Shown here one piece after another: positions 1-64,000 of a DNA stretch of 64,000 nucleotides (its first letter is position 1; each line of letters starts with the position of its first letter). This DNA comes from an uncultured virus (IMG/VR IMGVR_UViG_3300003321_000657) (lineage: Duplodnaviria; Heunggongvirae; Uroviricota; Caudoviricetes), in the IMG/VR virus record IMGVR_UViG_3300003321_000657. One strand, given 5' to 3'. The notes under the pieces were generated by a model. That model did not search any database. It was given only the letters and a program-made list of their open reading frames with translations, and was not told where the DNA came from. The position numbers were made by a program, and so were the translations under genes.

Positions 1-870
1 AAAAACGTTTCCGCTTAATCCTCCAGAGCCGCTCAAGCCACCGGCAGCAGATCCGATCAGGGTGTTTTGATTTCCAGTGGTTACATTGCTTCCGGCCAGA
101 GACCCGACGAAGGTGTTGTCTCCATTCGTCAGGATGGTTCCAGCCTGAAACCCGATCAAGGTATTGTTGTCCTGAGCTCCTCCGCTTGTAACCGTCAAAG
201 CGGCTCCAGCCTGACTTCCAACTATGGTATTCTGCTTAGAAGTTGAGACGAGCTTTCCCGCCTGATTGCCAACGAACGTATTGTCATTTCCGGTAGTGAG
301 AGCGTTTCCCGCACTGCCGCTTCCGAGGACGATATTACGCGACCCCTGTGTGCTCGCTCCGATCGATCCAGTGCCTTGGACTTGTATCGCAGCTCCGCTT
401 CCGACTATCATCGTGGCGGTTGTGTTCGTTCCGCTGGTGATAGTCGCGAACGAAGCTCCTCCACTGCCCGGATCTCCCTGCACAAACGCCTGCCCGAAAG
501 TGCAGGTCATTAGCGCATTCGGGTTGCCAGAACCTACACCCGTGATGCGGATGCGGTAGTTATCGCTGGCTGTACTGGAGAAGCTGAAGTTGTAGTGGAA
601 GTTGCTGCGCACACCACCGGGGATATTCCCAGTGTAGCTCTGCACGACCGTATTGGTCGTCGCATCGAACAGATCGATCGTGAAGTTAACGTCGATCGGA
701 GCGCCCATAAAGACATTGATGGCGATGTTTGAAATTTCACCGTTGGCCATGGTGAAATTGTTGCCGCTCACGGTGATATTCGTGTTGTTGATCAGTCCGG
801 CGATCGCCAAAGTCGTGGGCGAGCTGCCGACCACCGTCGTGCCGAAGTTGAGCAAGCCTGAACTAGACAT
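1..870 (-). CDS. Spike/fiber protein paralog 1 (truncated by window edge)
   Basis: Translated by hand from ATG 870: MSSSGLLNFGTTVVGSSPTT... The N-terminus is paralogous to 2135..4420 and is followed by NTxxGxxAG beta-roll repeats. Confidence 0.75.
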   Translation of the reverse strand, partial: MSSSGLLNFGTTVVGSSPTTLAIAGLINNTNITVSGNNFTMANGEISNIAINVFMGAPIDVNFTIDLFDATTNTVVQSYTGNIPGGVRSNFHYNFSFSSTASDNYRIRITGVGSGNPNALMTCTFGQAFVQGDPGSGGASFATITSGTNTTATMIVGSGAAIQVQGTGSIGASTQGSRNIVLGSGSAGNALTTGNDNTFVGNQAGKLVSTSKQNTIVGSQAGAALTVTSGGAQDNNTLIGFQAGTILTNGDNTFVGSLAGSNVTTGNQNTLIGSAAGGLSGSGGLSGNVF

Positions 871-888
871 ATTGCGTTACTCCCCTAC

Positions 889-1950
889 CTACAGTTGTGA
901 ATCCAAGGTGTAATGCCCGGTCAACTCATTGCTGTCGGTTCCGGCCGTAACCTTTACGCCGCAGCCGGAAAGACCAATGTTTTGCGATGTGACGGCTACG
1001 TTCGCTCCCGGTCCTGTCGTGTCTCGCCAATTGGCAGTGGTTCCGGCCGGTGTCAGTAGTGTCACGGTCGGCGTCTTTGGCTTGCGCTGTCGGTAACGGA
1101 TCGGAGTGACTGACGTGGTTCCGACCTGCATCGTCTGCACCGACCCTACCAGAGTGTTGGTCGCTGACGGCGTATCGATGTCGTACGACTTCTCGTAGAA
1201 GCGCTCCACTCTGGCCTGATCCTCCGCGGCCGAGAGCGGATACCATGCCGTACGCACGGCTCCGCCGATGTTGAGGTGGCACTCGCCCACATCGAATGTC
1301 TCATTGATCGCCATACTGTCTTCGATCATGATCGCGACGACCAGATTGCTGATACCGCTGCCCGGCATCGTGAACGACACATTCCACGTTCCGATGCTTG
1401 TCCCTGCGCTGGCGGCGCTGATGAGCGTTGTTCCAATGTAGGCCCAGTTGGCATTGAGACTCATCGGACTGGTCGTGAAGTCCGAGATCGGAGCGGTCAT
1501 GGCGTCCGCTGTGCCGGAGAAGTTCAGGAACGCCAAGCGGAACGCGCGCGCTGTCGAGAACTGAATATTGATCTGAAAGTTGACCGTCTGGTTGAGCAGT
1601 CCAAGCGTCACCAGATTCTCGATGCCCTGAAAGATGACCATGCGCCCGGCATTGGTGATCTTTTTGAAGCGGCCGCGGTTAGCCGAGATCCAGCCCGACA
1701 CGCCAGAGTTCGACACGCGCTGATACTGCATGCCAGCATTTTGCTGCGTCATCTTCCAGCAGTCGGCGCCGTAGCTGTTGTCGGAGATGGTGGTCAGCGT
1801 ACCCGGAGTCTGGAGCTGGGCGAAGTTGAAGCCGGGGTTACACAGCAGGTTCTGCTCTGGCCGTGCGCCAGCCGCGAGACTGGCGAGCGCGACGCTGCCG
1901 TCCACGATCTGACTTGAAGAGCTGATGTTGGCTGGCGGTTTACAGATCAT
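889..1950 (-). CDS. Putative spike/receptor-binding protein
   Basis: Beta-rich, with an NLLCNPGFNFAQ motif and a C-terminal RFYEKSY...IRYRQRKPKTPTVTL segment seen in phage fiber proteins. Start moved to ATG 1950 (MICKPPA) on SD spacing. Confidence 0.6.
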   Translation of the reverse strand: MICKPPANISSSSQIVDGSVALASLAAGARPEQNLLCNPGFNFAQLQTPGTLTTISDNSYGADCWKMTQQNAGMQYQRVSNSGVSGWISANRGRFKKITNAGRMVIFQGIENLVTLGLLNQTVNFQINIQFSTARAFRLAFLNFSGTADAMTAPISDFTTSPMSLNANWAYIGTTLISAASAGTSIGTWNVSFTMPGSGISNLVVAIMIEDSMAINETFDVGECHLNIGGAVRTAWYPLSAAEDQARVERFYEKSYDIDTPSATNTLVGSVQTMQVGTTSVTPIRYRQRKPKTPTVTLLTPAGTTANWRDTTGPGANVAVTSQNIGLSGCGVKVTAGTDSNELTGHYTLDSQL

Positions 1951-1971
1951 GTACGTCAATCTCCATCACAT

Positions 1972-2124
1972 CTAACTCACCTTGCGCTTCTTCTGTCGGC
2001 GGCTCTTGACCAGCACCTTAATTTCGCAAATCGTTTCCAAAAAACGATCAGGCACGATTCGCTTGGCTGCCAGATTAGCAGTGCAGACCGGTCCAGCATC
2101 CTGATTTCCGATCGTAATATTCAT
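1972..2124 (-). CDS. Small basic hypothetical protein (50 aa)
   Basis: Manual ORF MNITIGNQDAGPVC...RRQKKRKVS that fills the gap between spike genes. Confidence 0.45.
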   Translation of the reverse strand: MNITIGNQDAGPVCTANLAAKRIVPDRFLETICEIKVLVKSRRQKKRKVS

Positions 2125-2134
2125 TCTTCCCTCG

Positions 2135-4420
2135 TTACGGCATGTCCCACACGCGCATCCACGAGCCCTGAGAGATCGTCAGCGTTCCGGTGCTGTGCGT
2201 GTTCTGAGCGGCGCGCACAATGAATGTTCCATTGCTGCTGGCTGTGAATGTTCCGGTGATGAACTGCATACCGGAATTGTTGTAGGTCGCGATCGACTGC
2301 GCGGTGCTCAGTGCCGTGATTCTAGTGACGAACAGCGTGGTCGAATCGAAGGTAACGATCTGCCCTACGATCGCCGAGACCGTGGCGCTCCCGCCGTTCA
2401 AATCGAACTGCGCGCCGTCGCCCGCCGTGCTGTCAGCCGAGTACAAACAGATCTCAAACGAGTATGTACGCCCGTTGGTTACAGTTACCGAAAGCGCCGT
2501 ATTAGTGAAGCTGGCCGTCGCATTCGTGTACGGGCTGGACAGCCGCGAGAATCCGGCAGTCTGTATCCATCCAGCGGTCGTTCCGCCGTTGCCGGTGTTT
2601 GGCTGGATGACGCCTGCGGCCACGCGGTTGATGCCGGTGTCGCCGGAGCCGATAAAGAGGTCGTTGGTGGTGGCAGAGTTGATTGCCGTACTAGAACCGT
2701 TAATGATTAGCGATGTCGAAGATCCTTTGGTGCCAGTTACCGCTCCGATCACAATCGCATTACTCGTACTGCTGGCATTCGTATCGCAACCTTGTCCGAT
2801 AATCGTATTTGCTGCGCCAGTCGTCGTCGTTGCTCCAGCGCCCTGACCAACAAAAGTGTTGCCAGCTCCGGTTGCTGAGGCCCCGACAGCTTGTCCAACA
2901 AAGGTTGCGTTATTATTGATGGACATTGAGGTTCCGCTGCCAGCTCCTAAAATAGTAATTCCTGAGCCGCTTGTCACCGCTGTGCCCGATGATTTTCCAA
3001 CTATCGTAAGCCCGGTTGACGTAACGCTGGCATTTCCTGATAGAGCCCCGATCACTACGCCTTGATCTGGACAATTCGCGCTATGCCCAATGCATACGCA
3101 GTTTGTATGATTATTTGCTCCTAGATTTGAACTTGAGCCGATACAGACATTTTGTTGACCGGTTGTAGTAACTGCTCCGGCGCTCTTTCCCACGTAAGTA
3201 TTGTTTGCACCGGTTGCGGTACTTCCGGCAGCGGAACCAATGAAAGTACCATTCGCATTTCCGGCTATCGCGGCTCCGGCGCTATCTCCAACAATTGTTA
3301 CATCCGCACCGGTTGTGATCGCAGCGCCAGCACTATTTCCGATGCAGGTGAAACGGGCGGCTGTAGCGGCGCCTTTGCCAGCGGCATTTCCGATGACTGT
3401 GCCCCCTGTTGGAGCGACGGCGCTATTGCCGATTGCGACAGCATTGTTCGCCAGCGCTGCGCCGGTAGAAGACCCTTGTCCGATGATAACGTTGTTTCCG
3501 CCCTGCGTTAAGTTATTCGCAGCCGCGCCTCCGACAATTACGTTGCTGCCGCCTGAAGTCAGCGCTGTCCCAGATGCAGTGCCGATAAGAACATTGCTGG
3601 TGCCAGTCATGCCAGCGAGACCAGATCCCTGACCGATGGTAATTCCAGACGTTGCAGCCAGCGCCGATAGGCCAATACAGACACTGTTCGCCGTCGAAGT
3701 GGCCACTACGTCAGCGCTCTTGCCTACGATGGTGTTACCAGCTCCCGTGGTCAGTGTGGCTCCAGAGCTAGAACCTATGATGGTATTGTTCGCCCCAGTA
3801 GTCAGCGCCGCCACTGCATTACCTATAAACACTCCGTCCGTAGTTCCTACAACCAACGCCGCGGCCGGATTGTGACCCAGTACCGTACTGGAGTTGATAA
3901 CCGAGCTCTCGCCGAAGTTTCCTCCGACAGCCACGTTCATTGTGGCTCCGCTACCGACCGTCATGGTCGCTGTCGTGTTCGTTCCGGAGGTAATATTGGA
4001 AAAAGAGACACCGCCACCGGGATTCCCTTGCACAAACGCCTGTCCAAACGTACAGGTCATCAGCGCGTTCGGATTGCCGGAACCCACGCCGGTAATGCGG
4101 ATGCGGTAATTGTCACTCGCTGTGCTGGAGAAGCTGAAGTTGTAGTGAAAGTTACTGCGCACGCCACCCGGGATATTCCCGGTGTAGCTTTGCACGACCG
4201 TGTTGGTGGTTGCGTCGAACAGGTCGATCGTGAAGTTGACGTCGATCGGAGCGCCAAGGTAGAGATCGACGGCAAGGTTGCACACTTCCGAATTCGTGAA
4301 CGTGATGTTGTTGCCGCTCACGCTGACATTCGTGTTGTTCAGAATGCCGCTAATTCCAATGGTCGTGGGCGTGGAGCCGACGATCGTAGTGCTTAGATTC
4401 AGTAGGCCAGCGTTTGCCAT
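2135..4420 (-). CDS. Spike/fiber protein paralog 2 with YadA-head-like Gly/Asn repeats (761 aa)
   Basis: Many NT/NVxxGxxAG repeats typical of trimeric beta-roll adhesins, and a distinct C-terminal beta domain. Confidence 0.75.
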   Translation of the reverse strand: MANAGLLNLSTTIVGSTPTTIGISGILNNTNVSVSGNNITFTNSEVCNLAVDLYLGAPIDVNFTIDLFDATTNTVVQSYTGNIPGGVRSNFHYNFSFSSTASDNYRIRITGVGSGNPNALMTCTFGQAFVQGNPGGGVSFSNITSGTNTTATMTVGSGATMNVAVGGNFGESSVINSSTVLGHNPAAALVVGTTDGVFIGNAVAALTTGANNTIIGSSSGATLTTGAGNTIVGKSADVVATSTANSVCIGLSALAATSGITIGQGSGLAGMTGTSNVLIGTASGTALTSGGSNVIVGGAAANNLTQGGNNVIIGQGSSTGAALANNAVAIGNSAVAPTGGTVIGNAAGKGAATAARFTCIGNSAGAAITTGADVTIVGDSAGAAIAGNANGTFIGSAAGSTATGANNTYVGKSAGAVTTTGQQNVCIGSSSNLGANNHTNCVCIGHSANCPDQGVVIGALSGNASVTSTGLTIVGKSSGTAVTSGSGITILGAGSGTSMSINNNATFVGQAVGASATGAGNTFVGQGAGATTTTGAANTIIGQGCDTNASSTSNAIVIGAVTGTKGSSTSLIINGSSTAINSATTNDLFIGSGDTGINRVAAGVIQPNTGNGGTTAGWIQTAGFSRLSSPYTNATASFTNTALSVTVTNGRTYSFEICLYSADSTAGDGAQFDLNGGSATVSAIVGQIVTFDSTTLFVTRITALSTAQSIATYNNSGMQFITGTFTASSNGTFIVRAAQNTHSTGTLTISQGSWMRVWDMP

Positions 4421-4423
4421 TGT

Positions 4424-4822
4424 TTACCCCGGCCTGATCTCGGCCCACAGATGTCCGTTCGCGCTCAGCAGCTTGTCGGTGAAGTATCCGTCCACCGGAG
4501 AAGTGAAATCATAGATCTGCACACCAGTCTTCTCGTCAGGATACTGTTTCGTGACCTTGGCGTACTTATACGCTCCATTCTTTGTCTGTACGCGGAGCTG
4601 GGTCTTGGTCGACAGCTTCTCACCCTTGGCAACCTTGGGCTGAGCCAGCACGATCAACTTCTGGCCGGGTTTGCTTTTATCCACGGCCGCAGTCGGTTGC
4701 GCTGGCGGCAACAGGCGTCGAGAAGTCCAGAATTTGTAGGCGATGTAGCCCACGACGGCTACAGTCACAAGGCCGAGACTCCCGCTAATCCATACCGTCG
4801 TCGCGCTGCTCTTACTGGCCAC
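4424..4822 (-). CDS. Single-pass membrane protein
   Basis: N-terminal hydrophobic helix ending GYIAYKFW. Confidence 0.6.
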   Translation of the reverse strand: MASKSSATTVWISGSLGLVTVAVVGYIAYKFWTSRRLLPPAQPTAAVDKSKPGQKLIVLAQPKVAKGEKLSTKTQLRVQTKNGAYKYAKVTKQYPDEKTGVQIYDFTSPVDGYFTDKLLSANGHLWAEIRPG

Positions 4823-5180
4823 TGGGTTTCTCCTGCCAGAATTCGCATGTGCTCGTGATTTGAACGGTCTTATTCACCTTCTGATGCGTGCAATGCCCGC
4901 TGACGCAGTTGGTCGACTGGAAAAACACACAGGATCGACACTCCTTCTTAACCACCACGGCCGCGCGCTCGCCTGAGTCGTGCTCCTTCGCCTTTACGAT
5001 CTCGGCGCTGAGCTGGCGACGTACGCTCTCGTTGCGCTTGACCTCCTGTTGTAGGGATTCAGCGGTGGCCTGAGTGATCACGGTCGAGAGCTCGTGCGCA
5101 GCACAGGCCGATGCCAAGGCGCTACGAGCCGCCTTGCGCTCGCTAGTCCGGAATAGGAAATCAAAAAGTGAAGTGCTCAC
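4812..5180 (-). CDS. Hypothetical protein with C-terminal Cys cluster
   Basis: Coiled-coil followed by CRSC...C...HC...C; overlaps the upstream stop. Confidence 0.55.
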   Translation of the reverse strand: MSTSLFDFLFRTSERKAARSALASACAAHELSTVITQATAESLQQEVKRNESVRRQLSAEIVKAKEHDSGERAAVVVKKECRSCVFFQSTNCVSGHCTHQKVNKTVQITSTCEFWQEKPSGQ

Positions 5181-5506
5181 CGTTGTCCTCCTCTCCCGCC
5201 GCCGCGGCCAAAAAATTCATCCCTTTGCTGCATGTACGCCAAGTGCTGCTGCTGCGCCTTGGTTAACTCTGAGATCGCTCCCTTTAAGCTCTCCATCGTT
5301 TCGACCGATGTCTGCTGAATCGCGGTCGATTCTGTCAGAGCCTTGGTTACTTCCTTGGTCGAGTCGTTCTGGTCCTTCACAGTTTTTCGCACGAACACAA
5401 CAAGTAATGCGATGAACAAGAGCAGCAAGAAAACGATTAAAGCTAGAAGACCACCTTTCTGGTACACAGTTAGCCCGTCGTCGATGATGCCTTCCAGTAG
5501 AAGCAT
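5177..5506 (-). CDS. Holin-like single-TM coiled-coil protein
   Basis: One long TM helix followed by an amphipathic coiled-coil, a BhlA-type layout. Confidence 0.45.
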   Translation of the reverse strand: MLLLEGIIDDGLTVYQKGGLLALIVFLLLLFIALLVVFVRKTVKDQNDSTKEVTKALTESTAIQQTSVETMESLKGAISELTKAQQQHLAYMQQRDEFFGRGGGRGGQR

Positions 5507-5538
5507 GAGTCACCTATCACCAGAGAACACCCTTGGTC

Positions 5539-5739
5539 TTACACGAAACGGCTTGGTACGTTCACCTTCACCGGCCGCGGCTTCTTTGCATTCGGATCGT
5601 TCACATCCACAGTGGTCGATTGCGTGCCCATGTCGCCTTCGCCCAGCCGCTTCTGCACGTACATGCGGTAGACGACGTAAGCGGCAACGGCTACGCCGCC
5701 AAAGATGAGCACGCTCGTGACCCAGCTCTTGTTTTTCAT
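5539..5739 (-). CDS. Small membrane protein
   Basis: MKNKSW + TM helix + AYVVYR. Confidence 0.6.
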   Translation of the reverse strand: MKNKSWVTSVLIFGGVAVAAYVVYRMYVQKRLGEGDMGTQSTTVDVNDPNAKKPRPVKVNVPSRFV

Positions 5740-7439
5740 CCGAACTGCACCTCAGTCATGGAGTCGGCGAACTGCGCCATGATCGCGTCCTGATCCTGCG
5801 TCGGAATGCCGCCCGGGTTTTGTTCATCCGGCGCGCTCATGATAATCTGGCTGGGCGGAGCGCCCTGCGACACGACCTGTTGCTGCGGCATGCGCACGCC
5901 CTGCGACGCGGCCACGACCTGATCGCCCGGCGTCGGACCGGCCTGAATGGCGCCAGCAGGCGCGACTGGGTACACGGGCGACTCACTGACGGCGATATCG
6001 GCAAAAGGATCGCTGCCGGTATCCATCGCGCCCGGTGGCAGTGTCTGGACGTCGGAGCTGAACGCTTCCGAGTAGAACACCGGACCCTGACTGACGGAGA
6101 TGTCGGTCGGAATAAAGTCTCCGCCTCCGCCGCCAAAGTCGCTTCCCTGAGAATATCCGGGCGGGATCGCGGCTACGTCGCCGTATGGGTCTGTCGGTGA
6201 AGGCATACCAGCATATGCGGCTGGCATGTTCGGATCGTAGACTGACGCGCCTCCACCCGGAGCGTACGGAAGCGGAGCCAGCGCCTGACCCGGACCGACT
6301 TCGTACGGGACGGCGGGCATGCCGTATTCCTGATTGATCGGAGCGGTCGATATCGCCGGACCGTAAGCCGGATCGTACGGCGGAGGCAGCGGAGCCGCGT
6401 TGGTCGGCACACACTGGCCGCTGGACGGGTCGAGCGCATATCCGGGCGGGCAGCCTTGGCCGGGAAGTCCCGGAATGCCGCCGCCAGCGAGCTGCTGGAG
6501 GAGCTGCATGATCTCAGCTTCCATTTGCTGGTTCTGCTGATTCATCTGCATGATCAGCATCACGATCATCATCATCGACTGCTGCTGTTGCTGGTTGGCG
6601 TAGTACATCACGCACGCCGGTCGCGTCGAATTTGGGTTGCAGTTCTTGGGCGGAGTGCCCTTGGACGTCTGCATCATCTCCATGATGAGAAGCATGTTCG
6701 GGTCCATGCCGCCCGAACCGCCGCCCATGGCCATCATCATGGCCGGGTCCATGTTTCCGCCGCTCATCGCCATCATCATGGCTGGGTCAATGCCGCCAGA
6801 CGGAGCCGGGTTGGTCGGTAGTCCGGTCGTAGGATCGATCGCGGCCACGGTCACGCCGGGATCATCGCCCAGACCCAGCAGGCTGCCGAGGAAGCCGAAG
6901 AGACCCTTGAGCTTTTTGCCCTTACGCGCTGCGATCTTGGCGCGCAAATCTGCTTTCTTCTTCTCCAGCGACGCCTTCTTGGCCTTCTGCTTGGCCAGTA
7001 CATCATTCGCCCACGCCTTGACCTGCGCACTTGCGGCCTGATTGGGAGCCGTGCCGCCGCCCTTCTTATGATCGGCGCGCTTGGCTGCCGCGGCCTGCTG
7101 CGCGGCCACGCGCTTCTGCACCTGCTCCTGCTGCTTTTGCAGGTGTGCAGCCTGATTGGCGGCGACGGCAGCCTTGTGTTCCTCCTGCTTGGCGACGCGC
7201 TGCGCCTGCACCGCAGCCTGATGCTGCTGGCGAGCCGCCAATTGCTCGGCATGCTTCTGGGCCGCTGCCGCCTTGCGCGCGGCCGCTTCGGCGTCGCGCT
7301 GAGCCTTGGTCTTGGCGGCTGCAAGCGCTCCCAAGCGCAGGCTGCCCATGCCGCTCAAGGCGAGCGGGTAGGCTCCCGGAATTGAGTAAGCCTGATCGCT
7401 GTTCATGGCCGTTCCCGGATTTTCGCTGACACAGTGCAT
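5736..7439 (-). CDS. Low-complexity putative virion protein (567 aa)
   Basis: Ala/Lys/Gln coiled-coil, DPAMMMAM repeats and a Pro-rich tail; contains LSGMG and LLGLGD. Confidence 0.65.
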   Translation of the reverse strand: MHCVSENPGTAMNSDQAYSIPGAYPLALSGMGSLRLGALAAAKTKAQRDAEAAARKAAAAQKHAEQLAARQQHQAAVQAQRVAKQEEHKAAVAANQAAHLQKQQEQVQKRVAAQQAAAAKRADHKKGGGTAPNQAASAQVKAWANDVLAKQKAKKASLEKKKADLRAKIAARKGKKLKGLFGFLGSLLGLGDDPGVTVAAIDPTTGLPTNPAPSGGIDPAMMMAMSGGNMDPAMMMAMGGGSGGMDPNMLLIMEMMQTSKGTPPKNCNPNSTRPACVMYYANQQQQQSMMMIVMLIMQMNQQNQQMEAEIMQLLQQLAGGGIPGLPGQGCPPGYALDPSSGQCVPTNAAPLPPPYDPAYGPAISTAPINQEYGMPAVPYEVGPGQALAPLPYAPGGGASVYDPNMPAAYAGMPSPTDPYGDVAAIPPGYSQGSDFGGGGGDFIPTDISVSQGPVFYSEAFSSDVQTLPPGAMDTGSDPFADIAVSESPVYPVAPAGAIQAGPTPGDQVVAASQGVRMPQQQVVSQGAPPSQIIMSAPDEQNPGGIPTQDQDAIMAQFADSMTEVQFG

Positions 7440-7467
7440 GGTCTTCTCCTTTTACGGAAACGTTTCC

Positions 7468-7719
7468 TTATTTCTTCTTCTTGAACAGCAACCACATGGC
7501 TGCGCCGATCGCAGCCCAGACTGCGATACTCTTCAACTCGTCTTTGTCTGACGGCGTCCCGGCCAGCCCGTGACCGAAAGCGTAGAACTCGTTGGCCGGG
7601 TGCTGGAATGAGTCATCCCAGACGGCGGCGTGGTTGGCGACGTCGGCAACGAGGTCATACACGGGACCGCCATCGCCACCGCCGATGTCATCCAAGATCA
7701 TCTCATCAGTGGTCTTCAT
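7468..7719 (-). CDS. Small protein with C-terminal TM and Lys tail
   Basis: Ends IAVWAAIGAAMWLLFKKKK. Confidence 0.65.
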   Translation of the reverse strand: MKTTDEMILDDIGGGDGGPVYDLVADVANHAAVWDDSFQHPANEFYAFGHGLAGTPSDKDELKSIAVWAAIGAAMWLLFKKKK

Positions 7720-8354
7720 CGCCGTCCCTTTCTAATCACGCCATAGATCACGAATCCGAACAGTCCGATTGCCGCCGCGCCCATCAGCCACGGCACGACC
7801 TTGGTCGCATCTGTGCGCGGCGGCGTCGACATAGCCGCATTCCTCTGGCGGATCTGATCGATCTTCGTCTGCGCCGCCTGCAAGCGCGCGTTCTGGTTGG
7901 CGCTCATCAATGGCGAGTACGCGTTAAACCCAGCCGCCAGCGATTTAAAGAAGTCGCCAACCGTAGCATCGCCAGTTCCGGTCGGCAGACTCAGGCTCAC
8001 AGTCGCCATGGGCGCACTGGGATTCTTGGTGAATCCGAAGCCGAGACCCATGATGTACTTCACATTCCGCACGGCTTTGTCGAGCTCCTCGGCCGCGTAG
8101 ATATTCGAACCGAGACGGCGCACTTCCGCGTTGATGGTATTGTCCGACATAACCGGAACCTGCGACGGATCGTCGTAGCGCTGGATGGCGTAGCCGTCAC
8201 GGCTCAGTGCAGCCAGAAACATCGCCAGCTTGCGGTAGTCGTCGTCATTCAAGCCCGTGGCGATCTTGACGTACGCCGGAATCGCCGCCCAGATCGCCTG
8301 CGCGGCATCCGATGGAGTCAACGTCACGACCGCGCTCAGCATTGCCAGCCTCAT
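7716..8354 (-). CDS. Putative virion membrane protein, C-terminal TM
   Basis: Start at MRLAMLS (ATGA overlap); ends with TM + RKGRR. Confidence 0.65.
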   Translation of the reverse strand: MRLAMLSAVVTLTPSDAAQAIWAAIPAYVKIATGLNDDDYRKLAMFLAALSRDGYAIQRYDDPSQVPVMSDNTINAEVRRLGSNIYAAEELDKAVRNVKYIMGLGFGFTKNPSAPMATVSLSLPTGTGDATVGDFFKSLAAGFNAYSPLMSANQNARLQAAQTKIDQIRQRNAAMSTPPRTDATKVVPWLMGAAAIGLFGFVIYGVIRKGRR

Positions 8355-8950
8355 CGCCGCCCCCTTCTGCGCAGACTGTAGCGCACGCGGGCGCGAGCGC
8401 GCCGTGTGGCGCGACGGCCTTTGGGAGAGAGTACGGCGTAAGCGGTCACGCCCGTGAGTCCGATGATCCCGAATAAGATCGCGGTCTGACCCCACGGAAA
8501 CTCTGGCTGCTGGACCTGCGGCAGCTTAGTGGCCTGTGTGACCGGACGTCTCACGTTCTGCGCCTGCTGGATGGCTCCGTACGCCTGAATCACCTGCGGC
8601 GCTGCGCCGGTAACGCCGCGGACGGCTTCTGCGATCATGGTCAGCGGACCGATGCCAGCAGGCTTGGCCCTCGGACACTGATCGATGCTATCGACGATAA
8701 GATCCTGATTCGGAGCCGGGCAGCGCACTTTTGCAGCCGCCACCTTGGTCTCGCCGCCAGTAAAGAGATTCTTGATACTGGTCACAAGATCGACAGACTC
8801 ACCGGCCGGAGCTGGACCGTTTGGACTGCCGGGCGGGTTATACTGCGTGATCGAAAGCGTGCTGCTGCCACCGCCGCCACCATCAGGCGGAGCCATGACG
8901 GCTGCCGGACCGGCGCCCATGCCATAGAAACCCTTCATTGGTCGCAGCAT
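8351..8950 (-). CDS. Putative virion membrane protein, TM + Arg-rich tail
   Basis: FYGMG motif near the N-terminus; TM followed by RRATRRARAR... Confidence 0.65.
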   Translation of the reverse strand: MLRPMKGFYGMGAGPAAVMAPPDGGGGGSSTLSITQYNPPGSPNGPAPAGESVDLVTSIKNLFTGGETKVAAAKVRCPAPNQDLIVDSIDQCPRAKPAGIGPLTMIAEAVRGVTGAAPQVIQAYGAIQQAQNVRRPVTQATKLPQVQQPEFPWGQTAILFGIIGLTGVTAYAVLSPKGRRATRRARARVRYSLRRRGRR

Positions 8951-8951
8951 G

Positions 8952-9158
8952 TCACTTCCCCTTGAAGTACATCATCGTCCCAAACGCCAGCAACGTAATT
9001 CCAAGCCACAGCTTCCAGTCTTCGTTCTTTACTACGATCGCAGGCGGCAGCGCGGACGCTGGCGCGCTGAAGACTGGCGTGGTCGCCAGCTTCTCCCACT
9101 GCTGGATCTGCTCGGTGGAAATCACACCGGGCATGGAGACCGGAGCACCCAGTCGCAT
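8952..9158 (-). CDS. Small C-terminal TM protein
   Basis: Ends WKLWLGITLLAFGTMMYFKGK. Confidence 0.6.
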   Translation of the reverse strand: MRLGAPVSMPGVISTEQIQQWEKLATTPVFSAPASALPPAIVVKNEDWKLWLGITLLAFGTMMYFKGK

Positions 9159-9445
9159 CAGCGCCGCTTTCCCTTCTTATGGATGAAGTAGTAGTAGCCA
9201 GCGCCCAAGAGCGCCGCTCCGCCGATCCATAGCCACATTTGCTGTCCGCGGCTGGCCGAAGGTCCGGGTCCGCCGCCAGTGGCTTGGCTGCCCGGCATCG
9301 GCTGGCCAGTCTTGATCGACTGCACCGCCTGAGCCGTGGTCGTAGCCGCGCTGGCAATCGAACCCGTGATGTCTTTCACGGTGTCGCTGATCGACTTCTG
9401 GGACGTCTCAGCGGCCAGAGCCTGAAGTCCGCAAATTCCTCGCAT
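9158..9445 (-). CDS. Small C-terminal TM protein
   Basis: Start MRGICGL with SD; ends WLWIGGAALLGAGYYYFIHKKGKRR. Confidence 0.6.
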   Translation of the reverse strand: MRGICGLQALAAETSQKSISDTVKDITGSIASAATTTAQAVQSIKTGQPMPGSQATGGGPGPSASRGQQMWLWIGGAALLGAGYYYFIHKKGKRR

Positions 9446-9456
9446 GTTTGTTCTCC

Positions 9457-10518
9457 TCAGTTCTTCAACCACGGCTTGTTCTTGCGCGCGCCGCTGACCG
9501 TTGGATTCTGGTCGTACCCAGCCTCGTCCAGAGACTTATTGATCTTCTTCCCCAAATCGACCAAGTTGGCTGTCTGATTGGCGTCCCACGTTTTACAGAA
9601 GTAGAGCGTCAATGCTCCGGCCGGTGTGCCGTCGTCATCGTACGAATCGGCCGAAGTCTCATCCTTACCGCAGCCGGAGATGTAGCCGACATTCAAGAGG
9701 CCATTGATCAGCTCTTTTGTCGCTGCGCCGTTGATGCGCGCTTTCTTGACGGCGATCTTAACGCCATCGGGCGGCGGCGGACTTTTCGGCAGCGCCTTCG
9801 GATGCTTGTGAACGTTGCGGTCCAGATCTCCCGAATGACAACTGTCAGAGCCCCAGTTGAAGATGACGCCGGGCGGCAGCGCTTTGAAGATCTCGACGAA
9901 ATCCAAGTCGCATAGTTCGTGCGCTCGATCCCATGTGAAGTCATGGCAGCACACGAACTGATGAACCGCGCCATCGATCACATCGTCTGCGCCGTGACTG
10001 CTCTGCCAGTAAAGCAAGGTGTCATCCGCCTTGGACGCCTTCACCGCGGTATTGAGCGCATTCTTGACGTTCTCGACCGTGGCCTGTTCATCCAGCAGAA
10101 CGACGATGTTCTCGGGCTTAAAGCCCCACTTGACGATGCAGTAGTTTTTGATGCGCGCGATATCCGGCACGCAGCCATGCAGTGGCGGGCAGCTTGGATC
10201 TTTGTATTTGTTTACGCCGACCAGAACCGCGCGCTTAACAGTGTCAGTATTCTCGACCGGGAACGTCGACGGCACGTCTACATGCGGCTTTGGCGGAGGC
10301 GTGGCTGTGACATGCGTGCCGTGGTGATGCACGCGTACATAGTAGCAACTGTGTCCGTCGCAGTGCTGCTCCAGCGTGTCGTAATCGTGATCCGCGTTTG
10401 CGTCTTCGATGGTTGCCTGTGTCTGTACTGTCACAGGCTCTTCGTGATCGTTGTTACAGCCGCTCAAAAAGATCGCTAACGCGATCGCGCTTACTGCGTA
10501 TTTCAAAAACGTTTTCAT
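9457..10518 (-). CDS. Metacaspase (peptidase C14) lipoprotein
   Basis: KRAVLVGVNKY..LHGCVPD, catalytic SSHG and DSCHSG dyad, GALT motif; signal peptide with lipobox LSGC. Confidence 0.88.
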   Translation of the reverse strand: MKTFLKYAVSAIALAIFLSGCNNDHEEPVTVQTQATIEDANADHDYDTLEQHCDGHSCYYVRVHHHGTHVTATPPPKPHVDVPSTFPVENTDTVKRAVLVGVNKYKDPSCPPLHGCVPDIARIKNYCIVKWGFKPENIVVLLDEQATVENVKNALNTAVKASKADDTLLYWQSSHGADDVIDGAVHQFVCCHDFTWDRAHELCDLDFVEIFKALPPGVIFNWGSDSCHSGDLDRNVHKHPKALPKSPPPPDGVKIAVKKARINGAATKELINGLLNVGYISGCGKDETSADSYDDDGTPAGALTLYFCKTWDANQTANLVDLGKKINKSLDEAGYDQNPTVSGARKNKPWLKN

Positions 10519-12158
10519 TTTAACTTCCTCCATGCCAAGTACCCTGCGACTCCGACTACTGAGATTATCGCAAACGTTTTCAAAAAACTACTGTAATCAG
10601 TCGTGGCTCCGGGCGGTGTCGAAGGTCCATACACATCGATCGGCCTGATCGGAACACTGCCGCCGCCCCATACCGTTCCGCCCTGACTGACTGACGGCTT
10701 GAATGGCGTCAGGTCCTGCGCCGGTTGCACTGGCACACTCGGAACCACGGTTGGCTCTGCCGTGCGGCGCGCGAGCTCCTGATCGACGTATTGGAGAATC
10801 TGCATGTTGCGCTTGTACTGGCTCTCAAACAGATTCGGGTAATTGATCCAGTCCTTCTGCTGCTGCATTTGCAGGAGATTGATCTTCACTGGATTAAACG
10901 TAGCGAGGAAGCTCTGCTTGGTCGCTCCATCCGGCAGCGCGCTCAAACGCCGGTCGAGATCCTGCGCGAGATCCCACATATCCTGCATCTGCGTTTCGTG
11001 CAGATCGCCCAGACCCAGCAGCATCAAAGCGCATGGCACGCAGGCCAGTCCGTCCATTCCGTACTGAGACGGCGTGGAGAAATTCGCTTCCGAATTGATG
11101 ACGGTGGTGTCTCCGCCGCTCGGGAAGAAAGTCGAAAAGTTCGGTCCACTGGGTCCACTGCTGGCGGCTGGCTGACTCGCCGGACCGGGCATTAGCGGTC
11201 CATAATGTCCGCCCGGCAGCGTCGGCCGCGTCTGCTCGTATTCGGCCTCGCTGGGCGGCAGGTACGACGGCAGAGATGGTCCGCCCCACGTCTGCGGCAT
11301 CGGTCCGTAGTCAGAACTTGGCGGCTGACCATTTTGCAGCGACGCCGGTAATCCCGGAGCTGGAGAAGATCCTTTCTGCCAAAAGTTTGAACCAGCAGGC
11401 CACGACGGCGTCTGTGATCCGACCGCCATCTGATCTGGCGGAGCCACTTGCTGATTCCAGTGGTCGCACACCCACGGCGGACAGTTGCCGTTCTCACCGC
11501 AGCCCGCGCCTTCCTGAGAAGAGCACGGAACCTGAAAGGGTCCATTCGGTCCGACGCAGTTGCAGTATGTCGGCGCTGGACCGGACGGCGCCTCGGGACG
11601 GCGCGGCGGACGCGATGTCGGCATCGCGATTGGCCGTTTCGGACCGGCCGGGCGGCGTGGCTTCTCCAGCTTGCCGTCAAGGAAGTTCAGCAAGCGAAAC
11701 AGCGCCAGACCAACGCCGAACTTGAACTGATTGTTGATCAGGTTGCGCGTATTCGGATCAGCCAAGACTCCGCCTAAGAGTCCAGCCACGCCGTCGATCA
11801 GCTCCAGAGGATTCCCGCTGCCATGCAGGCTGGACTGAATTAGAGCGTTGGCTCCCTGTTTTGGCTGGCCGATCATAGACGCGAGATCAGCGGCCGACTG
11901 CGGCGCGTCTCCGGGCGACTGGAATTCCGAAGGCGTCTGTCCCAACTGGATCGTACGGCGCATCAGCAGTTCTTTACTGCGGATATCATGCGGCGTCAGA
12001 CCTAGCGTCTTCAGGTCCTGCGGATCGGTGCCGACTGAACGCAGATAATTCATAGCGCGAGTCGCCTGCTTGGCGTACTGCGACACCATCGCCAGCAAGC
12101 GGCGCTTGATGCGGACCTGCACCCCTGATGCTTTTGGTCCAGACAGGAATCCGATCAC
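10515..12158 (-). CDS. Pro/Gly-rich putative virion protein with C-terminal TM (547 aa)
   Basis: MDGLAC and LLGLGD motifs; ends with TM + RKLK. Confidence 0.65.
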   Translation of the reverse strand: MIGFLSGPKASGVQVRIKRRLLAMVSQYAKQATRAMNYLRSVGTDPQDLKTLGLTPHDIRSKELLMRRTIQLGQTPSEFQSPGDAPQSAADLASMIGQPKQGANALIQSSLHGSGNPLELIDGVAGLLGGVLADPNTRNLINNQFKFGVGLALFRLLNFLDGKLEKPRRPAGPKRPIAMPTSRPPRRPEAPSGPAPTYCNCVGPNGPFQVPCSSQEGAGCGENGNCPPWVCDHWNQQVAPPDQMAVGSQTPSWPAGSNFWQKGSSPAPGLPASLQNGQPPSSDYGPMPQTWGGPSLPSYLPPSEAEYEQTRPTLPGGHYGPLMPGPASQPAASSGPSGPNFSTFFPSGGDTTVINSEANFSTPSQYGMDGLACVPCALMLLGLGDLHETQMQDMWDLAQDLDRRLSALPDGATKQSFLATFNPVKINLLQMQQQKDWINYPNLFESQYKRNMQILQYVDQELARRTAEPTVVPSVPVQPAQDLTPFKPSVSQGGTVWGGGSVPIRPIDVYGPSTPPGATTDYSSFLKTFAIISVVGVAGYLAWRKLK

Positions 12159-12430
12159 TTGCGCCCCCGTTTCTTACGCCGCGGATTCATCCGCACTCCG
12201 CGCCGATGCGCCAGCTCCACCTGCAACTTATGGGTCTTGGCGTAGAGACTGAGCATGCCGATGGCGGCAAAGGTGGACAGCGCCTGCAAGACCAAGGTGG
12301 CCGTGGCGTAGGTCTGCGCAATGTCGGCAGCCTCGGACACTTTGTCAGCAATATTCTGAGCGCCAGAGTTCAGCGCTCCGCCGCTGATCTTCGAGAGCGT
12401 GTCGAGCACGCTACCCATGCCAGTTCTCAT
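12155..12430 (-). CDS. Small membrane protein with basic tail
   Basis: MRTGMG start, TM, RMNPRRKK tail. Confidence 0.6.
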   Translation of the reverse strand: MRTGMGSVLDTLSKISGGALNSGAQNIADKVSEAADIAQTYATATLVLQALSTFAAIGMLSLYAKTHKLQVELAHRRGVRMNPRRKKRGRK

Positions 12431-12789
12431 GACCGCCCCTTCATGCCCGAAAGCAAAAACGCCACTGAAACAATCGCCGCCACGCCGCCGATCGCGAACA
12501 GCGCATACGTGGTCGTATTGCGCTGGTTCTGAGCCGCGGCAACCTGCGCCTTAGCCTGATCCAAGGCGAAGCTGTGCGCGGCTTCCGACTGCTCCATACG
12601 CGCCTTGGCCAGCTCGGCCGCGATCTGTTTCCTCTGGATGTCGCGCTGCTTTCCGGCGTTGATCATTCCGAAAATGCCAGTGGCTAGATCCGTGATGCCC
12701 CACGGATCTCCCATGCCGCTGACTCTGCGCGTATCAGCGACGCCGTACAGCAATGGCATCGGCGGAGCTGAGTAGGTTGGCATCAACAT
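12427..12789 (-). CDS. Putative virion membrane protein
   Basis: VSGMGD motif, coiled-coil, C-terminal TM. Confidence 0.6.
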   Translation of the reverse strand: MLMPTYSAPPMPLLYGVADTRRVSGMGDPWGITDLATGIFGMINAGKQRDIQRKQIAAELAKARMEQSEAAHSFALDQAKAQVAAAQNQRNTTTYALFAIGGVAAIVSVAFLLSGMKGRS

Positions 12790-12792
12790 GGT

Positions 12793-13188
12793 TCAGCCCT
12801 TCTTCTTGAGGTACATGAACAAAGCCACCGACGCCGCGATCGCCAGTGCGCTGCCAGCCACGACGCCAAACACAGTGGACTGTCTGACCGGAGACGGCAG
12901 CGGCAGCGACACTTGATCCTGCTTGATCGGCGGCTTGATCGTTTTCACTACTCCAAGCCCGCTCATATTCCCGTAATTGATCGGGTAGCGATCGTACTGC
13001 TGCGGGAAGCGGCTCAGGACTCCGCGCACAACCGTGCCCTGCGACACGGTCTCTCGCGGCACAGGCTGCCCCGGATTCCCGTAGAACTGCACGACCGGAA
13101 ACTGCTGTACCAGATGCAATGGCACAGAGTACCCGGGATTGCCGCACGCCTTTGGCGGCTGATCTGAAACGACCGGTGGAGCTGGCAT
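12793..13188 (-). CDS. Putative virion membrane protein
   Basis: MSGLG motif, C-terminal TM + KKKG. Confidence 0.6.
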   Translation of the reverse strand: MPAPPVVSDQPPKACGNPGYSVPLHLVQQFPVVQFYGNPGQPVPRETVSQGTVVRGVLSRFPQQYDRYPINYGNMSGLGVVKTIKPPIKQDQVSLPLPSPVRQSTVFGVVAGSALAIAASVALFMYLKKKG

Positions 13189-13832
13189 CAGTTATTGCTC
13201 CCTTCTGCCGGAGGCGCACTTGGAGTCGAGACTGTAACAGGCACTGGAACCGGCACAGGGACTTGCTGCGGCTGGCCGACCAAAGCATTGATCAAGTGCG
13301 GAGCCGCCGCGGCCGCAATGGTCGTCAATGGATTTGGCGCCGGAGCCGTGGCCGCATTCGTCTGATTGATCTGTAAGTTCAGATGCAGCTTCGAGAACAC
13401 GGCCTGTGCGACCCATGCGCAGAATTCTTTGCCGTCTTCGGCCGCGCCATTGTCGAGATAGTCATGCCAGCCGCCCTGCGCCTGATCGCGGATCTTGGCC
13501 CACATCTTGTCGCCGTACTTCCGCCAATCGACCTTGGTCAGGTCACCATTTTTCAGCGCGTCCTGTACGTCCTCTTCGACTTCATGGAAGACGACGTGAG
13601 CAGCGTTCTCGGCCATGGTCCACAAGGCGTCGTCAGCGTGATACTGCTTCAGGAAGCTGCCGAGCTTGGTGTTCTCTTCAGCCTCGCGCAGTTTCTGAAA
13701 TTCCTTGTGGATAAAGTCAGCGACAACGCTGCCGTTGAGCCACGTGCCCAGCCACTTCAAAAGTTGCAGACCTACAACCGAGACCGCAAACACGGCCACG
13801 TTATGCCACGTCAGCCAATCAGGAATTTGCAT
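13188..13832 (-). CDS. N-terminal TM protein (holin-like)
   Basis: Single N-terminal TM followed by a helical soluble domain; lies near the spanin-like genes. Confidence 0.4.
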   Translation of the reverse strand: MQIPDWLTWHNVAVFAVSVVGLQLLKWLGTWLNGSVVADFIHKEFQKLREAEENTKLGSFLKQYHADDALWTMAENAAHVVFHEVEEDVQDALKNGDLTKVDWRKYGDKMWAKIRDQAQGGWHDYLDNGAAEDGKEFCAWVAQAVFSKLHLNLQINQTNAATAPAPNPLTTIAAAAAPHLINALVGQPQQVPVPVPVPVTVSTPSAPPAEGSNN

Positions 13833-13844
13833 AGCTTCTCTCCT

Positions 13845-14258
13845 TTACCAATGTCCCAGCGGACAGTGCTGGGTCGAGCCTTGCCACTTGGTCAACAGAT
13901 CACATCCGCAGCCGTCCTTACTCTCGTCGCGCTTGATCTGCTGAAGCCATGGCTTGCCGCAGGTCGGCGCCAGTCCATCGCGAAACATGCGATGGCCCTC
14001 TGAGTCGCGCGCCTGACAGCCCATGCAGATCCTCTTTCTCCGTTCGTACTCTTTCGTGTCGACCTTCGGCGTCAGCGCGAACTCCAGCAGATTGAGGCCG
14101 GTATCCTTGATCGCCTTCAAGGTCTCCATCACTCCCGGCCGCGAAGTCTGAGGCGCGTCCGGACAGCATTTCGCCGGAGTCGCCACCGGCTCTAGTTTCA
14201 CTTCTCCGCGCGCCTGCGATTCAGCCTGCGCGTTTTTTAATCCATCCAGCAGACTCAT
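13845..14258 (-). CDS. Cys-rich zinc-binding-like protein (CPLGxW type)
   Basis: RRKRICMGC...CG...GCGC...CPLGHW. Confidence 0.6.
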   Translation of the reverse strand: MSLLDGLKNAQAESQARGEVKLEPVATPAKCCPDAPQTSRPGVMETLKAIKDTGLNLLEFALTPKVDTKEYERRKRICMGCQARDSEGHRMFRDGLAPTCGKPWLQQIKRDESKDGCGCDLLTKWQGSTQHCPLGHW

Positions 14259-14695
14259 TTCGTTTCTTCCAAAAGCGGCTTCATGTGCTCCTGCGCCAGC
14301 TTCACTGCTGCGTCGTAACTGATCCGGCCCTTGCGTACTGCGTTATGCAGATGATCTGAGACGCGCTTGAGCTGCTCTTTATCGTTCTGAGCGAGAGTGC
14401 AGGCGCGCTTGAAGATCTCTACCTTCACCTCTTCCGTGTTCTGCTCATGGAATCCGAGGTAGATGTAATTACAGTGCGCCATCAGCGCATCAAAGCTGAT
14501 CTGGCCAATGAATTCCTTATTGACCTCGCCATCCAATTTGCATTTCGCGCACACAAACGCGTTCACCGCATGCCGGAAGCCGATGCATTTAGAGGCCAGC
14601 ATGCAGATGGCATTATGCGTGCCTTCAAACGTGTGGCGGTGCTCACACGGTTGAATGTGATCGATCACAAAAGCGGGAAGATCTTCTGGCTTCAT
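14255..14695 (-). CDS. Hypothetical protein with Cys cluster
   Basis: Start MKPEDLP with GGAG SD; PCEH..C..C..CAKC. Confidence 0.55.
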   Translation of the reverse strand: MKPEDLPAFVIDHIQPCEHRHTFEGTHNAICMLASKCIGFRHAVNAFVCAKCKLDGEVNKEFIGQISFDALMAHCNYIYLGFHEQNTEEVKVEIFKRACTLAQNDKEQLKRVSDHLHNAVRKGRISYDAAVKLAQEHMKPLLEETK

Positions 14696-14705
14696 CTTCA
14701 CTCCA

Positions 14706-15071
14706 TCAGCAGGTACACGGCGTATTCGGACAGCCGGTTGAGTCTCCAGATCCAGTAAACGTCGCGCCTCCGCCTGCGATACAGTTTCCGACCTGACAAT
14801 GACAATTCGGACTGCTGAGCGCAATGCTGATCGTACACGTTCCGGAAGCGGCATTGTCGCAGTTGACCGTCTGAGTCGTGGTCGTTTGCAGCGTACAATT
14901 TCCGGGACAGATTGAAGGATCACAGTAGATGTATGGCGGACACCCGCCTGTGCAGTCCTCGGAAACATTGACATTGTTACAGCAGCAGTTGCCGCCGCAT
15001 GGAATGCCTGACGTTGCCACACAGCAACAGCAGCAACCTCCCGTACAGCAGGCACACGCAACCGATGGCAC
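14706..15071 (-). CDS. Extremely Cys-rich protein (121 aa, 25 Cys)
   Basis: GTG start after GGAG; ACACCTGGCCCCCV...; Cys counted by hand. Confidence 0.6.
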   Translation of the reverse strand: MPSVACACCTGGCCCCCVATSGIPCGGNCCCNNVNVSEDCTGGCPPYIYCDPSICPGNCTLQTTTTQTVNCDNAASGTCTISIALSSPNCHCQVGNCIAGGGATFTGSGDSTGCPNTPCTC

Positions 15072-15088
15072 GATCCACGCACTCCAAA

Positions 15089-15475
15089 TCAGGCACACGA
15101 CGAGCAGGACGTAATGACCCCATTGGTGATGGTCATGGTCATGGTCTGGTACGAAATATTTCCACCAGAACACGAGATGGTTCCGCACACGATCGTAAAT
15201 GTTCCGTTGCAGTAACCGGAGTTCATCTGACCACTGCCGATCGTGTTGTTGGCGATCTGCGCGTTCGTGATCGTATTGTTCTGGATCTGCGAAGCCGTGA
15301 TCGTGTTGTTGGCGATCTGCGTATTCGTGATCGTCTGATTGGCGATCTGCGCGGCCTGAATCGTCTGATTGGCGATGTTGTAGTTCGTGATCGTCTGCTG
15401 GGCAATATTGCCCCCGTTGCCTCCGGTGATGGACCCCACGGATGCTTGGATAGTCGCAGGCGGTTTGCAAATCAT
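15089..15475 (-). CDS. Short fiber-like protein with 10-aa repeats
   Basis: Six IA(N/Q)xTIxxxQ-type repeats; MICKPPA N-terminus shared with 889..1950. Confidence 0.65.
   Translation of the reverse strand: MICKPPATIQASVGSITGGNGGNIAQQTITNYNIANQTIQAAQIANQTITNTQIANNTITASQIQNNTITNAQIANNTIGSGQMNSGYCNGTFTIVCGTISCSGGNISYQTMTMTITNGVITSCSSCA
15230..15410. repeat. 30-bp tandem repeat (about 6 copies) coding the 10-aa repeats
   Basis: Recurring gtgatcgt...ttggcgatctgcg units. Confidence 0.8.
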
Positions 15476-15496
15476 GGTTCATTGCCAGTCCTGAAC

Positions 15497-15817
15497 TTAC
15501 TTCTGGTCTGAGATCTGATTCGAGTACTTCGCAAATCCGTTGTAATCCGCGATCGCCACGCGCTCGGCTTCCGCGTACTCCATCAACTTCCGATTGTTCT
15601 CTTCAAGCTTGACCCTGATCGTCTCCGGCAATTTCGCGTACTCAGCCAGTTCTTCTGTGGTCATTTTCTCCAGCGTCGGCTTGTCTGGCGCAGCGATCGT
15701 CGGCACGTGCGTACGCGTTGTCACCGTGTCCGAGCTGAGCAGGTTCTGCGGCTTCGTGCAGCCGCTCAGCCACACTAAGCATACCAGAGCCGCACATATT
15801 TTTGAAAACGTTCTCAT
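15497..15817 (-). CDS. Lipoprotein, o-spanin (Rz1)-like
   Basis: Lipobox WLSGC, Pro-containing linker and helical tail; directly follows an i-spanin-like gene. Confidence 0.6.
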   Translation of the reverse strand: MRTFSKICAALVCLVWLSGCTKPQNLLSSDTVTTRTHVPTIAAPDKPTLEKMTTEELAEYAKLPETIRVKLEENNRKLMEYAEAERVAIADYNGFAKYSNQISDQK

Positions 15818-16089
15818 TATTTCACCGCCTTATTCCACTGGTCTGTCCGGAACGGATCTCCTGCCGGAGAGGGCTTGCTGTAATCCACCTGCACCTGCGC
15901 CTGATGCTGCGCGATCGCAATCTCGGTCTGGGCCGATTCCTGCACCGACTGCTCATGAGCCTGAGCCGCTTCGACCTTGTGCTGCGCATCATCCTGAATC
16001 TTTTGCAGGACCGTATTGAACAGTCCGCTCAAGAAGATCTTCAGGAGCGATGTTCCTAGCGATGTCAATAGTCCGACTAAAAAGCTCAC
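15817..16089 (-). CDS. i-spanin (Rz)-like protein
   Basis: GTG start; N-terminal hydrophobic helix + coiled-coil, upstream of the lipoprotein. Confidence 0.5.
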   Translation of the reverse strand: MSFLVGLLTSLGTSLLKIFLSGLFNTVLQKIQDDAQHKVEAAQAHEQSVQESAQTEIAIAQHQAQVQVDYSKPSPAGDPFRTDQWNKAVK

Positions 16090-16700
16090 GCCATTCTCCC
16101 GGTCTTCTGGTACGCCTTGATCTTCGCCGCAGCCTGCGTGAAGTTCACGGTCACGGTCTTGCCGCGTGCGTTTGTGTACGTGAAGAAGCAGTTGTGGTAC
16201 TGACTCTGCCCGGGCGCTGCCGCTGAAATGCAGTTGGCCTGCAAGAGCCCGGCCTGCACTCCGTACTTCACGTACGAATCCTTCAAAGCCTCCGCGCTGC
16301 TCATCGCCGTGGTTGAGCTTCCTGTGGGGAGGAGAGAAGACCACGGCGACAGCAGCGACGGAGTCTGTGGAAAGCTGGGGTATGTCGGGTATCCGTATGT
16401 CGGATAGCCGCCAATCGGCGGCTGATACTGCTGGTAGTACCACGCATTGCCGCCGCCCGGGTAGTACGGATACGGCGACTGTTGTTGGCCGAAATTATAG
16501 AATGGAGCGCCCGGCGTGAAAGGCACGACGATGTCCTGCGGGACCTCGCTGGGCATGTCGACGCTTGGATCGCCGCCAAAGATCGCGTCGAAGTCGTCGG
16601 CAAGTCCAGACAGCATGCCGCCGTTGGTCAGCTTGTTTTTCAGGAAAGCGACCGCGGCAAACACTGCCACCTGTTTGAGTGCTTCTTTAGCAAAACTCAT
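16086..16700 (-). CDS. Tyr/Pro/Gly/Gln-rich putative virion protein
   Basis: N-terminal hydrophobic segment, LSGLADDF motif, low-complexity middle. Confidence 0.65.
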   Translation of the reverse strand: MSFAKEALKQVAVFAAVAFLKNKLTNGGMLSGLADDFDAIFGGDPSVDMPSEVPQDIVVPFTPGAPFYNFGQQQSPYPYYPGGGNAWYYQQYQPPIGGYPTYGYPTYPSFPQTPSLLSPWSSLLPTGSSTTAMSSAEALKDSYVKYGVQAGLLQANCISAAAPGQSQYHNCFFTYTNARGKTVTVNFTQAAAKIKAYQKTGRMA

Positions 16701-16861
16701 CTCGACCTCCGCACGACTCTCCGTGTGGTGACGCGCTTGGCCGCAGGCTTAGCCTTCGGCTTTGGTCTCGGCCGAACGTGGCGGATCAGCGGCGCATGTG
16801 CAATGCGATGCGCCGTGACCTGCAAGCGATAGAGCGGCCTCAGTCCGACAGTCAGGTCCAT
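16697..16861 (-). CDS. Small basic protein (54 aa)
   Basis: Manual ORF with AGGAGG SD: MDLTVGLRP...RRVVRRSR. Confidence 0.5.
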   Translation of the reverse strand: MDLTVGLRPLYRLQVTAHRIAHAPLIRHVRPRPKPKAKPAAKRVTTRRVVRRSR

Positions 16862-16870
16862 AATTCCTCC

Positions 16871-17254
16871 TTAGCGACGGCCGCGCAGACCCTGAATGCC
16901 GCCACTGGGCGTCACGATCTTCGGAATGTACTGGCCGTAGTAGCTCTGTCCGCCAAAGGGATTGTACTGGTATCCGGGCGCTGGCGGCATCATGGGCGGA
17001 TACGACATTGCAGGAGTGGGGTAGTTCCAGAGCTGGAAGTATGACCCCGGAAATTGAGCGCCCGCATACGGCTGTCCGTACGGAGGAATGCCGTAGTACG
17101 GGCTCGTGTAGGTGTACGGCACCTCCACATCGCTTGGAATGAAGTCGTCGGCGAGGCCCTTCAACCCGGCCAGCGGATTCTCTCCCTTGAGCAGCTTGTA
17201 TCCCACGTACGCAGCGCCAACCAAGGCGGCAGTCTTGATCCACTTCTTGTTCAT
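16871..17254 (-). CDS. Tyr/Pro/Gly-rich membrane protein
   Basis: MNKKW + TM, LKGLADDF motif. Confidence 0.65.
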   Translation of the reverse strand: MNKKWIKTAALVGAAYVGYKLLKGENPLAGLKGLADDFIPSDVEVPYTYTSPYYGIPPYGQPYAGAQFPGSYFQLWNYPTPAMSYPPMMPPAPGYQYNPFGGQSYYGQYIPKIVTPSGGIQGLRGRR

Positions 17255-17267
17255 GTTCACTTCCTCC

Positions 17268-17912
17268 TTAGCTGACAGCTCCAGCGAAATCACCGGATGT
17301 GGCCGGGAAAGCAATGGCGTGCACAGTGGCCGTCTGACCTCCGCTGCACTTGAGTCCCACCTTCTGGAAAATACACAGCTCCAGTGACAGCGCTTCCTGC
17401 GCCTGTAACTCCCACGACAGATCTGACGTGGAGGCGACGACCTGCGCGCCGTCCACGTCGAAAGCCATCCACGCAGAGTTCGATCCCTTATTGCGGATCA
17501 AGAGGCGCGTCATCGTGCCGTGCGCCGACCAGTCCAGTTGCTGGCCGCTCGATGTTACGGAGGCGGCGCGCAGCAAGGGTTCGCGCGGCTCGCGCTGATT
17601 CATCAGCTCCTTCAAAATGTCTTTGAGATCCGCAGGCGGCTCTGGATCGATCTTGATCGGAGCGTCGGTGATCCCGAACGGCTGGACGAATCCGCGCGCT
17701 TCCTGCTGCTGATCCATCAGCCAGTTCTGATAGTCCGCCAGACTGCCCATACCATGCGGCTTCTGCTTGATCAGTCCCATGAAGACGTTGAATTGCAGCG
17801 TGGTCATATCAACCACGGCCAGATTCGCGCCAAGCGACGACACGCCTTGCGGATCGCCGACCACGTTCTGGAAGAACTGCAACTGATCTGACGTCATTCG
17901 TACTCGTGGCAT
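17268..17912 (-). CDS. Putative vertex/penton-associated protein (C-terminal beta-sandwich)
   Basis: The C-terminal ~100 aa has alternating beta strands (RLLIRNKGSNSAWMAFD); lies downstream of the capsid-like genes. Confidence 0.4.
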   Translation of the reverse strand: MPRVRMTSDQLQFFQNVVGDPQGVSSLGANLAVVDMTTLQFNVFMGLIKQKPHGMGSLADYQNWLMDQQQEARGFVQPFGITDAPIKIDPEPPADLKDILKELMNQREPREPLLRAASVTSSGQQLDWSAHGTMTRLLIRNKGSNSAWMAFDVDGAQVVASTSDLSWELQAQEALSLELCIFQKVGLKCSGGQTATVHAIAFPATSGDFAGAVS

Positions 17913-17914
17913 CT

Positions 17915-18829
17915 TTAGCTCCACTGACGCGGCGACACGCGCGTTCCACAGAAGACCATGAAGACAGTGTTTGAGGCCACACTGGTGTCGGCCAAGCTCA
18001 ATTGCAGCGTCTGACCGCCGAAGATCATCCACGGCTCGCTGAGTCTGTACGGATGCTGATTATTCCCAGCGCCCAAGAGATGCGGGATCATGTAGCTGGT
18101 GTTGGATGGCGCATTGACCAGCGACTCTCCAGACTCGGCATTGGTCAGGTTGAAGCTGAAATTGCCGGTCGACACGAACGAGATCTGATGCAGTTCGAAG
18201 TTCAGATCCTGCGGAATCTGAATGATGACGCTGGTGTTTTGCAGCGCAGTCAAGGCGATCGACTGCTGATCCAGAGTCAGGAAATACAGCATCGACAGAT
18301 ATTCTTTGTTCGACAGCCGCTGTTTAATGCGCTGCAAGCTCGGATCTTCGCGCAGCGCGCCATACTTGGCGCAAGAGAAAGCCGCGCGCGCATTGTTGGA
18401 ACCGGCGCTGAGATCCGTGTAAGCGATCGACAAAGCGCGCGTCTCGTCGATATACAGCGCTTCCGGCAGCGGGTACATGTTTCCGCCAGCGCCAAAGATG
18501 GCGTCGATGTGACAGGGCGCGTTCATCAACGCGCGCGGGCTGGCTCCGTCCATGATGAACATTTTGACCGTGCACACGGCCGAACGCTGAACGCCCAGTT
18601 CACTGATCTGCATCGGACCCTGCGCGCTGACGCGCATAGGCGTGGTCGCAGACGTAGACGACGCGCTCATCGTCACTTGATTGTTGGGCGCGTTGGTCTG
18701 CAACATGAACGGCGTTTCCAGCAGCCGTTTTTTATTGACAGCCAGAACAACTCCGTCCTTGCGTGTGATCAAGGTCGGCATGCGTCCCAGACGCGGAGGT
18801 GCTTTCAGTAATGAACTTGGCATCGCCAT
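17915..18829 (-). CDS. Tandem jelly-roll-like capsid protein paralog C
   Basis: Two internal repeats of LxNAP...G...YxLxEx...LxxxxxDxS...N...FxG. Confidence 0.55.
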   Translation of the reverse strand: MAMPSSLLKAPPRLGRMPTLITRKDGVVLAVNKKRLLETPFMLQTNAPNNQVTMSASSTSATTPMRVSAQGPMQISELGVQRSAVCTVKMFIMDGASPRALMNAPCHIDAIFGAGGNMYPLPEALYIDETRALSIAYTDLSAGSNNARAAFSCAKYGALREDPSLQRIKQRLSNKEYLSMLYFLTLDQQSIALTALQNTSVIIQIPQDLNFELHQISFVSTGNFSFNLTNAESGESLVNAPSNTSYMIPHLLGAGNNQHPYRLSEPWMIFGGQTLQLSLADTSVASNTVFMVFCGTRVSPRQWS

Positions 18830-18834
18830 TCCTC

Positions 18835-19851
18835 TTAGTGCGCCATCGCAGCCGGAATCTCGAATTCCTTCTTCACTTCTTCGACAGACTTCAGCGGCGC
18901 ACGAATGCGCTGGCCGCGGAAGGTGTTGAAAATCACGTTGGTCGAGGCCGACAGATCCGTGAACTGGAAGCGCAGGCGCTTACCGGCCGCAATCAACCAC
19001 GGCACGGCCAAGCGTTGCGGATTTTGCGCAGTGCCGATCGCCGCCGAGCGGTGCACCTGACCATTGGTCAGCGAGCGCTTGGTATCCGGGTCTAGCACAT
19101 TCACGAGATAGCTGGTCGATGTCTCGACCGACATCCAGTGCGTCAGCTCCAAGTGTCCATCGTCGCCAACGTCCACGTCCACTTCTGCGGTGCCGCTGGC
19201 GGGAACCGTGACCGATCCGCTCAAGCTACCGTCGTCCGAGCTCAACCAGAACGGGTAGATGTACTGACGGCGCAGGATCAGTTTCTGGATCAGATCCTGC
19301 AAGAGGCAACGATGCTCTTCATATCGCAGCAGTTGCGGGTCCCACGGATTGTACAGGCGTCCATTGAGATACATGCGAGCCGTGGTCGCTCCGCCGCTGA
19401 CCTTCGCGAACTGCGCGACCAGCGAATGCATCGACGGAATCAGCAGCGGTTCTGGGATGCGCGCGGCAAGCTGCGCCGTTCCAGCCAGATTGCGGATATG
19501 ACAAGGCACGTTCATGAACTGAGTCTTGTCGGCCAAATCCTGCAACTGACAGGTGAACGCGGCTGCCGCTGTTCCGTCTGTCGAGTCGGCGAAGGTGATG
19601 CTATGTGCACGGAACGGAGTGCCAGCGCCCTGACCCAGATTCGAAGGAGAGGCGAACGGGATCGTATAGCGCGTCGACACGCGGCCGCTGGCCGGGATCG
19701 AAAGCGCTCCGGACGTAAACGTCGGATCAAAGCCGAGCTGATAGGGGAAGATCGCCTTCTTCCAGAGCTTGGGCGTGAAGAAGCCAGTCTTCGGATCGTA
19801 GTCGACAAACTCGTCTACGAGGTTAGCGCCGACAAAGCTATCAAGGTTCAT
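18835..19851 (-). CDS. Tandem jelly-roll-like capsid protein paralog B
   Basis: FMNVPCHI..AGTAQ..PEPL and LTNGQVH..GTAQNP..VPW repeats. Confidence 0.55.
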   Translation of the reverse strand: MNLDSFVGANLVDEFVDYDPKTGFFTPKLWKKAIFPYQLGFDPTFTSGALSIPASGRVSTRYTIPFASPSNLGQGAGTPFRAHSITFADSTDGTAAAAFTCQLQDLADKTQFMNVPCHIRNLAGTAQLAARIPEPLLIPSMHSLVAQFAKVSGGATTARMYLNGRLYNPWDPQLLRYEEHRCLLQDLIQKLILRRQYIYPFWLSSDDGSLSGSVTVPASGTAEVDVDVGDDGHLELTHWMSVETSTSYLVNVLDPDTKRSLTNGQVHRSAAIGTAQNPQRLAVPWLIAAGKRLRFQFTDLSASTNVIFNTFRGQRIRAPLKSVEEVKKEFEIPAAMAH

Positions 19852-20270
19852 GCCGCCTCCCCATCGAAATTGACGACATTGATCGGCCTCGAAGGCGTAT
19901 CGACCATGACTGGCGCTCCCGGCTTTGGCAGGAGTGCGTCCACCTGCGCCTCCAGATCTGTTTGCGGCATGGGTGGCGGGACGATCTGGGACGGAGGCGG
20001 ATTCCACTGATGCTGGATCGTGTGAATCACCGTCGACGGACCGGATGGTCCCGCCATGTTTTCAACCGCTGCCAAGCGGCGCAGAATTTCTGCGTATGCG
20101 CGATCGTGCGCGCTCTGCGTGAGCTGCGCCTGCTGGTAGAGATACCAGACGTACTGGCGCAGTTGCGTGATCTGCATCGCCATCCTTGCGATCAGCCGAT
20201 CCTTCTGGGCTGGCGTCATGGCTCCGATGCGCGCCACGTTGGCGTTAAAGTTGTCAGACGTTAACAGCAT
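19848..20270 (-). CDS. Hypothetical coiled-coil protein
   Basis: In-operon ORF with an ATGA overlap to the next gene. Confidence 0.55.
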   Translation of the reverse strand: MLLTSDNFNANVARIGAMTPAQKDRLIARMAMQITQLRQYVWYLYQQAQLTQSAHDRAYAEILRRLAAVENMAGPSGPSTVIHTIQHQWNPPPSQIVPPPMPQTDLEAQVDALLPKPGAPVMVDTPSRPINVVNFDGEAA

Positions 20271-20279
20271 TACTCACTC

Positions 20280-20456
20280 CTACAGCTTCATCGGCGCGTC
20301 AGGCGGAATGGCTTGACGGTCGTACGGCATGGGTGGCGGAGGCGGTGGGTTAGGCGGCGGCACTTTGCTGGCCAACGCCGGTTTTTCCAAAACGTTTTTG
20401 TAAACGATGTAGCCAACCACCGCGTACAAGACCCACGTCACCCACTTCTTCTTCAT
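20280..20456 (-). CDS. Small membrane protein, Pro-rich tail
   Basis: MKKKWVTWVLYAVVGYIVYK; TAATG overlap with the upstream gene. Confidence 0.6.
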   Translation of the reverse strand: MKKKWVTWVLYAVVGYIVYKNVLEKPALASKVPPPNPPPPPPMPYDRQAIPPDAPMKL

Positions 20457-20674
20457 TACTGATCTCCGCCGAACTTCTGGACGGTCGAAGCGTTCACGCC
20501 GCCCGTGTAGCCGGGATTGGGTCCGGCTGCCGGGTAGGCTCCTCCCGGGTACATCTGCGGCATGGTGCGCGGAGCTGCGAAAGCCTGCTTCTTGAAGAAG
20601 TGCTGATAGACCAGATAGCCGCCCACGGCCAGCCCGGCGTACATCAGCGCCTTTGACAGCGTTTTCTTTTTCAT
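20456..20674 (-). CDS. Small membrane protein
   Basis: MKKK + TM + GYLVYQ. Confidence 0.6.
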   Translation of the reverse strand: MKKKTLSKALMYAGLAVGGYLVYQHFFKKQAFAAPRTMPQMYPGGAYPAAGPNPGYTGGVNASTVQKFGGDQ

Positions 20675-20677
20675 GAC

Positions 20678-20875
20678 TTACAGTCCCTTCTTTGAGATCC
20701 AGTACGCCGCGCCGCCAATGAGCGCGAGCTGCCACAGCTTCAAGCCGAAGATCTTCTTGCCCGGATTGCGCCGGTACTTACAGATGCCGCAGTTACGGCG
20801 CGTCCTCCGCCCCTTGCGGCGTCCGTACCTGACCTTTCGTCCGCGTCTCCTCATACGTCGAATTCTCCTTCCCAT
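20678..20875 (-). CDS. Arg-rich protein with C-terminal TM
   Basis: Poly-Arg N-terminus, RRNP motif, TM. Confidence 0.65.
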   Translation of the reverse strand: MGRRIRRMRRRGRKVRYGRRKGRRTRRNCGICKYRRNPGKKIFGLKLWQLALIGGAAYWISKKGL

Positions 20876-20879
20876 GGAT

Positions 20880-22127
20880 TCACCGGTAGATCTCCGACTG
20901 GTACACCTGCGGCTTGGTCGCTTCGTAAATCTTGCGCGCCTCGTTCAGGATGTCGCGATCGAGAATCGCGCTGCCGGTGTGAGTGATCGCCACGCCGCCA
21001 AAGGTCATGAACGCGTCCGTCGTCTGATCCGTGATCAGGTTGGTCAATTTGATGCGCAGGTTATTGCGCGGGTGAAGTACGATCGGGTACTCCAGCCAGT
21101 ACGGATTTTGGGCGGTTCCAAAACCAGTGTTCATCGTCACTGGCGTGTTCTGGTAGGCGCGGCCGGTCATGCCGTCGTAAAACTCGGCTGCAAATTTCTC
21201 GGTCGTGTCGCCAGCGGCGCCGGTCGATGTCGCGTGTCCAAAACGCGTGAAGAGGAAGAGCGTCTGATCTCCCGTATTGGTCATGAAGGCGTCGCCCTGA
21301 CCACCAGCGGCCAGCGTGACCTTCGGCTGAGCTGGCGGGAGAGGTACGTCGAGCGTCATCCAGTACGGAGACACCAGCGTCTTGCGTTTGAGCAGCTCCT
21401 GAATGCGCGCGGCCACGGCCACATTATCCAGCGCCTCACGCTGCCACTTGCGCGCCTCGATCGAGATCCCCATCGATCCCGGGCTGGACGTATTCCAGTT
21501 GAAGAACTCGAAGGACAAGTTCTGGTTGCGGCGCATGAACAGGCTTTCGCAGAACTGTCCCGGCTTCTGATTGTCGCCGATGAGATGCAGAACCGGCACC
21601 GGCCCATTCATGAGGTAGCGCTGATAGGCCATGTCTCGGATCTGGCAGGTCATGCGGTTTGAGACGTCGGTGACAGTCGGCGTCAAGCAGACGTAGTTGA
21701 CGTTGGTCACGTCCGCGCCACCGTTGACGGCGCAGGTGGCGTGCGTGTCGTCTGTAATTCCATTGATGGTCAGTGTCGCATTGGCTTCAACGATCGTGCT
21801 GCCGATGGTGAGCTGCGTGAGGAATTTGGTTCCTACGCCGGTAATCGCCGTACCGACAGTGGAGATGGTGCCCATGCCGTAGTTGCTGAGCCCCTGTGCG
21901 CCGGTCAGGAAGTGGAATTCACTCTCCGAGTCCTGTGGACCTTCGACCGGCGTGGGTACGCTGCGGCCGGGATTGGTCGAAGACGTGGCCTTCGGCACCA
22001 TGATCACGCCGTTATTCTGCGACGGAACCACGATGCAGCCTTTGACGCTGCGGCGGAGTGAATTCAAATAGGTCTGCTTGGCGCCGGTCTTGGGATCTGT
22101 CTTTTCGACAAAGGTTGGAAGGGGCAT
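20880..22127 (-). CDS. Tandem jelly-roll-like capsid protein paralog A with inserted domain
   Basis: LMNGPV..GDNQKP and YQNTPV..GTAQNPYWLEYP repeats; extra GTISTVGTAITGVGTKF domain. Confidence 0.55.
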   Translation of the reverse strand: MPLPTFVEKTDPKTGAKQTYLNSLRRSVKGCIVVPSQNNGVIMVPKATSSTNPGRSVPTPVEGPQDSESEFHFLTGAQGLSNYGMGTISTVGTAITGVGTKFLTQLTIGSTIVEANATLTINGITDDTHATCAVNGGADVTNVNYVCLTPTVTDVSNRMTCQIRDMAYQRYLMNGPVPVLHLIGDNQKPGQFCESLFMRRNQNLSFEFFNWNTSSPGSMGISIEARKWQREALDNVAVAARIQELLKRKTLVSPYWMTLDVPLPPAQPKVTLAAGGQGDAFMTNTGDQTLFLFTRFGHATSTGAAGDTTEKFAAEFYDGMTGRAYQNTPVTMNTGFGTAQNPYWLEYPIVLHPRNNLRIKLTNLITDQTTDAFMTFGGVAITHTGSAILDRDILNEARKIYEATKPQVYQSEIYR

Positions 22128-22212
22128 TTTTAGACTCCACTACGCCAACGGGATCGTACCGGGCGCCCACACTGTGGAGTCGTCTCAACTGAGATCGAAC
22201 ATCCACGCCAAA

Positions 22213-23256
22213 TTACACAACGTCTACGTCGTTCTTCTTCTCCGTCTTGAAGCGAGCATTCAGTTCATCAAGGCGCTTGCGGAAGTCAGCGCGCTCAGTC
22301 GATGAAACTTTCAAAGCGTCAAGCATGAGCTGGCATTGCTCGTGCTTCGATTTCATGTATGGCAAGATTCCGGCGAAAATCTGTGGCGTGTACTCTTGAT
22401 CCTCGAAACGTAAGGAACCTTCGAGAGACCACTTGTTCTCTCTCGATCTAAACTTCAGCGTACCGCCAAAGCACTCGTACATGTACTCTAGCGCCTCTCG
22501 CTTAGTGCTGAATATCAATAACCACGGGTAATAATACGTCGTGTCTTTCCAGTACTGCGGCTGCAATTGGAATGTCGAATCTCCGTCCGCCCAGCCAGCC
22601 ATGTAGGCCCAATCAACAGACTTCACGCTTCGAAGATCTCTCTTCGCGCCAGCCGGTGGGCGATGATTTGGAACCGGTTGACATCGCTGGTTAATCTTGA
22701 CGATTCTCTCGCGCAGCGGAGCGCGATCTGGAATCGCCAGATCAATCGCTTTAAGGACGAGTTCGCATTGCTCCTTTTTGATCTTGAGATAAGTCGCAAT
22801 TTTCGAGCAGATATTTTTCACGTTACTCTGCGACTCAAAGAACAGTGCTTTTTCGATGCAATTTTCCCGCTTCTTTCGCTTAACATCAAAGAGACGACCG
22901 CCAAATCTAGTGTGAACAAACTCAAGCAAAGTGCGATCGTTGTTGTAAATCTGAAGTCGACTGGTGTGATGGCTGTTGGCATTGCAGATCGTAATGGAGC
23001 CCTCGGCGTCAACCAGCCCCGCAATGTACGCCAACTCCGTTTCTGGAATAGAATCGGCCGAAATATTGGCTTCGTGCTTCTTGACAAAGCCAATCGTTGG
23101 CGGGACTGGTATCCCTGCCGTCCGCAAAGATCGAACTCTTGAACGACACAGCTTGCACTCCCACGCAAATCCGCGTGGAATGTTGGCTGATCGATGAAAC
23201 TCGGACGACGGCTTTTTGTCCTTACAGCGGGAGCATTGCAAGATCAAAACGCTCAT
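22213..23256 (-). CDS. Free-standing double-motif LAGLIDADG homing endonuclease with N-terminal Zn finger
   Basis: ELAYIAGLVDAEGS and DWAYMAGWADGDS; CSRC..CKLC; AGGAGG SD before ATG 23256. Confidence 0.9.
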   Translation of the reverse strand: MSVLILQCSRCKDKKPSSEFHRSANIPRGFAWECKLCRSRVRSLRTAGIPVPPTIGFVKKHEANISADSIPETELAYIAGLVDAEGSITICNANSHHTSRLQIYNNDRTLLEFVHTRFGGRLFDVKRKKRENCIEKALFFESQSNVKNICSKIATYLKIKKEQCELVLKAIDLAIPDRAPLRERIVKINQRCQPVPNHRPPAGAKRDLRSVKSVDWAYMAGWADGDSTFQLQPQYWKDTTYYYPWLLIFSTKREALEYMYECFGGTLKFRSRENKWSLEGSLRFEDQEYTPQIFAGILPYMKSKHEQCQLMLDALKVSSTERADFRKRLDELNARFKTEKKNDVDVV

Positions 23257-23357
23257 GACAAGTCCTCCTAAGATTCCAATGAGAGGAACCTTATAGGACT
23301 CAACCACTGTAGTCAACCAATTTCTCACTGTTCTCTCACATTTTACTTTTTAATGGG

Positions 23358-23381
23358 ACCGGGGAGGTTTCCCTCCCCGGT
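23358..23381 (-). terminator. 10-bp GC hairpin with GAAA loop downstream of the capsid gene
   Basis: accggggagg/cctccccggt. There is no clear U tract on the minus strand, so it may stabilise the RNA rather than terminate it. Confidence 0.45.
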
Positions 23382-23400
23382 TTGCATCGACATTTTTGTG

Positions 23401-24419
23401 TTACAATGGACTCCACTGCCGAAGTCCTTTGTTACTCAGCACTTACAGTGCCGGGGGTGGTCATTTCTGCCACCCTCTGCATGTTCTTTTTTTTCATGCA
23501 GACCAGACTATCGCACATCCCGTTTCCGGGACCCTCGGAATTTAGTCGTTCAGCCTGAGCGTTGAGTTGTATCTTCGTCTTCCTCATCGTTCTTGGCCCT
23601 TATTGGCATCTCAGCGTCTAAGTCAATTATCCAAGGTTTTTAAAGGCGGTTTGGCTATTGTTATGCCGCCTTGGCCCACAGTTTCTTCGCATTGCTCATG
23701 CGAATCACCCGGCTCTCATTCCGGGAGTCTAGGCCGACGAGGATGAACGCGATCATGTACGCCGCGGGCGACGCGGGGGTGAAGCCGAAGCTCGAACCCA
23801 GCGTGGTGGGCGTACCGGCGTTGCTGTTCGCGACCGCCACCGGCCACGTGATCTTGGCGTTGAACGCTTCGCCCGGCTTGATCTTCAGCGCGGCGCGGCC
23901 CAGATTGAACTTGTAGATGTTCGAGGGCAGCGGCATGCCGTTGGTGCCGAACGCCTGTTTGCCTGAGTCGCCAGCGCCAGCGGCGACCGTCGAGCTCACC
24001 GCGCCGGTCGGGCCGATTCCCTGCGGGAAGCGATGGAGCTGACAGGTCAGGTACGGGCGACGACCGCTGAACGTAAACTGCACGTACGCGCGGCGCAGGA
24101 TCGCCACCAAACTCTGCATCCCGATCATCGTGTCGAAGACGATGTTGAAGCCGAGGATGCTGAACTCGCGCGGGTAGTCGAGCATCGACGCCTGCGTGAG
24201 ATTGGTGAAGTCGAAATCCTTCGTCGTGGCGACGTTCGCCGTCGACTGCGAAATCGGCCGCTGGAAGTACGTCAGCGACGTCGGAGACGACGTGAAGTCG
24301 AAGTTCTCCGTGTCGTAGATCGGTTCCTGCAAGGGCCGGAGGTACGCCCGATCCAGCGGCGAGTTGATCGCCAGAGGATACGGGTTGGGAATCCCGGTGC
24401 CGGGAGCGCCTGCTAACAT
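23401..24419 (-). CDS. Putative major capsid protein (single jelly-roll-like), spliced: exons 24419..23731 and 23419..23401
   Basis: QEPIYDT..YFQ..TNL..L motif, beta-rich, strong codon bias, AGGAG SD. The spliced product is 235 aa ending LVGLQWSPL. Confidence 0.6.
23420..23730 (-). ncRNA. Group I intron (311 nt, no ORF)
   Basis: 5' splice site after U and terminal G. P7 GACUA/UAGUC, P3 CCUUGGA/UCCGAGG, P8 and P9 hairpins, and a P10-like GACUCC/GGAGUC pairing with exon 2. Splicing restores the frame. Confidence 0.82.
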
Positions 24420-24518
24420 GGGTGTTTCTCCTTTTCTCGCGCGCTATGACCGGAGCCACATGGTCCGCATAGTTCACGCAGTTGCCAAAGACGCGCCCGC
24501 CAAGACAGTCCTTTGCAA

Positions 24519-25097
24519 CTACATCGTCAGTTCTTCACCGACAATCTCGCCGACGCCGACGACGTGCCGCATGTCGCCGACATCCATGAAGTCGCCGACG
24601 CCGTGAGTGCCCACGGTCCGGCGCAGGTCATTGGGGTCGAGGAAGTCGTTCATGCCCGCCATAAGCTGCGGAGCATTGGTGATGGTCATCGGATTGGCGA
24701 AGTCGCCCATGCCGCTCAGAATCGCGGCCTGCGATCCCGCCAATTCGTCCTGCAAGTCGTAATCGGCCAGACCCTTCAGACCGGTCTTGATGCTCGGGAA
24801 GAACTCGCCGAGACCCTCGGTCACGCCGGAAATCATGCCGCCGACGAACAGTTCGTTGGCGCGCGAAGGCAGCACCTTCTTGCCCAGCATGCCGACCAGA
24901 CCGGCGCTCAGGAGCGTCGTTCCGACCTTGGCGAACTTGTTCGAGCCGAGCACCGGCAGCATGGACTGCGCCTTGCCGGAGATCAGCGAGGTCAGGAAGC
25001 TGCCAGCCACGATCGTGGCCGTGCTCTTGACGACGTTGAGATGAAAGCCGCGAGTCGCTGCCTGCGGCAACTTACCGAGAGTTCCTGCGATGTTCAT
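24519..25097 (-). CDS. Putative major virion membrane protein
   Basis: Gly-rich hydrophobic helices followed by repeated LKGLAD / LSGMGD / MAGMND / HGVGD. Confidence 0.65.
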   Translation of the reverse strand: MNIAGTLGKLPQAATRGFHLNVVKSTATIVAGSFLTSLISGKAQSMLPVLGSNKFAKVGTTLLSAGLVGMLGKKVLPSRANELFVGGMISGVTEGLGEFFPSIKTGLKGLADYDLQDELAGSQAAILSGMGDFANPMTITNAPQLMAGMNDFLDPNDLRRTVGTHGVGDFMDVGDMRHVVGVGEIVGEELTM

Positions 25098-25159
25098 TGT
25101 TGTTCTCCTCAAATTGCCGCGGACAGACCGCCTTCAGACGGCCCTGATCCCGTTGGTTT

Positions 25160-26122
25160 TCAGAACGCCGATACGTCGTAGTCGTGAAGGGCATTGGACA
25201 CTGCCGCCGATTCCGCTACCTGCGCGGGAGCGACGGGGAACGGATACTGCTGGGTCGGACCGGACGGGACCGCGCCCTGAATCTGCGGAGCGATCGCGAA
25301 GTCGCCGATGCCTTCGAGCTGGCTGCCGGAGAACTCGAATCCGTTGTCGAAGGTGTAGCCCAGACCGCTCAGGTTCAGCGCCTTCTTGACCACGCCGTTG
25401 AACGGATCGGAGAGCGCTTCGACCATGCCGCCGATGAACATGCTCTGGCCGATGCCCGGCGAAACGGCTCCACCGATCGCTCCGACGATGCCAGCGCTGG
25501 CGATCCCGGCAGCGATGCCCGGAATGCCTGAGCCCAGCATCGGCACCTTCCGCGCGACGAAGCTGCGCAGGATGCCGTTGGCGATGGCGCCACCGATGAT
25601 CGGCAGGACGCCCGTGATGTTCTTGGGCCGGAAGCCAGCCGTGAGACCAGCCGCTGCCGACGCATTGTGGCGGTAACGCATGTGTTTTCTCCTTCCGGGG
25701 TTCATGAAAGCCAGATCGGCCAATTTGTCTTGGCGCGCACTGGCATACGATTGCTCTGCGGCTAAGCGCCGCGCTCGATTGGCGTCGCGTTCCGCCTTAC
25801 TCGCCGCCCGGCGTTTGCCTGCGGCAATTCTCGAAGACACGCGGCGCAACCGGCGCTCGGCGTGACGCTGACGGCTGGTGCCGCTCGCGCCCCAGAGGCT
25901 CTGGAGCGCTGAGCTGAACTGGCTGGCCAAGCTCTTGGCTCGGCGGCGATGGGAACGGACCCGGCGATGAGAGCGCCGCATCAACCGGCGCGCCAGCGCG
26001 CGATACTTCTTGCGCCGGGAGCTCTTGCGCCAGCGGCCGCGAAGACCATGAGCGCGGCAGGTGCGGGCGATGCCGCCACCATGGTATTTCCGTCTGCGTG
26101 GAGGGTTGAACATGGGAATCAC
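25160..26122 (-). CDS. Arg-rich domain fused to a membrane domain paralogous to 24519..25097
   Basis: Basic N-terminal half with NP motifs; the C-terminal half aligns with the neighbour; internal AAGGAG-ATG at 25681. Confidence 0.65.
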   Translation of the reverse strand: MIPMFNPPRRRKYHGGGIARTCRAHGLRGRWRKSSRRKKYRALARRLMRRSHRRVRSHRRRAKSLASQFSSALQSLWGASGTSRQRHAERRLRRVSSRIAAGKRRAASKAERDANRARRLAAEQSYASARQDKLADLAFMNPGRRKHMRYRHNASAAAGLTAGFRPKNITGVLPIIGGAIANGILRSFVARKVPMLGSGIPGIAAGIASAGIVGAIGGAVSPGIGQSMFIGGMVEALSDPFNGVVKKALNLSGLGYTFDNGFEFSGSQLEGIGDFAIAPQIQGAVPSGPTQQYPFPVAPAQVAESAAVSNALHDYDVSAF

Positions 26123-26126
26123 GCGC

Positions 26127-26753
26127 TTACCTCCGTATCCAATCGGTCACGGAGTAAGTTCCGCGGCCGTAGACAAAATTTGAATTTCGATCGACCTTGC
26201 CGTTTCTGTCGGCGTAGATTAGCGGCGGCTTTCCACCCGCGTCTGTGTGCAGGTGCCGCCACATCGTGTTCGCCTTGTGAGACCCGGCCTTGTTGATCTC
26301 TTTGGTCGCGTAGTACCACGTTTCCGCTGCGCGACCGACCATCTTGAACGGCAACTGAATTTTTCGTTTCGACAGCAGGAGAATGCGTTTGCCCTTGGCG
26401 TCGCTGAAGGGTCTCCAGCTTCCCCGGAGCGTTTGCTTTCCACGCGCTGTCTTTAAAACCACCCGATCCGACTTCCCCATTCCGACCAGCGCGCCCAGCT
26501 TCAACCTCTTGAGCGCCTTGTCGTCGAACCACGAAATGCGGGTCGAGTGCGGGATCTTCCAGAACTTGCGGAACCGGCGTTCGGCCATCTTCCCGGATGC
26601 CGATCGAGTCGCCTTGCGCCGGTTCCGTATCGCTCGCATGGACGGTTTGCGCATGATTCGAGACATCGACGCTTTCGCATGCCGCCGATTGCGGCGACAT
26701 GCTTTGCGTCGTCTCGAAATTCGCGTAACCTTCCATCGTCGTTTCCTTCTCAC
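26127..26753 (-). CDS. Arg/Lys-rich putative DNA-binding core protein
   Basis: Very basic N-terminus followed by a globular C-terminal domain. Confidence 0.6.
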   Translation of the reverse strand: MRRKRRWKVTRISRRRKACRRNRRHAKASMSRIMRKPSMRAIRNRRKATRSASGKMAERRFRKFWKIPHSTRISWFDDKALKRLKLGALVGMGKSDRVVLKTARGKQTLRGSWRPFSDAKGKRILLLSKRKIQLPFKMVGRAAETWYYATKEINKAGSHKANTMWRHLHTDAGGKPPLIYADRNGKVDRNSNFVYGRGTYSVTDWIRR

Positions 26754-26769
26754 GGCAGCTCCCGCTGCT

Positions 26770-27030
26770 TCAGCGCATCTTCCGGGCGAACGCCCACGCG
26801 GCCTTGAAGCGCCGCTTGGGACTCATCCGCATCAGCGCGGCGCGGTGCTTGCGCCATACGGCCTTCATCAGGCCAGCGCTCTTGCGGAAACCAGCCGAAG
26901 GCTTCCGGCGACCGCCTGACTTGCGGCGGCGACCGCCACCCCGGCGCTTTCTGCCGAAGAGCTTCTTCTTGCCGATCTTCTTGCACACGAACACCGGGTT
27001 CCGGCGTCGGCGATGTCTGCGTCTGCGCAT
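26770..27030 (-). CDS. Protamine-like Arg-rich protein
   Basis: MRRRRHRRRRNP... Confidence 0.65.
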   Translation of the reverse strand: MRRRRHRRRRNPVFVCKKIGKKKLFGRKRRGGGRRRKSGGRRKPSAGFRKSAGLMKAVWRKHRAALMRMSPKRRFKAAWAFARKMR

Positions 27031-27070
27031 GGCTTTGTCCTTTCTGAAAACGTTTCCTAAAAACCACGCT

Positions 27071-27388
27071 TTACGCTGCGCGCCGATACGCACGACCGGC
27101 TGCCCGCATGCGGGCGCGGATGCCGCCCTTCTTATGGCGGCGCAGCCATTTCTTCATGAACGCGCGCCAGCCGCTGCGGCTGCCCTTGCGCCGACCGCTC
27201 TTGCGGCGACGGCCCTTGCCCTTGCGGCGCTTGCGGCGGTAGCTGCAAACCACCTTGTGGCGAACATGGCAGCGCAGGCGACCGCGCAGGCGGTAGCGGC
27301 GCTTGCCACGGCTGCGGTGAGCTTTCCGACGTCGTTTCATGGCTGTCTTCCTCCGTCTCGGATTCAACACTGTCACAATCTCGGGCAT
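27071..27388 (-). CDS. Protamine-like Arg-rich protein
   Basis: VLNPRRRK; Arg/Lys make up roughly half the residues. Confidence 0.65.
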   Translation of the reverse strand: MPEIVTVLNPRRRKTAMKRRRKAHRSRGKRRYRLRGRLRCHVRHKVVCSYRRKRRKGKGRRRKSGRRKGSRSGWRAFMKKWLRRHKKGGIRARMRAAGRAYRRAA

Positions 27389-27391
27389 GGC

Positions 27392-36541: not shown

Positions 36542-38169
36542 ACCCGGCAGCTCCTGACTGCGTCGACGACTTCGTCCACGCTCGGCAAGTAGTCGGCGAT
36601 ATTCTGACTTTCGCCGATGATCTCAGCGATCACCATCGGATGCGGATAGGTCGGCTTATACTTCGGGTACGGATTGCAGGTCAGCTTGTTCTGCACAGCG
36701 ATCGTGCGGTGATCGACGCGGCCTTTGCGGAATGGGAATACCAGCTCCGGCCGCTTGCAGGTGGCAATCATGACGATCCAGTTGTCGAAGGCTCCGGCCG
36801 CATGGACTGGGCTACTGTCGTTGGTCAGCAGGATCGGACACGTCTTAATCAGCCCGAACATGCCACCAAGCGACAGCTTGCCGCGAGTATCCACGCCGTT
36901 CTCCGGACAGTCGACCGGCAGCGAGCGGTGGTCGCCGAAGAGCACGACCGTGTAGTCGCGCGCCAGCTTATTGATGATCCGCTGCCACCAGTCTTTTGGA
37001 AACGTTTTCGAATTCCAACCAGTGCCAGCGTGGATAGCCAGCGGCGGTCGGACCGGCCTGCCGCCGAAGGCAGTCGTTTCGAAGCCAGCTTTTTTGAGCT
37101 CTTCCCAGTCCTCCTCCTTGACCTCCAGCTCGATCTGTTTCTTCTCGACCGGCAGGACATTGCGCAGCATGGCATAGGCCGCGAAGTCGTGATTGTGGAC
37201 GGCATGGTAGGGGAAGTACGTCCGCGTCTGACTGTCGTTCGGCGGATGCGTGGTCATTGCACAGAACGGCTTACCTTCGTCCATCTCGGCCACGCGATAG
37301 GTCACCTTGACATTCGGATAGCGCCGGAAGTGACTCAGGACGCGCGGGTATGCGGTCACGATCCGCCACAAGACGTTCGGATCGTTCTCGTACACCTCCT
37401 CGATCGCGTAGCGCATGACTGGCTCGGCTTCGATCACGTCGCCAATTCCGCCAGCCGCTTCGACGTAGATCCGCATTTGCGCCGGGGTCTTATTCTTCCA
37501 GCGGTCCAAGTCTTCCTTCATGCCTTCGGCGATGCGTGGGAAGTCGTTCGATCCGGCGAAGTGGATGATGTGAGCCGCGTGCCGTTCTTCGCCCGTCCAC
37601 GGATCTTGAATGGACATGCGGTTGAATTTGTATTCGAGGGAGAAGATCGGGATCTTGAACGCGTACGCGCGTGCGTTCAGTAGCGACTGCTCGTAGAAGT
37701 TGTCGACGATCTCATCCGGCCACGAAAACAGATCCTGATGCTGGCGCGAGACGACCATCACGCCACTGTTGAAATAGTTGCTGGCCTCTGGCGGCTTTTC
37801 CTTGTCGATCTCCAGCTTGTGGCGATCCAGTTCGATATACATCGCGCCCAGCCGCTCCGGCGCTACAAAGCCTTCGCAGTAGGCTCCGATATGAGTCTCC
37901 GGCACGAGCTCGAATAGATCCGGGCACGTCTCAGCATTGATCAGCGCATCATTATCGAGGAAGATGATGCGATCGAACTGGTCGAACCAGTGATGCAGGG
38001 CTTCAAACTTACACCACGGCACGCTATGCGGATAGTCCTCGCGCACCTGCGTCACTGCGAACTTCGCGCCGATGCGCTTGGCGTATGCCTTCATCTGCGG
38101 CTGCGTGATCTCGCCGATCATGCGATGATTCGCGCCGCCGACGAGAGTCAGAACCAGTTTCTTGCTCAC
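36538..38169 (-). CDS. Fused glycosyltransferase (GT-A/GT8-like + GT9-like)
   Basis: FLDND, FNSGVMV, EQSLLN and IIHFAG, followed by GGIGD...NDSSPVHAAGA. Confidence 0.85.
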   Translation of the reverse strand: MSKKLVLTLVGGANHRMIGEITQPQMKAYAKRIGAKFAVTQVREDYPHSVPWCKFEALHHWFDQFDRIIFLDNDALINAETCPDLFELVPETHIGAYCEGFVAPERLGAMYIELDRHKLEIDKEKPPEASNYFNSGVMVVSRQHQDLFSWPDEIVDNFYEQSLLNARAYAFKIPIFSLEYKFNRMSIQDPWTGEERHAAHIIHFAGSNDFPRIAEGMKEDLDRWKNKTPAQMRIYVEAAGGIGDVIEAEPVMRYAIEEVYENDPNVLWRIVTAYPRVLSHFRRYPNVKVTYRVAEMDEGKPFCAMTTHPPNDSQTRTYFPYHAVHNHDFAAYAMLRNVLPVEKKQIELEVKEEDWEELKKAGFETTAFGGRPVRPPLAIHAGTGWNSKTFPKDWWQRIINKLARDYTVVLFGDHRSLPVDCPENGVDTRGKLSLGGMFGLIKTCPILLTNDSSPVHAAGAFDNWIVMIATCKRPELVFPFRKGRVDHRTIAVQNKLTCNPYPKYKPTYPHPMVIAEIIGESQNIADYLPSVDEVVDAVRSCRV

Positions 38170-38828
38170 TTCTGGACCTCCTGATTGCGAAGTTTTGATT
38201 TCCAGTATCGATTCTTGGCAGTGAACGCTTGATCAACGCTAAGCTTCTGCCTGAACAGGCGATTCCAAAGAGTAACGACAGGCATGTGTAAAACACCAGC
38301 CCATTCAGAGAGACATTTTTTCTCTCCTCTGTACTCAATTATGATGTTGTCTCGCCTGTTTCTGTTCTGCTGAATCGATGTGGCCCAGCGCACATTTCCG
38401 GGCTCATAGTTTCCATCGTTATGAATCCGGTCAATCTTATGCTTTGAAGACGGACGATCTCCAAGATATTCAAAAATACCATTCATGTCGTGCATCCACG
38501 GTTCATATAGACGAATTCCACGTCCGCCGTAGTCCTTCCAGTTCTTATCATTTTGATTCGTACATCGAGATACTATAAGCCTCCATACTCCATACCTATA
38601 TGAAGATTTCGTATGGCGCCTTCCACTACCTTTGCACCCGCACGATTTACTGATCCCTCTTTTCAGATCGCCAGACTGCGATGTGGTCTCGCGACCGCAG
38701 TCGCAACGACATCGCCAACGCGCGTGACCGTGACTTTTACCGACGAATTCAATCACGGTTAGATATCCAAACCTTCGACCGGCAAGATCGACAAAGTTCG
38801 GACTATGCTCACCGATTCTCTGTGGCAT
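38166..38828 (-). CDS. HNH-type homing endonuclease
   Basis: DLAGRRFGYLTV, WRCRCDCG, YGGRGI, IDRIHNDGNYEPGNVRWAT; lower GC than its neighbours. Confidence 0.85.
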   Translation of the reverse strand: MPQRIGEHSPNFVDLAGRRFGYLTVIEFVGKSHGHARWRCRCDCGRETTSQSGDLKRGISKSCGCKGSGRRHTKSSYRYGVWRLIVSRCTNQNDKNWKDYGGRGIRLYEPWMHDMNGIFEYLGDRPSSKHKIDRIHNDGNYEPGNVRWATSIQQNRNRRDNIIIEYRGEKKCLSEWAGVLHMPVVTLWNRLFRQKLSVDQAFTAKNRYWKSKLRNQEVQK

Positions 38829-39402
38829 TTGTCTCCTCGACTTTACGCCGCAACCAATCCGGGAACGTATCTAATGCAAACTTCAGACGCCCGTTATGAA
38901 AATCTTCTCCGAAGAATTCTCCAACGCCTTCGTCCATGATCTGCGCCACGTACACTGGCCAAAGCTGCTGGGTGAAGCTCTCGGCCAGACGGCGGTAGAA
39001 TTTGTCGGAGACGACGTGCGGCTGGCCTTCCGGGTTCAGGGCCGAGACCTTCTGGTACTCCTCCTCGGTCTTGAACTGCGACCGCGGCGCCCAGTACGAT
39101 GTCACCTTGTAGTCCTTCATCTCCTTGAAGGTGACATCCGGCTGCCGTGCGTTGCCCGGGATGGCGAACTGGCGCACCAGAGACTTGAGCATGGTGAGCG
39201 TGTCGGCTTCGGCGATCAAGGCAGCCGCGTGCTTCATGCGGTATTTTTGCGGCGTGTCTAGTGCGACCAGCACCGGCCGGTCTACTGGCTGCGTCAGCTT
39301 TAACAGGGCGTCCTGTGCAACGTTGAGCATCATGAGCTCATAGCCGTCTTGAGAGTCTCTGATGCGCTGACTCAATTCTCCGAGTAGATCTTTGATCTCC
39401 AT
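38809..39402 (-). CDS. Hypothetical protein
   Basis: In-operon ORF with SD. Confidence 0.55.
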   Translation of the reverse strand: MEIKDLLGELSQRIRDSQDGYELMMLNVAQDALLKLTQPVDRPVLVALDTPQKYRMKHAAALIAEADTLTMLKSLVRQFAIPGNARQPDVTFKEMKDYKVTSYWAPRSQFKTEEEYQKVSALNPEGQPHVVSDKFYRRLAESFTQQLWPVYVAQIMDEGVGEFFGEDFHNGRLKFALDTFPDWLRRKVEETNATENR

Positions 39403-39865
39403 TTACCCTCCAGTAGTCGCGACGACGAATTCCACTTCCGAGAACATCTTCTTACACTTGGGACAGCGCAGGTTGTCGATTCCGAACACACGCTCGGTCT
39501 TTCGCCCTTCGGTCGGCAGGCCGGTCCGGTCGTACTTCAGCCGATCCATTGCCACGTAGATGGTGATGGAGCAGATGTACGTACGGCAGAAGGTACAGCG
39601 GATTTCCTTTTTCTGTTCGGCCATTGGTTCAAGTCCAGAGTTTGAGCACTCGGCACGGCAGCCAACAGGTAAATCCTTCGGGCGACTCAGCGTCAACATG
39701 GTCGATAATCCCCTTGTCTTCGCTAAACTCGCTGTCGTGCTTGAGGTGCCCTACGATCTCGTACCCTTCCGGCAGCGGCTCTAACAATTCGATGTCGTAC
39801 TTCGGCCAGAAGTAACAGCGGCTGATCTGGTAACGCCGCTCGCCGATGACCTTCCAAGTGAGCAT

Positions 39866-40378
39866 TTAAAGACTCTGTTCTGATGGCGGAGTTTTGATTC
39901 CGAGCTTCTCCTCTAAGCTCATAGGCATCGGCGGAAAGATGCAGAAGAAGCGAATGTCAGCGCAGCGCATTGAAGCGGCATCGCGCGGAGTCTTAGGACC
40001 GAGATCAATTTCATTTCCGGCCTGATCGACCACCTTCAATTCGCTTATCTCTTTTTCCTGTTCAGGCGTTCGCGGAGGAAACAGATAGCAAAGCTTCTTT
40101 TCGTGCATGCTCTCCAGCGTCTCGACGATCTGCGCAGACGTCAGATCGATGCCGGTCGTCATCTTGGTCCAATCCTGAATTTCGTTGACGACCATGCGAT
40201 TGTACGACGCGTCGAAGAACACTTGATCCATTTGCGACTTCCATGGTGTCTTCGGATCGGGCTTCAGCTTAGACTTATTGCCAAGCTCCCGCATCTGTTC
40301 GCGATAACAGATAGAGGCCCAGATGATTGCCTGCTCGTTCTCTGGAAGATCTGTAAATTTAAATGGGCGCGTCTCCAT
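39866..40378 (-). CDS. Hypothetical protein
   Basis: Start METRPF overlaps the upstream stop. Confidence 0.5.
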   Translation of the reverse strand: METRPFKFTDLPENEQAIIWASICYREQMRELGNKSKLKPDPKTPWKSQMDQVFFDASYNRMVVNEIQDWTKMTTGIDLTSAQIVETLESMHEKKLCYLFPPRTPEQEKEISELKVVDQAGNEIDLGPKTPRDAASMRCADIRFFCIFPPMPMSLEEKLGIKTPPSEQSL

Positions 40379-40692
40379 TACTTCAGCCTCCTCACCAAGT
40401 CGTACTTCCATGCCGTGTCGGCCGGGTGCACGATACACATCGCTCCACCATGCATCGTGTCGTTGATTAGCACGCGCGGATTCTGTACTTCGAACATGAT
40501 CTGAAACCCGCCGCCAAACTGAGACTGTAGGAACTGGATCAAGACTGAGTCGTGTGGGCGTGCTGTCGTAAAGATGAGCTGATGCCCGCGCCGCACACAC
40601 GCCTGCAATTCTTCGACAGCGCCGGGCAGAGGCGTGTTTGTGCCCCATTTCACCAGTGTCCCATCGCAGTCACAAAAAATAGCCGCCATCAC
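40378..40692 (-). CDS. HAD-superfamily phosphatase-like protein
   Basis: IFCDCDGTL motif I, FTTAR motif II, LIND. Confidence 0.75.
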   Translation of the reverse strand: MMAAIFCDCDGTLVKWGTNTPLPGAVEELQACVRRGHQLIFTTARPHDSVLIQFLQSQFGGGFQIMFEVQNPRVLINDTMHGGAMCIVHPADTAWKYDLVRRLK

Positions 40693-40940
40693 ACCCTCGC
40701 GTATCGATGTCCGTTAGCGACTTTAGTTACAAAGTGACGAGAAACGCCAAACTTCCTTCCGATCGCATCGTGAGTCAGCGTCGAATCCCGCACGAAGTCT
40801 GCGATAGCAAGATCCGTTGATCCTCACGGCTCGCTCATCTCGGTACTTGCGATAGATATTTCCATCCGTCCCGGCGTAGTAATCGCCCGGAATTGCGATC
40901 CGCCTCAGCCTGACTCTGTTTAGATTAACACGAAGAGGTT

Positions 40941-41540
40941 TCATTCGCGCGCCTCTCCCTTCCAGCGGTCCTCTTCGTCCATCTCCTGCTTTTGCTTGCG
41001 AAGGTGTCGGCGGATGACTTCCTGATCCTCTGGAAGCTTGGGACCGATGCCGTAACCGCAGTTGGTTTCCAGCACGAATTCGTCGATGAACTTTTCCGGC
41101 GCGCTCATGCGCTCGATCAGATCGCTGATGATCTTTTCGATCATGGCGTCGTCGAGCATGGTAATGTCGTGGATGGTCATGAATTTCTTACTGCGAAAGC
41201 TGTCCTTGATATCGAGGATGAAGTCAGCCATCACGTGTATGAACACGTTCTCCTTGCACACATTGGCCGGGAGCGGTGGAGACGCGCTGCTGCCCACGTC
41301 TACGGTCACGCTCGCGCCGCCGCCCAGAATCGTGTAGGCAGGTCGCGCGTAACCTTCTAGCTCACCAGCCATGGTGGCATAGACGCAGACGTCGACATGG
41401 AGATTCTTCTTCTCCGTGATTTCTGAAAATGTTTCCAAAATACGATCGCGCAGGGCGCGCACTTTTTCAGTGGCTGCCCTGAGAACTTTGTCGCGCATGC
41501 GATACTTGCCGCGTATGATCCGGAGCTGCTCGGAATCCAC
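40941..41540 (-). CDS. Hypothetical protein
   Basis: ORF with AGGAG SD. Confidence 0.5.
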   Translation of the reverse strand: MDSEQLRIIRGKYRMRDKVLRAATEKVRALRDRILETFSEITEKKNLHVDVCVYATMAGELEGYARPAYTILGGGASVTVDVGSSASPPLPANVCKENVFIHVMADFILDIKDSFRSKKFMTIHDITMLDDAMIEKIISDLIERMSAPEKFIDEFVLETNCGYGIGPKLPEDQEVIRRHLRKQKQEMDEEDRWKGEARE

Positions 41541-42265
41541 TACTTACTCCTTTAAGTCGTCGTCGCCGGGAGCAAAATTAGTAAGCTTGAACGGAGACAT
41601 GAACATTCCGCGGCTAAATCCAATGATCGGCGCGAACACAAGTCCTAACGTCCCATCAGAAACGAAAGCAAGCAGATAGCCGCTGTAAGCGCATTTGTCT
41701 GGACCATGCGCCACGTTGCGAAGGAGATTCCATGCCGATCGTTGTAAATCTTCGGCCGTTTTGTTCGAGCTTCGGCTTGACGTTTGAGTCTCCCCCTAAC
41801 TTATCGACAATCAGATCGCGACATGCACTGATGGTCTCCTTGTCTACTACAGGCTCGACCTTCGCTCGAATCTCCTCATAGCGTAGACATTCGTCGAGTA
41901 CATGCGTCCAATCAAAGCGACGCATGATCGTCTTCATCTGCGCAATCGCCTCGTTCCTCTCGACGTTCATTCGTCCTCTTCGGCCGCGTCCTTCATCGCC
42001 TTGGTCATGGCCTTGTACGCCTTGAGTAGTTGCTGATTGCCTTCAACGATCGCTTTCTGGCCTTCGATGATCATCCGGTTCTGGATCACAGTCGCCTGCA
42101 AGAGATCGTTCTGCTCGGCCATCAACTGCGGCAGTGTCGCCGACTGCTGGTACGGCTTCCCCTGCGGGTTCACGCGGTTGACCGTGAATTCCCGCGGCGG
42201 ACCCTCGCGCACCAATTGCGCGATGGTGTGCGCCATATTCTGGAAGAACTCGTCGAACGTCACGC

Positions 42266-44584
42266 TTACTCCTCGAAGATGGAGCGGATGGCGGCGATGA
42301 ATTTCGCGGCCTGACCTTCCTTGCCGCGGATCTTGATATCCAAGACCTTGAACACGTCTGGATCACAGACGTTGGCGATCATCTGGACGCGCTCGGAGTC
42401 GTTCTGAGCATTACGCAGAGCCTGCTTGAACGGACCGTTCCAAGTGGCCGCGGCCATCTCCGGCCACTCATGCTCGTCGATGTCGTCGTTCACGTCATCG
42501 ATCGCTTTCTGCATGGCGATCGTGACCCGTTCGCGCAGACGCTGGTACGCTTCCTGCTGTGCGGCCTGCTCGTCCTCGGGAGCCATCACCTGCTGAGGCT
42601 GTGACGGAGGTTCGGGTGGCGGAAGTGGCGCAGATGTCGGCGCTGGCGCAGGCTGACTTGGCGCCAGCGCCGGGGTCGGTTCGGTCAACTGCGTGACATC
42701 CACTTCAGCCTCTGAGCCGCCAGCGACTCCAGTGATCTCGGCGGCAATGTCAGCCTGTGCGGCCGCTTGCTGCTTGGCCGCTTCCTTCGCGGCTGCCTCT
42801 TCCGGATCGGTCGGCTTGACTGCGGCTTGAGCTGGCGCGGCCTGCGGCTTTGACTGCGGCTGTGGCTGCGCTTGCGGCCCTGCGACTGGGCGGATCACTT
42901 GCATGGTTCGACGCGGCGCCACGCTCGGAATACCGGAGCGCTGCGGGACCTGCTGCGGCTGCGGCCGCACCATCGGCATCATCTGCTGCTGTGGCTGGAC
43001 CTGTGGCTGGACCTGTGGCTGGACCTGCGGCAGTTGCGGCTGTATCTGACCGGCGAGCAATTGCTGTTGCTGCTGCTCGTAGAGCTGCGCCGCCCTTACC
43101 TGCTCTTCCTCAGTTGGATTGGCCTTGCCGAAGATTCTGCCAAGGAACTCCAGCGATTGCGGATTGGAGGCCACGGTGCCCAGCGCTTCCTTGACGATCG
43201 TCAGGAAGCCCTTGCCCAGATTTCCGATCACGCCGATCTTCGGATTCCACAGTTCGTCGGTCGGACCTTCTGGCGGGTTGGCCATGCGGTGCGCGTGCTC
43301 AGTCACCTTGCGGCCGTAGTCCATGACCTTGATCAGGGTGTCGAAGTTGCCCATGCCAGTCGGCTGCTGCTGACCTTTCATCACGGCCGCGATCAGTGTG
43401 TTGAACATGGCCATCTGCTGGGAATTGTCTTTGATCGCCACGCGCATGATATTTTCGGTCATCTGGCGCGACTGCTCTTGGCCGACCTTCACCAGCTCCA
43501 GCGCGTGATTGCCGTCATCCTTCTTCTGCGTCAGCGCAGGCAGGATTGACCCCAGCATCTGCGTGGTATTGTTGGCCATCGCCACGATCAGTTCCTTGGT
43601 ATTGTCTGGCGGCGGAGCCGGGCGGGAGATGTCTTTGAGCTGGTTGCCGAGATTGGTGGTGAGTTTCTCGATTGAGCTGGTGAGTGTATTCATCAGCTCT
43701 TTTTGCGCGGCCGCGGCCGCTTCGCGATCCTTCTCGATCTGGCGCTTGAGCTCGGCCATCTCCTTCTCGTGCTGGTTCTTGATCTCCAGCAACTTGATTT
43801 CGAGCGCCGATCCTTCCGATTTCTCGCCGCGCGCAGCTTTGAGCTTCGCTTCGAGCTCTGCCCTGCGCAGCTCCAGTTGCGCCGCTCGTTCGCACCGCTT
43901 GAACTCTGCCTCTTCCCGGCGAATGCGCGCGATCTCGCGCTTGGTTTCGCGGTTGTACTCCTCCTCTTCATTGTCGGTTTCGACCGGCAACTCCGGATCG
44001 ACCTTCTCTTCGTCGACGGCGCGTCCGTTTTTGTACGGGTACTCCTCCGGAGAAATAAAGATGTAGACCACTTTGCCGTTCTCGGAGTCATAGACCGGCG
44101 TGTGTCCATTCTTGAGACACGGCGCGATCTTGAAGTCTCCGCCGCCCCACAGCCGCGCAATGGCGTCACGCAGGTTGTCGAAAGGCATGCAGTCGAAGTT
44201 TTCGAGGAAGCCGGTTCTGACCATCTCGCCGCTGGCCAGTCTCTCGCCCTTCGGCAATCTGGATACGCGCAGCTCCCAGTCGATCGCTTCCGGCAGAATT
44301 GCAATCCGGTCGATGACCGTGCGCGCGCTTTCGTTGCGATCCTTTTTGACCTGAGCTACGCGCGGCGGCGGGCGGCGCACGGGAGGAGTGGCGCTGGCGT
44401 ACGGCCGCGGCGGATGCGTGATCTGTTCGATCGTCTGGACCATGGGCACACCGGCCGGAGTGGGTGTGTGTCCATTAGAGGTAGGCGGCGCGGGAGGGGC
44501 CGCGACAGCGACTTGCGTTTCCTGCTCTACCGGCTCTTCTTCGAATGTTTCTTCTGCAAAATCTTCAGGCGTGCTGTCTGGCAT
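42266..44584 (-). CDS. Large coiled-coil, Gln/Pro-rich protein (772 aa)
   Basis: First gene of the leftward unit; QPQV repeats; AGGAG SD. Confidence 0.7.
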   Translation of the reverse strand: MPDSTPEDFAEETFEEEPVEQETQVAVAAPPAPPTSNGHTPTPAGVPMVQTIEQITHPPRPYASATPPVRRPPPRVAQVKKDRNESARTVIDRIAILPEAIDWELRVSRLPKGERLASGEMVRTGFLENFDCMPFDNLRDAIARLWGGGDFKIAPCLKNGHTPVYDSENGKVVYIFISPEEYPYKNGRAVDEEKVDPELPVETDNEEEEYNRETKREIARIRREEAEFKRCERAAQLELRRAELEAKLKAARGEKSEGSALEIKLLEIKNQHEKEMAELKRQIEKDREAAAAAQKELMNTLTSSIEKLTTNLGNQLKDISRPAPPPDNTKELIVAMANNTTQMLGSILPALTQKKDDGNHALELVKVGQEQSRQMTENIMRVAIKDNSQQMAMFNTLIAAVMKGQQQPTGMGNFDTLIKVMDYGRKVTEHAHRMANPPEGPTDELWNPKIGVIGNLGKGFLTIVKEALGTVASNPQSLEFLGRIFGKANPTEEEQVRAAQLYEQQQQQLLAGQIQPQLPQVQPQVQPQVQPQQQMMPMVRPQPQQVPQRSGIPSVAPRRTMQVIRPVAGPQAQPQPQSKPQAAPAQAAVKPTDPEEAAAKEAAKQQAAAQADIAAEITGVAGGSEAEVDVTQLTEPTPALAPSQPAPAPTSAPLPPPEPPSQPQQVMAPEDEQAAQQEAYQRLRERVTIAMQKAIDDVNDDIDEHEWPEMAAATWNGPFKQALRNAQNDSERVQMIANVCDPDVFKVLDIKIRGKEGQAAKFIAAIRSIFEE

Positions 44585-44689
44585 GCGCGGCGTTCTCCTG
44601 CGAGTTTTCCAAGGCGGGCGGCAAGTTTTCGGTGTTCGCGAGTCGGCATTTTATACCAGAAACGTTTCCGTTTTCTTTCTGGCTGTGAA

Positions 44690-44812
44690 AGAGTACATAC
44701 TCTGCACGTCCTGTCAATAACAAAAACGTTTTCGAAATTTAATACGTGGGTTACAAAATAAAATGACCCACGTATATTTTACTGTTGACACCCGGCGCTC
44801 ACGCATTATCTT
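44690..44812. promoter_or_regulatory. Divergent sigma70-like promoters with an intervening inverted repeat
   Basis: Minus strand: TTGACA (44717-44712), 16 bp, TACTCT. Plus strand: TTGACA (44785), 16 bp, TATCTT. ATACGTGGGT-N14-ACCCACGTAT at 44742..44775. Confidence 0.7.
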
Positions 44813-44814
44813 TC

Positions 44815-45258
44815 ATGACTCATATGGCAAGAAACCAGTACAGCCACCGCCGCGAGGCGGAGACCACGACCCAGCGCGCCATGCTGATCCTGCTGGGCTT
44901 CACCAGCTTCCGGGATCTGGCGCGCGAATCTGGCGTGTCGCACTTGAGCGTGTCCGATCTGTTCTACAAGGCTAAGCGTCGTCACAAGCAATACAACATC
45001 TCTACCTTCTCTAAGATCTTCACCAGTCTGACCGAGCGGTATAACCGCGTCTATCCGCTCTTAGACGAAGCCGATCGCCGTTACGTGAAGTCGCGGATCT
45101 TGGAGTGGGCAGGCAACTGCGTCAAGCGGGATGTCAAAGTTTTCAACTTGGGAAAACGAAACTCGAACGTGAAGAAACAGCGCGCGCGGACAGAGAGAAA
45201 AGTGGCTGCGCGCCGGGCTCAGTACGCATCGATCGTAGAGGCATTCGCGAAACAATGA
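44815..45258 (+). CDS. Putative HTH transcriptional regulator
   Basis: SFRDLARESGVSHLSVSDLF helix-turn-helix; first rightward gene. Confidence 0.6.
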   Translation: MTHMARNQYSHRREAETTTQRAMLILLGFTSFRDLARESGVSHLSVSDLFYKAKRRHKQYNISTFSKIFTSLTERYNRVYPLLDEADRRYVKSRILEWAGNCVKRDVKVFNLGKRNSNVKKQRARTERKVAARRAQYASIVEAFAKQ

Positions 45259-45543
45259 CTATCACCGAAACATTTGAAACCTGCATGGCTGTCTACTTCT
45301 GTGCGGCCGCAATCGCAACATCGATCAAGTTGACTCAGGTCGCGCGGCAGGTCAAACGCCTGAAGACACTGGAAGCCGAGTACATGGCCAAGATGGATAA
45401 ACTGTTCGACGACGCCAAGGCCAAGGTTCAGCGCACTCAGTCTTTGATCAGCGCAGGCGATGGCGTGGTCTTGGCGATCGACGCGGAGGCTGTGGTTCGC
45501 TGTCCGTTTTGCAGGCATTCGGTCATGAAGGACGCTGTCTACA

Positions 45544-46560
45544 ATGATTGAATCTGAACTGCGCCAGCAGATCATCACTGGAACCGATGCGACTGCCATC
45601 TGCGGCATCAATGGCTTTCGCACTGAGGCTGACGTGTATCTTGCGAAGAAGTACCCGAGCAAGGTCACGCCGCCGACCGGAATTAAAAAGAAGATGCTGG
45701 AGATGGGGCTGCGCTATGAACCGATTATTGCTCAGATGTACGCAGAGCGCATGCACTGCTCCATCTACAAGCCATTACCACGAACTTTCCGCAGTGATAA
45801 AGTCGAGTGGATCGGCGGCAGCCCGGACTTTCTTTGGAAGGGACAGCGCAGAGGACTGGAGTGCAAGAAGGTCTCATCAGAGCGCTACTTTCATCAGAAG
45901 GGCGAATTCGGACCAGACGGCAGCGATCAGGTTCCGTACGAGTATCTTATCCAGTGTACACACTACATGATGCTGTGCGGCTTCACGGAGTGGGATCTGG
46001 CCGCGCTGATCGGCGATGCTGACTTCCGTGTGTACCGGCTCCATCTCGATAAAGAGCTCGCTGCCATGCTCCTCGGTAAAGAGGAGGCGTTCTATAATAA
46101 GTACATCGTCGGCGATGAAGAGCCGCGGTTCACGACCGAAGATCTGATGTCGCTCTTGAAGAAGAAGTATCCGACCCACGCGGAAAAGCGCGTGATCGAA
46201 GTTCATCCGACCGATCTAGAGCTCAAGACTGCAATCGAGAAGTTACTGCGCGCACGCGCCTTTGCGAAGGGTGCGGCCGACGCGCTGGATGAAGCCAAGA
46301 TCACGGTCATGAAGGAAATGGGCGACGCGGCCGAGCTGATCTGGGAGCGCTCTGACGAGAAGGATGCAAAGCCGCTCAAGATCATGTGGAAGAAAAACCG
46401 AGACGGCGTCAAGACGGACTGGAAGACGGTCGCTCTGCGCGCGCTTGATTTCGCGCCGCAAGATCAGCGCGAGAAGATCGTGAAAGAGCATTCTGAGCCA
46501 AAGCAGGGCGCGCGCGTGTTCAAGGTCTACGGCGAAGAAGATGAAGAGGGTCAGGACTGA
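45544..46560 (+). CDS. YqaJ-like viral recombinase/exonuclease
   Basis: ITGTDATAICG, GLRYEPII, GGSPD, LECK, QCTHYM. Confidence 0.88.
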   Translation: MIESELRQQIITGTDATAICGINGFRTEADVYLAKKYPSKVTPPTGIKKKMLEMGLRYEPIIAQMYAERMHCSIYKPLPRTFRSDKVEWIGGSPDFLWKGQRRGLECKKVSSERYFHQKGEFGPDGSDQVPYEYLIQCTHYMMLCGFTEWDLAALIGDADFRVYRLHLDKELAAMLLGKEEAFYNKYIVGDEEPRFTTEDLMSLLKKKYPTHAEKRVIEVHPTDLELKTAIEKLLRARAFAKGAADALDEAKITVMKEMGDAAELIWERSDEKDAKPLKIMWKKNRDGVKTDWKTVALRALDFAPQDQREKIVKEHSEPKQGARVFKVYGEEDEEGQD

Positions 46561-46834
46561 TGTCGGCGATTAAGGGATGGACCATTGTGGTCTACCGTGC
46601 TCAGGGAGGAATACATTCGACGCACTTCCACGCCGATGGTTCGATCGTTACTTTCTCCAATATCGAGGAGTATGCGAAGACGCTCAAAGAACAACCTGAC
46701 GTCGGACTCGTCGAGATCTACCGCACGGAGTACAGAGAGAGCGCGAAGGTAATGTGTGCGACCCTGTTGTCGCGATGGCAAAACGAAATTCTGATGCTGG
46801 GTCAACCGGCGATCAAACTCTAAGGAGGCAGGTC

Positions 46835-48424
46835 ATGGCTAATGAAATATCACGTGTCGAGCAGGCGATGATTACTCTCGACGAAACCGTCAAGCAGTTC
46901 GCGATGGCGCAAGCGCCGGAGGTCGGCAAGACCTTCGTCGAAGTCTTCCGCCGCGCTGCAATCGTCCGTAAGCTGGAGAGCCTACTGACCGACGAAGTCA
47001 TGACGGTCGCGATCATCCCGCTCAAGGATAAGTCCTTCGGCTTCAGGACGGATGAAGACGCGCGCGTAGCCAAGGGCAAGTCTCCGTACAACGTCCACCA
47101 GATCCGCAATGTCATGATCGACGCGATCATGCGCGGCCTGCGGCCGACGAATAATGAGCTGAATGTGATCGCCGGAAACTGCTACATGGCCAAGAACGGC
47201 GCCAAGAGGCTTGTGCGGGAGTTCCCCGGCTTGACCGATCTCGTTCTTCATCCCGGGACGCCGAAGATGATGCAGGGCGGAGCTGTGGTCGAGATGACGG
47301 CCGACTTCAAGCTCAACGGCAAGCCAATGAGGTTAGAGCGCAAGGGCGCGGAAGCATTCGCGATCCGCCTGATCGGCGATCAAGGCGCGGATGCGGCGTT
47401 GGGCAAGGCCGATCGAAAGATGCACGCATACATCTTAGAGACGCTCACCGGCACTGAGCACTCGTCGGCCGATATGGATGAGATCGACGGCGAAGCCAAG
47501 GTCGTACTCCCGGCGCCGGGCGAGGCAGCGAACGGCCACACGAAGGAACTGCCGCCAGCGCCACAGACCGTCTCGCGCACGGAGCAACTCAAGGACGCGA
47601 TGCGTACGCAGGAAACCAAGCGCGGCAGCGCCAATCCGACCAACCAGAAGCCTGCGGCCACGGCGGCTCCGGCTCAGACGAAGGAAAAGCCGAAAGAGCA
47701 GCCCAAGCCAGCGCCAGCTCCAGAGCCTGCGCCAGCGGCCGATAAGCCGAACGACTTCGAACCAGCTCCGCCGCCAGCCAATGACGAGGAGCTGATGAAG
47801 AAGGCGAAGGCGACGCTGGCGCTATGCCGCGAGCAAAAGATTGCAGTCAAGCAGATGGACCCAGTGATCAAGGATGGGAAGGTCTACCATCCTAATCTGA
47901 CGCCGACCGGCGCATACAAGGGCGCTTCGCCAGCAGCCGCCACCGTCCCGGCCGGAGTGCCGACCACTGGCGAAGAGGTGAAGCCGAATGCCGCGCCGCC
48001 GACTGAGCATAGCGCAGCGCCAGCGCAAGCTGCTGCCGCTGCGGCTCCGGCCGAACCGGCAAAGCAGGCGACTGGCGAAGTACTGACGGCCACGTCTGAG
48101 ATCACCAACGTCTCCAAGGTCAAGGATAGCAATCCGACGTGCTGGAAGATGAAGGACGAGACGTCGGGTCAGTACATCACCGAGGACTTCGAACTCGCGA
48201 AGAAGTTCAAGACCGCCTACGAGAAGAAGATCAAGCAGTTGATCGAATACGTGGAACGCTCGGCGCTGACGGAGAAGTACGGAAACAAGTTCTGGGAAGT
48301 CGTCGGCATTTCCGATGCGCCAGTGGATTCCGACATGCCGCCCGGAGCAGACGTATGGCCGGGAGACGATCTCGGCGAAGAGCCAGCGGCCGCAATCGAG
48401 AATCTGCCGGAGACGCCGCAGTAA
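46835..48424 (+). CDS. Putative RecT-like single-strand annealing protein with a long low-complexity tail
   Basis: Next to YqaJ; GLRP..NE..VIAGNCY..KNG...ALGKADRK. Confidence 0.55.
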   Translation: MANEISRVEQAMITLDETVKQFAMAQAPEVGKTFVEVFRRAAIVRKLESLLTDEVMTVAIIPLKDKSFGFRTDEDARVAKGKSPYNVHQIRNVMIDAIMRGLRPTNNELNVIAGNCYMAKNGAKRLVREFPGLTDLVLHPGTPKMMQGGAVVEMTADFKLNGKPMRLERKGAEAFAIRLIGDQGADAALGKADRKMHAYILETLTGTEHSSADMDEIDGEAKVVLPAPGEAANGHTKELPPAPQTVSRTEQLKDAMRTQETKRGSANPTNQKPAATAAPAQTKEKPKEQPKPAPAPEPAPAADKPNDFEPAPPPANDEELMKKAKATLALCREQKIAVKQMDPVIKDGKVYHPNLTPTGAYKGASPAAATVPAGVPTTGEEVKPNAAPPTEHSAAPAQAAAAAAPAEPAKQATGEVLTATSEITNVSKVKDSNPTCWKMKDETSGQYITEDFELAKKFKTAYEKKIKQLIEYVERSALTEKYGNKFWEVVGISDAPVDSDMPPGADVWPGDDLGEEPAAAIENLPETPQ

Positions 48425-48708
48425 CGAGGAGGTGATGTGTAGCGCATGATGAGGACTGTACGTGTGACACATGTCATTCGAAGCGAGCGTTCGCGTCATT
48501 AAAACGAGTGAGAAATTGAGGCGGCGTGGACAGCGACACGCAGGCGGCGCCGGATGGCGTACGTGACGGCAATTGGCCGGATGGCCTTAACCTTGCAGGG
48601 TTGCCGAGTCGGTGACAATGCGGCGAGTAAGCTTGACCAGTGACTGCAATCATCTGGAGTTTAGCTAAAGCCGACAATTCCGATCCTCAACTTTTTAGGA
48701 TTCGACCG

Positions 48709-49254
48709 ATGGCATCCATCGCTGGCGGACACAAGCCAAACAAAGGCGTCGACAACTGCGACTGGTTGACGCCACCTGAGATCCTGAAGGCGCTCGGTCC
48801 TTTCGATCTTGATCCGTGTGCTGCCCCACGGATGCCGTGGGAGACAGCGAGGAAGATGCTGACGAAGGAGACCGATGGATTTAATGCGGACTGGGGTGAG
48901 TCTCGCGTATTTTTAAATCCGCCGTACGGCCTCCAAACTGCTCCGTGGATGAGAAAAATGTCCGCCCACGGCAACGGGATCGCACTGATCTTCGCGCGCA
49001 CAGAGACCAAGCTGTGGCAGGAGTGGGTGTGGAAACGCGCATCTGGCATTCTCTTTCTGTCTGAGAGGCTGTTCTTTTACGACATGGACGGCCAACGCGC
49101 CGCGCACAATTCTGGCGGACCATCGGCCTTGGTGGCGTATGACCGTAAAGACGGGAGTGGCTGGAATCGATCTTGTTTGAGCATCTGCGGCCTGTCTGGC
49201 GCATTCGTGGACGGGAAGGATGTGAGGTGGTGCGACTCTAGGACTGAACAATGA
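48709..49254 (+). CDS. Phage DNA N6-adenine methyltransferase
   Basis: WLTP, FDLDPCA, FLNPPYG, FARTET. Confidence 0.85.
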   Translation: MASIAGGHKPNKGVDNCDWLTPPEILKALGPFDLDPCAAPRMPWETARKMLTKETDGFNADWGESRVFLNPPYGLQTAPWMRKMSAHGNGIALIFARTETKLWQEWVWKRASGILFLSERLFFYDMDGQRAAHNSGGPSALVAYDRKDGSGWNRSCLSICGLSGAFVDGKDVRWCDSRTEQ

Positions 49255-49501
49255 CCACATTCGAACTGATGCAACAGACTCTCGCGAAGCTACGCGCCGT
49301 CCACGGCTGGGACGGCATGTTCAACATCTGGATTGACCGCTACGGCATCCAGCGCATCCGGCTGGAGTACGCATTAGAGACCGATACGGACGATTCTCCA
49401 GACAGGGTCCATCATTACAAAGAGAGGGTTGGCGGAGAACCGTGGCAGAATCTCGAAGAGTTGATCGCGCAGTTCTGTAAAGAATGCGTGGAGGGTCTGT
49501 G

Positions 49502-49966
49502 ATGGCGCTCGAAGATCCGGAGCAACTCAAGCTGTTGAAGAAGGCGAAGCGGCCCAAGTACGGCAATCAAAAGGTCGAGCTGGACGGCCATGTGTTCGAT
49601 AGCAAGGCTGAAGCGGCGCATTACATCTACCTACGCAAGTTCTGTGGAAAGTGCGGCGATTGCGTAACGATGTTCGTGGTCAAGCCGCCGCCGATCGTGT
49701 TTAGATCCGGAATCAAGTACTACCCGGACTTCTACGTCGCGACATGGCGATACACGCCCGTGTCGGCAATGACTCCGCACGGTAGCGCGAAGAAGATTGC
49801 ATCCCACTACATCGACGTGAAAGGCACGGAAACCAGAACGTTTCTAATGAAGATGAAGATGCTGAAAAACGAATACCCGAAGATCTTCGCGAAGCTCGAA
49901 AAGCCACGGTGGAACGCGGCGCAGGCCGACGCCATGATCAAGGGCTACGAGGCTGAGCCTAAATGA
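49502..49966 (+). CDS. DUF1064-like PD-(D/E)xK nuclease
   Basis: KYGNQKVELDGHVFDSKAEA...YYPDF...IDVKG. Confidence 0.75.
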   Translation: MALEDPEQLKLLKKAKRPKYGNQKVELDGHVFDSKAEAAHYIYLRKFCGKCGDCVTMFVVKPPPIVFRSGIKYYPDFYVATWRYTPVSAMTPHGSAKKIASHYIDVKGTETRTFLMKMKMLKNEYPKIFAKLEKPRWNAAQADAMIKGYEAEPK

Positions 49967-50532
49967 GGAGGGCATTCTTCTACTGTTCGCGCTGCGTGAT
50001 CTGCGGCCAGTTCTTCATTCACCATCACGGCCTGCGGCGGACGGCGTGCAGCAAGAAACAGTGCAAGCAGCGCAACCACAGCCGGAACGCGTGTACGTCA
50101 TACCATCGAAGAAAGGCATCATGAACTACCGTGTGGTCAGCGGACAACTGGACATGCTCGTAGAAGTGAACGGCGGACCTGACAAGGCGATCGCCGAAGC
50201 CTTGGCGCGCAACGAGAAAAAAAGGAAACGTTTTGTTTTATCCAGCGAGATCGAGGTCACGCCGATCGACAAGAAGCCGGTCAAGTTCGTGACCACAGAG
50301 ATCTTAAAGAAGCTTGGTAAATGGGAGGAGGCAAAGGCATGAATGATGAGATTCGCGACTTTGCGCTCTACGTCAACTTCCTCGCGTCAATGACGCTATT
50401 TATCTTCGCCGGGATCGCGTTCGTGGAATTTCGAGTCTGGCGATACCTGTTCGTGTCTCTAGCAGCTCTGGTGTGGCCGTTTCTGGTGAAGCTGGCCGCG
50501 AATTATGTCGAGAAGAAGATTGGAGGAGACTC

Positions 50533-50883
50533 ATGAAGGTTCACCACGTCAAGTCGCGGTCGCATCTGTTTGCCGGGTTCAGCAACGGCACGCGGACATT
50601 CGACCTGCGTTTGAATGATCGTGATTATCAGGTTGGCGATGCGATCGTGTTTGAGGAATGGCGTCACGAACTAGTCACCAGTGACGAACAGCGCTTCACC
50701 GGCAAGAAAGAGGTGCGAGTGATCTCTGCGATCGATCCGATCCTGAATATCCCGGGAGTATTGGATGCGATGCCGATTTCAGATAACTCTAATCCATTCG
50801 GCCGGATCAAAAAGTACGTCATCCTGTCTCTACGTCTAGTGACAGAGATGGACGCGTGCAGGATGTTTAGCGAGTCAAAGTAA
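50533..50883 (+). CDS. ASCH/DUF3850-like protein
   Basis: HHVK...GTRTFDLRLNDRDYQVGD...EW. Confidence 0.75.
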   Translation: MKVHHVKSRSHLFAGFSNGTRTFDLRLNDRDYQVGDAIVFEEWRHELVTSDEQRFTGKKEVRVISAIDPILNIPGVLDAMPISDNSNPFGRIKKYVILSLRLVTEMDACRMFSESK

Positions 50884-51211
50884 AAGGAGAACGTCATGGC
50901 GAGAGAAAGGCTGGCTCCATCGCAACTGGATACACCAGCATTCCGGAAGATCGTCGCAACGGCACCGGATTACATGCGCGATCTGACGGAGCTGTACCGC
51001 GATCACAACGACTATAACGATCGCGTCAAGATCAAGGTCCGCATCAAGATTTTGCTCGACCTTCTGTCGGTCGACACTGCTTACCCGGCCGAGCTACCCA
51101 AGAGTCAGCCGGGCATGAACCGCATCAACGTACACGACAACAACGGCATGGCCGCACCGTTAGCTCCTGCCGTAAATGTCGTCAACCCGATCGCCCAAGG
51201 AGAAGGACGCA

Positions 51212-51706
51212 ATGGAAACCAAGACCAGCTCTGACGTCAACTGCGTGATCGCGGTGACCGGTCCGTCCGGTCACACGCAACTGGAATTTCGCGACGACGG
51301 CGTCGTGATCGACTGGGCCAAGACCACCGGTAAAGAGCGGGACATGATCACGGCCATGATCGAGAACGCCCGCAAGGAAGGCTTCACGACATGGGCGCTT
51401 AACGACGAAGACCAGCCGGAGGAGATCACGGAGAAGCTGCCCGGGTTCTTCTTCAACCGCAAAGGCCGCATGCTGCTCAAGACTGACTCGCCGCCAAAGT
51501 TGCAGGTGCTCGCCAAGGGCATCATTGATCAGCGCATCAAGAACGGCAAGGTGGCGATGGAGGTCGGAAAGGACGGAGAGTGGAAGATCATTTCCTTGGG
51601 CGATTTCCAGCTCAAGATCGCCGACAAAGAGCCCAAGATCAAGAAGGAAGTCGAGAAAAAAGAGCCGCAGAAAGTCCACGTTCAGGAAAAGATTGGAGGC
51701 GGCTGA
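51212..51706 (+). CDS. Hypothetical protein ending in Gly-Gly (possible ubiquitin-like)
   Basis: C-terminus VHVQEKIGGG. Confidence 0.45.
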   Translation: METKTSSDVNCVIAVTGPSGHTQLEFRDDGVVIDWAKTTGKERDMITAMIENARKEGFTTWALNDEDQPEEITEKLPGFFFNRKGRMLLKTDSPPKLQVLAKGIIDQRIKNGKVAMEVGKDGEWKIISLGDFQLKIADKEPKIKKEVEKKEPQKVHVQEKIGGG

Positions 51707-52513
51707 TGAGGCGCATTTCAGAGCGAAGGCTCACGCGGCTGGAGTTCGAGGTCGGCAGCCACGATCCGCACCATCCACTCATTGACATGGTCGAGGAGAT
51801 CCGCGCGCTGCGGAAGCTGGAGGAGGCTGTGCGCGCCCGCGGCGAACTGCCGGAAACGGCCGGGGAGATGGGCATCCGGGAAGAGCTGGCAAAGATCCCG
51901 GAGCTAAAGGAGGAGTGATGAGCGAAAAATTCTGGTTCCGGTTAGCGGCAATGGCCTGTGGAACTCTTATCGGCATCATCGTGATCGTCGAGGTCTCGCG
52001 ACATATGGAAGACCGGCTGTTGTACGAGTCTGGTCTGCGGCCGCAGGTTGAGCACGATGCTCTCGGCAATCGAAGGCTCTACTGGAGTCGGCCAGCATCG
52101 GAGCAGTTCTGATGGCGTTCGACACGAAAAAGCTCAAGCCGCCGCCCGGGCATCCGCGCTTCCGGATCAAAGAGAACGGCGAGATCAGTTTCCAAGTCGC
52201 GCCAGTGAGCTACGGCTGGCGCTTTGTTAGAGAACTGGACGGATATGAGCGCGAATGCGTGTGTTGCGTGGCCTACCGTCACTGGCGGCTGATCCGCGAC
52301 GAAAATCCAGAGAGCTGGGATAACATTAAGCAGGAAAAGATGGCGTCAGATCAGATGCGCTACTGGGATGATTTCCGAGAGAGTAAGTGATCTACAGATA
52401 CCGCGCCCGCTGCCGTCGTTGCAAGCGAGAGATCAGCAGCCCGGTCGAATGGCTGGATAAGCCGTACTGTATGTGCGGACGACAAATGGTTCGATTGCCG
52501 AATAGGACAGACG

Positions 52514-52804
52514 ATGAACTACGACATGACCACACCCTGCAACGACTGTCCATTCCTGAAAAAGTACAAGAAGGGATTCACGACGCGAAGGCTCCAAGAG
52601 TTCATACAGGGCGAGTTTCCGTGCCACAAGACGGCCGAAGACGACGAAGAGGAAGGGCTTGTCGGAACGGATAAAAGCTCTCATTGCGCAGGCGCGCTCA
52701 TCTATATGGAAAAGCACAACCGTAGTCACCAGATGATGCGGATCGCTGAGCGTCTGTGCCTGTACGATCATACGAAGCTAAACATGGAGGCGGATGTACG
52801 ATGA
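52514..52804 (+). CDS. Cys-rich zinc-binding hypothetical protein
   Basis: PCNDCPF...FPCHKT...HCAG. Confidence 0.6.
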   Translation: MNYDMTTPCNDCPFLKKYKKGFTTRRLQEFIQGEFPCHKTAEDDEEEGLVGTDKSSHCAGALIYMEKHNRSHQMMRIAERLCLYDHTKLNMEADVR

Positions 52805-53347
52805 ACGATCCGCTGGTGGAAGTTCGTAACCCGCACGGCATCGATCTGATCAAGATCGCGTTCCGTCGCATGAAGGTTCCACAGAATGTCGTCGATCATC
52901 GCATTATCGCCGGAGATTGTACGCGCGCTGGCGGCGACCGTATCTGTGAGCGCTGTGGCCTCGAATACCGCGATCATCCGGTAATCGACGGCATGGAGTT
53001 TCTTCACGTGATCTGCGATTGGAGGGTGTACAAGCTGTGAATATGATCACCCTGCCTGATCCGAGGGATGCCACGCGCATGATCGAGTTGGAGATCCCAG
53101 CCGACTGCGAGTATTTCCAGCGCGGAGTTTTGAAGCCGGTCTGGAATTTCGTTATGCCGCCCGGCCGCGGGATAGAGATCCGGATCTGCGCCGAGCTGCC
53201 AATCATTGCCGCCGTGGCCGCTGAGTGGTGGGACGCCAAGGCGCAATTCGAAATGTCTCAGAAGGACGACACTTACCGCGCATATGCGCGGAGATGGCGC
53301 TTATTCACGGCTCAACCCACACTCGATAGCGCATTGGAGAACTGACG

Positions 53348-54088
53348 ATGGATCATCCATTTGAACTGGCGCAGAATGCCGTCAAGATCGTCATCGAGCA
53401 CGGCACGCATCACTCCGGCCGAAAACATATCGACGTCCAGCCGGAGTACTGCCTGAAATCCGCCGCTCAAGAGCTATCCGAATTAACGTTCGCAGAAGGC
53501 GTCTCACAGAACTGCGCGGCTGATAATAGACTAGAAGAGCTGGCCGACGTCTTCATCGCGCTCTTCCACTACAAGTTTAAAGTGCTCTATCAAATGCGAG
53601 ACGGTATCACCGATCTTGAGCTGGCGCTCATGATCGTCAAGAAGCTGGCCGCGCGCAATGAAATGCCGCAGAGCTGGAAAGACAAATTGTGGTCGATCGA
53701 AGCATCGCTGATCAATCAGCTACCGATCAGCAATAGAGATGAGTCTCCGTATCCAAAGCGCAAGACGCTTGCCGACTGCAAGACTCCGAACGAAGCGAAG
53801 GCGCTCAATGGCGACAGTAACTACGTCTGCACGGGCAAGTGGTTAGAGGATTCTGGGCAAGCCGGGAGCGCAGTCGTCGTCAGTATCAACGGCAAGGACT
53901 GTTACTATCGCTACGGGCTTACGTGTGTGACCCTCTTCTGGCTCAAGGTCGAAGTGCTGGCGCGAAACGGTTACGGGGCCGATCAGCTCGAAGACTGGAC
54001 ACTCATTACCTACGGCGGATCACGCGTAGATCTAAACCAATTGGTCAGCGTTGGCACGTACTTCCTCAACAAACGTGGCGGAGCTTAA
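53348..54088 (+). CDS. MazG-like domain fused to a possible ubiquitin-like domain
   Basis: QELSEL...LEELADV; C-terminus VVSING...EDWTL...YFLNKRGGA. Confidence 0.5.
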   Translation: MDHPFELAQNAVKIVIEHGTHHSGRKHIDVQPEYCLKSAAQELSELTFAEGVSQNCAADNRLEELADVFIALFHYKFKVLYQMRDGITDLELALMIVKKLAARNEMPQSWKDKLWSIEASLINQLPISNRDESPYPKRKTLADCKTPNEAKALNGDSNYVCTGKWLEDSGQAGSAVVVSINGKDCYYRYGLTCVTLFWLKVEVLARNGYGADQLEDWTLITYGGSRVDLNQLVSVGTYFLNKRGGA

Positions 54089-54090
54089 AT

Positions 54091-55587
54091 ATGTGGGGTG
54101 AATTCCACGACTCTCCATACTTGGTCGCGCTGGCCGAGAATCCGGACTTCGTCCCGGAGAACGAACAGCGCGCCATGGAATTGATGCAATCGCTCTGCGA
54201 TCCGGAGCGCTTTGGCATCTACATCCAGACTGGCTGCATCCACGCGCGCGGCAACCTCACGGGTAAGATCTACCGCATCGAACACGGTAAGGGCCACGGC
54301 GCCGGGTGCTGGGAGCTCGAAGATGGTAAGCCGCAGTTCTACTGGTGTACTACCAAGAGCGCAGAGACATGGAAGGCGGATATTCCCGACACCGACCATG
54401 TCCTCACGCTCAAGAATATGATCGAGGGCGAAGAAGCGCGCTTCCGCACGATCGCCAATCGCAGCTCGGCCGACTACCACCGCATGGATACCTTCGAAGA
54501 TGAGGGCAGCTACCGTAATTTTGCGGCCGTCATGAAACAGAGCCCGTACGAGATCTCGATCGCCAAGGAAAGTAGCGCACTCGAAAAGAAGCACGATCTG
54601 GGAGTGATGATCTACCGCGACCCGTTCTTCGACGAGATCAAGAAGGACGGCGACTCTGGCTTCGAAGACAATGTCGACATGCTTACGGTCGGAGCTGAAT
54701 CCATGTTCCGACTTCACCCGCAGCTCAAGCGCTGGCGCAACAACGCCGGTCCGCATGACATTCAGATTCTCGATGAGATCCGCCCGGGCGATCTGGATCT
54801 TGTCCGCGTCTGCCGCACCAACGATCTGTGGCCGTACGAAGGTGAGCCGCCCGGCTACCCGGGTCCCCGCGCCACGGATGCCTACGCTTGCGAACGCTTC
54901 AATAAGGCACAGCGCCTCCATCACATGACCATGGCCTTCGACGATCGCGTAGAGCACATGGTCCGCAATGAAGCGGCCGATCTTGGTCCCGATAACGGCA
55001 CCTGCTACTTACAAGGGTTTATCGACGGCATGGCAACTGCCCGGCCGCGTCGGCGTGAGCGTGAATGGGCCGGGCTGGAGCGTCTCGATATCAACCCAGC
55101 AGACGCAGAAGGCTACGTCCCGGGCTTTCTTGAAGCGGACGACATGCAGGCGCACATGGAGCCGCGCGATGCCGCCATCTTCCGCGACGCGTACATGCGC
55201 GGCCTTGAAGCCCGCAATCAACAGAACAATCAGCTCAACTATGGATTTGGAAACTACTACCCGCTGGCGATCAATGGTCCGATCGATTGCGGATACAATG
55301 CGAGAACTTTGACGGTCACAAACAGCGCCTACTACACAATTAAGCCGCTCAAGGCGGAGATCGGCGAGATCAGTGACTCGCCCGGCAGGCGCTGCGAAAG
55401 GCTCGAAGACTTCTTCGCCATAGCGTGCGAATACGACGCCATGGCCGGAATCGATGACGCGGCCGAGCTCAAAGAGATTCCTAACGAGGATCTTACAGCC
55501 GCGAAGTGGGATAATGATAAGGTTTGTGGAGTCGATCTGAACCTACCCGACGTGGGGATCATGAAGTATTTCGAGGAGGTGGCATGA
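54091..55587 (+). CDS. Multi-domain hypothetical protein
   Basis: Long ORF; N-terminal RAMELM...TGKIYRI...PDTD..LTLK..IE..E.RF...AN domain. Confidence 0.55.
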   Translation: MWGEFHDSPYLVALAENPDFVPENEQRAMELMQSLCDPERFGIYIQTGCIHARGNLTGKIYRIEHGKGHGAGCWELEDGKPQFYWCTTKSAETWKADIPDTDHVLTLKNMIEGEEARFRTIANRSSADYHRMDTFEDEGSYRNFAAVMKQSPYEISIAKESSALEKKHDLGVMIYRDPFFDEIKKDGDSGFEDNVDMLTVGAESMFRLHPQLKRWRNNAGPHDIQILDEIRPGDLDLVRVCRTNDLWPYEGEPPGYPGPRATDAYACERFNKAQRLHHMTMAFDDRVEHMVRNEAADLGPDNGTCYLQGFIDGMATARPRRREREWAGLERLDINPADAEGYVPGFLEADDMQAHMEPRDAAIFRDAYMRGLEARNQQNNQLNYGFGNYYPLAINGPIDCGYNARTLTVTNSAYYTIKPLKAEIGEISDSPGRRCERLEDFFAIACEYDAMAGIDDAAELKEIPNEDLTAAKWDNDKVCGVDLNLPDVGIMKYFEEVA

Positions 55588-57964
55588 AACTGGTCGATAC
55601 CGACAAGGTCGTGGAGTACGACGACAGCCCGGAGATGCAGCGCAAGGTCTTTGACCGCGTCATCAAATGGTTTGTCGAGCACGACGTCTTCGCGGGCGAG
55701 TCCGTGGCGCAGATGGATTCGTGTCAGGTAGACGCTGCTCCGCTGATGGAGGAGCTTGCAGACGATGTCATCCGGTTCAAGGTGAACTATAAGGAGAGCT
55801 GAGTGTGATCGGCCAAATGAAACGGATGTTCATCGCTGCTCTGATTAAAGGTCCGTTCGCGACGGTCGCAGCGATTTGCGTCTACTGTGCATGCCGATAC
55901 GGAGAATATAGCCCAGCCGGATGCGCTGCCTTCGTTACGGCCGCGCTCCTCATCAACAATGCAATGGATGAGACAGAACGTGGCAGATGATATCAAGCCT
56001 TTCACGCACCAGCTCTTCATCATCCAGAAGAGCACGGGGAACTTCTGTCGGTTGACCGGCTGGAAAGATTACGAAAACGTTTCTGAAATTTGGCTACCAA
56101 TCGGAATCAGGAGCCCGGAGCAATGGCACGAGATACTAAAACAGCACGGCGGAGACCGGTGGCAGGCAACAAGCGAGTACAAAAGCGTCGCGGTCGATGT
56201 AGCTGCGGAAACCGCACCAGCGGCGAAGGACGACTCTGTAACGAATGCTACATCGCGGACTGCTTGTGAGATCCGCTATCCGACCTGCCCGGTCTGCAAG
56301 AAGACTTGGGAGCTTGAGGTCGGAAAGGAATACTCCGCGCCGGGCAATCCGGGACTGACATACCTGCCGGTCATGACACAGCGCGGCCGGGCGACGTGTC
56401 CGAAGTGTACGTTCGATCCGAAGTACCGATCGTCCGGCCGTGATACGGTCAATTCACTGGTGGCGCGACAGCGGGAGAAGAAGCACTGATGATCCCACGC
56501 GGAAAAGAAGGCGACTACCTTGTTGAGATCGAAGTAGACGGCGTCTTCTCGCACCGGAAGTTTACCGGCGAGCATGCGAGCGCCAAGGCTGACACGTATG
56601 CCGCCAACATGAAAGCCAAGGCGTCGTACATCCGCATCTTCCGCTGGGATGGCTGGCATTCGGTAGCGTTCATTACTGGAGATCTCAATGGAAAAGTGCA
56701 CACAAACCGGCGTTGATGTTCATGACTGCCGGTACTGCCAAGGCGAAGCTTGTAACCTCTGTGGCGCCGGATGCTGGAATAGCCGCGAGCGCAACTGCGA
56801 GCATGATGTAGTGCAACGTCACGAGGGTGTCTGTATTCCAAAGAAAGCAGCAGTCGAAAAGATCCTAAAGCAGATTGAGAAACAGAACGAACGCGAACGC
56901 GAGAAAGAGCGCAAGGAACGCGAAGAAGCAGGGCGCGAACACGTCGTCGGTAAGTGCGTTGTTTGCGATGGCATCATCAAGGAGCATAAGTCAATCGAGC
57001 ACACGCGCCTTGGTCCTGCGATCTACGGTCCGGGATCGCGAGGACAGATGAGTCACGGCGTCGTGCTTCACGGATACTACTGCATCGATTGCGGCATCAA
57101 GTACCAGCATCCGCCTAAGAAAGGCAAGAAGCGATGAAACTCTACCGCGATTTTTTGAGGGTGCGAGCGTGAGCATTCCGATGCACGGCGGATACCGCAA
57201 AGGTAGCGGCCGCAAAAAATCCTACGAGATCAAGCGCGAGTGGGATATCGGCAAGTGGGTCGTAAAGCGGATGAAGCCGACCGGCCGCGAGCGCGGATTT
57301 ATGAAATGCTACACGTGCCGCCTGCCGAAGAGTAAGACAGTAGAGCTGGTGATCGGAAATCAAGGCTTCAACATCGGCGAGTATGAAAAGCGGCCGCACG
57401 GAGACTGGATGCGTCTGATGCTGGCGCGGGCGCTCATCCGACTGGTCGAACGCGAAACGGAAACGAGGGCTGCACAGTGAGGAAATTTATTCGGCGGTAT
57501 GTCGCTCGCTCGAAGCGAGGAGGTGGCTACGCCTGCGAGGGCGATACGTCATGCTCGATCGACCATTGCAAACGCGTCAGTGACGCCAAGCTGTTTTACG
57601 GCCCAAGCGCAATATCCCAATGGATGGGAGGACACTACAAAGGCTACGAAGCCGTTCCTGTTAAAATCAGCTACGATCTCGGAGCGGCTGAGGAGATTCA
57701 AGCTCCAGTGGATGATTAATCCGTGGCCAAAAGTAAATTCGAAATAAACGACGTCGTCGATTGCCCGTACTGCGGCCGTCGTGGGACCATCGTCAACCGC
57801 TGGGGCGGCGGCGATCATCCGATCTCCTACCACGTCATCCATAAATGGGCGTGGGTCGATCTCCCGGGCAAGATGGGTGGTACGATCAAGGCAGAAGTTG
57901 TGTTAGAATCGTGTTGGAAAGGCGTCAAACGCATCAACCCTGACTTCATCGAAGAGGAGCCTTT

Positions 57965-58351
57965 TTGATGGAAAGACCAGTCGAGTTCGCTGAGTATCTT
58001 TCTGGTTACAGCCCGGTCTTATATGACGGTTGGTGTGGGGAACCAACAGCGTGGGGATTTAAAATCAGGCAGCGTATGGGAGAAGACAAGTTCTCCGCTC
58101 TCAGTCGCTACATGACATCAATCGGCGGCGGTACAGAATGTGTTACTCTTGGTGAGTGGGTCGCGGTCGTGACCTATCTAAAACCGCAGGAAGCTATTGA
58201 AAAATATGGAGCCATTACTGAGGTAGTTACCGGACCTCGCGGTGGATTCCGCACCGTTAAATACGGAGAAAAGAAATTTGTTTGCAAGCGCCTTGATCCA
58301 AGGCGCGCAGAAATTCCGGTAGATCCACGATTGATTCGAGTTGAAAAATGA
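57965..58351 (+). CDS. Hypothetical protein (lower GC)
   Basis: In-operon ORF, visibly more AT-rich than its neighbours. Confidence 0.5.
   Translation: MMERPVEFAEYLSGYSPVLYDGWCGEPTAWGFKIRQRMGEDKFSALSRYMTSIGGGTECVTLGEWVAVVTYLKPQEAIEKYGAITEVVTGPRGGFRTVKYGEKKFVCKRLDPRRAEIPVDPRLIRVEK

Positions 58352-64000: not shown

Follow-up and report, generated by a model that had tools for sequence, protein, structure and literature searches.

The module and its three paralogous genes

Three paralogous genes, P0001, P0002 and P0003, lie in this order on the minus strand of a 64-kb stretch of viral DNA (hereafter the window, meaning the whole stretch that was analyzed), which is itself part of a ~130-kb contig. 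They belong to a module whose features are given here from upstream to downstream.

27392-28747, minus strand: transglutaminase-like protein (Pfam Transglut_core, E 4.2e-9)
26770-27093, 26127-26753 and 25160-26122, minus strand: very basic proteins, as judged from K+R counts
24519-25112, minus strand: further ORF of the upstream module
23731..24419, minus strand: P0004 exon 1, conserved protein of the virion module (~235 aa if spliced) and a possible vertex or single jelly-roll protein
23420..23730, minus strand: structured, intron-like intervening sequence of 311 nt near the P0004 3' end
23401..23419, minus strand: putative P0004 exon 2, which finishes a Leu codon and continues with QWSPL and a stop
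22213..23328, minus strand: LAGLIDADG homing endonuclease, encoded as a free-standing gene that separates P0004 from P0001
20880..22127, minus strand: P0001, 415 aa, first of the predicted double jelly-roll (DJR) paralogs; ~residues 77-150 form a lineage-specific insertion
20678-20875, 20456-20674, 20280-20456 and 19848-20270, minus strand: four small ORFs in the interval from P0001 to P0002
18835..19851, minus strand: P0002, 338 aa, second predicted DJR paralog
17915..18829, minus strand: P0003, 304 aa, third predicted DJR paralog
17268..17912, minus strand: conserved ORF of ~214 aa directly after P0003, with same-position homologs in the related loci L002, L007 and L009

A preliminary description of this DNA had proposed that the three genes are paralogs and that each protein holds two copies of a repeat marked by a shared motif, and both proposals hold. 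Each gene is an ORF on the minus strand, and BLASTP links all pairs of their products (P0001 vs P0002, E 2e-11, 25% identity across 231 aa; P0002 vs P0003, E 2e-20, 26% across 222 aa; P0001 vs P0003, E 9e-4). Comparison of N-half and C-half profiles derived from an 88-sequence alignment gave an hhalign probability of 99.8% (E 5.9e-29, 123 aligned columns), with the motif visible in both consensus lines, and single-domain HMMs matched two domains in 18 of 18 proteins from six complete trios. The repeat signal in single sequences is marginal, such that N vs C BLASTP reaches E ≤ 1e-3 in 5 of these 18 proteins, and cross-half matches were also seen, for example between the C half of P0002 and the N half of P0003 (E 4e-6). 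Judged from their sequences, P0001, P0002 and P0003 are true paralogs, each with two homologous domains of ~125 aa. Of 20 family members in the alignment, 15 share the insertion seen in P0001, and 12 relatives of this protein were identified at 35-54% identity.

Among the four small ORFs within 19848..20875, three encode a hydrophobic helix with lysines on either side, and one is strongly basic (K+R make up 25 of its 65 residues). A membrane or cement role may be suggested for these proteins on the basis of composition.

Predicted fold of P0002 and its structural relatives

Structure prediction was run on P0002 only. The resulting AlphaFold2 model (pLDDT 93.7, pTM 0.89) contains two eight-stranded beta domains, with jelly roll 1 at ~34-167, a helix at 178-197 and jelly roll 2 at 198-316. 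Each domain has a short DSSP helix (119-122 and 268-271) where its fifth strand region gives way to the sixth, and in our own lettering of the model these follow strands F and F'. A helix after F and F' is a feature named for DJR major capsid proteins (MCPs) in PMC8812541.

The model was compared by VIA-align with 48,161 chains. The best match is the STIV MCP (2bbd; Z 11.7, rmsd 4.2 Å, 235 residues), and this alignment covers model residues 34-329 and both domains. Nine matches reach Z ≥ 8, nearly all of DJR fold, and these include DUF2961 enzymes, PRD1 P3 (1w8x, Z 9.3), PHM, PNGase F and PM2 P2 (2vvf, Z 8.5); PBCV-1 (Z 8.3) and EhV-201 appear shortly after the top matches, and FLiP (Z 7.6) and phiCjT23 (Z 7.8) also align across both domains. 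This set of matches corresponds to the set of folds discussed in PMC8812541. Foldseek of the same model against the PDB returned no DJR capsid protein (best matches PHM, vicilins and Cry toxins, TM ≤ 0.37), and a search of PDB sequences with the family profile returned nothing relevant. As modeled, P0002 has a DJR fold with its two jelly rolls in the DJR relative orientation, an arrangement shared with the MCPs of STIV, PRD1, PM2, FLiP and phiCjT23, and P0001 and P0003 are predicted to be DJR proteins by their homology to P0002 over both domains. The double jelly-roll assignment made in the preliminary description is thereby supported.

Does this fold identify a capsid protein? Cellular DJR enzymes score nearly as high as capsid proteins in the same comparison (8ic8, Z 11.2; DUF2961 4kq7, Z 10.4; 7v1v, Z 10.1), and for this reason the fold by itself is no proof of a capsid role. 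The fold is common to DUF2961 glycosidases, PNGase F and PHM (Z 8.0-11.2), and DUF2961 proteins are described in PMC8812541 as having two structurally similar jelly rolls and forming capsomer-like trimers. An improbable alternative is that the trio consists not of shell proteins but of carbohydrate-binding or glycosidase-like proteins that a large tailed phage uses for receptor binding or accessory functions, its head and packaging genes being out of view. The DUF2961-family and PNGase F scores (Z 8.6-11.2) would agree with this, as would the abundance of glycan-related genes and fiber- or spike-like proteins in the window and the ESM Atlas label of related clusters ("Viruses, commonest Uroviricota"). 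However, none of 88 DJR family members scanned against Pfam falls in DUF2961 (PF11175), any glycosidase family or any MCP family, the near-invariant columns of the family are Pro and Gly only, which leaves no fully conserved acidic residue for catalysis, and the neighboring genes encode small hydrophobic and very basic proteins rather than sugar-uptake functions. Membership in the cellular DUF2961 or PNGase F families was rejected on the lack of any Pfam match and on the neighborhood, which is a conserved viral module and not a carbohydrate-utilization locus.

The hallmarks of tailed phages also bear on this alternative. Terminase, portal, HK97 capsid and tail tube or sheath genes were absent from the window (83 ORFs searched against PHROGs and 42 against Pfam), and terminase, portal, HK97 capsid and tail genes were absent from a related 77-kb contig (84 ORFs against Pfam and 61 against PHROGs), a result that counts against this alternative as far as the 64 kb and 77 kb reach; the window covers about half of its contig and the 77-kb contig is possibly incomplete, so that such genes could lie beyond. 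The window carries phage-type replication genes. Features of bacterial type in these genomes are a lipoprotein with a lipobox, a restriction-modification system and recombination genes of phages. An FtsK/HerA (A32-like) packaging ATPase was likewise not found in the window, the related loci or the 77-kb contig, all from incomplete genomes, and the sole P-loop candidate of the 77-kb contig is an AAA+ protein that is missing from the window. FLiP-like DJR viruses are without an FtsK/HerA-type packaging ATPase, as stated in PMC8812541.

Conservation of the trio and order of the duplications

An exhaustive HMM search with P0002 recovered 525 representative clusters at E ≤ 1e-3, of which 219 reach E ≤ 1e-10, and no cluster bears a Pfam or PHROG name. 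P0001, P0002 and P0003 have no Pfam or PHROG family, and their protein family was not found in deposited phage and plasmid collections or in the viral-contig collection scanned. The trio recurs in distant metagenomic relatives, and related contigs span 77 kb to ~169 kb. The order transglutaminase-like protein, basic protein, P0004, P0001, P0002, P0003 is common to the window and loci L002, L007, L011 and L013, which are also syntenic across the upstream module (24519..28747, minus strand), and it persists at merely 29-49% identity. The window has exactly three DJR genes, as does each of L002, L007, L009, L011 and L013, and single-domain HMMs detected no fourth copy in the window or the 77-kb contig. 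In 11 of 12 related loci a P0003 ortholog comes immediately after that of P0002, and the remaining locus stops at a contig edge; the three genes are contiguous in L009 and L013, and in the window 5 nt separate the P0002 stop from the P0003 start. Identities of the three proteins are 29%, 37% and 37% with respect to L013 and 40%, 39% and 46-55% with respect to L002.

A tree of the individual domains from six trios resolves six domain classes, all monophyletic, and a branch with support 96/93 parts N domains from C domains (18 of each). As read from this tree, the jelly-roll duplication preceded the gene triplication, and both are older than the split among the relatives sampled. The preliminary description had suggested that these genes bear on the transition from single to double jelly rolls, and they do so in that their domains are still homologous in sequence and the duplication predates the triplication.

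Capsid models and the place of P0004

A fundamental question is what the three proteins build. We consider it somewhat better than an even chance that they form the main capsid shell in a so far undescribed lineage of large, apparently tail-less bacterial viruses, most likely as A-B-C heterotrimers. We infer the capsid role from the fold together with its context, and the heterotrimer is probable from the strict co-conservation of the genes, their similar divergence rates and their tight spacing, which fits equimolar co-translation. An internal membrane is probable as well, as suggested by the small hydrophobic-helix proteins of the module. In the model proposed here, an ancestral single jelly-roll gene would have been duplicated in tandem and fused to give a DJR gene, and this fused gene would then have been triplicated before the sampled relatives diverged. 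Of the six jelly rolls in a pseudo-hexagonal capsomer, each protein would provide two, and one copy each of P0001, P0002 and P0003 would form a heterotrimer, such that the capsomers present three different outer faces. Nothing was seen that points to the specifically peripentonal role raised in the preliminary description.

Alternatively, all three could be capsid proteins that each form their own homotrimer, one building the facets and the others occupying special positions (peripentonal, at a unique vertex or fiber-bearing), which we regard as rather unlikely. The orthologs of P0001 and P0003 bear lineage-specific insertions that could serve for docking, and PBCV-1 reserves particular positions for five MCP variants, which are mostly homotrimeric (PMC9617893). 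However, all three genes are retained in fixed order and with similar divergence rates in every sampled genome, and their close spacing suggests equimolar output. Paralogs that serve rare lattice positions are usually more variable and dispensable.

The heterotrimer model has a precedent. The eukaryotic "Trimcap" polinton-like viruses already provide triple DJR capsid genes, with three divergent MCP genes per genome, and their AlphaFold 3 models favor a heterotrimer (ipTM 0.89) over homotrimers (0.19-0.25), as given in bioRxiv 10.64898/2026.06.19.733378. The present genomes likewise hold three divergent DJR genes each. Whereas Trimcap viruses are described there as small eukaryotic viruses with an A32-like ATPase, the contigs studied here span 77 to ~169 kb and carry bacterial-type genes, with no such ATPase found, and their trio lacks sequence similarity to named MCP families and has jelly rolls that are still alike in sequence. 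The present viruses would work like a Trimcap virus, yet are not members of that group. In PBCV-1, paralogous DJR proteins occur in one capsid and include heterotrimeric capsomers (types V and VI); that virus has one dominant MCP, 2+1 heterotrimers and variants at a few special positions (PMC9617893), whereas the three genes here are equally conserved.

The prokaryotic DJR viruses offer a second comparison. STIV, PRD1, PM2, FLiP and phiCjT23 each build homotrimeric capsomers from a single MCP gene and have genomes of roughly 9-20 kb, and to our knowledge small genomes with one capsid gene characterize cultured bacterial and archaeal DJR-capsid viruses in general. Like the present viruses, these single-gene viruses have helices that follow F and F' and small hydrophobic proteins in the MCP module; unlike them, the present viruses have three paralogs, far larger genomes and no sequence match. 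The Helvetiavirae (Sphaerolipoviridae and relatives) have two single jelly-roll MCP genes whose products form heterodimers, and they resemble the present viruses in that paralogous jelly-roll capsid genes stand side by side and their products presumably assemble together into pseudo-hexameric capsomers. A capsid of this type was ruled out, since each gene of the trio encodes a fused jelly-roll pair and the fusion came before the triplication; HCIV-1 (Z 5.9) and HHIV-2 (Z 5.6) match the P0002 model weakly and over one domain only.

The protein family is widespread (525 representative clusters), and if the trio are capsid genes, an entire lineage of large tail-less bacterial viruses has so far gone unnoticed. 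Large phage genomes are treated as tailed phages in the literature, for example in the review PMC13359090. A conserved DJR triplet bears on the evolution of multi-gene capsomers, and sequence-similar jelly rolls, together with a tree in which duplication comes before triplication, bear on the origin of the DJR fold, which has hitherto been argued from structure alone (PMC8812541). A more tentative proposal, possible but doubtful, is that these are the first large-genome (~100-170 kb) bacterial jelly-roll viruses with obligate A-B-C DJR heterotrimers, arising from a duplication that is separate from, or far better preserved than, that of the classical DJR capsid proteins, because the jelly rolls are still homologous in sequence (E 5.9e-29). 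The single-to-double jelly-roll transition would then become directly accessible at the level of sequence.

How does P0004 fit this arrangement? The preliminary description spoke of a single-domain capsid protein and gave no coordinates for it; we have taken it as the 252-aa ORF at 23661-24419 (P0004). On that version P0004 would be the real MCP and the trio a minor specialized capsomer, for example a peripentonal one, which we consider very unlikely. P0004 is the best-conserved protein of the module, above the trio (80 homologs, mostly 50-80% identical and on contigs up to 164 kb, vs 47-57% for the relatives of P0002), it is targeted by an intron-like insertion with a homing endonuclease adjoining, and among named ESM Atlas feature clusters those of the PM2 P2 and PRD1 P3 capsid families come nearest to a P0004 ortholog, a lead at 0.76-0.78 only. 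However, P0004 shows no profile similarity to jelly-roll domains and no match in PDB sequences or Pfam, and three conserved genes totaling ~1,050 codons would be unneeded for a minor capsomer. Moreover, the small protein encoded beside the MCP gene in known DJR viruses is usually the penton, and P0004 is the immediate upstream neighbor of P0001 in the window, as is its ortholog in each of the 4 loci with enough upstream sequence. In our view the trio more likely forms the bulk lattice, with P0004 placed at a vertex or serving as some other core component of the virion.

Introns and homing endonucleases typically reside in highly conserved genes. The endonuclease beside P0004 matches Pfam PF00961 (E 1.6e-6) and phrog_5046 (E 1.8e-20). 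The intervening sequence has no Rfam match, and its RNA fold gives a z of -6.03. Relatives of P0004 end in ...GLxWSPL, and the window carries QWSPL and a stop codon at 23418-23401, within the putative second exon.

Paralogy, internal repeat and history of the three genes

The preliminary description read three neighbouring genes as double jelly-roll (DJR) paralogs, each holding two copies of one repeat:

20880-22127, minus strand, P0001 (P1), 415-aa open reading frame
18835-19851, minus strand, P0002 (P2), 338-aa open reading frame
17915-18829, minus strand, P0003 (P3), 304-aa open reading frame

BLASTP aligned P1 with P2 at an E value of 2e-11 (25% identity over 231 aa), P2 with P3 at 2e-20 (26% over 222 aa) and P1 with P3 at 9e-4, and it also returned matches between the C half (second jelly roll) of one paralog and the N half (first jelly roll) of another, for example at an E value of 4e-6. 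None of the three proteins had any match in Pfam or PHROGs. For the repeat, an 88-sequence alignment of the DJR family was cut at the domain boundary and the halves were compared as profiles with hhalign, resulting in a probability of 99.8% and an E value of 5.9e-29 over 123 columns; the motif MN.P.H ... GTAQ.P ... L..P ... DLSG..N ... G is present in the N-half and C-half consensus alike. Single-domain HMMs placed two domains in each of the 18 proteins from six full trios. Within single sequences the match between halves is weak, with E <= 1e-3 in just 5 of the 18 proteins, which points to an old duplication that is by now visible to profiles only. The agreement of BLASTP, hhalign and single-domain HMMs establishes that the three genes are paralogous and that each carries two repeat copies.

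Related loci were drawn from metagenome contigs (L001-L011) and from contigs of metagenome-assembled genomes labelled Verrucomicrobiota bacterium and Acidipila sp. (L012 and L013, the latter part of a 77-kb contig). Their orthologs are just 29-49% identical to the window proteins. The order P0004-like > P1 > P2 > P3, where P0004 is an upstream virion-module protein of ~235 aa, is found on the contigs reaching far enough, namely the window, L002, L007, L011 and L013, while the L009 contig begins at P1. Of 12 loci, 11 have a P3 ortholog after that of P2, and the twelfth, L008, stops at the contig edge. Each genome has exactly three DJR genes, and neither the window nor the 77-kb contig contains a fourth. 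A maximum-likelihood tree built from 36 individual domains (six genomes) recovers every one of the six domain classes as a single clade, five of them starred and one at 92/93, and a branch with 96/93 support splits the N domains as a whole from the C domains. This split and the six clades indicate, at the level of sequence, that duplication and fusion of the jelly roll came first and triplication of the DJR gene later, both before the divergence of these viruses.

Predicted fold of the paralogs

AlphaFold2 returned a poor model of P0002 with 8 homologs (pLDDT 58.6). An exhaustive HMM search reached 525 representative clusters at E <= 1e-3, including 219 at E <= 1e-10, and AlphaFold2 with 88 family sequences returned a model with pLDDT 93.7 and pTM 0.89. 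This model has two eight-stranded beta domains (~34-167 and ~198-316), a long linker helix (178-197) and short helices at 119-122 and 268-271, in line with the jelly-roll fold expected in the preliminary description. When the model was compared with 48,161 representative chains by VIA-align, the best match was the STIV major capsid protein (Z 11.7, rmsd 4.2 A, 235 residues over both domains), followed by three DUF2961-type enzymes (Z 11.2, 10.4 and 10.1), PRD1 P3 (9.3), PHM and PNGase F (8.6), PM2 P2 (8.5) and PBCV-1 (8.3), with EhV-201, phiCjT23, FLiP, faustovirus and others lower. These matches coincide with the DJR-fold proteins that PMC8812541 treats, and for this reason the predicted DJR fold of P0002 is well supported. 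For P0001 and P0003 the same fold is predicted from their homology to P0002 across both domains. Foldseek against the PDB placed vicilins, Cry toxins and PHM on top (TM <= 0.37), which are generic two-sandwich proteins, with no DJR capsid protein among the matches. The best BFVD match was an unnamed 256-aa protein, I1ZBI0 (TM 0.54 by query and 0.69 by target, rmsd 4.5 A), and a P0002 ortholog had no named neighbour in the ESM Atlas.

Lineage-specific insertions in the DJR paralogs may form surface towers. P0001 (20880-22127) contains, in its first jelly roll, a ~75-aa insertion (residues ~77-150 of the protein) seen in 15 of 20 family members, and the P0003 orthologs of L002 (11669-12817) and L007 (11207-12394) are 382 and 395 aa long and carry an insert that interrupts the HMM match.

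The DJR fold itself, and the presence of several major capsid protein (MCP) paralogs in one virus, are already known. What is new is that a multi-paralog DJR set is located in large, bacterial-type genomes (the largest contigs with relatives measure 121 kb for P0002, 169 kb for P0001 and 164 kb for P0004), that its family is sizeable and unnamed, that the triplication is strictly conserved, and that the two jelly rolls, as judged from their profiles, are still homologous in sequence. To our knowledge, homology at this level is unreported for classical DJR capsid proteins. Where PMC8812541 deals with the two jelly rolls, it treats their structural similarity only. In the literature searched, no description was found of bacterial viruses that combine a large genome with three DJR genes. 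No relative was found in the viral-contig collection searched with alignments A1 and A3 (A3 being that of P0004 relatives), in the genome-contig collection searched with A1, among deposited phages (for P0002 or P0004) or among deposited plasmids (for P0004).

The upstream protein P0004 and an intron-like insert

P0004 (23661-24419) was taken as the single-domain capsid protein of the preliminary description. No other protein of the module is as well conserved: it has 80 relatives, mostly 50-80% identical. Its comparison with jelly-roll profiles gave a probability below 1% (hhalign), its profile had 0 matches among PDB sequences, and Pfam at E <= 10 returned scattered single matches only. Among named ESM Atlas clusters, those of the PM2 P2 and PRD1 P3 capsid families come nearest to a P0004 ortholog (0.76-0.78), a match rated as a lead only. 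From its position, P0004 is a candidate penton protein.

The P0004 gene (minus strand) is apparently broken five codons before its end: relatives finish in ...GLxWSPL, and the window continues with 22 unrelated codons. QWSPL and a stop codon lie 311 nt downstream of the break.

23401-23731, minus strand, region of the break and of QWSPL with its stop codon
22213-23328, minus strand, free-standing LAGLIDADG endonuclease gene directly after P0004 and the insert

If the boundaries are set at 23731/23730 and 23420/23419, U is the last base of the 5' exon and G that of the insert. The 311-nt insert has a fold z of -6.03, none of 100 shuffles being as stable, and it had no Rfam match.

Genome context, proposed capsid role and probable capsomer composition

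The window is virus-like. It encodes a RecE/YqaJ exonuclease, Dam methylase, helicase and Holliday-junction resolvase, HNH and LAGLIDADG endonucleases, and fibre- or spike-like proteins. The genes near the trio include a lipobox lipoprotein and the following:

Genes of the structural module and its surroundings (K+R, lysines plus arginines)
27392-28747, minus strand, transglutaminase-like protein of the conserved module, again in L002, L011 and L013
26770-27093, minus strand, very basic protein, 44 K+R in 107 aa
26127-26753, minus strand, very basic protein, 62 K+R in 208 aa, kept in L002, L007, L011 and L013
25160-26122, minus strand, very basic protein, 55 K+R in 320 aa
20678-20875, minus strand, very basic protein with hydrophobic helix, 25 K+R in 65 aa
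20456-20674, minus strand, small lysine-flanked-helix protein
20280-20456, minus strand, small lysine-flanked-helix protein
16871-17254, minus strand, small lysine-flanked-helix protein
16086-16700, minus strand, small lysine-flanked-helix protein
9457-10533, minus strand, caspase-like protein (Peptidase_C14) of the conserved module, again in L007 and the 77-kb contig

The very basic proteins may be genome-condensing core proteins, and the caspase-like and transglutaminase-like proteins are candidate maturation proteases. The five small proteins, among them 20678-20875, share a lysine-flanked hydrophobic helix of ~18 residues (e.g. KKW..A.V.GY.VYK) and may form a paralogous membrane or cementing set; none of them passed a simple hydropathy threshold for transmembrane segments.

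What would the trio build? Most likely it would build a pseudo-hexagonal capsomer, to which it would contribute all six jelly rolls. In the 88 family sequences some His, Glu and Asp columns that might suit a catalytic site are well conserved, among them H118 (79 of 88) and E134 (76 of 88), none being invariant. Several observations count against a capsid role. Cellular DJR enzymes score nearly as high as capsid proteins in VIA-align. A Walker-A scan of the window, loci and 77-kb contig found no FtsK/HerA packaging ATPase, its matches being a helicase, a thymidylate kinase, an AAA+ protein and chance matches only, which also counts against this role, as do the mostly Uroviricota labels of related ESM Atlas clusters and the coverage of the window, about half of its own contig. 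In that half, no terminase, portal, HK97 capsid or tail tube/sheath was found among 83 (PHROGs) and 42 (Pfam) ORFs, nor in the whole 77-kb contig (84 ORFs for Pfam, 61 for PHROGs). The latter encodes a family A DNA polymerase, primase, topoisomerase, ThyX, integrase and a restriction-modification system, and has only the structural module in common with the window.

As to composition, the preliminary description had suggested a heterotrimeric peripentonal capsomer beside a single jelly-roll MCP; its reading is partly supported, in the paralogy, the repeats and the predicted DJR fold. An A-B-C heterotrimer with one copy each of P0001, P0002 and P0003 is favoured, because all three genes are retained everywhere in fixed order, diverge at similar rates and are tightly spaced (a P2-P3 gap of 5 nt in the window; contiguous genes in L009 and L013), and because Trimcap polinton-like viruses offer an analogous case: they too have three MCPs per genome, which the authors of bioRxiv 10.64898/2026.06.19.733378, in the portion describing them, model as a heterotrimer. 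Alternatively, the paralogs might occur mostly as homotrimers at special positions together with 2+1 heterotrimers, an arrangement that is also real, since PMC9617893, where it treats the PBCV-1 paralogs, describes mainly such homotrimers plus 2+1 heterotrimers. A predicted complex of P0001 (residues 58-415), P0002 and P0003, each entered with its own alignment, scored 0.79, and 0.74 with an unrelated protein as chain 1; prediction with the partner replaced gave 0.00 in both runs. These scores speak neither for nor against the heterotrimer.

Several further features were observed. A 1,193-aa thioredoxin-domain protein (L013:15099-18680) lies just downstream of the trio in L013 and has no window counterpart. 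On the minus strand of the window are:

36538-38169, minus strand, 543-aa protein with two glycosyltransferase domains, after the FkbM paralogs
33882-36276, minus strand, three tandem FkbM-type methyltransferase paralogs of 265-268 aa each
28945-29186, minus strand, three clustered tRNA-like genes
15089-15475, minus strand, 128-aa protein of IANQTI-type repeats

One tRNA-like gene is a tRNA-Ile with anticodon AAT, and the other two have odd anticodon loops with 2-base and 4-base 'anticodons' (ARAGORN). The IANQTI protein is nearly uncharged (1 K+R, 0 D+E) and matches tail-fibre PHROGs (phrog_892, E 2.2e-9).
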